Both the position numbers and the translations under genes were made by a program. Shown piece after piece: positions 1 to 64,000 of a stretch of DNA of 64,000 nucleotides. Each line of letters begins with the position of its first letter. Within the stretch, counting starts at the first letter, position 1. Below the pieces are notes generated by a model. It had not been told where the DNA came from. It did no database searches and worked only from the letters and a program-made list of their open reading frames with translations. This stretch comes from Alphaproteobacteria bacterium (lineage in GTDB: Bacteria > Pseudomonadota > Alphaproteobacteria > Bin95), in NCBI GenBank assembly GCA_965205265.1, contig CBDBGH010000003.1, forward strand, positions 5,120,001 to 5,184,000, given 5' to 3'.

Positions 1-1091
1 AGCGCGCCTGGTATCACTGCGACCGTTGCCACCGCGGCTTCAGCCCGCGTGATCGAACCCTCGGCATGGAAGATACTTTCCTCTCACCGGCGGCGCTGCG
101 CATGATCGGCGTTGCTGCTGCCCGTACCAGCTTCGAGGGCTCCAGCGCCCTGTTGCGCGAACTGGCAGGCCTGGCTGTCGCGCCGAAGACGGTCGAACGC
201 CATGCCGAGGCGCTCGGGCGAGAGATCGCAGGCGACGAATGCCGCGTGATCGAACCCGAGCCGTCCGACGCCCCCACCCTCTATCTCGGCCTCGACGGCA
301 CCGGCGTGCCGGCGCGCAAGACCGAGGTCGAGGGCCGCGCGGGCAAGCAGCCCGACGGCTCCGCCAGCACCCGCGAGGCCAAGCTCGCCGTCGTGTGGTC
401 GGCGGAGACCGTCGACAGGGAGGGGCGTCCGGTGCGCGATCCCGGCTCCGCCACCTACAACGCCGCCATCGAATCCATCGCCACCCGCGAGTTCGACCCC
501 GAGCCCGCGCCCTTCGCCCGGCGTGTCATCCGCGAGGCCGAACGCCGCGGCTTCGACACGGCCGAGCGCCGGGTCATCCTCGGCGACGGCGCGCCGTGGA
601 TCTGGAACTTCGCCGATGAGCACTTCCCCGACGCCATCCAGATCGTCGACATCTTCCATGCCAAGGGCCACCTGTTCGACGCAGCCAAGGCGATCTACGG
701 GATCGGCAGCGAGATCGGTGAGCGATGGGCCGGGAAGCGGCGCGAGGAACTCGACGAGGGCCGCGTCGACGAGGTGATCGCCGCCCTCAAGGGCCATGCC
801 GAAACTTGCGAGAACGCCCGGAAGAACGCCGAGTACTTCTCCAACAACCGCGAGCGCATGAACTACCCGAAGTTCCGCGCGATGGGCTTGTGCGTGGCCA
901 GCGGCGTGGTCGAGGGCGGCTGCAAGAACATCGTCGGCGCCCGCCTCAAGCAGGGAGGTATGCGCTGGACCGTCAACGGCGCCAACGCCATCATCGCCCT
1001 GCGCTGCGCCGTCGAGAGCAATCGCTTCGACGACTTCTGGGAACGACGAGCCGGCGCAATACCATGAATCTCACAAATACGACGTGCACCC
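1..1091 (+). mobile_element. ISKra4-like (UPF0236) insertion sequence, copy 1, left end outside the window
   Basis: Near-identical inverted copy of 5493-7307; ends in the terminal repeat GACGTGCACCC at 1081-1091. Confidence 0.88.
66..1067 (+). CDS. ISKra4-family DDE transposase (5' part outside window)
   Basis: LGLDGTG, ILGDGAPWIW, DIFH and SGVVEGGCK...RLKQGGMRW motifs. Confidence 0.88.
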   Translation: MEDTFLSPAALRMIGVAAARTSFEGSSALLRELAGLAVAPKTVERHAEALGREIAGDECRVIEPEPSDAPTLYLGLDGTGVPARKTEVEGRAGKQPDGSASTREAKLAVVWSAETVDREGRPVRDPGSATYNAAIESIATREFDPEPAPFARRVIREAERRGFDTAERRVILGDGAPWIWNFADEHFPDAIQIVDIFHAKGHLFDAAKAIYGIGSEIGERWAGKRREELDEGRVDEVIAALKGHAETCENARKNAEYFSNNRERMNYPKFRAMGLCVASGVVEGGCKNIVGARLKQGGMRWTVNGANAIIALRCAVESNRFDDFWERRAGAIP

Positions 1092-1162
1092 GCTTTAAAT
1101 GCCCGGTTCCTGCCCTCACATCGTTTTGGCCTGTTCCACCCGCAGCGAATTGCAGACCTCCA

Positions 1163-1270
1163 TGAACGAAGGGGCGGTATCCGCCGCAGCGGTTATTCTG
1201 GAGATCCGCCGCCGGTCCGGTCTTGCATGGGGGAGCTCGCCAAGCTGTTCGATGTCCCGCAACAGAGCAC
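1163..1270 (+). pseudogene. Frameshifted XRE-type HTH remnant
   Basis: AVILEIRRRSGLAW continues as GELAKLFDV in another frame across a G-run near 1229-1234. Confidence 0.4.
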
Positions 1271-1726
1271 CCGGCGCCGGACGGGTTCCCAAGGCTGCTG
1301 TCTAGCCCCGCTGGCCCTGGCGGCGCGAGAAAATCCTCGTACTCGACCTGCGAATACAGCCGCCAGAGAGGCGGCCATGCCGACGTCGCGGTATCCGGGT
1401 TCGCTGGTGCCGGTGACTGTTGGAGCACGCGGGCTACGCGAAGGCCCGCGCCGGAGCGCGGGCCTCGGAAAGAGGGCAAGCCGCCCAAACGGCTTGCGTC
1501 TCAGGAACGAGAATAATCGGACCTGACCCGAAACGCCAATGGATCCGTCCGCAAAGGGGCCATCCGGCACCGCGTGAGGAACACGCCTGCGAGCAGGGCT
1601 GGGGGATACAGGGAAGCCCGGGCCGTCGGCCATCAGGCCATGGTCCTGGTCCTGGACCGGCCTTCCGCGATCCTGTCGTGGCAGCTATACCTCCTGTCCC
1701 GCGCGGCGCTCAAGCGGAGGTGACAG

Positions 1727-2143
1727 ATGGCCGGGTCGGCCGATCGGGAGATCGAGCGGGACAATGCCGGGTTGCGTGCGCACTACCTTCGCGACACGAA
1801 GACCTGGACGGCGTCCGACATCATCCACGAATGCATGCTCGGGAAACAAGGGGCAAACCCGAGCGAACCGGCGTTACGCTGGATGCGCGAGGGACGGGTG
1901 TTCGCCGTCGATGCCGGCCATGGGCGGCTGTATCCGAGCTTCCAGTTTGAGAACGGCAGGCCGCGCCCCCTCATCGCGGAGGTGCTGAAGCGGCTGCCGG
2001 ACGACATGACGCCGTGGCAGATCGCATTCTGGTTCCGGTCAGGCAATGGCTGGCTTGACGGGAGATCCCCGGAAGAAGCGCTGGAGGACAGGGAAGGTGT
2101 TCTGAAGGCGGCGGACCGCCTGCGCGAAACGGCCATCGGCTGA
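1727..2143 (+). CDS. MbcA/ParS/Xre-like antitoxin; no intact RES toxin downstream
   Basis: YPSFQF...WQIAFWFRSGNGWLDGRSP motif; GGAGG RBS. Confidence 0.65.
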   Translation: MAGSADREIERDNAGLRAHYLRDTKTWTASDIIHECMLGKQGANPSEPALRWMREGRVFAVDAGHGRLYPSFQFENGRPRPLIAEVLKRLPDDMTPWQIAFWFRSGNGWLDGRSPEEALEDREGVLKAADRLRETAIG

Positions 2144-2521
2144 GACGGGCAGGCGGTCCGCCGCCTTCAGCTTTCGGGCCCTCGGACGTGGATATGGCCA
2201 CCGTGAGGTGGCCATAGGGTCCGCTGCTCATCAAGAGGTCAGCAATCCAGAGTTTCTGCCGACACAATGGCAACGAACCCTGGCAGCGTCAATCGGTGTC
2301 GCGCTGGGTGTCCGCTTCTGGAAGCTGCAGCGAATGCCCTGGGACGGGAAACAAGGATTTCAAAAAGCGAACCCCGGGCGCATGCAGGAGCAGAGGCGGA
2401 CCCGGGGGGTTACATGACAGAAGGTTGTTCACTCGATGGCGGATGTCAACGCCTTCCATTCTGCCGGTACCGTGGGACCATCTTGGATAGACCTGGGTTA
2501 AATGCGGAGTAGAATCGCTCC

Positions 2522-3178
2522 ATGCTGAATGCAGGTTTCTCTTCGCCATTGTCTGCGCCCAGGCGGCCTGGTGGTTTGGGGCGGCGCGACGAATATGCAC
2601 AATTGAACCCGGAAAGGGAAATCCTGGACAAGTTCCGGCGCGGCCAGGAACGCTATGCGTTTCGACAGAAGCAATCGCTCCTTCCCGACCGTCGAATGGG
2701 CTCGGCCGCTGGAATCGGCCTTGAGGCCAGGCAGTGGCCGGAGACGGCGGATATCCGCGCGCGGCAACTGCTTCGTCCCGGTGGTTTCCGGTTCGCCGGG
2801 CGCGCGCGCCGGAAGACATGGTTGAACGATGCATTGGCGCAGCTTGCAGACTGTCCGGAAGCTGCTGTCGAGGAGGGGTTGGACGAGCCCTCGAAAATTG
2901 GACTGGAGAAGGCAGGCGCGGTGCTCAGGGCCGTATCGGGATTCGTAGAGGAACCGCCGGACATATATCCAATGGAGGCGGGCGGCATTGTGATCGATCT
3001 ACGGGGTCCCGATTCACCAAGCAGCGTCCTGATGGTGGTGGAGAGCGGCGGGGCCGGAGCGATGTTTTATCGGGCAAGCGGAAAGAAGGGGCGAGCGCGC
3101 GTCGATGACGCAGCGTGTCTGCCAGACCTTCTGAAGGCGCTTGGGTTGTCAACGACGAAGGCGGTGGGAAATCTATAG
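2522..3178 (+). CDS. Hypothetical protein
   Basis: 218-aa ORF with plausible globular composition. Confidence 0.55.
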   Translation: MLNAGFSSPLSAPRRPGGLGRRDEYAQLNPEREILDKFRRGQERYAFRQKQSLLPDRRMGSAAGIGLEARQWPETADIRARQLLRPGGFRFAGRARRKTWLNDALAQLADCPEAAVEEGLDEPSKIGLEKAGAVLRAVSGFVEEPPDIYPMEAGGIVIDLRGPDSPSSVLMVVESGGAGAMFYRASGKKGRARVDDAACLPDLLKALGLSTTKAVGNL

Positions 3179-3182
3179 TGAC

Positions 3183-3300
3183 CGGGCCCAAGTCTCGCAG
3201 TAAGGCGGCGATGAGCTGTGGGCCGCCGTCCTTGAGCGCCGCTTCCAGGTATGCGGCCATCTCTTCCGGCGTGCGGAGATGTTCGACGACGTCGTAGGGA
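3183..3300 (-). pseudogene. Fragment of HI1420-family addiction-module antidote protein
   Basis: Reads PYDVVEHLRTPEEMAAYLEAALKDGGPQLIAALLRDLG; lacks a start codon and the C-terminal HTH; abuts the degenerate CRISPR repeat. Confidence 0.6.
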
Positions 3301-3309
3301 ACGCCGCGG

Positions 3310-4071
3310 CTGACGGTGATTTGTCCCTTCTCGATTTGCTACATTAAGCCGGAGATCGCTGCGAGCGGGGCGCGGGCTGCGGATTGCGGCTCCTTCTCGA
3401 TTTGCTACATTCGACGGCATAGCCGGGCCCGAGTACAGGCTGCTGCGGATTGCGGCTCCTTCTCGATTTGCTACATTCTGCTGGCGGAAGCCCGGACCGC
3501 AATGGTCGCTGCGGATTGCGGCTCCTTCTCGATTTGCTACATTGAGCCGCGCCGGCGTGGCGCGCCGGCGGCGGCTGCGGATTGCGGCTCCTTCTCGATT
3601 TGCTACATTGCAGGGATCCCTCTTTCCGACCAGCGGCCAGCTGCGGATTGCGGCTCCTTCTCGATTTGCTACATTCGCCGCCCGCTCGGTTTCCTCGATA
3701 GTCGAGCTGCGGATTGCGGCTCCTTCTCGATTTGCTACATTGCGGGCCCACAGGCTACCCACGGCCCGTTAGCTGCGGATTGCGGCTCCTTCTCGATTTG
3801 CTACATTGTCGCTGGTTGAGGCTGCGAAGCAACTTGGGCTGCGGATTGCGGCTCCTTCTCGATTTGCTACATTGCCGCCGTCCGGAACGCCGCGAACGCG
3901 CCGGCTGCGGATTGCGGCTCCTTCTCGATTTGCTACATTCTGCTGGCGGAAGCCCGGACCGCAATGGTCGCTGCGGATTGCGGCTCCTTCTCGATTTGCT
4001 ACATTGGAGCCGGTGGTCGCGAACACGGCGGTAGCGCTGCGGATTGCGGCTCCTTCTCGATTTGCTACATT
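3310..4071 (+). CRISPR. Type II-C array: 11 perfect 36-bp repeats GCTGCGGATTGCGGCTCCTTCTCGATTTGCTACATT, one degenerate terminal repeat (3310-3345) and 11 spacers of 30 bp
   Basis: Exact 66-bp period from 3376 to 4071. Strand inferred from the repeat-embedded extended -10 (TGCTACATT) and tracrRNA complementarity. Confidence 0.98.
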
Positions 4072-4120
4072 TCCCCCGGCGCAGGGCGTTGAAAATGCGC
4101 CACTTTCCTCCGCCCGCCGA

Positions 4121-4510
4121 TTAGAAAAACTCCAGCTGGGCGGGCGGATTCGGCGGGGCCTGCCGGGTTTTTCCAACATGGACCTCGATGCGGCCGAACT
4201 GCCTGTCGGTAATGGTCAGGAACCGGACCTCCCCTGCTGCCGGGACGCAACGGCCCATGCGGGCGACATGCACCTTGGCATTCTCGATGGACGCGCAATG
4301 CCGAATATAGACGGAATACTGCATCATCGTGAAACCGTCGGAAAGCAGGTCCTTGCGAAAGCGGGCATAGGCTTTGCGCGCTTTGGGCGTGTCGGTCGGA
4401 AGGTCGAACATCGCAATGACCCACATGGTGCGCCACCCCCACGGAAGGACCTTGACGCCGCCTCCTTCGCCGACATCCGCCGCCGGGGACTCAGCAGGCT
4501 TCAGCTGCAT
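4121..4510 (-). CDS. cas2: CRISPR-associated endoribonuclease Cas2 (true start probably further downstream)
   Basis: MWVIAMFDLPT...FRKDLLSDGFTMMQYSVY...VRFLTITDRQF. Confidence 0.95.
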   Translation of the reverse strand: MQLKPAESPAADVGEGGGVKVLPWGWRTMWVIAMFDLPTDTPKARKAYARFRKDLLSDGFTMMQYSVYIRHCASIENAKVHVARMGRCVPAAGEVRFLTITDRQFGRIEVHVGKTRQAPPNPPAQLEFF

Positions 4511-5426
4511 CGACGAGGTCCGGCACGACCGGCAGGCCCTCGGGCAGCGACAATGTCCGGTCGCCGCCGGTCAGGGCCCGGCAGAGCGAGGCCGCGCTCG
4601 TATGCAGGGCGAGCAGCAGCGGTTCCCGGCGTCCGCCGACCAGAATAGTTTCGTTGAGCAGCGAGAGGAGCGCCGCGCGGGTCTCCCGCTGCGAAAGCTC
4701 CGGTGCCGCCCCGCTGCCTTCGCCGGCCAGAAGACGGACCCGCCAATCGACATAGGGCCGGTAGGGCTCCAGAAGGTCGTCGGCGAGGCAGAACGGGTTG
4801 GCCCGGTGCCTGTGGTGGACGCCGAGCGACGGAATGAGGCCGGCGGCAACGATGGCGCGCGCCACCGCCGCCCGCACGACCGCATAGCCGTAGTTCAGCA
4901 GCGCGTTCACGCCCTCGGCGCTCCGGTCGCGGCGAAAATCCCTGCCGAACAGGCGCGGCCAGTAGCGCTGCGCCGCCTGCGCTTCCAGATTGTCCGAGTC
5001 TCCGGACCTTACCCGCCGCGCCATCGGCTCCAGCCCGCCATGCCCGCCCGTGAAGTGAGAAAGCACGGCGGCCTGCTGGCCGATCTTGGCCTGCACAATG
5101 GCTTGCCACGCCCGCTTGCGCACCGGCTCGTTCGCTGCAACTTGGGCGCGGTGCCGCTCCGTCTGCACATGATGGGCGTCCAGCGGCAGCATCATCCCCG
5201 TCGGCAGGTGGTCGCGCCCGGTCACCATCACGGTTGCACCGGCTTCCAGCAGCTCCAGGAACACGGCCTGCGTATAGGTTGCGCGGGCGTCGTCCACGAT
5301 CACCACGCCCAGATCCTCGACCGGCAATGTTGCCTTCGGCATGTCCGGCCGCTCCACCACAAGCTGGCGAAGTTTGACCGAAAGCCGCGTGCCCGGCGTC
5401 GAGAATTCGACCGTCTTGCGGATCAT
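4491..5426 (-). CDS. cas1: Type II CRISPR-associated endonuclease Cas1
   Basis: NLEAQAAQRYW, NALLNYGYAVVRA, LGVHH and FCLADDLLEPYRP motifs. Confidence 0.97.
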   Translation of the reverse strand: MIRKTVEFSTPGTRLSVKLRQLVVERPDMPKATLPVEDLGVVIVDDARATYTQAVFLELLEAGATVMVTGRDHLPTGMMLPLDAHHVQTERHRAQVAANEPVRKRAWQAIVQAKIGQQAAVLSHFTGGHGGLEPMARRVRSGDSDNLEAQAAQRYWPRLFGRDFRRDRSAEGVNALLNYGYAVVRAAVARAIVAAGLIPSLGVHHRHRANPFCLADDLLEPYRPYVDWRVRLLAGEGSGAAPELSQRETRAALLSLLNETILVGGRREPLLLALHTSAASLCRALTGGDRTLSLPEGLPVVPDLVDAAEAC

Positions 5427-5438
5427 GGGCGAAGGGGG

Positions 5439-5483
5439 TCAGTCATTCGCTGGGCGGATGCGGCCGATGGGGTCCACGGCGAG
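5439..5483 (-). pseudogene. cas9: Detached last 14 codons and stop of cas9 (LAVDPIGRIRPAND*)
   Basis: In frame with cas9 once the IS and one TSD copy are removed; matches the VDPIG..PAND terminus typical of II-C Cas9. Confidence 0.92.
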
Positions 5484-5516
5484 TTTCTTGGGGGGTGCAC
5501 GTCGCATTTGTGAGAT

Positions 5517-6899
5517 TCATGGTATTGCGCCGGCTCGTCGTTCCCAGAAGTCGTCGAAGCGATTGCTCTCGACGGCGCAGCGCAGGGCGATGATGGCGTT
5601 GGCGCCGTTGACGGTCCAGCGCATGCCTCCCTGCTTGAGGCGGGCGCCGACGATGTTCTTGCAGCCGCCCTCGACCACGCCGCTGGCCACGCACAAGCCC
5701 ATCGCGCGGAACTTCGGGTAGTTCATGCGCTCGCGGTTGTTGGTGAAATACTCGGCGTTCTTGCGGGCGTTCTCGCAAGTTTCGGCATGGCCCTTGAGGG
5801 CGGCGATCACCTCGTCGACGCGGCCCTCGTCGAGTTCCTCGCGCCGCTTCCCGGCCCATCGCTCACCGATCTCGCTGCCGGTCCCGTAGATCGCCTTGGC
5901 TGCGTCGAACAGGTGGCCCTTGGCATGGAAGATGTCGACGATCTGGATGGCGTCGGGGAAGTGCTCATCGGCGAAGTTCCAGATCCACGGCGCGCCGTCG
6001 CCGAGGATGACCCGGCGCTCGGCCGTGTCGAAGCCGCGGCGTTCGGCCTCGCGGATGACACGCCGGGCGAAGGGCGCGGGCTCGGGGTCGAACTCGCGGG
6101 TGGCGATGGATTCGATGGCGGCGTTGTAGGTGGCGGAGCCGGGGTCGCGCACCGGACGCCCCTCCCTGTCGACGGTCTCCGCCGACCACACGACGGCGAG
6201 CTTGGCCTCGCGGGTGCTGGCGGAGCCGTCGGGCTGCTTGCCCGCGCGGCCCTCGACCTCGGTCTTGCGCGCCGGCACGCCGGTGCCGTCGAGGCCGAGA
6301 TAGAGGGTGGGGGCGTCGGACGGCTCGGGTTCGATCACGCGGCATTCGTCGCCTGCGATCTCTCGCCCGAGCGCCTCGGCATGGCGTTCGACCGTCTTCG
6401 GCGCGACAGCCAGGCCTGCCAGTTCGCGCAACAGGGCGCTGGAGCCCTCGAAGCTGGTACGGGCAGCAGCAACGCCGATCATGCGCAGCGCCGCCGGTGA
6501 GAGGAAAGTATCTTGCATGCCGAGGGTTCGATCACGCGGGCTGAAGCCGCGGTGGCAACGGTCGCAGTGATACCAGGCGCGCTCCAGCGTCAGAGGGCCG
6601 AGAGCGGTGGTGAAGGTCTTGGGCCGGCGGCCGGCGAAGCGCGCCTCGCCGCCGCACGCACACGACAGCCACGGTCCCCGGTTGTCGGAACGGTCGGCAT
6701 TGAGCCTGTGGGCGACGGCCTGCCCCATGATCTGCAACGCAACCCGCCGCGCTTCGATCTCGATCGCCTGGAAGTCATCGACGACGCCCGCGCCGATCAG
6801 CCACTCGACCTCGGCCTCGACCTCCTCCGCGATCGCTGCGTCGAGACCCCCCTTTTTCCCGGCGCGGCCGGCTTGTCCGCGTCCAGCCTGGCATCGCAT
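5517..6899 (-). CDS. ISKra4-family transposase (OrfB part)
   Basis: Zn-finger CACGG/CDRC plus the same DDE motifs as copy 1. Confidence 0.9.
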   Translation of the reverse strand: MRCQAGRGQAGRAGKKGGLDAAIAEEVEAEVEWLIGAGVVDDFQAIEIEARRVALQIMGQAVAHRLNADRSDNRGPWLSCACGGEARFAGRRPKTFTTALGPLTLERAWYHCDRCHRGFSPRDRTLGMQDTFLSPAALRMIGVAAARTSFEGSSALLRELAGLAVAPKTVERHAEALGREIAGDECRVIEPEPSDAPTLYLGLDGTGVPARKTEVEGRAGKQPDGSASTREAKLAVVWSAETVDREGRPVRDPGSATYNAAIESIATREFDPEPAPFARRVIREAERRGFDTAERRVILGDGAPWIWNFADEHFPDAIQIVDIFHAKGHLFDAAKAIYGTGSEIGERWAGKRREELDEGRVDEVIAALKGHAETCENARKNAEYFTNNRERMNYPKFRAMGLCVASGVVEGGCKNIVGARLKQGGMRWTVNGANAIIALRCAVESNRFDDFWERRAGAIP

Positions 6900-7217
6900 A
6901 TCCGGCCGCTGACCTCGACAAGCGCGCGCACCAGACCGCGAAGCCGCTGGTATTCCGCGATCTGCGCCCGCGTTCCCTCAATGGCGTCGGCGGGAACGGT
7001 GCGGCCGCGGGACTTCCCTGTCTCCCTGTCCGGCCAAGTCAACAACCAGTAGGGGCCATGCCCCTGCGCCCCCTCGACCGCGCAATGGCAGTTCGGTTTG
7101 CCGCACTTGCGGTACTGTGCCCTGAGCGAACCCTGACGGAGGTCGCCGATGCCCGCAATCTCCCGCAGCAGCTCGCCACGCTGTTCGACGAGGCCGTCGT
7201 GATCGGTCCTGGCCATG
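6797..7217 (-). CDS. IS upstream ORF (DUF6788-like), probably fused to the transposase by -1 frameshift; start approximate
   Basis: GSL....RKCGKPNCHC...HGPY motif; slippery G-GGA-AAA at 6860-6854 in the overlap. Confidence 0.7.
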
Positions 7218-7292
7218 TCCGCCTCCATCTGCCCCCCGAATATAAGAAACAGATATCGTGGCGAAACCATGGCATTTCTCAACCTCGCAAAA

Positions 7293-10200
7293 TCAGGACG
7301 TGCACCCTTTCTTGGGAGACCTATTCATGAACCCGCCAAAGCGAGGCTCGAAATTTTCTCGCTTGCCATCCATTTGCAGCCTACTCGCCTCAGTTGCAGT
7401 TGTAGGACGTGCGTCAGTGACTCTTGCAAGCACTGGGCGGCCCGAAGACTTGATGCCATGAACCACCCATATTCCTGACTCTTCTCCTCCCTGTAATTCA
7501 ACGGTGTCCCCCGGTGCGAGCGACATAATAAAGGTCGAATTGTCTCCCCGGTCCCGCTGCACTACCGCTAATCCCTTTGCTAAGCGTTGTAATGCTTCGA
7601 TGAGACTGACCACTTGTCGATCCGGGCGGCCATTGGACTTGCGGTAAATCGCCATATGGTGGTTGTTCGCTCGATCGGCATAGCCTGTGGAGGCCGGTGC
7701 CATAAGGTCAATCTGTTGCTTTTTTCTCACGCGTACTTTCCGGATTTCTGGTCCTTTTCGTCCCCGCTTCGGGTAGCCATTGATAAATGCTCTTTTTGGA
7801 TTGCCACCATGATCTGTTATCCACTTGTGAACAATCTCTTGCACGCCGTTATCCACTATATCGATTACCCTTGACCCGTTGGATTGCTCGTTTTCGGACA
7901 TCGTCAAGTCTTCGACCTTCTTGCGGGTAACGAAATGACGATAGATTGTGCCGTCTTTCCCCGTTTCATCCACTCGCGTATCGCCGTAGATCGTCTCCTT
8001 GTGCAGAGGGCCCGAGATTTTCTTGCGGACACGGTGGGAGACGACGATTTCCGCGACCGCGCGTTCTGCATCGGCGCGGATCGAGGGCCAGGGTTGCGGG
8101 AGCGGTGGTGGGTCCGGGACGTGGCGCTCGTCCTCGGCCTGCCAATAGCGGGAGAGCCGGTTCGTCATGCCGGAATGAGCGCAGGCCACAACCAGCGCAT
8201 CAACCGCATGGTGGCGGTGGTCCGCGCGGGTTTTCTCGCCGTCGTCGGAGAGGATGTTGTTCAACCCCCAGAGCCGGCGGAGATGCCCGGTTACGCGCCC
8301 GGTCACCGCCTGCACGGTCACCGGCGCTTCCGGCCCGACATCCGGCCACAGCCGTTTCAGGAAGGCGACGGTCTCGCGCGCCGCATATCCGGTGTCGTTC
8401 AACTGTCGGTCGGCGAAACCCTCCGGGATTTCCCTGGCCGCAAACCGCCTGATCTTGCGCGGCGACATACCGGTCTTCCCCATGCCATCCAGCCGCTCAA
8501 GAACAGCCGACCAGCGGTCGACATCCTCGTGCAGATATTCGTAGGGCGTCCGGTTCCCCTTCTTCTCGTTCTCATCCACCCGGCAGAGAGTCTTGTTCCC
8601 GTAGCTGTTGTCGAGAGAACGGGACCTCGGCCATATGTGCTCGACATCGAAGCGCCGGGACCGACCGAACAGGTCGTCGAAGCAGATAAGGTCTCCCGTA
8701 TAGGGGCACTGCTTTCCGCACTCCTGCCAAAGAAGCCACTTTTCGATGTCGCGGCGCGAAGGATTGATAAGCCCGTTTTCCTCAAGGTGCGCCTTCGCCT
8801 TCCTGCGTTGCCCGTCCTGCCGGCGGATCGCTGCGCTGTATTCCTCCCGGTCGCGCTTCGACCGGCCGACATCGCGCGTAAGCTCCACCCGGATCAGGTC
8901 CGGCTTGCCGAACATGCCGATCAGATTGTTCACCACCTTGCGCAACTCGTTGCGGGTCCGCGCTACAGTCGGGTTTCGCAGGGCTGCAGTGCGTTTCCCT
9001 TCCTCCGGGTCCGCCGGGCTGGGCAGCCGGTCCAGCACTTCCCCGGTCGGTCCTTCCCGGTTTGGGAACGTCCTGTTCCGCCAAGCCACCCATTCGGGTT
9101 CGAGACTGTTGAGGAGGGCGCCGAAGCGCACCCCCTCTTCCAGACGCGGCAGCACGGCTTGCAGGGCCTCGACCGAGAACGGCTCCCAACCCGTCGGCAG
9201 CTTGAGCGCCGCCAAATTGCGAGCCTGCGCTTCTGTGACGCCGAAATCGCGGATGAACTCTTGCGTCGCAGCCTCGCGGTCGTCCCTGCGCTCCCTGGCA
9301 GGCCGGATTACCACCCGGTCTCCGATTTCGCCGTAATCGGCATTTCTTAATCTGGCAGGGACATTGTCACGGATAGCCTGCCGGTGCGGATGGCTGTTCC
9401 ACTCGTCGCCGAAAATGCCCTTTAGCTTCGCCTCGACCGCGTTGCCGAGCAGGTTCCTGTCGCCGCCGACTTCCAGATTGAAACGCAGGCGTTTTTCCGC
9501 TCCCGGTTCGCCGCGCTTCTTGAAGAGCGGCGCGAGAGCACGGCGCACACCGGGCCATGTCATCGACGCCTGGGTTTGCAAGCGACCGAGAATCGCGGCG
9601 CGTTCGTCGGTGTCGAGAGGACGGCTGTTACCGCCGGCAATTTCGAGATTGTTGACCTTCTCCAGCATGCGCCGCTGCTGTGAAAGCCATGACCCTTTGG
9701 GGCAAAGCGTTGCGCCCGGCATCAGGCGGCATTCGCCGAGTGTGTTCTTGCGCCAGAACACGGGTCGTTGGGCGAACATCGCCTCCTGCACGGCGTTTTT
9801 CAATCCCGCTTCCCGCAGAACAGGCAGATGTTTTTGTTGCCCGGTCCAAATTGCATCGAATTCGTCTTCCACGATTCTCCGGGTTGCATGCTCGCCGCGT
9901 TTACGCTCGTGCTGGCCCCGTTCGGCCAGCCATGCCCCAAGCGTCCGGCCGGTCTGCTTCAACGCCTGTTCGGTTTTTCCCCGGCCCGTTCTCGCCTTCT
10001 TTTCGTCTGCGTCTTCGTCGTCCGGCGCTGCATCGTCGGAAACCTCTTCGATATCCCGCCCCTTGAAGTGCCGACGCTGCGCCAGATGGTAGAGCGCCCG
10101 GCCCAATTCGTGCGCCGCTAAAGCCTCGCCATCCACAGCCCTGCGGCGCAACTCATAAGGGTCGGTGCCGTCCATAAGGCATCGCCACGCATCGGAGCCG

Positions 10201-10463
10201 CGCGCCGGAAGCAGACCGGATTCCAGAAGAATGTCGCCCAGTGCCCGACGTCGTTTGCGCCTGCGGCGGAGCTGTCTGCGGCGCATGCGCGCTGCGCGCC
10301 GTTGCTGGTTAAGCGGTATGTGCTTCGGGTCCCGCGCTTCGGGAAAGATGCGCACGCCCATGCGCCGGATCGTGCCGGTCTCCCGATGAGCGTCGTGGTC
10401 GATGACGGTGAAGCCGATGGAGGTCGTGCCGATGTCGAAGCCGAAAATCAGAGTCATCAGCAT
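7293..10463 (-). CDS. cas9: Type II-C Cas9, C-terminally truncated by IS (ends GCTS instead of LAVDPIGRIRPAND)
   Basis: RuvC-I GFDIGTTSIG, Arg-rich bridge helix, RuvC-II VELTRD, HNH DVEHIWPRS..N..KGN, RuvC-III HHAVDA. Confidence 0.98.
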   Translation of the reverse strand: MLMTLIFGFDIGTTSIGFTVIDHDAHRETGTIRRMGVRIFPEARDPKHIPLNQQRRAARMRRRQLRRRRKRRRALGDILLESGLLPARGSDAWRCLMDGTDPYELRRRAVDGEALAAHELGRALYHLAQRRHFKGRDIEEVSDDAAPDDEDADEKKARTGRGKTEQALKQTGRTLGAWLAERGQHERKRGEHATRRIVEDEFDAIWTGQQKHLPVLREAGLKNAVQEAMFAQRPVFWRKNTLGECRLMPGATLCPKGSWLSQQRRMLEKVNNLEIAGGNSRPLDTDERAAILGRLQTQASMTWPGVRRALAPLFKKRGEPGAEKRLRFNLEVGGDRNLLGNAVEAKLKGIFGDEWNSHPHRQAIRDNVPARLRNADYGEIGDRVVIRPARERRDDREAATQEFIRDFGVTEAQARNLAALKLPTGWEPFSVEALQAVLPRLEEGVRFGALLNSLEPEWVAWRNRTFPNREGPTGEVLDRLPSPADPEEGKRTAALRNPTVARTRNELRKVVNNLIGMFGKPDLIRVELTRDVGRSKRDREEYSAAIRRQDGQRRKAKAHLEENGLINPSRRDIEKWLLWQECGKQCPYTGDLICFDDLFGRSRRFDVEHIWPRSRSLDNSYGNKTLCRVDENEKKGNRTPYEYLHEDVDRWSAVLERLDGMGKTGMSPRKIRRFAAREIPEGFADRQLNDTGYAARETVAFLKRLWPDVGPEAPVTVQAVTGRVTGHLRRLWGLNNILSDDGEKTRADHRHHAVDALVVACAHSGMTNRLSRYWQAEDERHVPDPPPLPQPWPSIRADAERAVAEIVVSHRVRKKISGPLHKETIYGDTRVDETGKDGTIYRHFVTRKKVEDLTMSENEQSNGSRVIDIVDNGVQEIVHKWITDHGGNPKRAFINGYPKRGRKGPEIRKVRVRKKQQIDLMAPASTGYADRANNHHMAIYRKSNGRPDRQVVSLIEALQRLAKGLAVVQRDRGDNSTFIMSLAPGDTVELQGGEESGIWVVHGIKSSGRPVLARVTDARPTTATEASRLQMDGKRENFEPRFGGFMNRSPKKGCTS

Positions 10464-10472
10464 CGTTCCCTA

Positions 10473-10503
10473 TTGATTTATTGACGCCGTGCGTTAATAT
10501 AAT
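10473..10503 (+). promoter_or_regulatory. AT-rich sigma70-like promoter for tracrRNA, divergent from cas9
   Basis: TTGATT at 10473, with TAATAT (10495) and TATAAT (10498) just upstream of the anti-repeat. Confidence 0.5.
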
Positions 10504-10505
10504 GC

Positions 10506-10627
10506 TCGTAGCAAATCGAGAAGGGGCCGGTTTCCTTTTCGCAGCAAATCGACCCTTCGCGCGGGCTCGGCGTCCCAAGGTCATTCCGCCGGCACTATTC
10601 GCCCCCGTCCCCGGACGGGGGCGTTTC
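10506..10627 (+). ncRNA. tracrRNA
   Basis: Anti-repeat GTAGCAAATCGAGAAGGGGCCG-bulge-CGCAGC (10508-10545) complementary to the repeat; 3' hairpin CGCCCCCGTCC/GGACGGGGGCG (10600-10623) followed by TTT. Confidence 0.88.
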
Positions 10628-10745
10628 GCATCGACTTCAGGCATTCCGAGCTACTAAATGTCTGCCGAGAGAACTCAACCTTTTGGAGTTTTCATCTCAT
10701 TCCCCCAGAGTAGCGGCACCACTTCCGCCTCAGGGGAAAGCCGCC

Positions 10746-11243
10746 ATGCTCCGTTTTCCCGACACCTCGCCGTTCGAGAACACGGCCATCCAGCACAACC
10801 TGGCCGTCATGTCGGAGTACATGAAGCAGGCTGGTATGGCGGCGGTGTTCGTGCACCTGGACGGCTACGGCGACAACGGCATGGTCGAGGACATCCGCTA
10901 TGCCCCGGAAAGACGGGATGATCCTCCGGGACCGGTGGAGGGCATGTTCGATGCCGGGGGTATCGGCTGCAAAGGGCCACCGTACAGAAGCTCTCCGCCC
11001 ATGGCGTTCCGCGAGGCGGCGGAGAAAATTGCCCTGGACCTCTTCGACCGGGCGTTCCAGGGCTGGGAGGTGGACAGCGGAAGCCTGGGCCGGATCACCA
11101 TCGATTCCGACGGCCGGGCCACGGCCTACTGGCTCGACAGGCTGGACGAAGTCGCGTTCGAGGGCGTCGAAGCCGAGGCGGATTTCCGTCCATTCCTGGA
11201 AATGACGGCCCTTCCGGGCACTGACAGCGAGCCGGGGCTGTAG
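10746..11243 (+). CDS. DUF6878-like plasmid/ICE protein
   Basis: DGYGDNG.VE and GWE.DSG..G.ITID motifs. Confidence 0.65.
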   Translation: MLRFPDTSPFENTAIQHNLAVMSEYMKQAGMAAVFVHLDGYGDNGMVEDIRYAPERRDDPPGPVEGMFDAGGIGCKGPPYRSSPPMAFREAAEKIALDLFDRAFQGWEVDSGSLGRITIDSDGRATAYWLDRLDEVAFEGVEAEADFRPFLEMTALPGTDSEPGL

Positions 11244-11281
11244 CCGCCATCATCCAGTGTGCGCCTGCCACGCGTTTACGG

Positions 11282-11986
11282 TTACGGTTGCGGGAGGTCG
11301 TTGGCTTCGATGGCGGCCTTCGCTTCGGCGATCATGGCGTTGAGTTCGCCGCGCCTGCCCCGGGCAGCCAGCTGGACGGCTTCGCGAATGAAGTCCGGCG
11401 TGCAGAGCGGCAGGACAGCCGAGACCTCCAGCGGCGCCGGGCTCCCGGTTGCCTGGAGGTCGAGGATCCGGACCTGCAGGCTTCCACCATCATCGAGGTC
11501 GAGCCTCCACATTTCGGCTGCGCCGATGCTTCGATAGATGGCGGGCTTGCCGGGATTGGCATTGCTGCGCTCGACCTCGACCACGAGGTCCGGCGGGGTC
11601 ACTGCCTCGAAGGCATCTCGTGCTTGCGGACCACGGTCCCAGGCCCGGTCCCAAGCATCGGCATTCTCGCCGAGCCAAAAACACGCGTCGGGTTCGCTGC
11701 CGGTATTGTCGGGGTCGTCCGGGCGTAGCTTCCAGCGGGTTGAGCCGAGCAGGGCGGCACCCAGGCCCACCGCCTCGCTCAGGCGGTCGACCAGCAGTTT
11801 GGCGCCGTCGGCATGGTTTTCGTGGTCGCGCGAGGGGGTCATGAGTTCGACGAGCCCGGTGACGGGGTCGATGAGAACCCGCCTCGCTACGGCGCTCCAG
11901 TCGGCTTTCGCCAGATCCGGAATCTCGTGCGGCGCGAAGCGCAGTGTCGTGAAGGTGGACCCCATGCTTCCGGTGGTGACGTCCAT
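11282..11986 (-). CDS. Uma2/DUF820-family PD-(D/E)XK endonuclease
   Basis: ELMTPSRDHE, SEPDACFW, PPDLVVEVE and Y..IGAAEMWR motifs; AGGAGA RBS. Confidence 0.85.
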   Translation of the reverse strand: MDVTTGSMGSTFTTLRFAPHEIPDLAKADWSAVARRVLIDPVTGLVELMTPSRDHENHADGAKLLVDRLSEAVGLGAALLGSTRWKLRPDDPDNTGSEPDACFWLGENADAWDRAWDRGPQARDAFEAVTPPDLVVEVERSNANPGKPAIYRSIGAAEMWRLDLDDGGSLQVRILDLQATGSPAPLEVSAVLPLCTPDFIREAVQLAARGRRGELNAMIAEAKAAIEANDLPQP

Positions 11987-12095
11987 AGCATGTCTCCTGC
12001 CTGGCCCCCGTGCACAGGCGGGGCGAGTGCGAAAGCCATTGTAGCATGGCCGACCCGCGGCCATCGCCGGCGACTGCACCTGGCAGCGCGGTGCG

Positions 12096-12524
12096 TCAGG
12101 CCCGCTCCTGCATTGACCGCTGGATTGCGGACAATTCCACCCGCGCCTGTGCCCTGGCGGCCCGATGCGCCAGACGCAGCATCGGCTGGGAACGCCGCCG
12201 CCACACCACCGTGATGGCCCGGGCGGCGGCCCTGTCCTCGATCTCGCCGGCCACACCGTCGATCCAGCGGCGCCGCCCCGGGGCGCGCAGGGCGTCCCGG
12301 ACCGCCTTTGAGTCCGTCAACAGGGTCATCCCCTCAGGGACATGGGCAAGGGAATCGCGAACGCCCTCCGCCTCGGCGCGGGCGGAATCGACCGCCGGCC
12401 GGCGGATGATCGCAACCCGGCCCCTGGCCGCCGGCGCGCCGTCCGGCCCGACAAGGGCCCAGACGGCCCAGGGACTGTCCGGGAGCACGCAGCTGTCGAC
12501 CGCCCAGACCTGCCGGCCCGTCAT
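12096..12524 (-). CDS. Small RNase H-fold protein
   Basis: Acidic triad AVDSC / RAEAEG / LTDSK and C-terminal RLAHRAAR helix; ATGA overlap with the ligase stop. Confidence 0.6.
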   Translation of the reverse strand: MTGRQVWAVDSCVLPDSPWAVWALVGPDGAPAARGRVAIIRRPAVDSARAEAEGVRDSLAHVPEGMTLLTDSKAVRDALRAPGRRRWIDGVAGEIEDRAAARAITVVWRRRSQPMLRLAHRAARAQARVELSAIQRSMQERA

Positions 12525-13789
12525 CCGATCTCCAGCGCAAACAGGGGATTCTTCCACTCCGGCAGCCCGAGCGCCGGTCGCACTTCCCCGGCGACGGTTT
12601 TCTCCCTGGTGCATCTCTTCGCAACCATTCGGGCCAGGGCTTCCTCGGTCGCGTGCAGGACCTCGAGGCTGCGTTCCAGGCCGTCCCTGGCCTGGAACCC
12701 GACCGCCCGCCGGAGCGGTTCGGGTTCGGCCTCCATCCAGCGCTGTGCGAACGCCTTGCGCGTGTCGGTCTCGCGGCTCAGGCATTCAACCTTCCGGGCA
12801 ATCTCGCTTGCCCGTGCGCGCATGGCCGAGCGCACGCCGTCGGCATATTGGCGGACAGTCCCGCCGGCCTCCGGCGGAATGACCTGGAACAGGATGTCCT
12901 CATTGTTGTCGAGGACGAGGCCCAGCACGATACGCTCGCTTTCGATATGGCTGCGCACATGGTGCAGGGCCGCATATTCGGCGGTCTTGACCTTGACCCG
13001 GTGTCCGCTTTCGAACGCGATCACGACGCCCTCTTCGCCTTTTCGCTCCCAGACGCTCTCGACGAAGCGTTCCGGGGCCGCCGGGTCGACGGTCCGGCGG
13101 TCCCCGAGAAGCCCGCCGGCCGTTCCGAGGTCCGACGCCGTGCCGGCGCCGATCCCGGCCGCGCCGCAGGCTTTCTCAACCTCCGCGCTCGTGAGGTAGC
13201 GCCCGCTTTCCCGTTCCCGGACCGCGAGCAGGCTGAGCCGCGGACGGTCGTAGCCCAGCACGATCCGGTTCGCGGGCGAGGTGTGCTCGAAACAGGGCGT
13301 GCAGGGCACGCCGTCGATCAGGGTGAGCGCCTCCGCCCGGCGCCAGACATGCGCCGGCAACATGGCCTGAAGGGCCTTCGCCATGCCGGTGCGGCCGGCC
13401 CGGGTGCACCACAGGATCTCGCCATCCGCGAGGACGGCCGGGAACATGAGCGTCCCGTCAAGCTTCTCGCAGACGGTATGGGGGGCGGCCCAGTCGAGCC
13501 CCATGTCCTCCTCGGGCCTTTCGCCCCAGTTGAAGAACTTGTGCAGCGGGCGGGCCGCAAGGGCCCCGGTCCCGGTGTCGTAGGCGATGCCCCGGCATTC
13601 GCGGGCGACGGCCCGGTCGAAGCTCGTGGAGAGCAGGAACGTGTAGTTGGCGGAGAGCAGACGGCCGCCGGCAGTCGGATACCAGTGGAACTCCTCGCGC
13701 TCGCTGACGAGAGCGTCGACGTCCTTCCGGTTTACCGGCATTTCGGCCTGCCAGTCCTCGGAATGGCGCAGGTCATCCATGGATGGCAT
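12521..13789 (-). CDS. T4 Rnl1-family ATP-dependent RNA ligase
   Basis: RPLHKFFNWGE, motif I EKLDGT, FEHTSPANRIV, EEGVVI and RVKVKTAEY. Confidence 0.88.
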   Translation of the reverse strand: MPSMDDLRHSEDWQAEMPVNRKDVDALVSEREEFHWYPTAGGRLLSANYTFLLSTSFDRAVARECRGIAYDTGTGALAARPLHKFFNWGERPEEDMGLDWAAPHTVCEKLDGTLMFPAVLADGEILWCTRAGRTGMAKALQAMLPAHVWRRAEALTLIDGVPCTPCFEHTSPANRIVLGYDRPRLSLLAVRERESGRYLTSAEVEKACGAAGIGAGTASDLGTAGGLLGDRRTVDPAAPERFVESVWERKGEEGVVIAFESGHRVKVKTAEYAALHHVRSHIESERIVLGLVLDNNEDILFQVIPPEAGGTVRQYADGVRSAMRARASEIARKVECLSRETDTRKAFAQRWMEAEPEPLRRAVGFQARDGLERSLEVLHATEEALARMVAKRCTREKTVAGEVRPALGLPEWKNPLFALEIG

Positions 13790-13970
13790 TGTCTCCAGTG
13801 AGTGCGGGTGAATGTGGCAGGGAGGGAATTATCCTTCGGCACGGCTTTCTCAAGCCGGGACCGGGAATGCGGGATGCGAATTCGTTCACGCCGCGCCCGC
13901 AGGCGCGCCGACTTGAGAACGCCGGAGCGAACCCTATGATTAACCCCGAGGCTCATTGGGAGAAAGGGTC

Positions 13971-14207
13971 ATGTCGTTCGTTCCCGTGGTCGATCTGACG
14001 GATCCCGCATGCGAACCCTCCGATGCGGAGCTGGAAGCCCTGATGCAGTCGGTGTGCGACGGGGTGATCGAGCGCGATATCCGGACCCAGGAACGTTTCG
14101 AGGCGAGCCTGGCCGACAGCATTGCACAGGCCGCACGGGGCGGGACGGCATGGGGCCCGCCCGCCGACCAGGCTGAAGAGGAAGCGGCCGGCACGTTCGA
14201 GCCGTGA
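13971..14207 (+). CDS. Small acidic protein, putative antitoxin of the downstream zeta-like kinase
   Basis: EPSDAELEALM motif; 10 bp upstream of the P-loop gene. Confidence 0.55.
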   Translation: MSFVPVVDLTDPACEPSDAELEALMQSVCDGVIERDIRTQERFEASLADSIAQAARGGTAWGPPADQAEEEAAGTFEP

Positions 14208-14217
14208 CGGCGGACCG

Positions 14218-14835
14218 ATGCGTCCCGTGCTCATTGTCGTGGCCGGGCCCAACGGTTCCGGGAAGACGTCCCTGACACGGGATATCCTAGCGCATCGCTG
14301 GATCGAGGGGTGCCACTACATCAACCCCGACGACATCGCGCAGCACCGTTTCGGCGACTGGAACGATGCCGATGCGATCCGCAAGGCGGCAAGGGAAGCG
14401 TCGAGGCAGCGTTACGACTGTCTTGCGCAACGCATGTCCTGCGCCTTCGAGACGGTGTTCTCGAGCCCGGAGAAACTGGAATTCCTTCACAGGGCGAAAG
14501 ACGCCGGCTTCTTCGTCAGGATGTTCTTCGTCGGCACGGACGGGCCTGAGATCAATGCCATGCGCGTCGCCCGCCGCGTCATGGGAGGCGGTCACGATGT
14601 GCCGATCCGGAAGATCATCGACCGCTTCAACAGGTCCATGGCCAACCTGGCGGCGGCAGTCCCCCTCTGCGACCGGGTTTACGTCTATGACAATTCGGTT
14701 GACCGCCGGAATGCGGCATTGCAGTTCCGGACAGTCGACGGTCTTGTCGAGAAGACCTACGGCACAGGTCATGCATGGGCGGAGCGGGTCCGGCAGGGGC
14801 TGGTCAACGCCCCCCTGAGCCAGCCCGGACGGTAG
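14218..14835 (+). CDS. Zeta-toxin-family P-loop kinase/ATPase
   Basis: AGPNGSGKT, INPDDIA, FETVFS, RVARRV..GGHDVP and YDNS motifs. Confidence 0.85.
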   Translation: MRPVLIVVAGPNGSGKTSLTRDILAHRWIEGCHYINPDDIAQHRFGDWNDADAIRKAAREASRQRYDCLAQRMSCAFETVFSSPEKLEFLHRAKDAGFFVRMFFVGTDGPEINAMRVARRVMGGGHDVPIRKIIDRFNRSMANLAAAVPLCDRVYVYDNSVDRRNAALQFRTVDGLVEKTYGTGHAWAERVRQGLVNAPLSQPGR

Positions 14836-14864
14836 GCGTCCACCTTGCCGGGCCGGCGTCGCGC

Positions 14865-15560
14865 TCAGCCGGCCCTTGCGTCCGCAGCTTCGTCCGCGTC
14901 CTGCCGGTGTTGCCGGGACGGCCGGTCCGCGTCGGCGGTGGGAAACCGCCGGCGGCTGCGGTCAGGCGGCGGGGCGACGGAGATCGTCGCGAAGGCGCAG
15001 ACGGCCAGTACCAGGCAGAACAGCCCGGTGATGGCGCGCGTGCCGAAGCCGGGAATGAGCACGAAAACCGTGACCAGCGTGCCGAGCACGTTACCCATGG
15101 TGGAGACCGCATAGACCGTGCCTGTCGTGCGTCCGCCGCGCTCGAGATCGGAGAGCAGGAGGCGTACGAAAAAGGGCGAGAGAGCGGCGAACAGAAATAC
15201 CGGCACGAAGGTGAGCGCCATGGCGGCCGTCATGGTTCCGGCGAACCCGAACCCGATAGCCGCCATGATGGCCTCCAGCGCCCGATCGGCAAAGAGCAGC
15301 ACGGCGAGCAGCCAGAGGCTGACGGCGCAGAGAATGAAGCAGATTACCGACAGATGCTGCGTGCGGTCGGCGAGGACGCCGCCGGCGGCATATCCGGCCG
15401 CCATCGCCAGAAGCACCACCGATATCAGGCAGGCCCAGCTGGTTATGCCGCCGCCGAACCAGGGGTTCAGGTAGCGGCTGCCGAGCATCTCGAAGCCCAT
15501 GAGGGCAAAGCCGCACAGAAAGATGAGGAGGAACAGGAACAGACGCATTGCCGTCGTCAT
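14865..15560 (-). CDS. Membrane (MFS-like) domain of the MFS/spermidine-synthase family, stand-alone
   Basis: GF.LMG.EMLGSR.L.PWFG, G..YAVSTMG..LGT; about 6 TM helices. Confidence 0.8.
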   Translation of the reverse strand: MTTAMRLFLFLLIFLCGFALMGFEMLGSRYLNPWFGGGITSWACLISVVLLAMAAGYAAGGVLADRTQHLSVICFILCAVSLWLLAVLLFADRALEAIMAAIGFGFAGTMTAAMALTFVPVFLFAALSPFFVRLLLSDLERGGRTTGTVYAVSTMGNVLGTLVTVFVLIPGFGTRAITGLFCLVLAVCAFATISVAPPPDRSRRRFPTADADRPSRQHRQDADEAADARAG

Positions 15561-16564
15561 TGCCGCGGCTCCGGGAGTGCCATCGGCTCCAGGCCGCGAT
15601 TGTGGCGCTCGGTCGCCCGCAGCAGCTCGACCGGGGCGAAGTCGTCGGTCAGCGGTCTCGTGTCCGGCAGCTGTTTCAGCGGTCTCGCCTCCCGGACCAT
15701 TTCGGCAAGCGGATAGCGGAACCCGTGGGCGGCGTCCAGGCGCCGGGCGCTGGCCAGCAGGGCCTCGAAGGACCGCCGGGGCCCTTCATAACCAACCATC
15801 ACGATATTGCCGTCGGCCTCGTAGAGATCGAGATGGTCGAATACCGAGGCCATGGTGGCGACGGCGGCGTCGAACATCATCGTCGAGGGCGCCACGTTCT
15901 GGACCGCGGCCCCGGCCGGCGCCAGTCGCGCCTTGACCAGCTCGTAGAATTCCTTCGTGAGAAGGTGGAACGGCACGGAGGGGCCCCTGTAGGCGTCGAT
16001 GGCGATGACCGGCCAGGTTTGGCCGTCGCGGCGCTGCAGCCAGCGCCGCCCGTCATCGATCTCGACCCGGAACCCCGGTTCCGGACGCACGCCGAAATGG
16101 AGCTTCGCGAGTTCGAACACTTCCGGGTCCAGTTCGACCGAGGTGATGTCCATGGCCGGAACCGAACGATGGAGATACCAGGTCGTTCGGCCGCCGCCGA
16201 AACCGATCTCGAGGAAGCGGTCGGTGTTCCCGGCATAGGCCAGGGCGGCGGTCATGTAGCGCGAGTAGGGCGAGGGCAGGGCGAGTTCGTCCCTGGTGTC
16301 GTATTCGGTCTCGGTGAACAGGTCGCGGTTGTGGCCGAAGGTCATCACGACCATCGGCCCCTGCCGGATGACATAGATGTCGTTGTACACGGATTCACGC
16401 CGGTCGATTACGTCGGGATGGATTGCGAACGACCTGACCTCCAGATACGCGAATGCGCCAAGGATGGCGATCAGGGTGAAGGATGCCGCGATGATCGGGA
16501 GTCTGGACATGGGGGCGTTCCGCGACTCACGCCCGGCCGGCGGGAGCGGGGTGCTGGTCGTCAT
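15557..16564 (-). CDS. Spermidine-synthase-like SAM-dependent transferase (start approximate)
   Basis: ESVYNDI, IGFGGG, VELDPEV, DDGR, DAY and PFHLLTKEFY motifs. Confidence 0.82.
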   Translation of the reverse strand: MTTSTPLPPAGRESRNAPMSRLPIIAASFTLIAILGAFAYLEVRSFAIHPDVIDRRESVYNDIYVIRQGPMVVMTFGHNRDLFTETEYDTRDELALPSPYSRYMTAALAYAGNTDRFLEIGFGGGRTTWYLHRSVPAMDITSVELDPEVFELAKLHFGVRPEPGFRVEIDDGRRWLQRRDGQTWPVIAIDAYRGPSVPFHLLTKEFYELVKARLAPAGAAVQNVAPSTMMFDAAVATMASVFDHLDLYEADGNIVMVGYEGPRRSFEALLASARRLDAAHGFRYPLAEMVREARPLKQLPDTRPLTDDFAPVELLRATERHNRGLEPMALPEPRQ

Positions 16565-17137
16565 CGACGGGGTGCGGCACGGCACCTGCCCCGGGAGCAC
16601 GGTGCCGCCTTCATGCCATTGCGTCTATTTCTGCGCGGCTGGCTCCGACGGCCACGGAATGGCCGAATGATCCGGAGGCCGGGCCGCCAGACCGGGACGC
16701 ATGGCGGGCGTCAAGGGAAGACTTGGCACGAGCATGGCGCATTTCCTCGACTTCCTTCCAAGTCCGACGGCATGGCGTTATCATAATCGGATTGCCACGG
16801 CAATCAACAAAGGATAGAACCTCCATGAAATACGGTCTTGCGCAGGGGCTTGCGCGGCCGCATGATCGGAAACGGTTCGTCCTGCCGCGGATTCCGGTCG
16901 GTGGCGGACTCTCCTTGCCGGTGCCGGCCGCTGTTTGTCATTGTCGGGTTCGTCTGCCGTCGCTGTCGGAGCGTTCCGGATACAGCAGGCCAGGACATGT
17001 CCGTCGGTCCGGGACGAACACAGAACCTCCTGCGGATTTGTTCGTGACGGTCGCCGACGCCGTCCAACACGCGCGAGGGTTCGCGCGGGAGAGACAATTC
17101 GCAAGGCTCTCAAAACGGGTTGGCAAGGGGGGAGGGA

Positions 17138-17290
17138 CTCATCCCGTGCGCGGGCGCACATTGAAGGATCATCATCGCTCCTCGTTCCACGACCTCGACG
17201 ACGCTCATCCCGTGCGCGGGCGCCATTGAAGGTCGTTTCGAAGGGTTATGGCGCTCGCCGAAAGCCAGGGCCGCGTGCACACATTGAAGG
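17138..17290 (+). CRISPR. Orphan degenerate mini-array with 2 near-perfect and 1 eroded repeat (CTCATCCCGTGCGCGGGCGCACATTGAAGG)
   Basis: Repeats at 17138-17167, 17204-17232 and ending at 17290; internal palindrome plus ATTGAAG 3' handle; 36-nt first spacer. Confidence 0.6.
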
Positions 17291-17546
17291 GACCTGATCG
17301 CCGGGACCTTGACGGGGCGAATTATGGGAAGCGCCTTCTTGCCCTCCCCATGCCGTGATCCGTTTCAGGGACGCTGCCATGACAGAGGCGACGGGCAGGA
17401 CCGTTGCCCTTCCTTCCTTTGAGACCATAAGCATCATCCTGGACCGCACTGACACCTGGGGGACTCCCCGGGACTCCCCGGGCTTGTGCGGCCACGATCT
17501 GCTGATTATAATGACAATCCGATTGTTTCGGCAATCGGATGCCATC

Positions 17547-17876
17547 ATGACCCTTACCCGGAACGGGTCGATGTCAGGACAGCATTCCCGAAAACGCAGA
17601 CTCAGCTTGCGGCAGGTGTTCGAGACAGGGCCCAGGGGCCCGCTCTATGTCGGGACCTTCTTCAGTCCCTATGAGTTGAAAGCCGTCCGGGATTTCGGTC
17701 CCGTCTGCGTGATCGTGACCGGCGGTGGCGGCATCGAGCCCATGCGCTGGACCGCGGACTGGTCCGAGCCGGCGTTCCGGGACTATCGCGAGGCGGAACG
17801 CCGCGCGCGCAAGTCCGGTTGGGACGGCCGGCTCCGTCGCAGCGGCTCGGCCATCGGGGCGGGGCGGAACGCATGA
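17547..17876 (+). CDS. Small hypothetical protein translationally coupled to recQ (start uncertain)
   Basis: ATGA overlap at 17873-17876; upstream TTGTGC-17-TATAAT promoter-like element. Confidence 0.45.
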   Translation: MTLTRNGSMSGQHSRKRRLSLRQVFETGPRGPLYVGTFFSPYELKAVRDFGPVCVIVTGGGGIEPMRWTADWSEPAFRDYREAERRARKSGWDGRLRRSGSAIGAGRNA

Positions 17877-27946: not shown

Positions 27947-28043
27947 AAACGTTCTGACGGTCCGGCTCGACCCGGCGGACGGCAGCTGGCTGGATGGGGG
28001 ACCCTATGCCTGACCGCGAGCGGCAGACCGGGAGGACGGGACG

Positions 28044-28265
28044 ATGATCCGTCAGGCGGACCTGCAACTGAAGGAACGCTGGCTCGCCCGCTTCGGCCGG
28101 CTGCCGCCCGAGGCGCGGACCGCCCTGCGCGACTGTCTGCTCGAACTGCGCGCGGATGCGCTGGGACGGGCCGAGCACTCCTGGCGAAACCACAAGGCGC
28201 CGATGGCGGCGTACTGGAAGGTCGTCGGGGTCTATGCCGGACATCTGGCGCGGGCGCTGCGGTAA
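28044..28265 (+). CDS. Small hypothetical protein
   Basis: GGAGG RBS; HKAPMAAYWK motif. Confidence 0.55.
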   Translation: MIRQADLQLKERWLARFGRLPPEARTALRDCLLELRADALGRAEHSWRNHKAPMAAYWKVVGVYAGHLARALR

Positions 28266-28314
28266 GGCCCCGCAGGGATCGGCAAGCAACCAGGACGAAC
28301 AGGGAGACAAGGCC

Positions 28315-28776
28315 ATGCCACTGCCGGAGAAACGCTTCTTCGTGAGGAAGTCGGTTCCGCTCTCGGAAATCGATCTCGAGAACCGCCGGGCGGCCGCCAC
28401 CGGCAGTCCGCGATATGCCGCGGCGGCGTCAGGGGCCGACTTCAACGGTCACTGCCTCGAGATCCGCTTCAACCCGCACAAAAGCCACTGGTCGGCCCAC
28501 TACTACTGGGGAGAGTTCGTCTGGCTTGCCCATGGCACGCTGGAGCGTTGCCTCGCGGTATGCACGCGGCGCTGCGACGAGACCGACCAGCGCGGCACCT
28601 GCATCGTCGTGGACATCGAGGACGGCGGGAACGCCCCCGAGAGCGTCGAGGTCCAGGTGGAACTCTGCCGGTCCGCCGGTCTGGAGGAGGTCTGCGGCAG
28701 CGGGAAGGATGCCGTGGACTTCGCCTATAGCCGGGGCGCGTACGAACCCGAAACGGCGGGCGGCCCGGAGCTGTGA
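28315..28776 (+). CDS. Hypothetical protein, paralog A
   Basis: Clear similarity to the next ORF; GGGAG RBS. Confidence 0.75.
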   Translation: MPLPEKRFFVRKSVPLSEIDLENRRAAATGSPRYAAAASGADFNGHCLEIRFNPHKSHWSAHYYWGEFVWLAHGTLERCLAVCTRRCDETDQRGTCIVVDIEDGGNAPESVEVQVELCRSAGLEEVCGSGKDAVDFAYSRGAYEPETAGGPEL

Positions 28777-28786
28777 GAGCCGGGCC

Positions 28787-29233
28787 ATGACAGCCCGGCG
28801 ATTCGTGAAGAGATCGGTTCCGCTTACCGAGACCGACCGCATCAACCGCCGCGCGGCGGCGCAGGGCAGCCTGCGTTACGCCGCGCTCGCCGAGCATGCG
28901 GACTACAATGGCCACGCGGTGTCGCTGACGTGGAACACCTTCCGGAAATACTGGGTCGGCGAATACTACCGCGCCGGCCGCCGGGTGATCGCACGGGGCG
29001 CGTTCGGCCATTGCCTGGATGCGTGCATGGACCACTACAACCGCGGCCAGCGCGGAACGGTGATCGTGGCGGCGCTCCGGAATGACGGCGAGCCGCCGGA
29101 AACGGTCGAGGAGCAGGAGCGCCTCTGCCTCGCGGCCGGACTCGAGGAATGTCCGCCGGACATCAATCCGTACGAGTTCGCCGACAGCACCGTGCCCAGG
29201 GACCTGAGTGCGCCCGTGCTTCAGCGGCCATGA
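28787..29233 (+). CDS. Hypothetical protein, paralog B
   Basis: SVPL.E.D..NRRAAA.GS.RYAA.A..AD.NGH shared with paralog A. Confidence 0.75.
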   Translation: MTARRFVKRSVPLTETDRINRRAAAQGSLRYAALAEHADYNGHAVSLTWNTFRKYWVGEYYRAGRRVIARGAFGHCLDACMDHYNRGQRGTVIVAALRNDGEPPETVEEQERLCLAAGLEECPPDINPYEFADSTVPRDLSAPVLQRP

Positions 29234-29457
29234 CGCCTGAGGAACTCCGGAACGCCCGCATCCACCTCGGCCTCTCGCAGGCAGGCCTCGCGGCCGCCCT
29301 TGGCGTGGCCGGGGGCAGCCGCACGGTCGGGCGATGGGAGCGCGGCGAGCGCGCCGTTCCCGGCGTCGTCGGCGTCGCCATGGCTCTCATGCTGGAGCGT
29401 CAGCCCGAACCGGCGGAGCCCCCCAGGCGGGGCCCGCGAAAGCGCGACGGGAGCTGA
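29230..29457 (+). CDS. XRE-family HTH regulator
   Basis: ELRNAR..LGLSQAGLAAALGV..RTVGRWERGER; ATGA overlap. Confidence 0.85.
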   Translation: MTPEELRNARIHLGLSQAGLAAALGVAGGSRTVGRWERGERAVPGVVGVAMALMLERQPEPAEPPRRGPRKRDGS

Positions 29458-29706
29458 AAGACCGGCCCGGCCCCTTCGGTTCCCGCCACTCCCTGTAACC
29501 TGGGCTCAACGTGCAGGGAGTGCCTGCGGCGCGACAATCAGCTTGAGACGCTGGCGACAATCAGGATGAGACGGGGGAAGGCGGCGGCCCGGAACGGAGG
29601 GAGGGCGTAGCCCGACCGGAGTTCCGGGCCGCCGCCTCAAAAAATTTTTCCTGGACCTTCTGGCGGGGTCGGTCGGCTGGGCGAACGGTGACGTTTTTCC
29701 GAGTAG

Positions 29707-32054
<2,348 letters not shown>

Positions 32055-32315
32055 ACCGCTGCCGCCAGATCGGCCCAGCGGCCACAACACTCACGGCCCG
32101 CGGGAATCGCCTCCGCGGGCCGTCTCTTCTCCGACCCGACGGCCCCCCCGCGACAATCAAAACGCTCTCCGAAAACCTTGTTTGTCGCGCCGCGACAATC
32201 AAAATCCGAAACCGCTTGCAATCCGCGCCCCGCGCGACAATCATCAACTCGCCGATGCCGCCGGGGAATCTCATCCTGATTGACGCGCGGCTCTCACCCA
32301 GATTGTCGCGCTATA

Positions 32316-32758
32316 GGCAGAGAACCACCTGGCGGCGGCACAGGGCGCAGGTGAACAGGCGGGCGGCGTTCCTCATCGCGACCGATGAGAACGGGGTGGA
32401 CCCACGCCCGGACGCGCACGATACTGCGCTTCCGGGCCGCGCCTTGCATGGCTCGGGGGGTGCGGCGCCGGTCGTTGCCACCAAGCCAACGGGGCCGGCG
32501 CCGCATCGTTCTCAGAAGCCCCAGTCTACCCCCTGCCGCAGCCCGGGAACGGCCAACCCGGTCGCCAGGACGTCGCCGCCCTCCGGGAGGCGAAAATCTC
32601 AACGCGACGGGGGCCGAGGACTCCGGTCGGGCTACGCCCTCCTTCCGTCCTCGGCCCCCGTCATAAACCCGGCCGCGCCTGTCTCACGCTGTTTGTCGTG
32701 CGCACCACAAAAGCGCGCTACGCCAGCAAATATGCGCCCTTTATGATAATCACCGACA
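32316..32758 (-). mobile_element. 443-bp left-end fragment of IS21 element B, cut by IS21-A
   Basis: Reverse complement of 46688-47130. Confidence 0.85.
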
Positions 32759-33911
32759 CGCGGTTGTGGACCGAGACCGAGAGGGTCCGCGTGTCGTCCC
32801 GGCGCGGCTTGCGGTCGATGGTGCGGTGGGCGGCGCCGCCGCCCTCATAGTCGGTGCGCTGCAGGGCGGCGCGCAGGCCGAGCGTGAAGCCGGCCGGCAG
32901 CGCCAGCGTGGCGCCGAGGCTCGCCCGCGGGCCGCTGTTGCGCCAGTGTTCGGCCCTGGCGCGGGCCCAGCTCCAGCCGGCATTGCCGCCGAGGCGCAGG
33001 ATGGTCAGCGCGGCCCAGTTGGCGCCGAGCGAGACGTCGCCCACCGGGCCGTCGAGCCAGTCGCAGCCGCGGCAGTTGCGCCGGGCGGCGCCGGCGCGGG
33101 CGAAGAGCGCGAGGCGCGGCGTCAGCAGATGCTCGCCTTCGAGGCGCAGGCCGACGCTGTCGGTCTCGGGCCGGCCGGCGGTCCATTGCCGGTCCGCGGT
33201 CGCCAGCAGGCTCGCTTCGGTGCGGGCGTCGATCAGCCAGCGCGGGCCGACATGGGCGGCAAGGAAATGCCGGTCGAACTCCCCGCCCCTGTATTCCCGG
33301 ACGCTGGCGTCCGCCCCGGCGCGCAGGCGCAGGCGGTCGTTCAGCGGATGCTGGTATTCGCCGCCGCCCCAGAAGGAGACGCCGAGGCCGGATTCGGGCT
33401 TCGCGGGATCGTCCAGGGTGAAAGGCAGCCGGCCGAACGGGGTGTCGAGGAAGACCGTGCGCTCGCCCGAGGCGGCGTTGAGGTTGCTGTCCGGGACGAT
33501 GGCCGCCCCGAACCACGCCTCCCAGCGCCGCCGCGCGCGGATGATGTCGAGGAAGCGCCGGATGTTGGCGGCGACCGCCGGGGGCACGTCGCCCGCCAGC
33601 ACCTGCTCGAAATGCCGCCGCGCCAGCGTGTCCTCCTCCTTCAGGAAGAAGGCGCGGGCGAGTTCGAGACGCACCCGCACCAGCTCCGGGCGGTCCACCA
33701 GGATGGCCCGGAAGGCGGCGACCGCCTCGTCGAGCCTGCCCTCGCGGGCTTCCCGGTCCGGTGCGGCATCGGCGGCGGCAAGCGCCTCCATCCCGGCCCG
33801 GAAGCGCATGTCGGTCGCATCCTGGCCCAGGGCGGGGCGCGCGACGGGCGCCGCAACAAGCAGGACCGACAGCCCCGCCAGCACGGGAACAAGGAACCGG
33901 AAAGGTCTCAT
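32718..33911 (-). pseudogene. Slam copy truncated at its C-terminus by the IS21-B end
   Basis: Identical to 44835 up to VHNR, then VSVIIIKGAYLLA; lacks the final barrel strands and terminal Phe. Confidence 0.85.
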
Positions 33912-36900
33912 CGCGTCTGTCGCATCGCTTGCCGTCCGGGCTCCCGATCGAAAAAGAAGGGCGGCGCAGGAAACGCGCCACCCTTGTCACGACCGGGAAC
34001 CGGGCCGGCCTCCCGCATGAACGGGAGCCCGGCCCCGTGCGGCTACTCCGTCGTCGGCGTCTGAAGCTCCGTGCCGAAGGCGCCGACCATCCGGTGGGTG
34101 CCGCCGTGTTCGGCCTGGAACTTGCCCATGATCGCGGTCGGATGGTTGCTGCCGTCGCCGCCATTCTCAACCGTGCCGGGCTTGTCGTCATACAGGTTGG
34201 CCACCCAGCTCCCGGCCGGCGCCGCCTTGTTGCCGTTGATCGACCACACCGTCTTTTCCGTGTTGACGATGTGGCCCTTCTGGGCATCGGTGGCCAAGCT
34301 GGGGTCGGTGGTCCAGGCCGCCTTGTTCAACGTCACGCTCCAGTCGTTCTTCATCCCGTTTTTCAGCCTGAAGTCGTGGATCGTGCCGGTCAGGCCCGTG
34401 TCGGCGTTCAGGTTGGCGGTCCCGAACTGGGCCTTCAGCGTGGCCGTCGCCGTGAACTCGCCACCGCCGCCCTTCTCGTTGAGCGGGTCGTTGATGGCGT
34501 ACCAGCCGATCGCGGGGCCCTCATAGGTCGCCGCCCTGCCTCGGTTGACGTTCAGGCTCTTGCCGTCCGTGGCGAGATCGACGCCCCCGCCGACGGACTG
34601 GTAGAAGGCGCTGACCGCCGCCGGCATGCCGTCGGCGTCGTTCCGCACCCACCAGCCGAAGTACATGTAGCTGAGGTCCCTTTCCAGCACCTTCGCGCCC
34701 GCGTCGTGGACGAAGTACCAGTCGGCGGACATGAAGTAGCCGCCGAACCCGCCTCCTCCGACCCCGGTCCCGACCGTGCAGGTGCCGCTTGCGGGGCAGA
34801 AGTAGTTGCCCGGCGCGCCGTAGTAGGTGCCGGGGACCTTGATCTCCGCGCCCCCGTCGGCCGGCTTCGGAGCGGTCACGGACCCTATCCCGACGGTCCA
34901 CTTGTCGAACGTGGCGGATGCGATCGCCCGGTCGACCCCGGTGCCCAGGGTCAGTCTGCGCGCGTGTTTTGGGCCGCTGTTGCCGGATACGAACGGCTCG
35001 TAGGTCCCCTTGTTGATCCAGTCGGTGTCGTCCTTGAAGAACTTCGCGGCATCCATCGGGACGACACCCCATCTCTCCAGCGGGCCGCCCTGCCGGTCGT
35101 TGTACACCCGGACCTTGTCGGTGACCTTCATGCTGCCGGAGCCGGTGGTCCTTTCGTAGTGCGTGACGTTCCACCGGCCCACCTTGTCCATGGTCGTGTC
35201 GTGCCCGGGGCGCCCCTCCGCGCCGTGCCTGAAGTACACGGCGGTGTGGGTGTTCGCAGTCGCGATGCTCCCCGCGCCGGCCGCGGGGTCGATGCGGAAG
35301 TCCCCCCGCTCGCCCCTCTGACCGGTCGCCTCCGCCGGGGCGTCGTGCTGGCTATCGGTGATACTGGTGATGTAGTACGGGACGGTCGCGAGGTTGTTCA
35401 GCGCGTTCACCGGGGCCGTTGTGTCATCGGACGGACCCATCGCCGCGTACAGCGCCCGGCCCATCCTGTGCCCGTCCATGCGCGCCGTCTTGGCGTCGCC
35501 GAAGGCGTCCTCCTGCAGGGCGAGCCTCGTGCGCAGCAACTCCTTGTTGGCCTCGGGGATGTTCGCGTCCGCGATCGCCGTCTTGGCCGCCGCGATGGCG
35601 GCTTCGACGTCGGTCACGGTGCTTTCCTCGGACAGGGACGTGATCCTGGCGATCGCGTCCATGACCGCCTTAATCTCGCCGTCCGTGATCGTCGTGACGA
35701 CGCCGGCGATGCGGGTCTCCTCGGCCTTGGCCGCCATGCGGGAGTCCTTGGCCCGGTCGAGCGCGCCCTGATGCATGGCAATCTTCGAGCGAAGCTTCGC
35801 CTTTTCAGACTCGGGGATGTTTGCGCCCTCGATCTCCGCCTTGGCCGCGTCGATGGCGGCCTGGGCGTCCGTCACGGTGTCGTCGCCGGACGTGTTCGTG
35901 ACCATCTTGACCGCCTCCATGGCCGCCGCGACCTGGGTGCCCTCGATGTTCTTGACAACATGATCGTGGTAATGGCCCTGCGCCGTCTTGATCTGCCCGT
36001 CGTCAGCGTCCGCACGGTCCGCCTGAGCCTGATACCGGTCCTTTTCGTCGTCGGTCAGATCCTCGGCGCCCGCGATCGCCGCTTTCAGCTCTCTGAGAGC
36101 GGCCATGGCGGCGTCGAGCTGCGCCTTCGTGGGCGTCACGCCCGCAAACGCCGCAAGAGCCATGTCGAGCTTTCCGGAAGCCCCCGAAAGCGCGTTCATC
36201 TGCTCTTTCCGGTCCACGGCTGTCTGGGCACTGGCCAGTTGCGTCCGATACGTCGCCTTGTTGGCATCGCTCACGTCGCCCGCATCGTCCAGCGCCTCCT
36301 TGAGAGCCGCGATGGCCGCCTTGGCCGCGGCGAGCTTGTCCGCGTCCGACAGGTCGGACGTGTCGACCTCGGCGAGCGCGTCCATCAGCGCCTTCTTCTG
36401 ATCCATCTCGCGAGCCATCGTCGCCAGCACCGTCTTGCGCGCCGCAGCCGCCGCCTGAAGCTTCGCGAGCTCCTCGCCGGAAACGCCGGCCGTTGCATCG
36501 GCAACGGCCTTGTCGACCGCAGCGTCCGTCGTGGCCGCCTTGATGGCCGCGTCCGCCTTCTGGTAGGGCGTCTGCGTCTGCGCCGGCATCTGCGTCGTCG
36601 TCGACGGCGAGCTTCCGCCCCCGCCGCAGCCGGCAAGCCCCAGAGCCGTGGCGGCCATGACCGCGATCGCCCAATGCTTCACAATTCTCATGAACCCTTC
36701 TCCTTTCAGCAGGAACGCCTCGCCGGTCCCCGATGCAAACTCCGGGCAAAGTGTAGGTGGAACGCAGGGCGTGTCAACAAACTAAAACACTTCATGCGCC
36801 GTTCCCTCATGCGAGCCCCAGCGCAGGCGGAGCATAGGCGGACAGGACGGGAGAATCAACAACTCCGGAGCTTCCGCTCGACCGCCACCGCCACCCGCTC

Positions 36901-37241
36901 GGCGGCTTGGCCGAGGGTCGCGTCGTCGAGATGGACATAGCGGTTCGTCGTGCTGGCCCGGCGGTGTCCGAGCAGGCGTCCTGCGACATGCAGGCTTTCG
37001 CCATTCATGACGGCGTGCGAGGCATGCGCATGTCGCAGGTCATGAAGCCGCGCATCCGCCACGATCCCGGCCGCATCGCGCGTCGTGGTCCAGAAATAGT
37101 GGAGTTCGTTGCTGCCCAACGGCCCGTCTCCGCTCCTGCCCGGAAACACACATTCCCCGGACGCCGATTCGGCGAGGCCGGCCAGCAACGCCCGCGCCGC
37201 TTCGCCCAGCAGAACGTGCCTCGGGCCCGTCTTGGTGTCGG
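32759..37241 (-). repeat. Left arm of 4483-bp inverted duplication
   Basis: Mirror of 41505-45987 (coordinates sum to 78746); translated ORFs identical. Confidence 0.93.
34043..36691 (-). CDS. Surface lipoprotein with Ala-rich helical stalk and TbpB-like C-terminal barrel, copy 1
   Basis: Lipobox LAGC, GGGGSS linker, YMYFGWW and C-terminal MVGAFG. Confidence 0.8.
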   Translation of the reverse strand: MRIVKHWAIAVMAATALGLAGCGGGGSSPSTTTQMPAQTQTPYQKADAAIKAATTDAAVDKAVADATAGVSGEELAKLQAAAAARKTVLATMAREMDQKKALMDALAEVDTSDLSDADKLAAAKAAIAALKEALDDAGDVSDANKATYRTQLASAQTAVDRKEQMNALSGASGKLDMALAAFAGVTPTKAQLDAAMAALRELKAAIAGAEDLTDDEKDRYQAQADRADADDGQIKTAQGHYHDHVVKNIEGTQVAAAMEAVKMVTNTSGDDTVTDAQAAIDAAKAEIEGANIPESEKAKLRSKIAMHQGALDRAKDSRMAAKAEETRIAGVVTTITDGEIKAVMDAIARITSLSEESTVTDVEAAIAAAKTAIADANIPEANKELLRTRLALQEDAFGDAKTARMDGHRMGRALYAAMGPSDDTTAPVNALNNLATVPYYITSITDSQHDAPAEATGQRGERGDFRIDPAAGAGSIATANTHTAVYFRHGAEGRPGHDTTMDKVGRWNVTHYERTTGSGSMKVTDKVRVYNDRQGGPLERWGVVPMDAAKFFKDDTDWINKGTYEPFVSGNSGPKHARRLTLGTGVDRAIASATFDKWTVGIGSVTAPKPADGGAEIKVPGTYYGAPGNYFCPASGTCTVGTGVGGGGFGGYFMSADWYFVHDAGAKVLERDLSYMYFGWWVRNDADGMPAAVSAFYQSVGGGVDLATDGKSLNVNRGRAATYEGPAIGWYAINDPLNEKGGGGEFTATATLKAQFGTANLNADTGLTGTIHDFRLKNGMKNDWSVTLNKAAWTTDPSLATDAQKGHIVNTEKTVWSINGNKAAPAGSWVANLYDDKPGTVENGGDGSNHPTAIMGKFQAEHGGTHRMVGAFGTELQTPTTE

Positions 37242-38013
37242 GCAGCGCGAGCCGGTCCGGCTTGACCTCGCACCAGCGCAGGCGGCGAATCTCCCCCGGC
37301 CGGCACCCGGTCAGCAGGAGCAGGCGCACCGCCGCGGCGCAGACCGGGTGTTCGGCCTCGCGCTCGCGCAGCACCGCGCCCAGCTTCGCCAGATCGTCCG
37401 CACCCAGCAGCCGCCCGCGCGGCGGACGCCGGTAGCGGACGATGCCCGTGCACGGGTTCCCGGCGGCCTCGGGCCGATGACCCCACGCGACGGCGCAGTC
37501 GAACATGTTGCGAAGGATGTCATGGGCGCGGTTCGCCCCGCCCGGCCTCCGCCGCCCGTAGTCGTGGAAGAAGCGGGCAATGTCGGCCCGCACGACCGCG
37601 CCGACGCGCAGATGGCCGAGCGCGGGCAGGATGGCGCTGTCGAGGTAGCTCAGGGTCGCCTGCACCGTGGACGGCTTCCAGGACGGGGCGCGCCGCTCGA
37701 CATATTCCACGGCGAACTTCGCCAGCGTCGGGCCGGAAGCGGGAAGGGGCAGAGAATCGCCGACGCCCTTCTCGCGGGCGAGGAAGGCGAGCGCCGCAGC
37801 GCGCGCCCGGTCGGCCTTTACCGCCTCCGGCCTGCCGAGCGTGACCCGGCACGGCTTGCCGTCGCGCCGGAAGCGGAACACCCAGGATCGCGCGCCGTTG
37901 GGCTGGACGCGCAGCATGAAGCCCTGAAGGGCGGTATCGTGGACGGCGTATTCGCGTTCGCGCGGACGGGCCGCGAGCGCGAGCGCATCGGTCAGCCGGG
38001 CGCGTTCGGTCAT
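36856..38013 (-). CDS. Tyrosine recombinase IntB with arm-binding N-terminal domain
   Basis: TGCRPGE, LHDLRH, LLGH and TNRY motifs. Confidence 0.92.
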   Translation of the reverse strand: MTERARLTDALALAARPREREYAVHDTALQGFMLRVQPNGARSWVFRFRRDGKPCRVTLGRPEAVKADRARAAALAFLAREKGVGDSLPLPASGPTLAKFAVEYVERRAPSWKPSTVQATLSYLDSAILPALGHLRVGAVVRADIARFFHDYGRRRPGGANRAHDILRNMFDCAVAWGHRPEAAGNPCTGIVRYRRPPRGRLLGADDLAKLGAVLREREAEHPVCAAAVRLLLLTGCRPGEIRRLRWCEVKPDRLALPDTKTGPRHVLLGEAARALLAGLAESASGECVFPGRSGDGPLGSNELHYFWTTTRDAAGIVADARLHDLRHAHASHAVMNGESLHVAGRLLGHRRASTTNRYVHLDDATLGQAAERVAVAVERKLRSC

Positions 38014-39161
38014 CGGTCCGCCTCCCCGCCGTCGAGCATGGCGGCAAGGCCGCGCGAGACCCGGTTCGCGGCCTCGAACACGGAGCCCTCGGCAAGGTGC
38101 GCATAGCCGAAGGTGGTCTGGATGTCGGCATGGCCGAGCAGCCCGGCGACGATGCGCAGGCCCTCGCCGCCGCCGACCGCGACCGCCGCATAGCTGTGGC
38201 GGAGATCGTGAATGCGCAGCGTCGGCAGACCCGCCGCCGCGCGGACCGCGTTCCATGCCCTGTCCACCGTCGCAGGGCCGCCGCAGGGAGACGCGAACAC
38301 CCACGGGCAGTCGTCGCGCCGGGGTTGCGCCGCGAGCACGGCGCGGGCGGGCGATGCGAGCCGGATCGTGCGCGGACCGGTCTTGCTGTCGGGCAACACA
38401 ACACGGTCGCCGTGGACATGCTCCCACCTGAGCCGCAGAGCCTCGGACTTGCGCGCGCCGGTATGGAGCAGGAAGCGCAGCGCGGCGACGGCGACCGGCC
38501 ATTCCGCTTCCGCGCCGTCGAGCGCCCGCCCAAGCGCGGCGAACTCGTCGTCCGTCAGGTAGTGCGCCTCGAAGCCGGTCCTGCGCCGCCGCAGCCCCTT
38601 GCACGGGTTGGAGTCCTCGCGCCGCAGGCCGAGCGCCTCCGCGTGCTTCATCATCGACGACAGCACCGCCAGCGCCCGGTTCGCCGATCCCGCCCGCCTG
38701 GCCGACAGATCGTCGAACCAGTTGTGCACATCTTTCGCGCCGATCGAATCGACGCGCCGACCGCCAAACACGGGCAGGATGAAGCGGTTCATGCCGTCCG
38801 CGTGCGCGCGCCGCGTCGCCGGCTTCCAGCGTTCGGCGCAGTCGGCGAGGAACGCCGGCGCGAACGTCCGCACCGTCGGCACCGTCGCCGGTGCGCCGCC
38901 CGTCTCCGCATCGGCGAGCAGCGCTCGCGCCGCGTGCCGCGCATCCTCGACCGTCAGTTCGTCGAGCGCGCCGAGCGTCCGCCTGACGACGGAGCCGCCC
39001 GCGCGCCGGTGCACGATCCATGTCTTGCGCCCTTTCGCCCGCACCCGCAGGCCGAGGCCCGGCGCGGCGCTGTCCCACAGCACGGCCTCGCGCCCGTCCG
39101 CAGCAGCGAAGGCGCGCGCCCGCGCCTCGGTGATCTTCGTCCTCTTCGTTCCGTTCGGCAT
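38010..39161 (-). CDS. Tyrosine recombinase IntA
   Basis: TGARKSE, IHDLRH, LLGH and TFGY motifs; ATGA overlap with intB. Confidence 0.92.
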   Translation of the reverse strand: MPNGTKRTKITEARARAFAAADGREAVLWDSAAPGLGLRVRAKGRKTWIVHRRAGGSVVRRTLGALDELTVEDARHAARALLADAETGGAPATVPTVRTFAPAFLADCAERWKPATRRAHADGMNRFILPVFGGRRVDSIGAKDVHNWFDDLSARRAGSANRALAVLSSMMKHAEALGLRREDSNPCKGLRRRRTGFEAHYLTDDEFAALGRALDGAEAEWPVAVAALRFLLHTGARKSEALRLRWEHVHGDRVVLPDSKTGPRTIRLASPARAVLAAQPRRDDCPWVFASPCGGPATVDRAWNAVRAAAGLPTLRIHDLRHSYAAVAVGGGEGLRIVAGLLGHADIQTTFGYAHLAEGSVFEAANRVSRGLAAMLDGGEADR

Positions 39162-39578
39162 CTTCCGACCCCTTCCCTTGTCTGCCGGTCGCAGGAGCCC
39201 CCGTTGGGGAACACCCAGGACACGCCGGGGAACGGCGTCGGGTTCGAAGATCGGAAGGGCCGGAAGTGCCGCACTCAAACGCCGCGCGGGCTGCAAGCCA
39301 TTGTCAGAACTGGCCTTGCGGCGCTTCGCGGATGCGGGGGCGGAGTGATGATTTCTACGCCCTTCGGCGCGTGGTTCTCACACCCGACGCACCCGTGGTG
39401 CAGAGAGCGAGACCCGGCCGACCTTCAACGGTCGAGAGTTTTCCGTTGCACGACAAGGGGTTGGGGCCGGGTCCGGCCTCCGGCCGCGAGCCTGTGCGCA
39501 GGCCGCGTTGTCCGTTCGGAAACGCCGTTTCGTTCCCCCGGAACGGGCGGCATCCCAGGGAACGGATCCGGAGGCCCC

Positions 39579-40709
39579 ATGCGCATCCATGCCACCATCG
39601 ACGAACGGACGGCCAACAGGCCGTTCGAGCAGCGCCGGAAATCCCGCAACGGCATCACCGTCATCGACCGGGATCTGCCCGCCTTCGGCCTCAAGGTCGC
39701 GAAAGGCGGGGCAAGGTTCTTCCATGTCCTCGTCGGGGGAAGGACCGTCCGTCTCGGCTCCCCCGGCGACATGACCGCCGCCGAGGCGAGGGAGAAGGCG
39801 CTTGCCGCCATCGCGAAGGCCAGGGACGACAAGGAGGCCGGTCCCCTGTTCACCGACTTCGCAGCCGAGTTCATGCGCCGCCAGGGGCGGCGCTGGAAGC
39901 CGTCCACGAGGACAGGCAACGCCCACCTGATCGACCGCTACCTCGTCCCCTTCTTCGGTGCGATGCGCGTCCCGCAGATTGGCCGCGCCGACGTGCGGCG
40001 CTGGTTCGACGCCATGAGCGGCACGCCCGGCAACGCCAACCGGACCCTGCCGGTGCTCTCGGTGATGATGCGGCAGGCCGAGTTGTGGGACCTGCGCCCG
40101 CAGGGATCCAACCCCTGCCGCAACATGCGCCGCTACCGGACGAAGCCGAGAGAGCGGTTCCTGTCCGTGGACGAACTCAAGCGCCTCGGCTTCGTGCTCG
40201 ACCATGCCGGGGACAGGCAGGCCGCCGCCGCAATCCAGCTCCTGCTGTTCACCGGCGCGCGCTCGTCCGAGATCGCCGGCCTGCAATGGGACTGGATCCG
40301 CGATACCCGCGCGGTCCTGCCCGACAGCAAGACCGGGCCGAAGGCAGTCCAGCTTCCGCCGCCTGCAAGGGCGGTCCTCAACGCCCTGCCGCGCAGGGGG
40401 CGCTACGTCTTCCCCAACGGGAGGGGCGACGGGCCGATGACCGACCTCGGCCCGCGCTGGCGGAAGCTGCGCGGCCTCGCCGGGCTCGACGATGTGCGCC
40501 TCCACGACTGCCGCCATACCTTCGCCTCCCACGCCGTGATGAGCGGCCTCGACCTCTACACCGTCGGCCGTCTGCTCGGCCATGCCGACACCGCGTCCAC
40601 CGAACGCTACGCCCATCTCGCCGACGGACATGTCCGCGCCGCCGCCGGGCGCATCTCCGGCATCGTCCACGATGCCATGACCGGCAGCGGGAAGGAGGAC
40701 GGACGATGA
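39579..40709 (+). CDS. Tyrosine recombinase IntC
   Basis: TGARSSE, LHDCRH, LLGH and TERY motifs; GGAGG RBS. Confidence 0.92.
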   Translation: MRIHATIDERTANRPFEQRRKSRNGITVIDRDLPAFGLKVAKGGARFFHVLVGGRTVRLGSPGDMTAAEAREKALAAIAKARDDKEAGPLFTDFAAEFMRRQGRRWKPSTRTGNAHLIDRYLVPFFGAMRVPQIGRADVRRWFDAMSGTPGNANRTLPVLSVMMRQAELWDLRPQGSNPCRNMRRYRTKPRERFLSVDELKRLGFVLDHAGDRQAAAAIQLLLFTGARSSEIAGLQWDWIRDTRAVLPDSKTGPKAVQLPPPARAVLNALPRRGRYVFPNGRGDGPMTDLGPRWRKLRGLAGLDDVRLHDCRHTFASHAVMSGLDLYTVGRLLGHADTASTERYAHLADGHVRAAAGRISGIVHDAMTGSGKEDGR

Positions 40710-41890
40710 GCGGGGGCAGGCGCCGCATCCGGCTGACCGTGAAGGCCATCGCCGCCGCCAGGCCGACGGAACGGGAATACACCCTCTGGGACAAGCTGCT
40801 GGCGCATTTCGGGGTCCGGGTGCAGCCTTCGGGAGTGCGCTCCTACATCGTCCAGACCCGCGTCAACGGGCGCATGCGCAAGATCACCCTCGGCCGCTTC
40901 CCCGAACTCTCCCTCGACGCCGCCCGGCGGGACGGCGCGGCCGCGCTCGCCCGCCTGTGGGGCGGCGAGGACATGGCGCCGCCGCGCAGGACCAGGGCGC
41001 CGCTGTTCCGCGACTTCGCCGCCCGCTACCGCGAACGGCGGAAACACCGCTGGAAGCCATCCTCTCTGGAGACCTTCGACATCTACATGCGGAACCGCCT
41101 GATGCCGCATTTCGACAGGCTCCGGCTCGACGCCATCGACCATGCCTGTGTCTCGGCATGGTTCGACGCCGCCAGCGTCGACCGGCCCGGCGCGGCCAAC
41201 CGCGCCTTCGAGATCCTCCGCGCCATGCTCGCGACGGCCCGCCAGTGGGGCGACCTCGGCGAGCATGTCCCCGACGCCTGCGCCAACATCGCCAGGAACC
41301 CGCGGCGGCCGGTCGCCCGCCATCTCGACCGTGCGGAGCTCAAACGCCTCGGCGCGGTGCTGGACCGGCGCCGGGAGGACCACCCCTGGCCGGTTGCGGC
41401 CATCCGCCTGCTGACGCTCACCGGAGCGCGACTCTCCGAAATCCTCGACCTCACATGGGACGAGATCGGGGAACTGGACGAGGACGGCGCCAGCGCCCGG
41501 CTGGCCGACACCAAGACGGGCCCGAGGCACGTTCTGCTGGGCGAAGCGGCGCGGGCGTTGCTGGCCGGCCTCGCCGAATCGGCGTCCGGGGAATGTGTGT
41601 TTCCGGGCAGGAGCGGAGACGGGCCGTTGGGCAGCAACGAACTCCACTATTTCTGGACCACGACGCGCGATGCGGCCGGGATCGTGGCGGATGCGCGGCT
41701 TCATGACCTGCGACATGCGCATGCCTCGCACGCCGTCATGAATGGCGAAAGCCTGCATGTCGCAGGACGCCTGCTCGGACACCGCCGGGCCAGCACGACG
41801 AACCGCTATGTCCATCTCGACGACGCGACCCTCGGCCAAGCCGCCGAGCGGGTGGCGGTGGCGGTCGAGCGGAAGCTCCGGAGTTGTTGA
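40706..41890 (+). CDS. Tyrosine recombinase IntD, C-terminal third identical to IntB
   Basis: TGARLSE, LHDLRH, LLGH and TNRY motifs; ATGA overlap with intC. Confidence 0.92.
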   Translation: MSGGRRRIRLTVKAIAAARPTEREYTLWDKLLAHFGVRVQPSGVRSYIVQTRVNGRMRKITLGRFPELSLDAARRDGAAALARLWGGEDMAPPRRTRAPLFRDFAARYRERRKHRWKPSSLETFDIYMRNRLMPHFDRLRLDAIDHACVSAWFDAASVDRPGAANRAFEILRAMLATARQWGDLGEHVPDACANIARNPRRPVARHLDRAELKRLGAVLDRRREDHPWPVAAIRLLTLTGARLSEILDLTWDEIGELDEDGASARLADTKTGPRHVLLGEAARALLAGLAESASGECVFPGRSGDGPLGSNELHYFWTTTRDAAGIVADARLHDLRHAHASHAVMNGESLHVAGRLLGHRRASTTNRYVHLDDATLGQAAERVAVAVERKLRSC

Positions 41891-44800
41891 TTCTCCCGTC
41901 CTGTCCGCCTATGCTCCGCCTGCGCTGGGGCTCGCATGAGGGAACGGCGCATGAAGTGTTTTAGTTTGTTGACACGCCCTGCGTTCCACCTACACTTTGC
42001 CCGGAGTTTGCATCGGGGACCGGCGAGGCGTTCCTGCTGAAAGGAGAAGGGTTCATGAGAATTGTGAAGCATTGGGCGATCGCGGTCATGGCCGCCACGG
42101 CTCTGGGGCTTGCCGGCTGCGGCGGGGGCGGAAGCTCGCCGTCGACGACGACGCAGATGCCGGCGCAGACGCAGACGCCCTACCAGAAGGCGGACGCGGC
42201 CATCAAGGCGGCCACGACGGACGCTGCGGTCGACAAGGCCGTTGCCGATGCAACGGCCGGCGTTTCCGGCGAGGAGCTCGCGAAGCTTCAGGCGGCGGCT
42301 GCGGCGCGCAAGACGGTGCTGGCGACGATGGCTCGCGAGATGGATCAGAAGAAGGCGCTGATGGACGCGCTCGCCGAGGTCGACACGTCCGACCTGTCGG
42401 ACGCGGACAAGCTCGCCGCGGCCAAGGCGGCCATCGCGGCTCTCAAGGAGGCGCTGGACGATGCGGGCGACGTGAGCGATGCCAACAAGGCGACGTATCG
42501 GACGCAACTGGCCAGTGCCCAGACAGCCGTGGACCGGAAAGAGCAGATGAACGCGCTTTCGGGGGCTTCCGGAAAGCTCGACATGGCTCTTGCGGCGTTT
42601 GCGGGCGTGACGCCCACGAAGGCGCAGCTCGACGCCGCCATGGCCGCTCTCAGAGAGCTGAAAGCGGCGATCGCGGGCGCCGAGGATCTGACCGACGACG
42701 AAAAGGACCGGTATCAGGCTCAGGCGGACCGTGCGGACGCTGACGACGGGCAGATCAAGACGGCGCAGGGCCATTACCACGATCATGTTGTCAAGAACAT
42801 CGAGGGCACCCAGGTCGCGGCGGCCATGGAGGCGGTCAAGATGGTCACGAACACGTCCGGCGACGACACCGTGACGGACGCCCAGGCCGCCATCGACGCG
42901 GCCAAGGCGGAGATCGAGGGCGCAAACATCCCCGAGTCTGAAAAGGCGAAGCTTCGCTCGAAGATTGCCATGCATCAGGGCGCGCTCGACCGGGCCAAGG
43001 ACTCCCGCATGGCGGCCAAGGCCGAGGAGACCCGCATCGCCGGCGTCGTCACGACGATCACGGACGGCGAGATTAAGGCGGTCATGGACGCGATCGCCAG
43101 GATCACGTCCCTGTCCGAGGAAAGCACCGTGACCGACGTCGAAGCCGCCATCGCGGCGGCCAAGACGGCGATCGCGGACGCGAACATCCCCGAGGCCAAC
43201 AAGGAGTTGCTGCGCACGAGGCTCGCCCTGCAGGAGGACGCCTTCGGCGACGCCAAGACGGCGCGCATGGACGGGCACAGGATGGGCCGGGCGCTGTACG
43301 CGGCGATGGGTCCGTCCGATGACACAACGGCCCCGGTGAACGCGCTGAACAACCTCGCGACCGTCCCGTACTACATCACCAGTATCACCGATAGCCAGCA
43401 CGACGCCCCGGCGGAGGCGACCGGTCAGAGGGGCGAGCGGGGGGACTTCCGCATCGACCCCGCGGCCGGCGCGGGGAGCATCGCGACTGCGAACACCCAC
43501 ACCGCCGTGTACTTCAGGCACGGCGCGGAGGGGCGCCCCGGGCACGACACGACCATGGACAAGGTGGGCCGGTGGAACGTCACGCACTACGAAAGGACCA
43601 CCGGCTCCGGCAGCATGAAGGTCACCGACAAGGTCCGGGTGTACAACGACCGGCAGGGCGGCCCGCTGGAGAGATGGGGTGTCGTCCCGATGGATGCCGC
43701 GAAGTTCTTCAAGGACGACACCGACTGGATCAACAAGGGGACCTACGAGCCGTTCGTATCCGGCAACAGCGGCCCAAAACACGCGCGCAGACTGACCCTG
43801 GGCACCGGGGTCGACCGGGCGATCGCATCCGCCACGTTCGACAAGTGGACCGTCGGGATAGGGTCCGTGACCGCTCCGAAGCCGGCCGACGGGGGCGCGG
43901 AGATCAAGGTCCCCGGCACCTACTACGGCGCGCCGGGCAACTACTTCTGCCCCGCAAGCGGCACCTGCACGGTCGGGACCGGGGTCGGAGGAGGCGGGTT
44001 CGGCGGCTACTTCATGTCCGCCGACTGGTACTTCGTCCACGACGCGGGCGCGAAGGTGCTGGAAAGGGACCTCAGCTACATGTACTTCGGCTGGTGGGTG
44101 CGGAACGACGCCGACGGCATGCCGGCGGCGGTCAGCGCCTTCTACCAGTCCGTCGGCGGGGGCGTCGATCTCGCCACGGACGGCAAGAGCCTGAACGTCA
44201 ACCGAGGCAGGGCGGCGACCTATGAGGGCCCCGCGATCGGCTGGTACGCCATCAACGACCCGCTCAACGAGAAGGGCGGCGGTGGCGAGTTCACGGCGAC
44301 GGCCACGCTGAAGGCCCAGTTCGGGACCGCCAACCTGAACGCCGACACGGGCCTGACCGGCACGATCCACGACTTCAGGCTGAAAAACGGGATGAAGAAC
44401 GACTGGAGCGTGACGTTGAACAAGGCGGCCTGGACCACCGACCCCAGCTTGGCCACCGATGCCCAGAAGGGCCACATCGTCAACACGGAAAAGACGGTGT
44501 GGTCGATCAACGGCAACAAGGCGGCGCCGGCCGGGAGCTGGGTGGCCAACCTGTATGACGACAAGCCCGGCACGGTTGAGAATGGCGGCGACGGCAGCAA
44601 CCATCCGACCGCGATCATGGGCAAGTTCCAGGCCGAACACGGCGGCACCCACCGGATGGTCGGCGCCTTCGGCACGGAGCTTCAGACGCCGACGACGGAG
44701 TAGCCGCACGGGGCCGGGCTCCCGTTCATGCGGGAGGCCGGCCCGGTTCCCGGTCGTGACAAGGGTGGCGCGTTTCCTGCGCCGCCCTTCTTTTTCGATC

Positions 44801-45987
44801 GGGAGCCCGGACGGCAAGCGATGCGACAGACGCGATGAGACCTTTCCGGTTCCTTGTTCCCGTGCTGGCGGGGCTGTCGGTCCTGCTTGTTGCGGCGCCC
44901 GTCGCGCGCCCCGCCCTGGGCCAGGATGCGACCGACATGCGCTTCCGGGCCGGGATGGAGGCGCTTGCCGCCGCCGATGCCGCACCGGACCGGGAAGCCC
45001 GCGAGGGCAGGCTCGACGAGGCGGTCGCCGCCTTCCGGGCCATCCTGGTGGACCGCCCGGAGCTGGTGCGGGTGCGTCTCGAACTCGCCCGCGCCTTCTT
45101 CCTGAAGGAGGAGGACACGCTGGCGCGGCGGCATTTCGAGCAGGTGCTGGCGGGCGACGTGCCCCCGGCGGTCGCCGCCAACATCCGGCGCTTCCTCGAC
45201 ATCATCCGCGCGCGGCGGCGCTGGGAGGCGTGGTTCGGGGCGGCCATCGTCCCGGACAGCAACCTCAACGCCGCCTCGGGCGAGCGCACGGTCTTCCTCG
45301 ACACCCCGTTCGGCCGGCTGCCTTTCACCCTGGACGATCCCGCGAAGCCCGAATCCGGCCTCGGCGTCTCCTTCTGGGGCGGCGGCGAATACCAGCATCC
45401 GCTGAACGACCGCCTGCGCCTGCGCGCCGGGGCGGACGCCAGCGTCCGGGAATACAGGGGCGGGGAGTTCGACCGGCATTTCCTTGCCGCCCATGTCGGC
45501 CCGCGCTGGCTGATCGACGCCCGCACCGAAGCGAGCCTGCTGGCGACCGCGGACCGGCAATGGACCGCCGGCCGGCCCGAGACCGACAGCGTCGGCCTGC
45601 GCCTCGAAGGCGAGCATCTGCTGACGCCGCGCCTCGCGCTCTTCGCCCGCGCCGGCGCCGCCCGGCGCAACTGCCGCGGCTGCGACTGGCTCGACGGCCC
45701 GGTGGGCGACGTCTCGCTCGGCGCCAACTGGGCCGCGCTGACCATCCTGCGCCTCGGCGGCAATGCCGGCTGGAGCTGGGCCCGCGCCAGGGCCGAACAC
45801 TGGCGCAACAGCGGCCCGCGGGCGAGCCTCGGCGCCACGCTGGCGCTGCCGGCCGGCTTCACGCTCGGCCTGCGCGCCGCCCTGCAGCGCACCGACTATG
45901 AGGGCGGCGGCGCCGCCCACCGCACCATCGACCGCAAGCCGCGCCGGGACGACACGCGGACCCTCTCGGTCTCGGTCCACAACCGCG
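41505..45987 (+). repeat. Right arm of 4483-bp inverted duplication
   Basis: Mirror of 32759-37241. Confidence 0.93.
42055..44703 (+). CDS. Surface lipoprotein, Slam/T11SS cargo, copy 2
   Basis: Same as copy 1; AAGGAG RBS. Confidence 0.8.
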   Translation: MRIVKHWAIAVMAATALGLAGCGGGGSSPSTTTQMPAQTQTPYQKADAAIKAATTDAAVDKAVADATAGVSGEELAKLQAAAAARKTVLATMAREMDQKKALMDALAEVDTSDLSDADKLAAAKAAIAALKEALDDAGDVSDANKATYRTQLASAQTAVDRKEQMNALSGASGKLDMALAAFAGVTPTKAQLDAAMAALRELKAAIAGAEDLTDDEKDRYQAQADRADADDGQIKTAQGHYHDHVVKNIEGTQVAAAMEAVKMVTNTSGDDTVTDAQAAIDAAKAEIEGANIPESEKAKLRSKIAMHQGALDRAKDSRMAAKAEETRIAGVVTTITDGEIKAVMDAIARITSLSEESTVTDVEAAIAAAKTAIADANIPEANKELLRTRLALQEDAFGDAKTARMDGHRMGRALYAAMGPSDDTTAPVNALNNLATVPYYITSITDSQHDAPAEATGQRGERGDFRIDPAAGAGSIATANTHTAVYFRHGAEGRPGHDTTMDKVGRWNVTHYERTTGSGSMKVTDKVRVYNDRQGGPLERWGVVPMDAAKFFKDDTDWINKGTYEPFVSGNSGPKHARRLTLGTGVDRAIASATFDKWTVGIGSVTAPKPADGGAEIKVPGTYYGAPGNYFCPASGTCTVGTGVGGGGFGGYFMSADWYFVHDAGAKVLERDLSYMYFGWWVRNDADGMPAAVSAFYQSVGGGVDLATDGKSLNVNRGRAATYEGPAIGWYAINDPLNEKGGGGEFTATATLKAQFGTANLNADTGLTGTIHDFRLKNGMKNDWSVTLNKAAWTTDPSLATDAQKGHIVNTEKTVWSINGNKAAPAGSWVANLYDDKPGTVENGGDGSNHPTAIMGKFQAEHGGTHRMVGAFGTELQTPTTE

Positions 45988-46109
45988 CCGTGACCGTGCT
46001 CGGCTTCAGCCCCCGCCTCTCCCTCATCCGCGAGGAGCGCAAGACCAACGCCCAGGCCCTCGACTACCGGCGCAACCGCGCCGAACTCAGCTTCGTGCGC
46101 CAGTTCTGA
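44835..46109 (+). CDS. Surface lipoprotein assembly modulator (Slam, DUF560; T11SS translocon)
   Basis: Signal peptide, TPR (RVRLELARAFF), DSNLN, amphipathic beta-strands and terminal F; adjacent to a TbpB-like lipoprotein. Confidence 0.85.
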   Translation: MRPFRFLVPVLAGLSVLLVAAPVARPALGQDATDMRFRAGMEALAAADAAPDREAREGRLDEAVAAFRAILVDRPELVRVRLELARAFFLKEEDTLARRHFEQVLAGDVPPAVAANIRRFLDIIRARRRWEAWFGAAIVPDSNLNAASGERTVFLDTPFGRLPFTLDDPAKPESGLGVSFWGGGEYQHPLNDRLRLRAGADASVREYRGGEFDRHFLAAHVGPRWLIDARTEASLLATADRQWTAGRPETDSVGLRLEGEHLLTPRLALFARAGAARRNCRGCDWLDGPVGDVSLGANWAALTILRLGGNAGWSWARARAEHWRNSGPRASLGATLALPAGFTLGLRAALQRTDYEGGGAAHRTIDRKPRRDDTRTLSVSVHNRAVTVLGFSPRLSLIREERKTNAQALDYRRNRAELSFVRQF

Positions 46110-47069
46110 ACGAACCCGGCCGCGGCGCGCCGAAAGGGGCCGGCCGTCCGGAAAGGGTGGACCCGACCCGCAGGACATGCCACAACGTGTCCTGGACAGG
46201 GCCCCGGGCTCGCGGGCAGGAGGACAAGGAAGCGGCAGGCGGGAAGACCGGAAACCGTTGCAAAACAAGGGTTCCCCGGCAACCTCCCGCAACGCCAACC
46301 GGAAAGCGAAAAGGCATCACAGATGCGTCGGGTGTGACGAACCATGAACCCGACGGGGGTCAGGATGGTCGGGATTTCCCTGCACACCGTCACCGCCTGA
46401 AGCGCCGGCATCACAAAGGATTGAAGCCGTCGCGGCGATTGAGCGAAACAACCGGGCCGCAGTCTGCGAGCGCGTTCCACGTTGCCGTTCGCGAACCGCG
46501 GTAACGGAACGGGTCTCGCGGCGCTGCGGCGCGCCGTTCGTCACACCGTGCGCACCAGGCGCCGGCACGGGCGGGACCTGTTCCCGCAGCGCAGGGCGTT
46601 CGTCCCACATGGTCCATGTCTCCAGGGATCGCGTTTCACATGTTCCACAGCGCAGCAGTGAACGGCGGCAGCGACAGCATTGCCGGCTGTCGGTGATTAT
46701 CATAAAGGGCGCATATTTGCTGGCGTAGCGCGCTTTTGTGGTGCGCACGACAAACAGCGTGAGACAGGCGCGGCCGGGTTTATGACGGGGGCCGAGGACG
46801 GAAGGAGGGCGTAGCCCGACCGGAGTCCTCGGCCCCCGTCGCGTTGAGATTTTCGCCTCCCGGAGGGCGGCGACGTCCTGGCGACCGGGTTGGCCGTTCC
46901 CGGGCTGCGGCAGGGGGTAGACTGGGGCTTCTGAGAACGATGCGGCGCCGGCCCCGTTGGCTTGGTGGCAACGACCGGCGCCGCACCCCCCGAGCCATGC
47001 AAGGCGCGGCCCGGAAGCGCAGTATCGTGCGCGTCCGGGCGTGGGTCCACCCCGTTCTCATCGGTCGCG

Positions 47070-47504
47070 ATGAGGAACGCCGCCCGCCTGTTCACCTGCG
47101 CCCTGTGCCGCCGCCAGGTGGTTCTCTGCCGGCGCTGCGACTCTGGCCATATCTACTGTTCGCCGCGTTGCAGCGGGCGGGCGCGGCGTCGGTCGGTGCG
47201 CCTTGCGGGGCAGCGCTACCAGAACAGCCGCCGGGGCCGTCACAAGCATGCCGAGCGCCAGCGGCGCTACCGCGAACGGCGCCGTGTGCGGCAGCCGGCA
47301 GTTCGGGCCATCGCGCAGAAAGTGACGCATCACCCTTTGACCGTCGCGCGCCGGCGTCCTGATGTGGCGCGCATACCGGCGGGGCGGTCCGGAACCCGGC
47401 CCTTCGGGCCCGACCGTCCCGCCCGGGTGTTCCGCTGCGAGCGCTGCGGTCGGTTCTGCGGCCTGGCGGTCTATCCGGGCCTGCGCCAGGCGCGAAGGGA
47501 GTGA
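47070..47504 (+). CDS. Cys-rich basic protein upstream of istA
   Basis: CALC..CRRC..YCSPRCS..CERCG; stop 1 bp before istA. Confidence 0.65.
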   Translation: MRNAARLFTCALCRRQVVLCRRCDSGHIYCSPRCSGRARRRSVRLAGQRYQNSRRGRHKHAERQRRYRERRRVRQPAVRAIAQKVTHHPLTVARRRPDVARIPAGRSGTRPFGPDRPARVFRCERCGRFCGLAVYPGLRQARRE

Positions 47505-47505
47505 G

Positions 47506-49011
47506 ATGGCGATCGACAAGCAGACCCGTGCCGAGATCCAGCGGCTGTATTTTGCCGAGAAGTGGAGGATCGGCACGATCGCGCGCCAGCTCGGCGTCCA
47601 CCACGGCACGGTCGAGCGCGCGGTAGCGGCCGCCGGGGCGCCCGCGCGTGAGAGGCGGCGCAGGGCTTCGATGATCGATCCGTTCCGGCCCTTCATCCGC
47701 CAGACCCTGGCGGTCTGGCCCAGGCTGCCAGCCAGCCGGCTCTACCAGATGGCGGTCGAGCGCGGCTACCGGGGCAGCCAGAGCCACTTCCGGCGCATGA
47801 TCGCGCCGGAGCGCCCGCGGCCTGTGGCCGAGGCCTATCTGCGCCTCAAGACCCTGCCCGGCGAGCTGGCCCAGGTGGACTGGGCCCACTTCGGCAAGGT
47901 GAGGATCGGGCGCGCGGAGCGCCCGCTGATGGGCTTCGTGATGGTGCTGAGCTACTCGCGCCGCATCTTCCTGCACTTCTACCTCAATGCCGCGATGGAC
48001 AACTTCCTGCGCGGCCATGTCGAGGCCTTCGAGGCCTGGCAGGGCGTGCCCCGCGAGCTATGGTACGACAACCTGAAGAGCGTCGTGCTGGAGCGCCAGG
48101 GCGACGCCATCCGGTTCAACCCCCGGCTCCTCGACTTCGCCGCCCGCTACCGCTTCCTGCCCAAGCCGGTCGCGGTCGCGCGCGGCAACGAGAAGGGGCG
48201 CGTGGAGCGCGCCATACGCTATGTGCGCGACAACTTCTTCGCCGCCCGCGCCTGGCGCGACCTCGACGACCTGAACGCCCGGGCCCGCGCCTGGTGCGAC
48301 GGCGTCGCCGCCGACCGTCGCTGGCCGGACGACCGCTCCCTCACCGTGCGCGAGGCCTTCGAGCGCGAGCGCGGCTCCCTGATGGCGCTGCCCGACGACC
48401 GGCCCCCCGTCGACGAGAGGGTCGAGGTCAGGATCGGCAAGACCCCCTACGCCAGGTTCGACCTCAATGACTATAGCGTCCCGCATACCCATACGCGGCG
48501 CACCCTCACCGTGGTCGCGACACTGGAGGAGGTACGCATCCTCGACGGCGCCGACACCGTCGCCCGTCATCCGCGCAGCTTCGACAAGGCGGCCCGCATC
48601 GAGACCCCCGAGCACATCGAGGAGCTGGTCAGGCTCAAACGTCACGCCCACCGCCTGCGCGGGCAGAGCCGCCTTCTCCAGGCCGCCCCCGACAGCGAGC
48701 GCCTGCTTGCCGAGACCGCCAGGCGCGGCGGCAATATCGGCACAACCGTCGCCTCCCTGCTGCGCCTGCTCGACGACTACGGAGCCGTCGAACTCGAAGC
48801 CGCCATCGATGAAGCCCTTGAGCGCGGCGTCCCCCATCCCAATGCGGTGCGCTTCAGCCTGAACCGGCGGCGCGAACAGCGCAACGAGCCACCACCCATC
48901 CCCATCGACCTGCCCGGCGATCCAAGACTGCGCGATATCGCGGTCCGCGATCACGACCTCGGCGGATACGACGGGCTCGCAAGCCACCACGAGGAGGACA
49001 GCGAAGAATGA
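47506..49011 (+). CDS. istA: IS21 transposase IstA (element B)
   Basis: QVDWA, YDNLK and EKGRVER motifs. Confidence 0.95.
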   Translation: MAIDKQTRAEIQRLYFAEKWRIGTIARQLGVHHGTVERAVAAAGAPARERRRRASMIDPFRPFIRQTLAVWPRLPASRLYQMAVERGYRGSQSHFRRMIAPERPRPVAEAYLRLKTLPGELAQVDWAHFGKVRIGRAERPLMGFVMVLSYSRRIFLHFYLNAAMDNFLRGHVEAFEAWQGVPRELWYDNLKSVVLERQGDAIRFNPRLLDFAARYRFLPKPVAVARGNEKGRVERAIRYVRDNFFAARAWRDLDDLNARARAWCDGVAADRRWPDDRSLTVREAFERERGSLMALPDDRPPVDERVEVRIGKTPYARFDLNDYSVPHTHTRRTLTVVATLEEVRILDGADTVARHPRSFDKAARIETPEHIEELVRLKRHAHRLRGQSRLLQAAPDSERLLAETARRGGNIGTTVASLLRLLDDYGAVELEAAIDEALERGVPHPNAVRFSLNRRREQRNEPPPIPIDLPGDPRLRDIAVRDHDLGGYDGLASHHEEDSEE

Positions 49012-49793
49012 CCCTCAAGGACCGCGCCACGGCGCTCGGACTGCACGGCCTCCTCGCCCACTGGAGCGAGGTTGCGGAGCGCGACTGGCTCCCGCCCCTG
49101 ATCGCATGGGAAGAGGAAGAGAGGCGAAGCCGAAGCCTCAGGCGACGCCTCACCGCCGCCCGCCTCGGACAGTTCAAGCCGCTCGCCGACTTCGACTGGG
49201 ACTGGCCAAGGCGATGCGACCGCATGGCCGTCGAGGACCTCATGACCCTCAACTTCCTCCGCGAGGGCGCCAATGTCGTCCTCATCGGCCCCAACGGCGT
49301 CGGCAAGTCCACAATCGCCGCCAATATCGCACACCGCGCCGTCCTCGAAGGCCACACCGTGCGCTTCGCAACCGCCGCCAGCCTGCTCGGCGAGCTCGCC
49401 GCCATCGACTCCGACACAATGCTCCAGCGCAGGCTGCGCTTCTACGCCCGCCAGCACCTCCTGGTCATCGACGAAGTCGGATATCTCTCCTACTCCAACC
49501 GTCATGCCGACCTGCTGTTCAATATCGTCTCAAGCCGCAGCCAGCAGCGCTCCACCATCATCACCACAAACCGCCCCTTCGCCGAGTGGAGCGAGGCCTT
49601 CCCCAACGCCGCCTGCCTCGTGGCCCTTGTCGACCGGCTCGTCCACAATGCCGAGATCCTCGCCATCGACGGCGACTCATACCGCCGCAAGGAGGCCGAG
49701 GAACGCCAGAAGCAGCGCAGCGCCGATCGCCGCCGGCGGCGATCGGCAAAAGGAGCGGGCAAGAGCACGGCGCAAGACACGGGGGATGCCTGA
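49008..49793 (+). CDS. istB: IstB ATPase (element B)
   Basis: [13 protein letters not shown] and DRLVH motifs. Confidence 0.95.
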
Positions 49794-50679
49794 GCCAGCC
49801 GTGCAGCATCTGCATCCATGGGATCGCCGCCTGCGGGCCGAGGGGCTGCGAAGCTGCCCCCTCGAAGACGTGGTCCACGCCCTCGGCTATCGCCGCGATC
49901 CCGCCGATGCCGCGCGCTGGAGACGAGCCGGTTCGGTCCTCTCCATCAACCGCTTCATGTTCTACGACCATCTGCGCGGAGAGGGAGGCGCCGGGGCCAT
50001 CCAGCTGGCGGTTCATGCGCTCGGATGCCCAACGACCGAAGCCCTCGACTTCCTCGCCCAACTGCCGCGCCACTCACGGCTCCCGAACAGTCGCTGTGAG
50101 GCGGAGCCCTCGTGCCAGGACCCTCGCTGGCCGGCGCTGCGGCAATACCTCATCGAGCAGCGCGGCCTCGCCGACGCGCTCGTCGAGCTATGCCGAGGCC
50201 TCGGCCTGATCCGTGCCGACCGGCGCGGCAATCCCGTGTTCCTCCGCCGAAACGCCGCCAGCAAGGTGGTCGGCATAGAGACCCTCCCCGCAGCGCAGGA
50301 GCCGGCCGCAGACGGCGGCTTCTGGATGTCATGGGAGCCCGACTGGCCCGGCACCGTCATCCTCACCGGCAGCGCCCTCGACGCCCTGTCGATCCTCTCC
50401 CTCCACCTCGTCCCGGAAAAACGCAGCAAATGCGCCGTCGTCTCCACCGGCGCCATCACGGCCAGAATCCCCAAATGGGTCGAGGCCTGGAACCCGCGCC
50501 GTATCTTCTGTGCCTGGGACGCTACACGATACGGCGATCACGCCGCCCGCCGCATGCAAGACAACGACACAAGAATCGTCCGAATGCGACCGGCCCTCGA
50601 AAACCAGGACTGGAACGACATGCTCATCCGTGACCGCGACGGCGAGCCGCTCGAAACCGATGACCGCCCAATCAGATGA
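49786..50679 (+). CDS. DUF3991/Toprim primase-like protein with degenerate acidic motifs
   Basis: [30 protein letters not shown] and DWNDML motifs. Confidence 0.7.
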
Positions 50680-50759
50680 ACGCAACACCTAACCCATGCG
50701 ACGCTGCTCGCAAGCCGCACAAACCGGCCGTTCCGCGCCAGCAAATAAACGCCCTTCCT

Positions 50760-50894
50760 AACCGTCGCTAACATCCGGGAACGGTAACGGCGGACCGCGT
50801 CCAGGCCTGCCCCTGTCGGCGGTGGCGGATTGCCGAGAGCTTCCAGCAAGGCCCTGCTGTCCTGTTCCGACAGCGTCGTGGTCCGATCCGGCAT
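50760..50894 (-). pseudogene. DUF1778 (TacA-like) antitoxin C-terminal remnant
   Basis: TTLSEQDSRALLEALGNPPPP...AVRRYR. Confidence 0.5.
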
Positions 50895-51378
50895 TTCGTC
50901 GTTTACGGCCGTCTTCCTCTCCGAGGACAATTCGGTTTCTCCTGTGTGTCCCGACCATGTGTCGACTCTCGGATGTGCGCAATCATGCAGGTCAGCCGAT
51001 GCTGGCGTTGCATGGTCCCGTAATCGCAAGTCCCATGGGATTGTTCCAGTCGTACCGGCGCTGCGGCGGCGGCATGGACTGCTCGGCTGGAAAACGGCCC
51101 AAACGGGAAAGTCGCAGAGACTCCTCATACTGCCCGGATGGAGTTCGACAGACGGGCCGGCACGACTGCGGCCGATGGTGCGGATGCCGGGGGACGGTGA
51201 AGCCGTCATCGGCGAGAGCGGGAATGCGGAGGCGGTGCGCCGGGCTCTCGCGGCCGCGGCGGCGGACGCCGCCTTGCCCCCGTGCTCGGCGCTGCCACGC
51301 GTGAGTTCGCCCGCAGCGTCTTGATTGCACCGCAATCGCTGCGTAGACTGGTCTGCCGGAAGAACGGAGGACGGCGGC

Positions 51379-51621
51379 ATGGCGAGCATCACGATCCGCA
51401 ATCTCGACGACGAGGTGAAGACGCGCCTGCGCGTGCGGGCGGCCGAGCACCACCGCTCCATGGAAGAGGAAGCGCGGCTGATCCTGCGCGAGGCTGTCGA
51501 TCGCGGGCGGGAGACGAGGAACCTCGCGGAGATTGCCCGCTCGCATTTCGGGCCGGACAACGGGGTGGACCTGGAACTGCCGCCGCGCGAACCCGGACGC
51601 GAACCGCCGTCCTTCGATTGA
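51379..51621 (+). CDS. FitA-like ribbon-helix-helix antitoxin
   Basis: MASITIRNLDDEVKTRLRVRAAEHHRSMEEEAR. Confidence 0.9.
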   Translation: MASITIRNLDDEVKTRLRVRAAEHHRSMEEEARLILREAVDRGRETRNLAEIARSHFGPDNGVDLELPPREPGREPPSFD

Positions 51622-51631
51622 GCGCGGCGCA

Positions 51632-51786
51632 ATGTCCCTGCTGGTCGATACGAACGTGGTGTCGGAGTTGATCCGCCGGTCGCCCGATCCGGCGGTGGCA
51701 GGCTGGGTCGCCGCCCGCCCGCTGCACGAGCTTTTCTTCTCTGCCGTCGGCGAGGCGGAGTTGCGCTACGGCGCCGCGATCCTGGC
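51632..51786 (+). pseudogene. VapC/FitB PIN toxin truncated by IS21-A copy 2
   Basis: LVDTNVVSEL..PDPAV..W...AELRYG, then IS end. Confidence 0.88.
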
Positions 51787-52047
51787 TATAGCGCGACAAT
51801 CTGGGTGAGAGCCGCGCGTCAATCAGGATGAGATTCCCCGGCGGCATCGGCGAGTTGATGATTGTCGCGCGGGGCGCGGATTGCAAGCGGTTTCGGATTT
51901 TGATTGTCGCGGCGCGACAAACAGGGTTTTCGGAGAGCGTTTTGATTGTCGCGGGGGGGCCGTCGGGTCGGAGAAGAGACGGCCCGCGGAGGCGATTCCC
52001 GCGGGCTGTGAGTGTTGTGGCCGCTGGGCCGATCTGGCGGCAGCGGT

Positions 52048-54395
<2,348 letters not shown>

Positions 54396-54576
54396 CTACT
54401 CGGAAAAACGTCACCGTTCGCCCAGCCGACCGACCCCGCCAGAAGGTCCAGGAAAAATTTTTGAGGCGGCGGCCCGGAACTCCGGTCGGGCTACGCCCTC
54501 CCTCCGTTCCGGGCCGCCGCCTTCCCCCGTCTCATCCTGATTGTCGCCAGCGTCTCAAGCTGATTGTCGCGCCGCA

Positions 54577-55769
54577 CCCAGGGCCGGCTCGCTCTCGAAG
54601 AGACCCCGGGGGTCGGCACCTGGATAACCATGCCGGCGAAGAGTCTGAAGCCCCCTGGGCAACGCTCCAACCGCTGGCTGTTCAAGTGCCTGCGGTCGCT
54701 CAGCCACTGCGAGCTTTCCGGCATCCGCGACGAAACCCCATGGCAATCGGTACTCGTTTCGGAGTGGGGCCTGAGCAAGGGCAACACGGAAATCCACATC
54801 CTGCTGCCTCCCCTGGCGGCGGAGTTGCTCAAGTCCAGGATAACCTACGCCCGGATCGAATCCTCGATCCTTCACAGCATGCCACGCTCCCGGCACTCCC
54901 AGAAGCTATTCGCCGTGCTGGCGGACAGGCGCCGTCAGGACCGTCCCACATGGACATACAGCCTCGACGAACTGCGTGAGGCCCTCGACCTCAACCATCA
55001 GCGGCAATATACCGACTGGACGCGCCTGCGCCAGAAAGTGCTCGTCCCGGCGATCAACACGATCAACGCGAACAGCCCCGTCCAGGTCGCCATGACCCCG
55101 ATAAAGCTGGGACGGCAGGTCACGGCGGTCCGCTTCGACTGGGACTGGTCCGGCTATTCGCCTTCTTCCGCCAACAGCCTTCCCGAAACGGAATCCCACA
55201 CCCCCGACGACGGCCACGCCGAGGGGACCGATCCCGACAACCGGACCGAGGAAGCGCGCGAATGGTGGGCGGGGACAGACCGCAAAACCCGGAAATACAC
55301 CCTCCTCAAGCTCGGCATCGCCAACCCCGGATCCGAAGACCTCCAGGACGAGTCCCCCTACGCCCTCGAAGCCTGGCAACTCATCCGCGACCTCAAGGCC
55401 CCACCCGACGAAAGGGAACACCAACGCGACGCGCGCAGGCGGGTGCGGGGCTCGGCCACAACCGAACGCGAACAGGAATTCGAGAGACTCCTCGATGACC
55501 TGGGGCAACGGCCCGAGGACATGCCGATCCAGACCGACCCCCCCGAAACCGGAGAGCATGAGCCCGCCCGGGACAATCCCTTCTCCTCACTCTCGAGGCC
55601 GGCCGCACCCGAGGCCCAGCCAACCAGCCTGCTTCCGTTCCCCTCGACCGAATCGCTCCCCGAAACGGAGAGCCCTCCCCCGGCAAGAGGCGACCCGACG
55701 GAACAGGAAGAACCGCCCGACGACGAACTCGACCAGTTGAGCTGGTACGAGTCCCTTATCGGCCAATAG
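54577..55769 (+). pseudogene. Rep_3-family plasmid replication initiator, 5' end removed by IS21-A
   Basis: Winged-helix signature YSLDELREAL...Y.DWTRLRQKVL.PAI..IN...IKLGRQVTAVRF; ORF runs out of the IS end. Confidence 0.75.
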
Positions 55770-55976
55770 ACCCCGGCCTGGAAATCACAACCCCTCCCCG
55801 CAGCACCGGGCAAGCGGGCCCGCCTGTTGCCAGCGGCAGGCCACCACCCTATATGGCCCGCATGAATCCCGCCGACCCGAATCGCGCATTCCCGCTATCC
55901 TGTCCTGAAGAACAGGGTCGCGGCCGCGCGCGCGGTCGCAATGCCGGTCGCCGAATAACGCTCTGAACAACCTTGC

Positions 55977-56051
55977 GGGCTCGTAGCTCAACGGTCAGAG
56001 CAGGCGCCTTATAAGCGTCAGATCCAGGTTCAACTCCCGGCGGGCCTACCA
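55977..56051 (+). tRNA. tRNA-Ile, anticodon UAU, CCA encoded
   Basis: Acceptor GGGCTCG/CGGGCCT+ACCA; D arm GCTC/GAGC; anticodon arm GGCGC-CTTATAA-GCGTC; TTCAACT T loop (one A-C mismatch in T stem). Confidence 0.88.
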
Positions 56052-56209
56052 ACGCCGTCCAGATACCCTCTTCCGTCCATCCCCCCGCTCGCGAGCGGGG
56101 GACAGCGAAAAAGGAAAGGCGCTCGGAATTTTTTGGCACAATTCGGCGCCCGGGCGTCAAGACGTCGGACAATTCCGCTCCCGCCGCCGTCGGCGCCGCG
56201 CCCGTTGTC

Positions 56210-57140
56210 TCACATCCCGAAATCGTCCGCTGCCCGATCCCGTCCTTCCGGCCCGGCCTCTTCCGGTTCCTTCGCCGGTGAGACGGGCGCCGGCGGTTCG
56301 GGCATGCCGGCCGCGACCCAGGACCGGAAGGACGGGATCGGGCAGCGGTAAAGGCCGTCCGCGCAGGCCTGCAGCGCCCCGTGGTGGACCAAGTGGTCGA
56401 GAAACTCGTTCGCCTCCATCTTCCGAGGCAGGCGCCAACCGGAGCTTTTGTCCCCGTTCTCCCGGGCCAGACGCTCCAGTTCGTCGACGATGGCCCGGCG
56501 GCGCACGCCGCCTTTCGGCGGCAGGACCTGCATCAGCGCCTGCAGCATGAACTCGGCGCCATCCATCTCCGTCGAGACGCGCGGCCGGTACGCCTCCTCC
56601 ACACGCCGCCGGGCTTCCGCCTCGTCCACGGCGGGGAAGTCCACATCGGCGAGGCGGCGGCCGGCATCGGCCAGCCCGACCGCCAGCGCGCTCATGGCGT
56701 TGTACAGATGCTGCGGCCAGCCGTCGGAGCGGTCGGCCAGCCACGCCTCCCAGGACGCCCGGCAGCCACCCGCGCAGTCCACCCGGTATTTCGTGAACAG
56801 TCCGTCCAGGGCCTCGCGCACCTCGTCCTCGTCCAGCGCCTCCAGCGGGCGCACCGCACCGCCCGTGAAACGCGACAGGCCGATCTCGCGCAGGCTCTCG
56901 CGCGAAGAGCCCAGCCCCGCCATCACCGGCACGATCGGCAGGCCGTTCTCGGCCAGGTGAAGCTGGTTCAGAACCGCCAGTACGGACCGTCGCGAGCGCC
57001 TGCGCGCAGACCCCTTCGACCGCGGCGATCTCGCCCTGGCGCCCGACGAAGAACTCCGCCGGATGCCGGTCGCCGCGCCGCGCGAACGCCCGCAGGCCTT
57101 CCGTCAGGACGCTTTCGTCATTGGAGGCCGGGCCGTGCAT
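56210..57140 (-). pseudogene. AAA/ATP-binding protein with internal deletion and frameshift
   Basis: FFVGRQGEI N-terminus jumps near 56985 to LNQLH..PVMAGLG..SDGWPQHL in another frame; Walker A and B missing. Confidence 0.6.
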
Positions 57141-57369
57141 CGCCCCCCCTTTCTCTCCCCAGTATAGCACCGGAGGCCGGGCGGAAGACTGCTCGAAGGT
57201 AATGTGGCACGGGACCCGGCATCCGGACCCACACAACGGCATCCGGTGTACCGCAACAATTCAATACGGCTGGATCGGGCCGCCGGGCCTGAGGGATTGT
57301 GAGCAGATGGCGGCCCCGGGATTGCGTCCTGACGAACAGGGGCCGCATCCGGCATACATCCACAAACGG

Positions 57370-57579
57370 CTATAGCCGCTTCCCGATACCGGCCTGTTTC
57401 AGAATGTCGTTCGCCGTATGGCGGCTTTTGGGATTGAGCGGGACCGACAGGGTCCGTTTGCCGGAGCCCGACGCCTCGCGCCGCCATATCTCATGGCTGC
57501 CCTTGCCGGGCCGCTCTCCTCGAACCCATCCCTCAGCAGACAGAATACGGCGAAGATCCCGGCCGAAGCCTGACCCCAT
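57370..57579 (-). CDS. hicA: HicA-family mRNA interferase toxin
   Basis: GKGSHEIW...SRHTANDILKQAG. Confidence 0.88.
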   Translation of the reverse strand: MGSGFGRDLRRILSAEGWVRGERPGKGSHEIWRREASGSGKRTLSVPLNPKSRHTANDILKQAGIGKRL

Positions 57580-58001
57580 CAGGCGCGAACCGCTTTCGGG
57601 GCGAGATCGGGATCGGCCATCACCAGAGAAACGGACGATACCGAACCACTGCTTGGGCGCCAAAGACCGGGAAGGCCGACGACCATGCCGTCGTCAATGC
57701 TCGCGCTCCCCTTCTTGGGGGTGGAGTCTGTCACGAGACCGGGGAGCCCAAACCATTGTCCCTGTTGACGCCGCGAAGCCGGACGAACCGGCGGAACGGC
57801 GGGGACAAGGGACAGGCGGCAACCCTCTACCGGGATGCCGAGATTCTCCCGAATCAGGTACGGAGCGCAGTCCAGAAGGGCATCGACAAGCCCGGCTATG
57901 TCCGGAGCTTCCAGAACCAGGCCGGGGAGATCATCGCTCCCGGCAATCAGGACGCCGGTCTCCTCGCATTGCGAAACGGCAATCTGGAACTCACGGGTCA
58001 T
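57579..58001 (-). CDS. HicB-like/DUF1902 antitoxin
   Basis: CEETGV.IA.SDDLPGLVLEA; abuts hicA. Confidence 0.75.
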   Translation of the reverse strand: MTREFQIAVSQCEETGVLIAGSDDLPGLVLEAPDIAGLVDALLDCAPYLIRENLGIPVEGCRLSLVPAVPPVRPASRRQQGQWFGLPGLVTDSTPKKGSASIDDGMVVGLPGLWRPSSGSVSSVSLVMADPDLAPKAVRA

Positions 58002-58270
58002 GCCGCGCCTCTATCCGTGCGATGCTGCTCTGCGGCCGCGGCTGCAAAATCCAAGCTCATCATGAGGCACTCTACCCATTACTAACCTCACCTCAACTAT
58101 ACAGCCATTCGCGCTCCGCAGCCATAACATCGCCGACACCGGCAGCGAACGGGTCGGTCCGCGTCTGGCTGGCGGGGAAGGACGGGACCGGGGCACTTTG
58201 TGCCAGTTTAGCTTCGGCTAAAGGCGAGTACTTCGTCCACCGATCCCACAGAAATTCCGAACACCTCTCG

Positions 58271-58300
58271 AAAAAGGCCCCCGCGGCGAGCGGGGGCCTT
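58271..58300 (-). terminator. Rho-independent terminator
   Basis: AAGGCCCCCGC/GCGGGGGCCTT stem followed by a T-run on the minus strand. Confidence 0.7.
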
Positions 58301-58346
58301 CATTCGTGAACGAGCTGGGCTCCCGCCGCGAAAGCGGCGGGTCTGC

Positions 58347-59654
58347 CTACGGCTCCAGACGTTCCGCCTCGGCGGCCTCCGCACGCTGCGCCCAGTAACG
58401 GTCCTCGACCGCTGCACATGCCCCGCGCAACCGCTCCAGCTCGTCAGTGTCCGGAACTTCCTCCGGTGAAATCGTCGGGATCCCCTCGCCGCCATCCATC
58501 TCGAGCAGGGGACGCCGGTCCACCGTCTCCCAGGAATAGAAATAGTGCATCCCGTATCCCGGCTCGCGCACCAGAATCACGTCTCGCTCGTCCGCGCTCG
58601 CGAGCGACACCTCATACTGGTAGCGCTCCCCGACCGAGTCCTGGATCACCGTGCCCAGCTTCTCGACGGCCTTGTCCACCCGGGGGCCGCTCAGGACCTC
58701 GTCGCGGTCCCTGAACGCCTGGATCACCGTATCGTATTCCTCACGCTCCAGAATGCCGACCGCCAGATCCTCTATCGCCGTCTTCGTAAGCGGACGGAAA
58801 ACCTGCCTGCACAGGGCGCCATTCGTCCGCACCGCCTGGCGCAGCATGTTGTCGTCCACCAGCATCGGGCCGGTCGGCGCCCGCACCGTGACCCCGGCAT
58901 CCGCCCGGGCCGTCACGCCGCGCTCCCCGAGAACGCCGTTCATGCCCTCGGGACTCGCTCGGCCCGCATCCGCGTTCGCCGGATCGAGAACCCGAATGCG
59001 CTCCCGCAGCATCCTCGCCTCCAGATACCGGTCGAGTCCCTCGGGAACCGGGGCATCGCGCAGGTTCTCGAGGACGTTCATCATCAGCCCGGTCTGGTCG
59101 AAGGACCGGCTCTGCGTCCGCTCCCCTATATCGCCCACGAACACGCGCAGCGTCCCGATCAGCCCTCGGCGGAGATCCTCCTCGATCACCTCGTGCGCCC
59201 TGTCCGAGTGCAGCCAGGAATGCAGCCGAAGCATGATCGCCGCGTTGTTGCCCCCCTCCGCAATCAGGGGGATGTTGCCGTCCTGCTCGGCCCGCTCCAC
59301 GTCGCCCTCGATATTGCGCGTGTTCCGCAGCGTGTAGAGGACAGGCTCCATCCCATCCCCGTCCTCCTCCGCATCCGGAGCCTCGTCCGCCTCCGGCACA
59401 ATCACCGTCGCCCTGGTCGCGCCATCCTCGCTGCGCCAGATCGCCAGACCCATGCCGGGGTCCATGTCCACCGCGTAGGCAGCCGGGTCGTCGTCCTCGC
59501 TCTCCCGCAGGACCGCCGCCGACGGCAGTATCACCTGGGCGTTCGTCCTGTACGCCGTCTCCGCGTCATGACGCGTCGTCGCGAACGACTGATACGCCTC
59601 CTTCGCCTTCTCCATCAGGACGCTCACATTGATGCGCATCGCTCTCTTCTCCAA
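58347..59654 (-). CDS. Hypothetical acidic protein
   Basis: 435-aa ORF with strong codon bias; no recognised motif. Confidence 0.75.
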   Translation of the reverse strand: MEKRAMRINVSVLMEKAKEAYQSFATTRHDAETAYRTNAQVILPSAAVLRESEDDDPAAYAVDMDPGMGLAIWRSEDGATRATVIVPEADEAPDAEEDGDGMEPVLYTLRNTRNIEGDVERAEQDGNIPLIAEGGNNAAIMLRLHSWLHSDRAHEVIEEDLRRGLIGTLRVFVGDIGERTQSRSFDQTGLMMNVLENLRDAPVPEGLDRYLEARMLRERIRVLDPANADAGRASPEGMNGVLGERGVTARADAGVTVRAPTGPMLVDDNMLRQAVRTNGALCRQVFRPLTKTAIEDLAVGILEREEYDTVIQAFRDRDEVLSGPRVDKAVEKLGTVIQDSVGERYQYEVSLASADERDVILVREPGYGMHYFYSWETVDRRPLLEMDGGEGIPTISPEEVPDTDELERLRGACAAVEDRYWAQRAEAAEAERLEP

Positions 59655-59731
59655 TCGCGGTCCGCTGCTCCGTCACATCCCCGAACCTAAAAGGGGGGTG
59701 TGAAAACGCCAAACCCGAAACCCTGCCGCCA

Positions 59732-61384
59732 TCAATCCCAGGGCGACGGAGCCGGCAGGGTCTCCGCGCCGGGGCCCTCTATCCCCAGACGTCGAGCCCA
59801 GAAGGCAGCCGACGCCATCTCGTGGTTCTGCTCCGCATGCTGGCGCAATTCCATCCAGCAGCGCCCGAGAAGATTCTCCCCCACCAGACGCTCGCCCCTG
59901 GGAACAGCGCCCCAAAACCCGTCGCGGCGCGAGATCTCGACGATCGGCAATCCCCCTGTCCTCTCGAACTCCCGGTCAACCCCCGCAGGGTCCGCCTCCC
60001 GTTTCAGACGAATGGCCCATCTCATCACATCCAGCCGGCGGTCCTCCCAGCCCTCCACCGGGATGTTCGACGGATCGCGGCCGATCTCCGCCGCCCGCTT
60101 CGCCGTCGGCGCGGCCGCAATGAGATCCTGCACCTCCCGCGAATGCGGAAACTTCGCGAACATGTGATAGACATGCTCCGACGTCGGCAATTCCCACGGG
60201 CCGAGCCGGATCGGCTCTTCCAGCGGATAGAAGTTCGAGAACCGGCCCCACTCCGCGCGCGTGAACCGGAACGCGCAAACCCCGGATGGCTCATAGACCC
60301 GCGCGCCGCCGGCGCGGTCCTCCGGCGAATCCGAAAACGACCGCCTGGCCGACGTCACGGACCGATGCAGGGCCTCCATCGAATTGCGGACCTGCAACTC
60401 CGCCGTCTTGCCAAGGTTCAGGACCGGAATGCCATACCGCGACGCAATCAGGAGCCCCATCCCCGTGCCACCGGACACCGCGCCTCCGGCCGTCCAGCAA
60501 ACAACCGCATCCACAGGGCGGTCCAGCTCCGGGCCCAGAAGAATCGCGACATTGCGCGCATGCAGGCGCCGGGCACCCTGCGAGCACCGCTCCCACGCCG
60601 GGTGCAACGAAGCGGCAATCTCCACACAGCGCCCGAATGCAGGACGGTCCAGGACAAAGCAGTCCGGACCCTCCAGACCGTTGTAGCCCTCCCAGGGAAG
60701 CAACAGCTGGCGCTGCGAAGGCGGCACGCCGTCCTGGAAGGCGCTGTCCGCGCCCTTGGCGCCGCCGGTGCGCAACAGCCAGCCCTCCGACGCCCAGGCG
60801 GCTGCCATCAGCCGCATCGACTCCAGGACGGCGGGAGGAGTCTCCCGCGATCCGATGCCGGCATAGGCCGGCCTGCGCTGCCTGAACATCGAGTTCACTC
60901 CCTTCCCTCCTTGCTCCGGGGCGGTCGCCCGCGGTTGCATCACCGTCACGATCCCGGGAGCCATTCCCCCCAGTTCCCTCTCTATCAGTCCCTTCACAAT
61001 TCCCCAGTCCAGTCCGCCGAGTCCCGCACCCAGCGCCGGGACGGCGACCGAACCGATCCCTCTCCTCTCCAATTCCCGCCGGAGGCTCCTCAGCCCTTCC
61101 TCTACATCCCCGGCGCGGCTGCGGTCGCGCCAGTGCCTCTTGGTCGGGAAATTCACGATATAGCGCGGCAGCGTCCCTTCCCCCCGGTCGAACACCATGA
61201 CCCGGCCGGGGCGCATCGCATTCCGCCCGCAGGCCGCCCTGTATGCCTCGAAATTCTCCGGAAACCGTCTTCGGAACTCAAGCGCGAGCCCCTTCCCCAT
61301 CACCCCGACGCAATTCACCGGATTGACCAGCGCCTCGGCGCCGGTCTCGAAAATGTCGCCTTCCGTGAAAACAGGGCCGGCCAT
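59732..61384 (-). CDS. Macro (DarG-like) + SLOG/DprA-like + NADAR triple fusion
   Basis: VNPVNCVGVMGKGLA..NFPTK.HW..PALGAGLGGL; YAGIGSRETP..TGGAKGAD..GGTG; FSNFY..TSEH..DGFWG..GENLLG...MELR. Confidence 0.85.
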   Translation of the reverse strand: MAGPVFTEGDIFETGAEALVNPVNCVGVMGKGLALEFRRRFPENFEAYRAACGRNAMRPGRVMVFDRGEGTLPRYIVNFPTKRHWRDRSRAGDVEEGLRSLRRELERRGIGSVAVPALGAGLGGLDWGIVKGLIERELGGMAPGIVTVMQPRATAPEQGGKGVNSMFRQRRPAYAGIGSRETPPAVLESMRLMAAAWASEGWLLRTGGAKGADSAFQDGVPPSQRQLLLPWEGYNGLEGPDCFVLDRPAFGRCVEIAASLHPAWERCSQGARRLHARNVAILLGPELDRPVDAVVCWTAGGAVSGGTGMGLLIASRYGIPVLNLGKTAELQVRNSMEALHRSVTSARRSFSDSPEDRAGGARVYEPSGVCAFRFTRAEWGRFSNFYPLEEPIRLGPWELPTSEHVYHMFAKFPHSREVQDLIAAAPTAKRAAEIGRDPSNIPVEGWEDRRLDVMRWAIRLKREADPAGVDREFERTGGLPIVEISRRDGFWGAVPRGERLVGENLLGRCWMELRQHAEQNHEMASAAFWARRLGIEGPGAETLPAPSPWD

Positions 61385-61386
61385 CG

Positions 61387-61797
61387 CTACGGCGAAGGAC
61401 TCGGCAGCCCATCATCGGCATCCGGAAACCCGGCGCGGCGGGCCGCGTCATCCAGCTCGTCCCCCTCTTCAACAATCCGGCACGCCCGGCGCGCCGCAGA
61501 GCAATAGACGGAAAGCGGATATTTGGCCTCGAAGAAACGGTCGCGCTCCACCGCCAGACCCATAGGGCCCTTCAAGGATTCCAGCTCGCTTAGCCGGATA
61601 CTACCCGGTTCCGGGAATCCCATCCCCAGGTCGGCCAACCCGAACAGAAGATCGCGGTCCTCGGAATCCATCCGCGCAATGAGCCAGGTGCAGGGCCCGT
61701 CCGGCGTGAAGAACTTCACGACCGGGCAGTGATCGCCGCCACGCTCCTGTCCGTTCCGCAACAGAAGACGCTCGATGTCCTTGGTCACCAGCTTCAT
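61387..61797 (-). CDS. DUF2958 protein
   Basis: PVVKFFTPD..TWL...FGLADLGMGFPE.G...LSEL...VERDRFF. Confidence 0.85.
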   Translation of the reverse strand: MKLVTKDIERLLLRNGQERGGDHCPVVKFFTPDGPCTWLIARMDSEDRDLLFGLADLGMGFPEPGSIRLSELESLKGPMGLAVERDRFFEAKYPLSVYCSAARRACRIVEEGDELDDAARRAGFPDADDGLPSPSP

Positions 61798-61817
61798 GGC
61801 CAGGTCACTCCTCTTTT

Positions 61818-62810
61818 TCACGGCCCCGCCGACGGCGTAGCCGCCAAGGGCGCGAACAGCGCTTCCCGGTCCACGCCCTCCGCAACGATCTCCGAGAGGT
61901 CGGCCCCGTCGAACCTCGCGTCCTCCACCCGACTCCAGGACAGGTCCGCCCCGAACAGATAGGCCTCCCGGAAATCCGCGTGGGTCATGTCCGCCGACAC
62001 CATGCGGACATGCGGAAAATACCCGTTCGCGAGCACGGCCGACCTCATGTCGGCCCGGCTGAAATCCGCATCGCGGCACTGCGCGCCCGTCATCCGAGCC
62101 CCCGAGAGCAGCGCGGAATCCAGCTTTGCGCGGTACAGGACCGCCCCATCGAGACCCGCCTCGCGCAAATCGCAACCCGTCATCACGGCATCCGCAAGCC
62201 CGGCTTTCCCGAGACTCGCCCGGGCCATCCGTGCCCCCACGAACGTGGCGCCCGGAAACCTGCCCTCCTCCATGACGGCCCCGGCCATGTCCGCCCGGAC
62301 GAAATTGGCCCCGGCGGCCATAATCCCCGTCATCCGGGCGCTGGACAGGACCGCATCCAGAAAACAGGCTCCTTCGGCACAGGCGTTCCGGAATCTCGCC
62401 CCGGTCAGGTCCGCCTGGATAAAATCCGCCCTGCCCAACTCGGCGGACACAAAACTCGCGTCCGTCAATTTCGCTTCCCGGAACAGGGCGCCGACAAGGT
62501 CGGCTTCGTCAAACAGCGTCCCGACGAGCGAGGCACGGTGAAACTTCGCTCCGCCCAGTCGTGCCCCGCGGAAATCCACGCCGTCCAGACGGGCATTGTA
62601 GAAGGACGAACACAGGCCCTTCAGATCGCGCAGCATCGCCGAGGTCAGGACCGCGGAATCCAGCCTCGCCCCGGTCAGGTCCGCACCGCGGAAATCCGAG
62701 CCGCTCAGGTCAAGGCCGCTCAGGTCGGCGCCGGCCATGTCCACATCCCGGAAATCGCGCTCACCGGCCGCATAGCGGGCAACAAGCTCCTCTCGGGAAA
62801 GCTCATGCAC
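61818..62810 (-). CDS. Pentapeptide-repeat protein
   Basis: RYAAGERDF then continuous A(D/N)LxxA repeats. Confidence 0.92.
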   Translation of the reverse strand: MHELSREELVARYAAGERDFRDVDMAGADLSGLDLSGSDFRGADLTGARLDSAVLTSAMLRDLKGLCSSFYNARLDGVDFRGARLGGAKFHRASLVGTLFDEADLVGALFREAKLTDASFVSAELGRADFIQADLTGARFRNACAEGACFLDAVLSSARMTGIMAAGANFVRADMAGAVMEEGRFPGATFVGARMARASLGKAGLADAVMTGCDLREAGLDGAVLYRAKLDSALLSGARMTGAQCRDADFSRADMRSAVLANGYFPHVRMVSADMTHADFREAYLFGADLSWSRVEDARFDGADLSEIVAEGVDREALFAPLAATPSAGP

Positions 62811-62946
62811 TCGAAAATCCCCTCCTCGCCTTCCGGCGGCACGTCGATGCGCCGCCTCTCTCCCAAGCTCCCGTCATGCAGGGAATCCCTGAAAATTCAA
62901 AACCGCCGGGCACCGCGGCGGAAGCCGCCCGCCCGCACGTCCGGGC

Positions 62947-63480
62947 CTACAGTCCGAAATCGAGGCGGGTGAACAGCGGGACGAGCCGCACGCCTTCGCG
63001 GGCGAGATTCGCTTCCGCGCCCTCCCGGCGGTCCACGACGGTATAGAGTGTTTCTACCCGGGCACCGGCGGCCCGCGCCGCCTCGACAGCGATCAGGGCA
63101 GATCCTCCGGTTGTCGTCACATCCTCGAACAGCAAGACCTCGCCACCCCTCGGCAGCCACCCCTCGACACGGCGGCCGGTGCCATGACCCTTGGCCTGCA
63201 TGCGCACGAAAAAGCCGCGGAGCGGGCGTTCCGTGCGGTGGCTCAGGACGCAGATCGCCGCCACGACAGGCAGGGCGCCGATGGCGACGCCGCCTATATG
63301 GTCCGCCCGCTCCGCGGCGATCTTCTCAAGGAATGTCTCGGCCAGCAGGGACAGTCCCTCCGGGTCGAGCATGACCGGCTTCATGTCGACAAAGAAATCC
63401 GTGGTCGCGCCCGAGGCCAGAACGAAGCGCCCCCGGGACAGGGCCTGTTCGGAAATCAAGGCGTGAAGGCGGTCCCGCAT
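62947..63480 (-). CDS. pyrE: Orotate phosphoribosyltransferase
   Basis: GRFVLASG..FFVD, KGHGT..VEG, FEDVTTTGGS and VVDRREG motifs. Confidence 0.9.
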   Translation of the reverse strand: MRDRLHALISEQALSRGRFVLASGATTDFFVDMKPVMLDPEGLSLLAETFLEKIAAERADHIGGVAIGALPVVAAICVLSHRTERPLRGFFVRMQAKGHGTGRRVEGWLPRGGEVLLFEDVTTTGGSALIAVEAARAAGARVETLYTVVDRREGAEANLAREGVRLVPLFTRLDFGL

Positions 63481-64000
63481 GGCCCGATGTCGTCCTCCGG
63501 CAATATCCCGGCAGCCATGCCCGCCACGCCGTCGAGGCGGGCTCCGGCGAAGTCCGATCCTGCCGCAACCGCACCGGTAAAGTCCGCCCGGTCGAGCCAG
63601 GCGTCCCGGAAGTCGGTTCCGTCCAGACGGGCCTGCCGGAAAAGAGCCCGGCACATCCGGGCTCCCTCAAACCTGCCGCCGGTCAGATTGGCCCCGGTGA
63701 AGTCGGCGCCCGAGGCGAACAGACGCCGCGCGTCCGCGCCGCGCAGATCGGACCGCGCCAGCTTCGCGCCTGCCAGGGTCGTCTCCGCCAGACACAGGCC
63801 GACCAGGATGGCGTCGGTAAAGTCGGCTCCGTTCAGATTGGCGCCGAAGGCATCCGCATCCGTCAAGTCCGCGCCGGCAAGCACGATCCCCGGCAGGTTG
63901 GCGGCCCGCAGGCGGGCCCTGGTCAGATTGGCCCCGGCGAGATCGAGGCCCGGCAGGGAGACGGAAAGAAGGTCGATTCCGCGCAGGTCCACGCCCCGGA
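63456..64000 (-). CDS. Pentapeptide-repeat protein, partial (5' end outside window)
   Basis: Continuous pentapeptide repeats. Confidence 0.88.
   Translation of the reverse strand, partial: RGVDLRGIDLLSVSLPGLDLAGANLTRARLRAANLPGIVLAGADLTDADAFGANLNGADFTDAILVGLCLAETTLAGAKLARSDLRGADARRLFASGADFTGANLTGGRFEGARMCRALFRQARLDGTDFRDAWLDRADFTGAVAAGSDFAGARLDGVAGMAAGILPEDDIGPCGTAFTP

Follow-up and report, generated by a model that had tools for sequence, protein, structure and literature searches.

A toxin-less Macro-SLOG-NADAR fusion protein and its possible role in counter-defence against DNA ADP-ribosylation

DarG, of the DarTG2 systems of T. aquaticus and M. tuberculosis (PDB 5M31, 5M3E and 5M3I), carries an N-terminal macrodomain and a C-terminal DarT-binding domain, and its gene lies adjacent to darT. 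The protein described here, P0001, has a similar N-terminal macrodomain (49–50% identity in structural alignment) but lacks both the DarT-binding domain and the adjacent toxin gene. In further contrast to DarG, its macrodomain belongs to a DarT-free branch and is fused to a SLOG and a NADAR domain. Toxin-less orphans of the same domain families are known from phages: AdfM of PhiKZ, a DarG2-like macro protein, was reported in the accessible part of its source to counter DarTG2, and the NADARs termed AdfN in phages act against DarTG1, though not against DarTG2. These invader-carried phage proteins have a single domain and act on one DarT class each, whereas P0001 places both domains and a SLOG domain in one bacterial polypeptide.

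Fusions of Macro, SLOG and NADAR domains were already catalogued by Iyer et al. 2022 (PMC9503650). The consulted portion of that survey describes the same domain set and the same kind of shuffled architectures that we found among relatives of P0001, and proposes an early-acting counter-immunity role, as we do for P0001. However, the fusions in that survey are from phages and NCLDVs and were predicted to act on soluble derivatives of ADP-ribose (ADPr), whereas P0001 and the relatives nearest to it occur in bacterial genomes, in some cases adjoining conjugation genes, and the macrodomain is specifically DarG-type.

P0001 lies in a 64,000-nucleotide stretch of DNA, all of which was analysed and which we call the window. 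We observed domains of identified family that keep their catalytic residues, no DarT in the window and no DarT-binding half in the protein; we also observed that the macrodomain lineage is DarT-free, and that some relatives have a conjugation-type gene context. Our main reading, to which we assign a probability of about 0.5, is that P0001 is an orphan counter-defence enzyme erasing thymine- and guanine-linked ADP-ribosylation of DNA. We infer the substrates from homology, and likewise infer activity in cells, the role of the SLOG domain and the timing of expression.

Domains of the fusion protein

The gene and the parts of its product are as follows:

59732..61384, minus strand: Macro-SLOG-NADAR gene (P0001), a single ORF of 550 aa with its ATG at 61384
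60932..61369, minus strand: macrodomain, DarG type, residues 6–151 (NCBIfam, PDB, Foldseek)
60881..60925, minus strand: macro-SLOG linker, residues 154–168, predicted disordered, pLDDT <50
60332..60868, minus strand: SLOG/'DprA-like' Rossmannoid domain, residues ~173–351 (phrog_768)
59786..60301, minus strand: NADAR domain, YbiA-type, residues 362–533 (Pfam, PDB, Foldseek)

A sequence identical to P0001 was present in a protein collection drawn from NCBI and ENA sources. AlphaFold (AF2) domain parsing from an alignment of 120 sequences gave three confidently folded domains (mean pLDDT 89.5); the single-sequence model reached a pLDDT of 36.8, and the alignment-based model was used instead. Together with the Pfam, NCBIfam and PHROGs matches, this model bore out the proposal of an earlier note, made from the DNA letters, that a macrodomain, a SLOG/DprA-like domain and a NADAR domain are joined in one ORF. 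The suggestion that the fusion is recent was contradicted: clusters P0003–P0005 are collinear with P0001 over residues 6–529 at just 50% identity, which indicates that the fusion is old.

The N-terminal domain matched Pfam Macro at residues 20–130 (E = 1.1e-18, 67.8 bits, cutoff 22). NCBIfam antitoxin_DarG aligned residues 6–158 with profile positions 3–155 of 338 (E = 5.8e-61), and the PADLOC DarG model gave E = 7.3e-61. The NCBIfam score of 206.6 bits was under the cutoff of 250, and profile positions 156–338, the DarT-binding half, were unmatched; where DarG has its DarT-binding domain, P0001 has SLOG and NADAR (residues 173–533). A PDB search recovered DarG structures (5m31 of T. aquaticus, E = 1.6e-40; 5m3i, E = 1.4e-37), versus only E = 1.6e-4 for TARG1. 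Foldseek superposed the model on the T. aquaticus DarG-ADPr complex (5m3e) with a TM score of 0.95, an rmsd of 1.2 Å and 49% identity. Lysine K82 of P0001, in the motif PTKRHW, aligned with the first lysine of PTKKHW in 5m31 and 5m3i. Since K80 is the catalytic lysine of T. aquaticus DarG (PMC11543638), K82 would be its equivalent, given the numbering offset that we deduced for the tagged PDB chain. Conservation analysis indicated that N24 and the G119–G124 loop are kept as well. Judged by sequence and model, the macrodomain is thus of the DarG type, as the earlier note had claimed, and not a generic macro.

The C-terminal domain matched Pfam NADAR (PF08719) at residues 377–515 (E = 3.4e-15, 57.1 bits, cutoff 35.1). 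The PDB search returned YbiA (2b3w, E = 1.8e-10) and 8bau (E = 2.5e-6), and Foldseek gave a TM score of 0.72 to 2b3w. The key residues in P0001 are E403, K411, G435/R436, W446, R450, E483, D488 and W491, of which the catalytic E403, K411 and E483 were identified as retained by alignment to 8bau and 2b3w in the published numbering. The reference positions are E43 and K50, catalytic in the P. nicotianae NADAR, and the subfamily glutamate E125. E483 stands at the E125-equivalent position, which is the YbiA signature. For this reason the domain should not be equated with a NADAR-type DarG1, as had been supposed: DarG1 (BC4488-type, DarT1-linked) has an aspartate at the position of D171 in E. coli C7, whereas P0001 has the glutamate, and no DarT1-linked NADAR chains were matched in the PDB search at E<=0.01.

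Experimental background on NADAR domains bears on the main reading in both directions. As far as the consulted parts of the sources go, all four E. coli NADAR subtypes, YbiA included, hydrolysed guanine-linked ADPr in vitro and did not hydrolyse the thymine-linked form, and all NADARs assayed to date act on guanine-ADPr in nucleic acids. In cells, E. coli YbiA and a T4 NADAR reportedly gave no rescue from DarT1 despite their in vitro activity, and this counts against the main reading, as does the YbiA-type character of the P0001 domain. Also against it are the spacing of the catalytic residues, E-x7-K in P0001 versus E-x6-K in relatives (a one-residue insertion), and departures from the family consensus at H407, M408, L479 and C509. 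E. coli YbiA/DS-32B has the NADAR fold and Glu-type active site in common with P0001, but it is a stand-alone protein, whereas the NADAR domain of P0001 is fused, scores under both curated cutoffs and bears the insertion in its catalytic helix.

The two curated models concerned are NCBIfam DS32_2 ('NADAR family anti-phage protein'), which was the best model for the domain (E = 9.3e-29, 99.8 bits, cutoff 240), and TIGR02464 (riboflavin-intermediate N-glycosidase; E = 4.4e-15, 56.3 bits, cutoff 73.7). The closest stand-alone NADARs scored 90–135 bits against DS32_2, likewise under its cutoff. The TIGR02464 match would fit an enzyme that takes no part in conflict and has a housekeeping function, either in DNA repair or in the metabolism of nucleotides or riboflavin, and the placement of E. 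coli ybiA within a LexA-controlled operon, as given in the accessible part of the source, would fit it too. We regard this explanation as highly improbable: the score is under cutoff, the NADAR domain is fused to a DarG-type macrodomain, and the fusion has a patchy distribution and mobile-element neighbourhoods.

The middle domain matched phrog_768 ('DprA-like DNA recombination-mediator protein') over its full length, with E = 6.3e-51 and profile positions 5–174 of 191 aligned, and its AF2 model has a Rossmann-like beta-alpha-beta topology. Matches to DprA itself were weak. Pfam DNA_processg_A (DprA) aligned with residues 162–216 at E = 0.024 (14.3 bits, cutoff 29.6); relatives of P0001 reached at best 1.2e-6 against this model and 7.9e-6 against LDcluster4, both under the cutoffs. 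A profile of the domain searched against the PDB had DprA as its best four matches, at E = 0.002–0.005 over the N-terminal ~47 residues only; hhalign against E. coli Smf gave a non-significant probability of 3.5%; and a Foldseek search of the PDB with the whole model had no SLOG-domain match among the matches listed, which macrodomains dominated. The SLOG/DprA label is therefore a family-level one: membership of the phrog_768 family stood, and the relation to DprA proper did not gain comparable support.

Within this family, the conserved residues are G176, G178, R180, T182, P183 and G207-x-A209-x-G211-A212-D213, followed by H261-P262-x-W264, R277-N278 and G305-G306-T307. The N-terminal G-x-G-(S/T)-R...TP and GGAxGxD motifs are shared with DprA/Smf, but the likeness is limited to the ~47 residues (E ~2e-3), and the H-P-x-W and R-N motifs are invariants of the phrog_768-type family, unlike DprA. 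Annotated phage proteins were 41–47% identical to the middle domain, and 4875 representative proteins belonged to the family at E<=1e-3. Our literature search returned no experimental function for this phage and plasmid 'DprA-like' SLOG family; the processing of NAD-derived nucleotides by SLOG domains is put forward as a prediction in the consulted portion of Iyer et al. 2022 (PMC9503650). P0001 may thus be an entry point to a large family.

The linker between the macrodomain and SLOG contains a Shine-Dalgarno-like (SD-like) stretch and an in-frame ATG, GGGAGTGAACTCGATG, at 60887–60902 (Met166). The motif was correctly reported in the earlier note, which read it as an internal start. Its frequency gives that reading no support: GGGAG-N5-10-ATG occurred 21 times in the window versus 16.45 ± 4.04 times in shuffled sequence, and 16 of 221 internal in-frame ATGs across 26 genes had an SD-like motif. 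We concluded that the motif occurs at chance level, and the idea of two products from the gene is unsupported.

Gene neighbourhood and replicon

P0001 is flanked on the same strand by the following genes:

61387..61797, minus strand: DUF2958 gene, 136 aa, directly upstream (Pfam E = 8.9e-36)
61818..62810, minus strand: pentapeptide-repeat protein, 330 aa (Pfam Pentapeptide E = 1.3e-50)
62947..63480, minus strand: PyrE-type phosphoribosyltransferase (PRTase), 177 aa (TIGR00336 127.1 bits, cutoff 106.8)
58347..59639, minus strand: downstream gene P435, 430 aa from the ATG at 59639, or 435 aa from a TTG at 59654

The stop codon of the DUF2958 gene is 2 nt ahead of the P0001 ATG, so the two genes appear to be translationally coupled. 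The pentapeptide-repeat gene, whose product scored 126.5 bits against the NCBIfam Alr5209-type model (cutoff 125), stops 20 nt short of the DUF2958 ATG and is probably the first gene of the P0001 operon. P435 starts 92 nt past the P0001 stop codon. Its product had no significant match in Pfam, PHROG or NCBIfam and no usable match in the ESM Atlas, and its relatives formed just 5 clusters in 5.8 billion proteins. The P435 cluster P0324 and the Macro-SLOG relative P0010 were each found on an 84,842-bp contig. We considered whether the C-terminal extension of ~370 aa in the 900-aa relatives of P0001 corresponds to P435, and rejected this for lack of similarity (best E = 15).

The PyrE-type gene is followed by a terminator-like hairpin at 62903–62921 and is probably outside the operon. 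Its presence on the same strand 1.5 kb upstream of P0001, along with the DS32_2 match, raises the alternative that P0001 supplies the NADAR part in a defence or toxin-antitoxin module resembling DS-32, since the available part of the DefensePredictor preprint describes DS-32 as a pair of genes, one for a NADAR protein and the other for a PRTase. This is very unlikely, and we set it aside: the DS32_2 score is far under its cutoff, the PRTase is an ordinary PyrE-type enzyme that scores above its own cutoff and matched no DS-32 model, two genes plus the hairpin stand between it and P0001, and homologues of the PRTase occurred at none of 80 related loci.

No DarT (DUF4433) was detected in the 265 ORFs of the window (stop-to-stop, at least 130 aa), and no ART-fold family was matched in them. 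In the DarT scan, 229 of these ORFs were searched directly and the other 36 as start-trimmed versions, two of which were covered solely through 100%-identical inverted copies. The earlier note's statement that DarT is missing from the window was thus borne out. We take P0001 to be an orphan because of this result, the unmatched DarT-binding half of the DarG profile, and the presence of DUF2958 in the upstream position, 2 nt away.

The region around P0001 is rich in mobile elements and next to a Rep_3-type gene; the window also holds IS elements, integrases, and HicAB and FitA-like toxin-antitoxin (TA) genes. We saw no relaxase or type IV secretion (T4SS) genes in the window, the record of the identical 550-aa protein places it on a contig of 5,463,552 bp, and a megablast of positions 54400–64000 had no match in 72,556 plasmid records. 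The earlier description of the gene as plasmid-borne is therefore doubtful. For the same reasons, namely the 5.46-Mb contig and the window free of relaxase and T4SS genes, the case for an invading-element role is weak for this particular copy.

Related loci and the macrodomain tree

Searching with four full-length fusions gave 429 confirmed relatives, of which 80 loci were kept. Forty-six were canonical (DarT plus macro), 18 had a macro gene only, and 16 were modular, meaning that the macrodomain occurred with SLOG, NADAR or DUF4326. The DarT gene was immediately upstream of the macro gene in all 46 canonical loci. In contrast, DarT was detected in 0 of the 16 modular loci, using an HMM built from DarT2-type neighbours that a very divergent transferase could escape.

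These counts also bear on whether P0001 could be a self-immunity protein or antitoxin, protecting the host's own nucleic acids from an ADP-ribosyltransferase elsewhere in the genome. That transferase could be the product of a darT gene beyond the window, an ART resembling YarT, or an ART toxin of the polymorphic or T6SS kind. A precedent exists in myxobacteria, where the accessible part of the source describes a YbiA-type NADAR as antitoxin to YarT, an unrelated ART. Moreover, the window edge is 2.6 kb upstream of the gene, most of the 5.46-Mb contig extends beyond the window, and the HicAB and FitA-like TA genes are nearby. Against this, P0001 has DUF2958 in the position that DarT takes in every canonical locus, no ART-fold family was matched in the window ORFs and no DarT in the modular relatives, and P0001 lacks the toxin-binding domain of DarG. 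We consider such a role improbable.

A tree of the macrodomain (81 rows, 146 columns) contained a split with support of 100/98 that placed all 46 DarT-linked rows and 11 orphans on one side, and 24 rows on the other. The latter, DarT-free side comprised the 16 modular rows, 7 orphans and P0001 itself. The branch leading to P0001 was long (0.92), and support for placing it in the modular clade was only 94/76, which weakens the main reading. Annotation is affected as well, because the NCBIfam and PADLOC models now label this DarT-free lineage of DarG-type macrodomains as 'DarG'.

The order of modules varied among 21 relatives and the 16 modular loci, with architectures that included Macro-SLOG-NADAR plus extension, Macro-NADAR, Macro-SLOG, SLOG-NADAR, SLOG-NADAR-Macro-DUF4326 and Macro-AlkB. 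Eleven of the 16 modular loci entered a Pfam scan of neighbours, which covered 53 ORFs in total, one of them from locus L067. It identified a TrwC relaxase (L067), a topoisomerase (L059), a DUF7146-Toprim primase (L031), a RecD-like helicase (L020), an IrrE peptidase (L019), and AAA_34/Helicase_C_4 (Sbno-like helicase) proteins of ~1550 aa at L006, L047 and L052. On two annotated megaplasmids, Macro-SLOG genes were in long co-directional arrays with no DarT annotated, and these arrays also hold ImmA/IrrE, SocA, RNase H and a cytosine methyltransferase. Homologues of DUF2958, the pentapeptide-repeat protein and P435 were found at none of the 80 loci, and this failure of the operon partners to recur is a further point against the main reading.

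Counter-defence and soluble ADP-ribose

The anti-defence role suggested in the earlier note is plausible in light of AdfM and AdfN and of the 16 of 80 related loci that are modular without a DarT match. P0001 would be a toxin-less, polyvalent ADP-ribose remover such as mobile elements carry, with counter-defence as its most likely job. Its DarG-type macrodomain would take ADP-ribose off thymine in ssDNA, the product of DarT2, and its YbiA-type NADAR would take it off guanine, the product of DarT1 and ScARP-like transferases. DarT damage of both known classes on the DNA of the element could then be reversed by one polypeptide. The SLOG/DprA-like module may bind a ligand of nucleotide type, ssDNA or else a derivative of ADP-ribose, and might in this way keep the enzyme at its substrate or act on the ADP-ribose moiety once it is freed. 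If this is true, P0001 provides, in one compact natural enzyme, the means to reverse the two known types of DNA damage by DarT, and it would widen anti-DarT counter-defence from phages to conjugative or integrative elements.

A different substrate is proposed in the model of Iyer, Burroughs and Aravind. Here P0001 would degrade soluble molecules derived from ADP-ribose (cADPR isomers, ADPr-1''P and the like) that act as immune signals or are toxic metabolites, rather than DNA adducts. Macro, SLOG and NADAR would each attack their own bond in a single small molecule, and the protein would blunt TIR/Thoeris-type or other NAD-based defences. The consulted portion of PMC9503650 describes fusions and neighbourhoods of SLOG with Macro, NADAR and DUF4326 in DNA viruses, and argues that the domains share out the work on ADPr derivatives of low molecular weight; its assignment of such combinations to soluble derivatives stands against our main reading. 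The shuffling of four modules in many orders among the relatives fits the steps of a sequential pathway, and the invariant His, Asp and Arg-Asn pair of the SLOG domain resemble a ligand or active site more than a DNA-binding surface. However, the macrodomain is 49–60% identical to the macrodomains of bona fide DarT-linked DarG proteins, a type specialised for thymine-linked ADPr on ssDNA; it keeps the catalytic lysine, and it is distant from small-molecule enzymes of the MacroD and Poa1p type. The nucleic acid substrates of the NADARs assayed also disagree with the soluble model, and our literature search found no degradation of TIR signals by Macro, SLOG or NADAR domains. On balance we think that soluble ADPr is unlikely to be the target, although this is the strongest of the competing explanations.

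Returning to the DNA-directed counter-defence reading, DarT acts on ssDNA, and conjugative DNA enters cells as ssDNA. If the reading holds, P0001 would therefore offer a direct way to probe whether DarTG restricts plasmid transfer. A more specific version, that P0001 is a pan-DarT antidote of conjugative or integrative elements whose SLOG domain guides it to incoming ssDNA, is a speculative suggestion that we hold tentatively, with considerably less confidence than the general reading. Were it true, DarTG would be a real barrier to conjugation that is met by a dedicated enzymatic counter-measure. The main text of a paper on leading regions (PMC11541004) contains none of the terms NADAR, ADP-ribos-, DUF2958, DprA or pentapeptide, and 'macro' occurs there solely inside 'macrolide', in the reference list. 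Among phages, tblastn identified relatives of both catalytic domains: macro proteins of chimalliviruses (Goslar, 45.7% identity) and NADARs of large myoviruses (~31%).

The target gene, its probable operon and its domains

The target protein (P0001) is encoded by a single ORF, which lies among the following features.

Target gene and neighbouring features
58347-59639: family-less gene downstream of the target, 92 nt beyond it
59732-61384, minus strand: target ORF, 550 aa, ATG at 61384
61387-61797: DUF2958 gene, upstream neighbour, stop codon 2 nt before the target ATG
61818-62810: pentapeptide-repeat gene, 20-nt gap to the DUF2958 gene
62903-62921: terminator-like hairpin, between the target operon and a PyrE-type phosphoribosyltransferase gene farther upstream

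Given gaps of 20 nt, 2 nt and 92 nt, the pentapeptide-repeat, DUF2958, target and downstream genes look like one operon. The identical 550-aa sequence was found in the protein collection on a 5,463,552-bp contig, and megablast of window 54400-64000 gave no match in 72,556 plasmid records; the earlier note's description of the gene as plasmid-borne is not shown. Coverage of at least 80% of the target protein was reached in none of 156 plasmid records and none of 1439 phage records (tblastn). In a second assembly (106,360-bp contig), the same sequence bears a 331-aa gene call (P0002) whose start is an internal GTG (window 60727, V220 of the target); this call lacks all of the macro domain and some of the SLOG domain.

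Pfam detected Macro (residues 20-130, E = 1.1e-18) and NADAR (residues 377-515, E = 3.4e-15) above cutoff, and DprA below threshold (residues 162-216, E = 0.024). Residues 6-158 matched the macro half of DarG (E = 5.8e-61 in NCBIfam, 7.3e-61 in PADLOC). Because the DarG profile was matched only at positions 3-155 of 338, the DarT-binding half is absent from the target. The middle domain was matched at full length by phrog_768, ‘DprA-like DNA recombination-mediator protein’ (E = 6.3e-51). AF2 modelling used an alignment of 120 sequences, in which the macro, SLOG and NADAR regions had depths of ~21, ~65 and ~62; the model had a mean pLDDT of 89.5 and three folded domains joined by low-confidence linkers (residues 154-168 and 352-358). 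With a pTM of 0.56, it does not define how the domains are oriented relative to one another. These results bear out the three-domain ORF that had been read from the sequence. In Foldseek comparisons, the macro domain matched Thermus aquaticus DarG-ADPr (5m3e) with TM 0.95, rmsd 1.2 Å and 49% identity, and the NADAR domain matched YbiA (2b3w) with TM 0.72. We concluded that the gene is real and well defined, and that its class of architecture is already catalogued.

Conserved residues and the middle domain

Target residue K82 (PTKRHW) aligned with the first lysine of PTKKHW in the DarG chains of both T. aquaticus and M. tuberculosis; this lysine, K80, is reported as critical for catalysis in the available text of PMC11543638. 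NADAR residues were mapped by alignment to 8bau and 2b3w, with roles taken from the P. nicotianae NADAR. The correspondences (P. nicotianae in brackets) were E403 (E43), K411 (~K50), G435/R436 (G78/R79), W446 (W89), R450 (R93), E483 (E125), D488 (D130) and W491 (W133). At the E125 position, the same source gives Glu as the YbiA-subfamily signature, Asp in DarT1-linked NADARs and His in phage NADARs. The target NADAR has one extra residue between the catalytic Glu and Lys, an insertion lacking in close relatives, and departs from the family consensus at H407, M408, L479 and C509.

The middle-domain family is very large: E-value limits of 1e-3, 1e-10 and 1e-30 gave 4875, 3334 and 286 representative proteins respectively, its members being stand-alone proteins of ~170-230 aa or segments of 1000-1963-aa proteins. 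With the whole protein as tblastn query, the domain turned up in phages (1439 records) under the annotation ‘DprA-like’ and on large plasmids under ‘hypothetical protein’. We accept the domain's membership of this phage and plasmid ‘DprA-like’ family (phrog_768). The link to DprA itself is thin: the family profile placed four DprA entries at the top of the PDB sequences (E 0.002-0.005) over only ~47 N-terminal residues, and hhalign gave the SLOG domain a probability of 3.5% against E. coli Smf. The SLOG superfamily assignment follows the available text of Iyer et al. 2022 (PMC9503650), supported here only by the motif and a Rossmann-like topology. All family-conserved residues are present in the target: G176, G178, R180, T182, P183 and the GGAxGAD loop (207-213), together with H261-P-x-W264, R277-N278 and G305-G306-T307.

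Relatives, the absence of DarT, and possible function

A word-based protein search scored 8000 candidates, and the 5827 proteins that passed E ≤ 0.001 were mostly ~350-aa DarG; the nearest relatives were multi-domain proteins. Three ~900-aa clusters (P0003-5) carry Macro-SLOG-NADAR in the target's order plus a ~370-aa extension, and are collinear with it over residues 6-529 at 50% identity. Other architectures were Macro-SLOG, SLOG-NADAR, Macro-NADAR (360 aa), Macro-DUF4326-SLOG, SLOG-NADAR-DUF4326 and Macro-AlkB. In alignment, the 360-aa Macro-NADAR proteins correspond to the triple fusion without its SLOG cassette, and the fusion is therefore old and modular. These forms and the collinear clusters contradict the recent fusion proposed earlier, and the internal ribosome-binding motif offered as a sign of fusion or of two products was at chance level. 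Two proteins of Acinetobacter phage vB_AbaM_ME3, one a macro (‘Appr-1-p processing’) and the other DprA-like, have consecutive accession numbers (BFVD A0A172Q0U4 / A0A172Q0U5), so their genes may adjoin; if adjacent, they would be the split form of the Macro-SLOG pair.

No match to DarT or another ADP-ribosyltransferase family was found among 265 stop-to-stop ORFs of at least 130 aa within the window; the earlier note had likewise stated that the window lacks a DarT toxin. A scan of 185,579 species genomes confirmed 429 relatives; 80 loci were retained and their ORFs searched with profiles built in this analysis; flanks were at most 8 kb, contigs were short in places, and the DarT profile was built from DarT2-type neighbours. 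Within these limits, the loci divided as follows.

Related loci (n = 80)
46/80: ~350-400-aa macro ORF with a DarT ORF as its immediate upstream neighbour; DarT match
18/80: macro only; no DarT match
16/80: modular, macro combined with SLOG, NADAR or DUF4326 in one ORF or across neighbouring ORFs; DarT match in 0/16

A maximum likelihood tree of 81 macro domains (146 columns) was split at 100/98 support, with all 46 DarT-linked rows and 11 orphans on one side, and the 16 modular rows, 7 orphans and the window on the other. The window macro fell in a 10-row modular clade (94/76) on a long branch (0.92). An unlinked ADP-ribosyltransferase partner, encoded elsewhere in the genome, is a rival reading that we regard as improbable.

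A Pfam scan covered 11 of the modular loci with 53 ORFs in all, of which L067 supplied one, and identified a type IA topoisomerase (L059), DUF7146-Toprim (L031), a RecD-like helicase (L020), ~1550-aa AAA_34/Helicase_C_4 proteins directly upstream (L006, L047, L052), an IrrE peptidase (L019), HicA with a UvrD-type helicase (L003) and a TrwC relaxase directly upstream (L067). On two annotated megaplasmids, Macro-SLOG genes lie within long co-directional arrays that include ImmA/IrrE, SocA, RNase H and cytosine methyltransferase. L059 and L067, on one Dehalococcoidia MAG contig, hold identical 1182-aa SLOG-NADAR-Macro-DUF4326 copies ~190 kb apart, one directly downstream of the 1885-aa TrwC relaxase, which suggests duplicated, or two related, integrated conjugative elements.

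In the best-supported reading, to which we give roughly even odds, the target would be an orphan de-ADP-ribosylase of mobile-element type, in which the macro domain would strip ADP-ribose from thymine in DNA, the NADAR domain would strip it from guanine in DNA, and the SLOG module may bind ssDNA or an ADPr-type ligand. In the available text of the cited papers, ADP-ribosylation is reversed on thymine by the DarG macrodomain and on guanine by NADARs (PMC11543638); the orphan NADARs of phages (AdfN) act against DarTG1, not DarTG2 (PMC11825919); and AdfM, a DarG2-like macro of PhiKZ, counters DarTG2 (PMC13309987). All four E. coli NADAR subtypes, YbiA included, hydrolyse G-ADPr and none hydrolyses T-ADPr, and neither YbiA nor T4 NADAR gave cellular rescue from DarT1 (PMC11125620). 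A role in housekeeping metabolism seems very improbable. As the main rival, the protein would act on soluble ADPr signals: Iyer et al. 2022 (PMC9503650), as far as its accessible text goes, described DNA-virus fusions and neighbourhoods that combine SLOG with Macro, NADAR and DUF4326, and proposed soluble ADPr derivatives as their targets. The target's macro domain, however, is very close to true DarG, and we consider this rival unlikely. Our literature search found no paper testing a Macro/SLOG/NADAR fusion and no combined macro and NADAR anti-DarT protein described for plasmids or ICEs; the main text of the leading-region paper (PMC11541004) does not mention NADAR, ADP-ribos-, DUF2958, DprA or pentapeptide. 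The dual anti-DarT hypothesis is specific and testable.

A 177-aa PyrE-type phosphoribosyltransferase gene (62947-63480, minus strand; 127 bits against a cutoff of 106.8) is flanked by pentapeptide-repeat genes (63456-63992 and 61818-62810) and lies 1.5 kb from the NADAR domain. A DS-32-like pairing with the target, after the published DS-32 defence system of a NADAR protein and a phosphoribosyltransferase (DefensePredictor preprint), seems very improbable; the terminator-like hairpin comes after this gene.

Other features of the window

The downstream gene product (430/435 aa, 58347-59639) had no family match, and among 5.8 billion proteins only 5 clusters (53-100% identity) matched it. One of these clusters, P0324, and the Macro-SLOG relative P0010 lie on contigs of equal length (84,842 bp), a hint that the two families travel together.

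Type II CRISPR-Cas locus (3326-10469)
3326-4081: CRISPR repeat array, 66-nt period, 11.4 copies
4121-4570, minus strand: cas2
4491-5426, minus strand: cas1
5517-6899, minus strand: UPF0236-type transposase ORF, 460 aa, between cas1 and cas9
6797-7324, minus strand: DUF6788 ORF, between cas1 and cas9
7293-10469, minus strand: Cas9, 1058 aa, with RuvC_III, HNH_4 and Cas9_a domains

The two ORFs between cas1 and cas9 suggest an IS insertion inside the cas operon. A T4 Rnl1-type RNA ligase (12521-13789, minus strand) adjoins a Zeta-toxin/AAA_33 kinase-like ORF (14122-14835, plus strand), and the two may be an RNA-repair pair; a DUF6878 ORF (10683-11243) and a Uma2-family endonuclease (11282-12256, minus strand) lie near the ligase. 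After a full-length RecQ helicase (17819-19714) come a 622-aa ORF without a match and three consecutive ankyrin-repeat proteins (21526-22518, 22476-23798, 23838-25097), a cluster (17819-25097) that is unusual for a bacterium.

Nested inverted-repeat pairs, 100% identical (29640-54462)
29640-32320 / 51782-54462: 2681 nt, IS21 istA-istB copies
32316-32763 / 46683-47130: 448 nt
32759-37246 / 41500-45987: 4488 nt

The arms of these three pairs carry Slam-like genes and an 882-aa ORF without a Pfam match, and three integrase genes lie between them (38010-41890); the arrangement either arose by a recent mirror duplication or is an artefact of assembly. A FitA-like antitoxin is encoded at 51325-51621. 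The window's single tRNA gene, tRNA-Ile (anticodon TAT, 55977-56051), has a Rep_3-type initiator gene (54564-55769) on one side and the HicAB/target region on the other, and may mark the border of an island or be an accessory tRNA. Just downstream of the target operon are a HicA toxin (57370-57663, minus strand) and a DUF1902/HicB-like antitoxin (57579-58001, minus strand).
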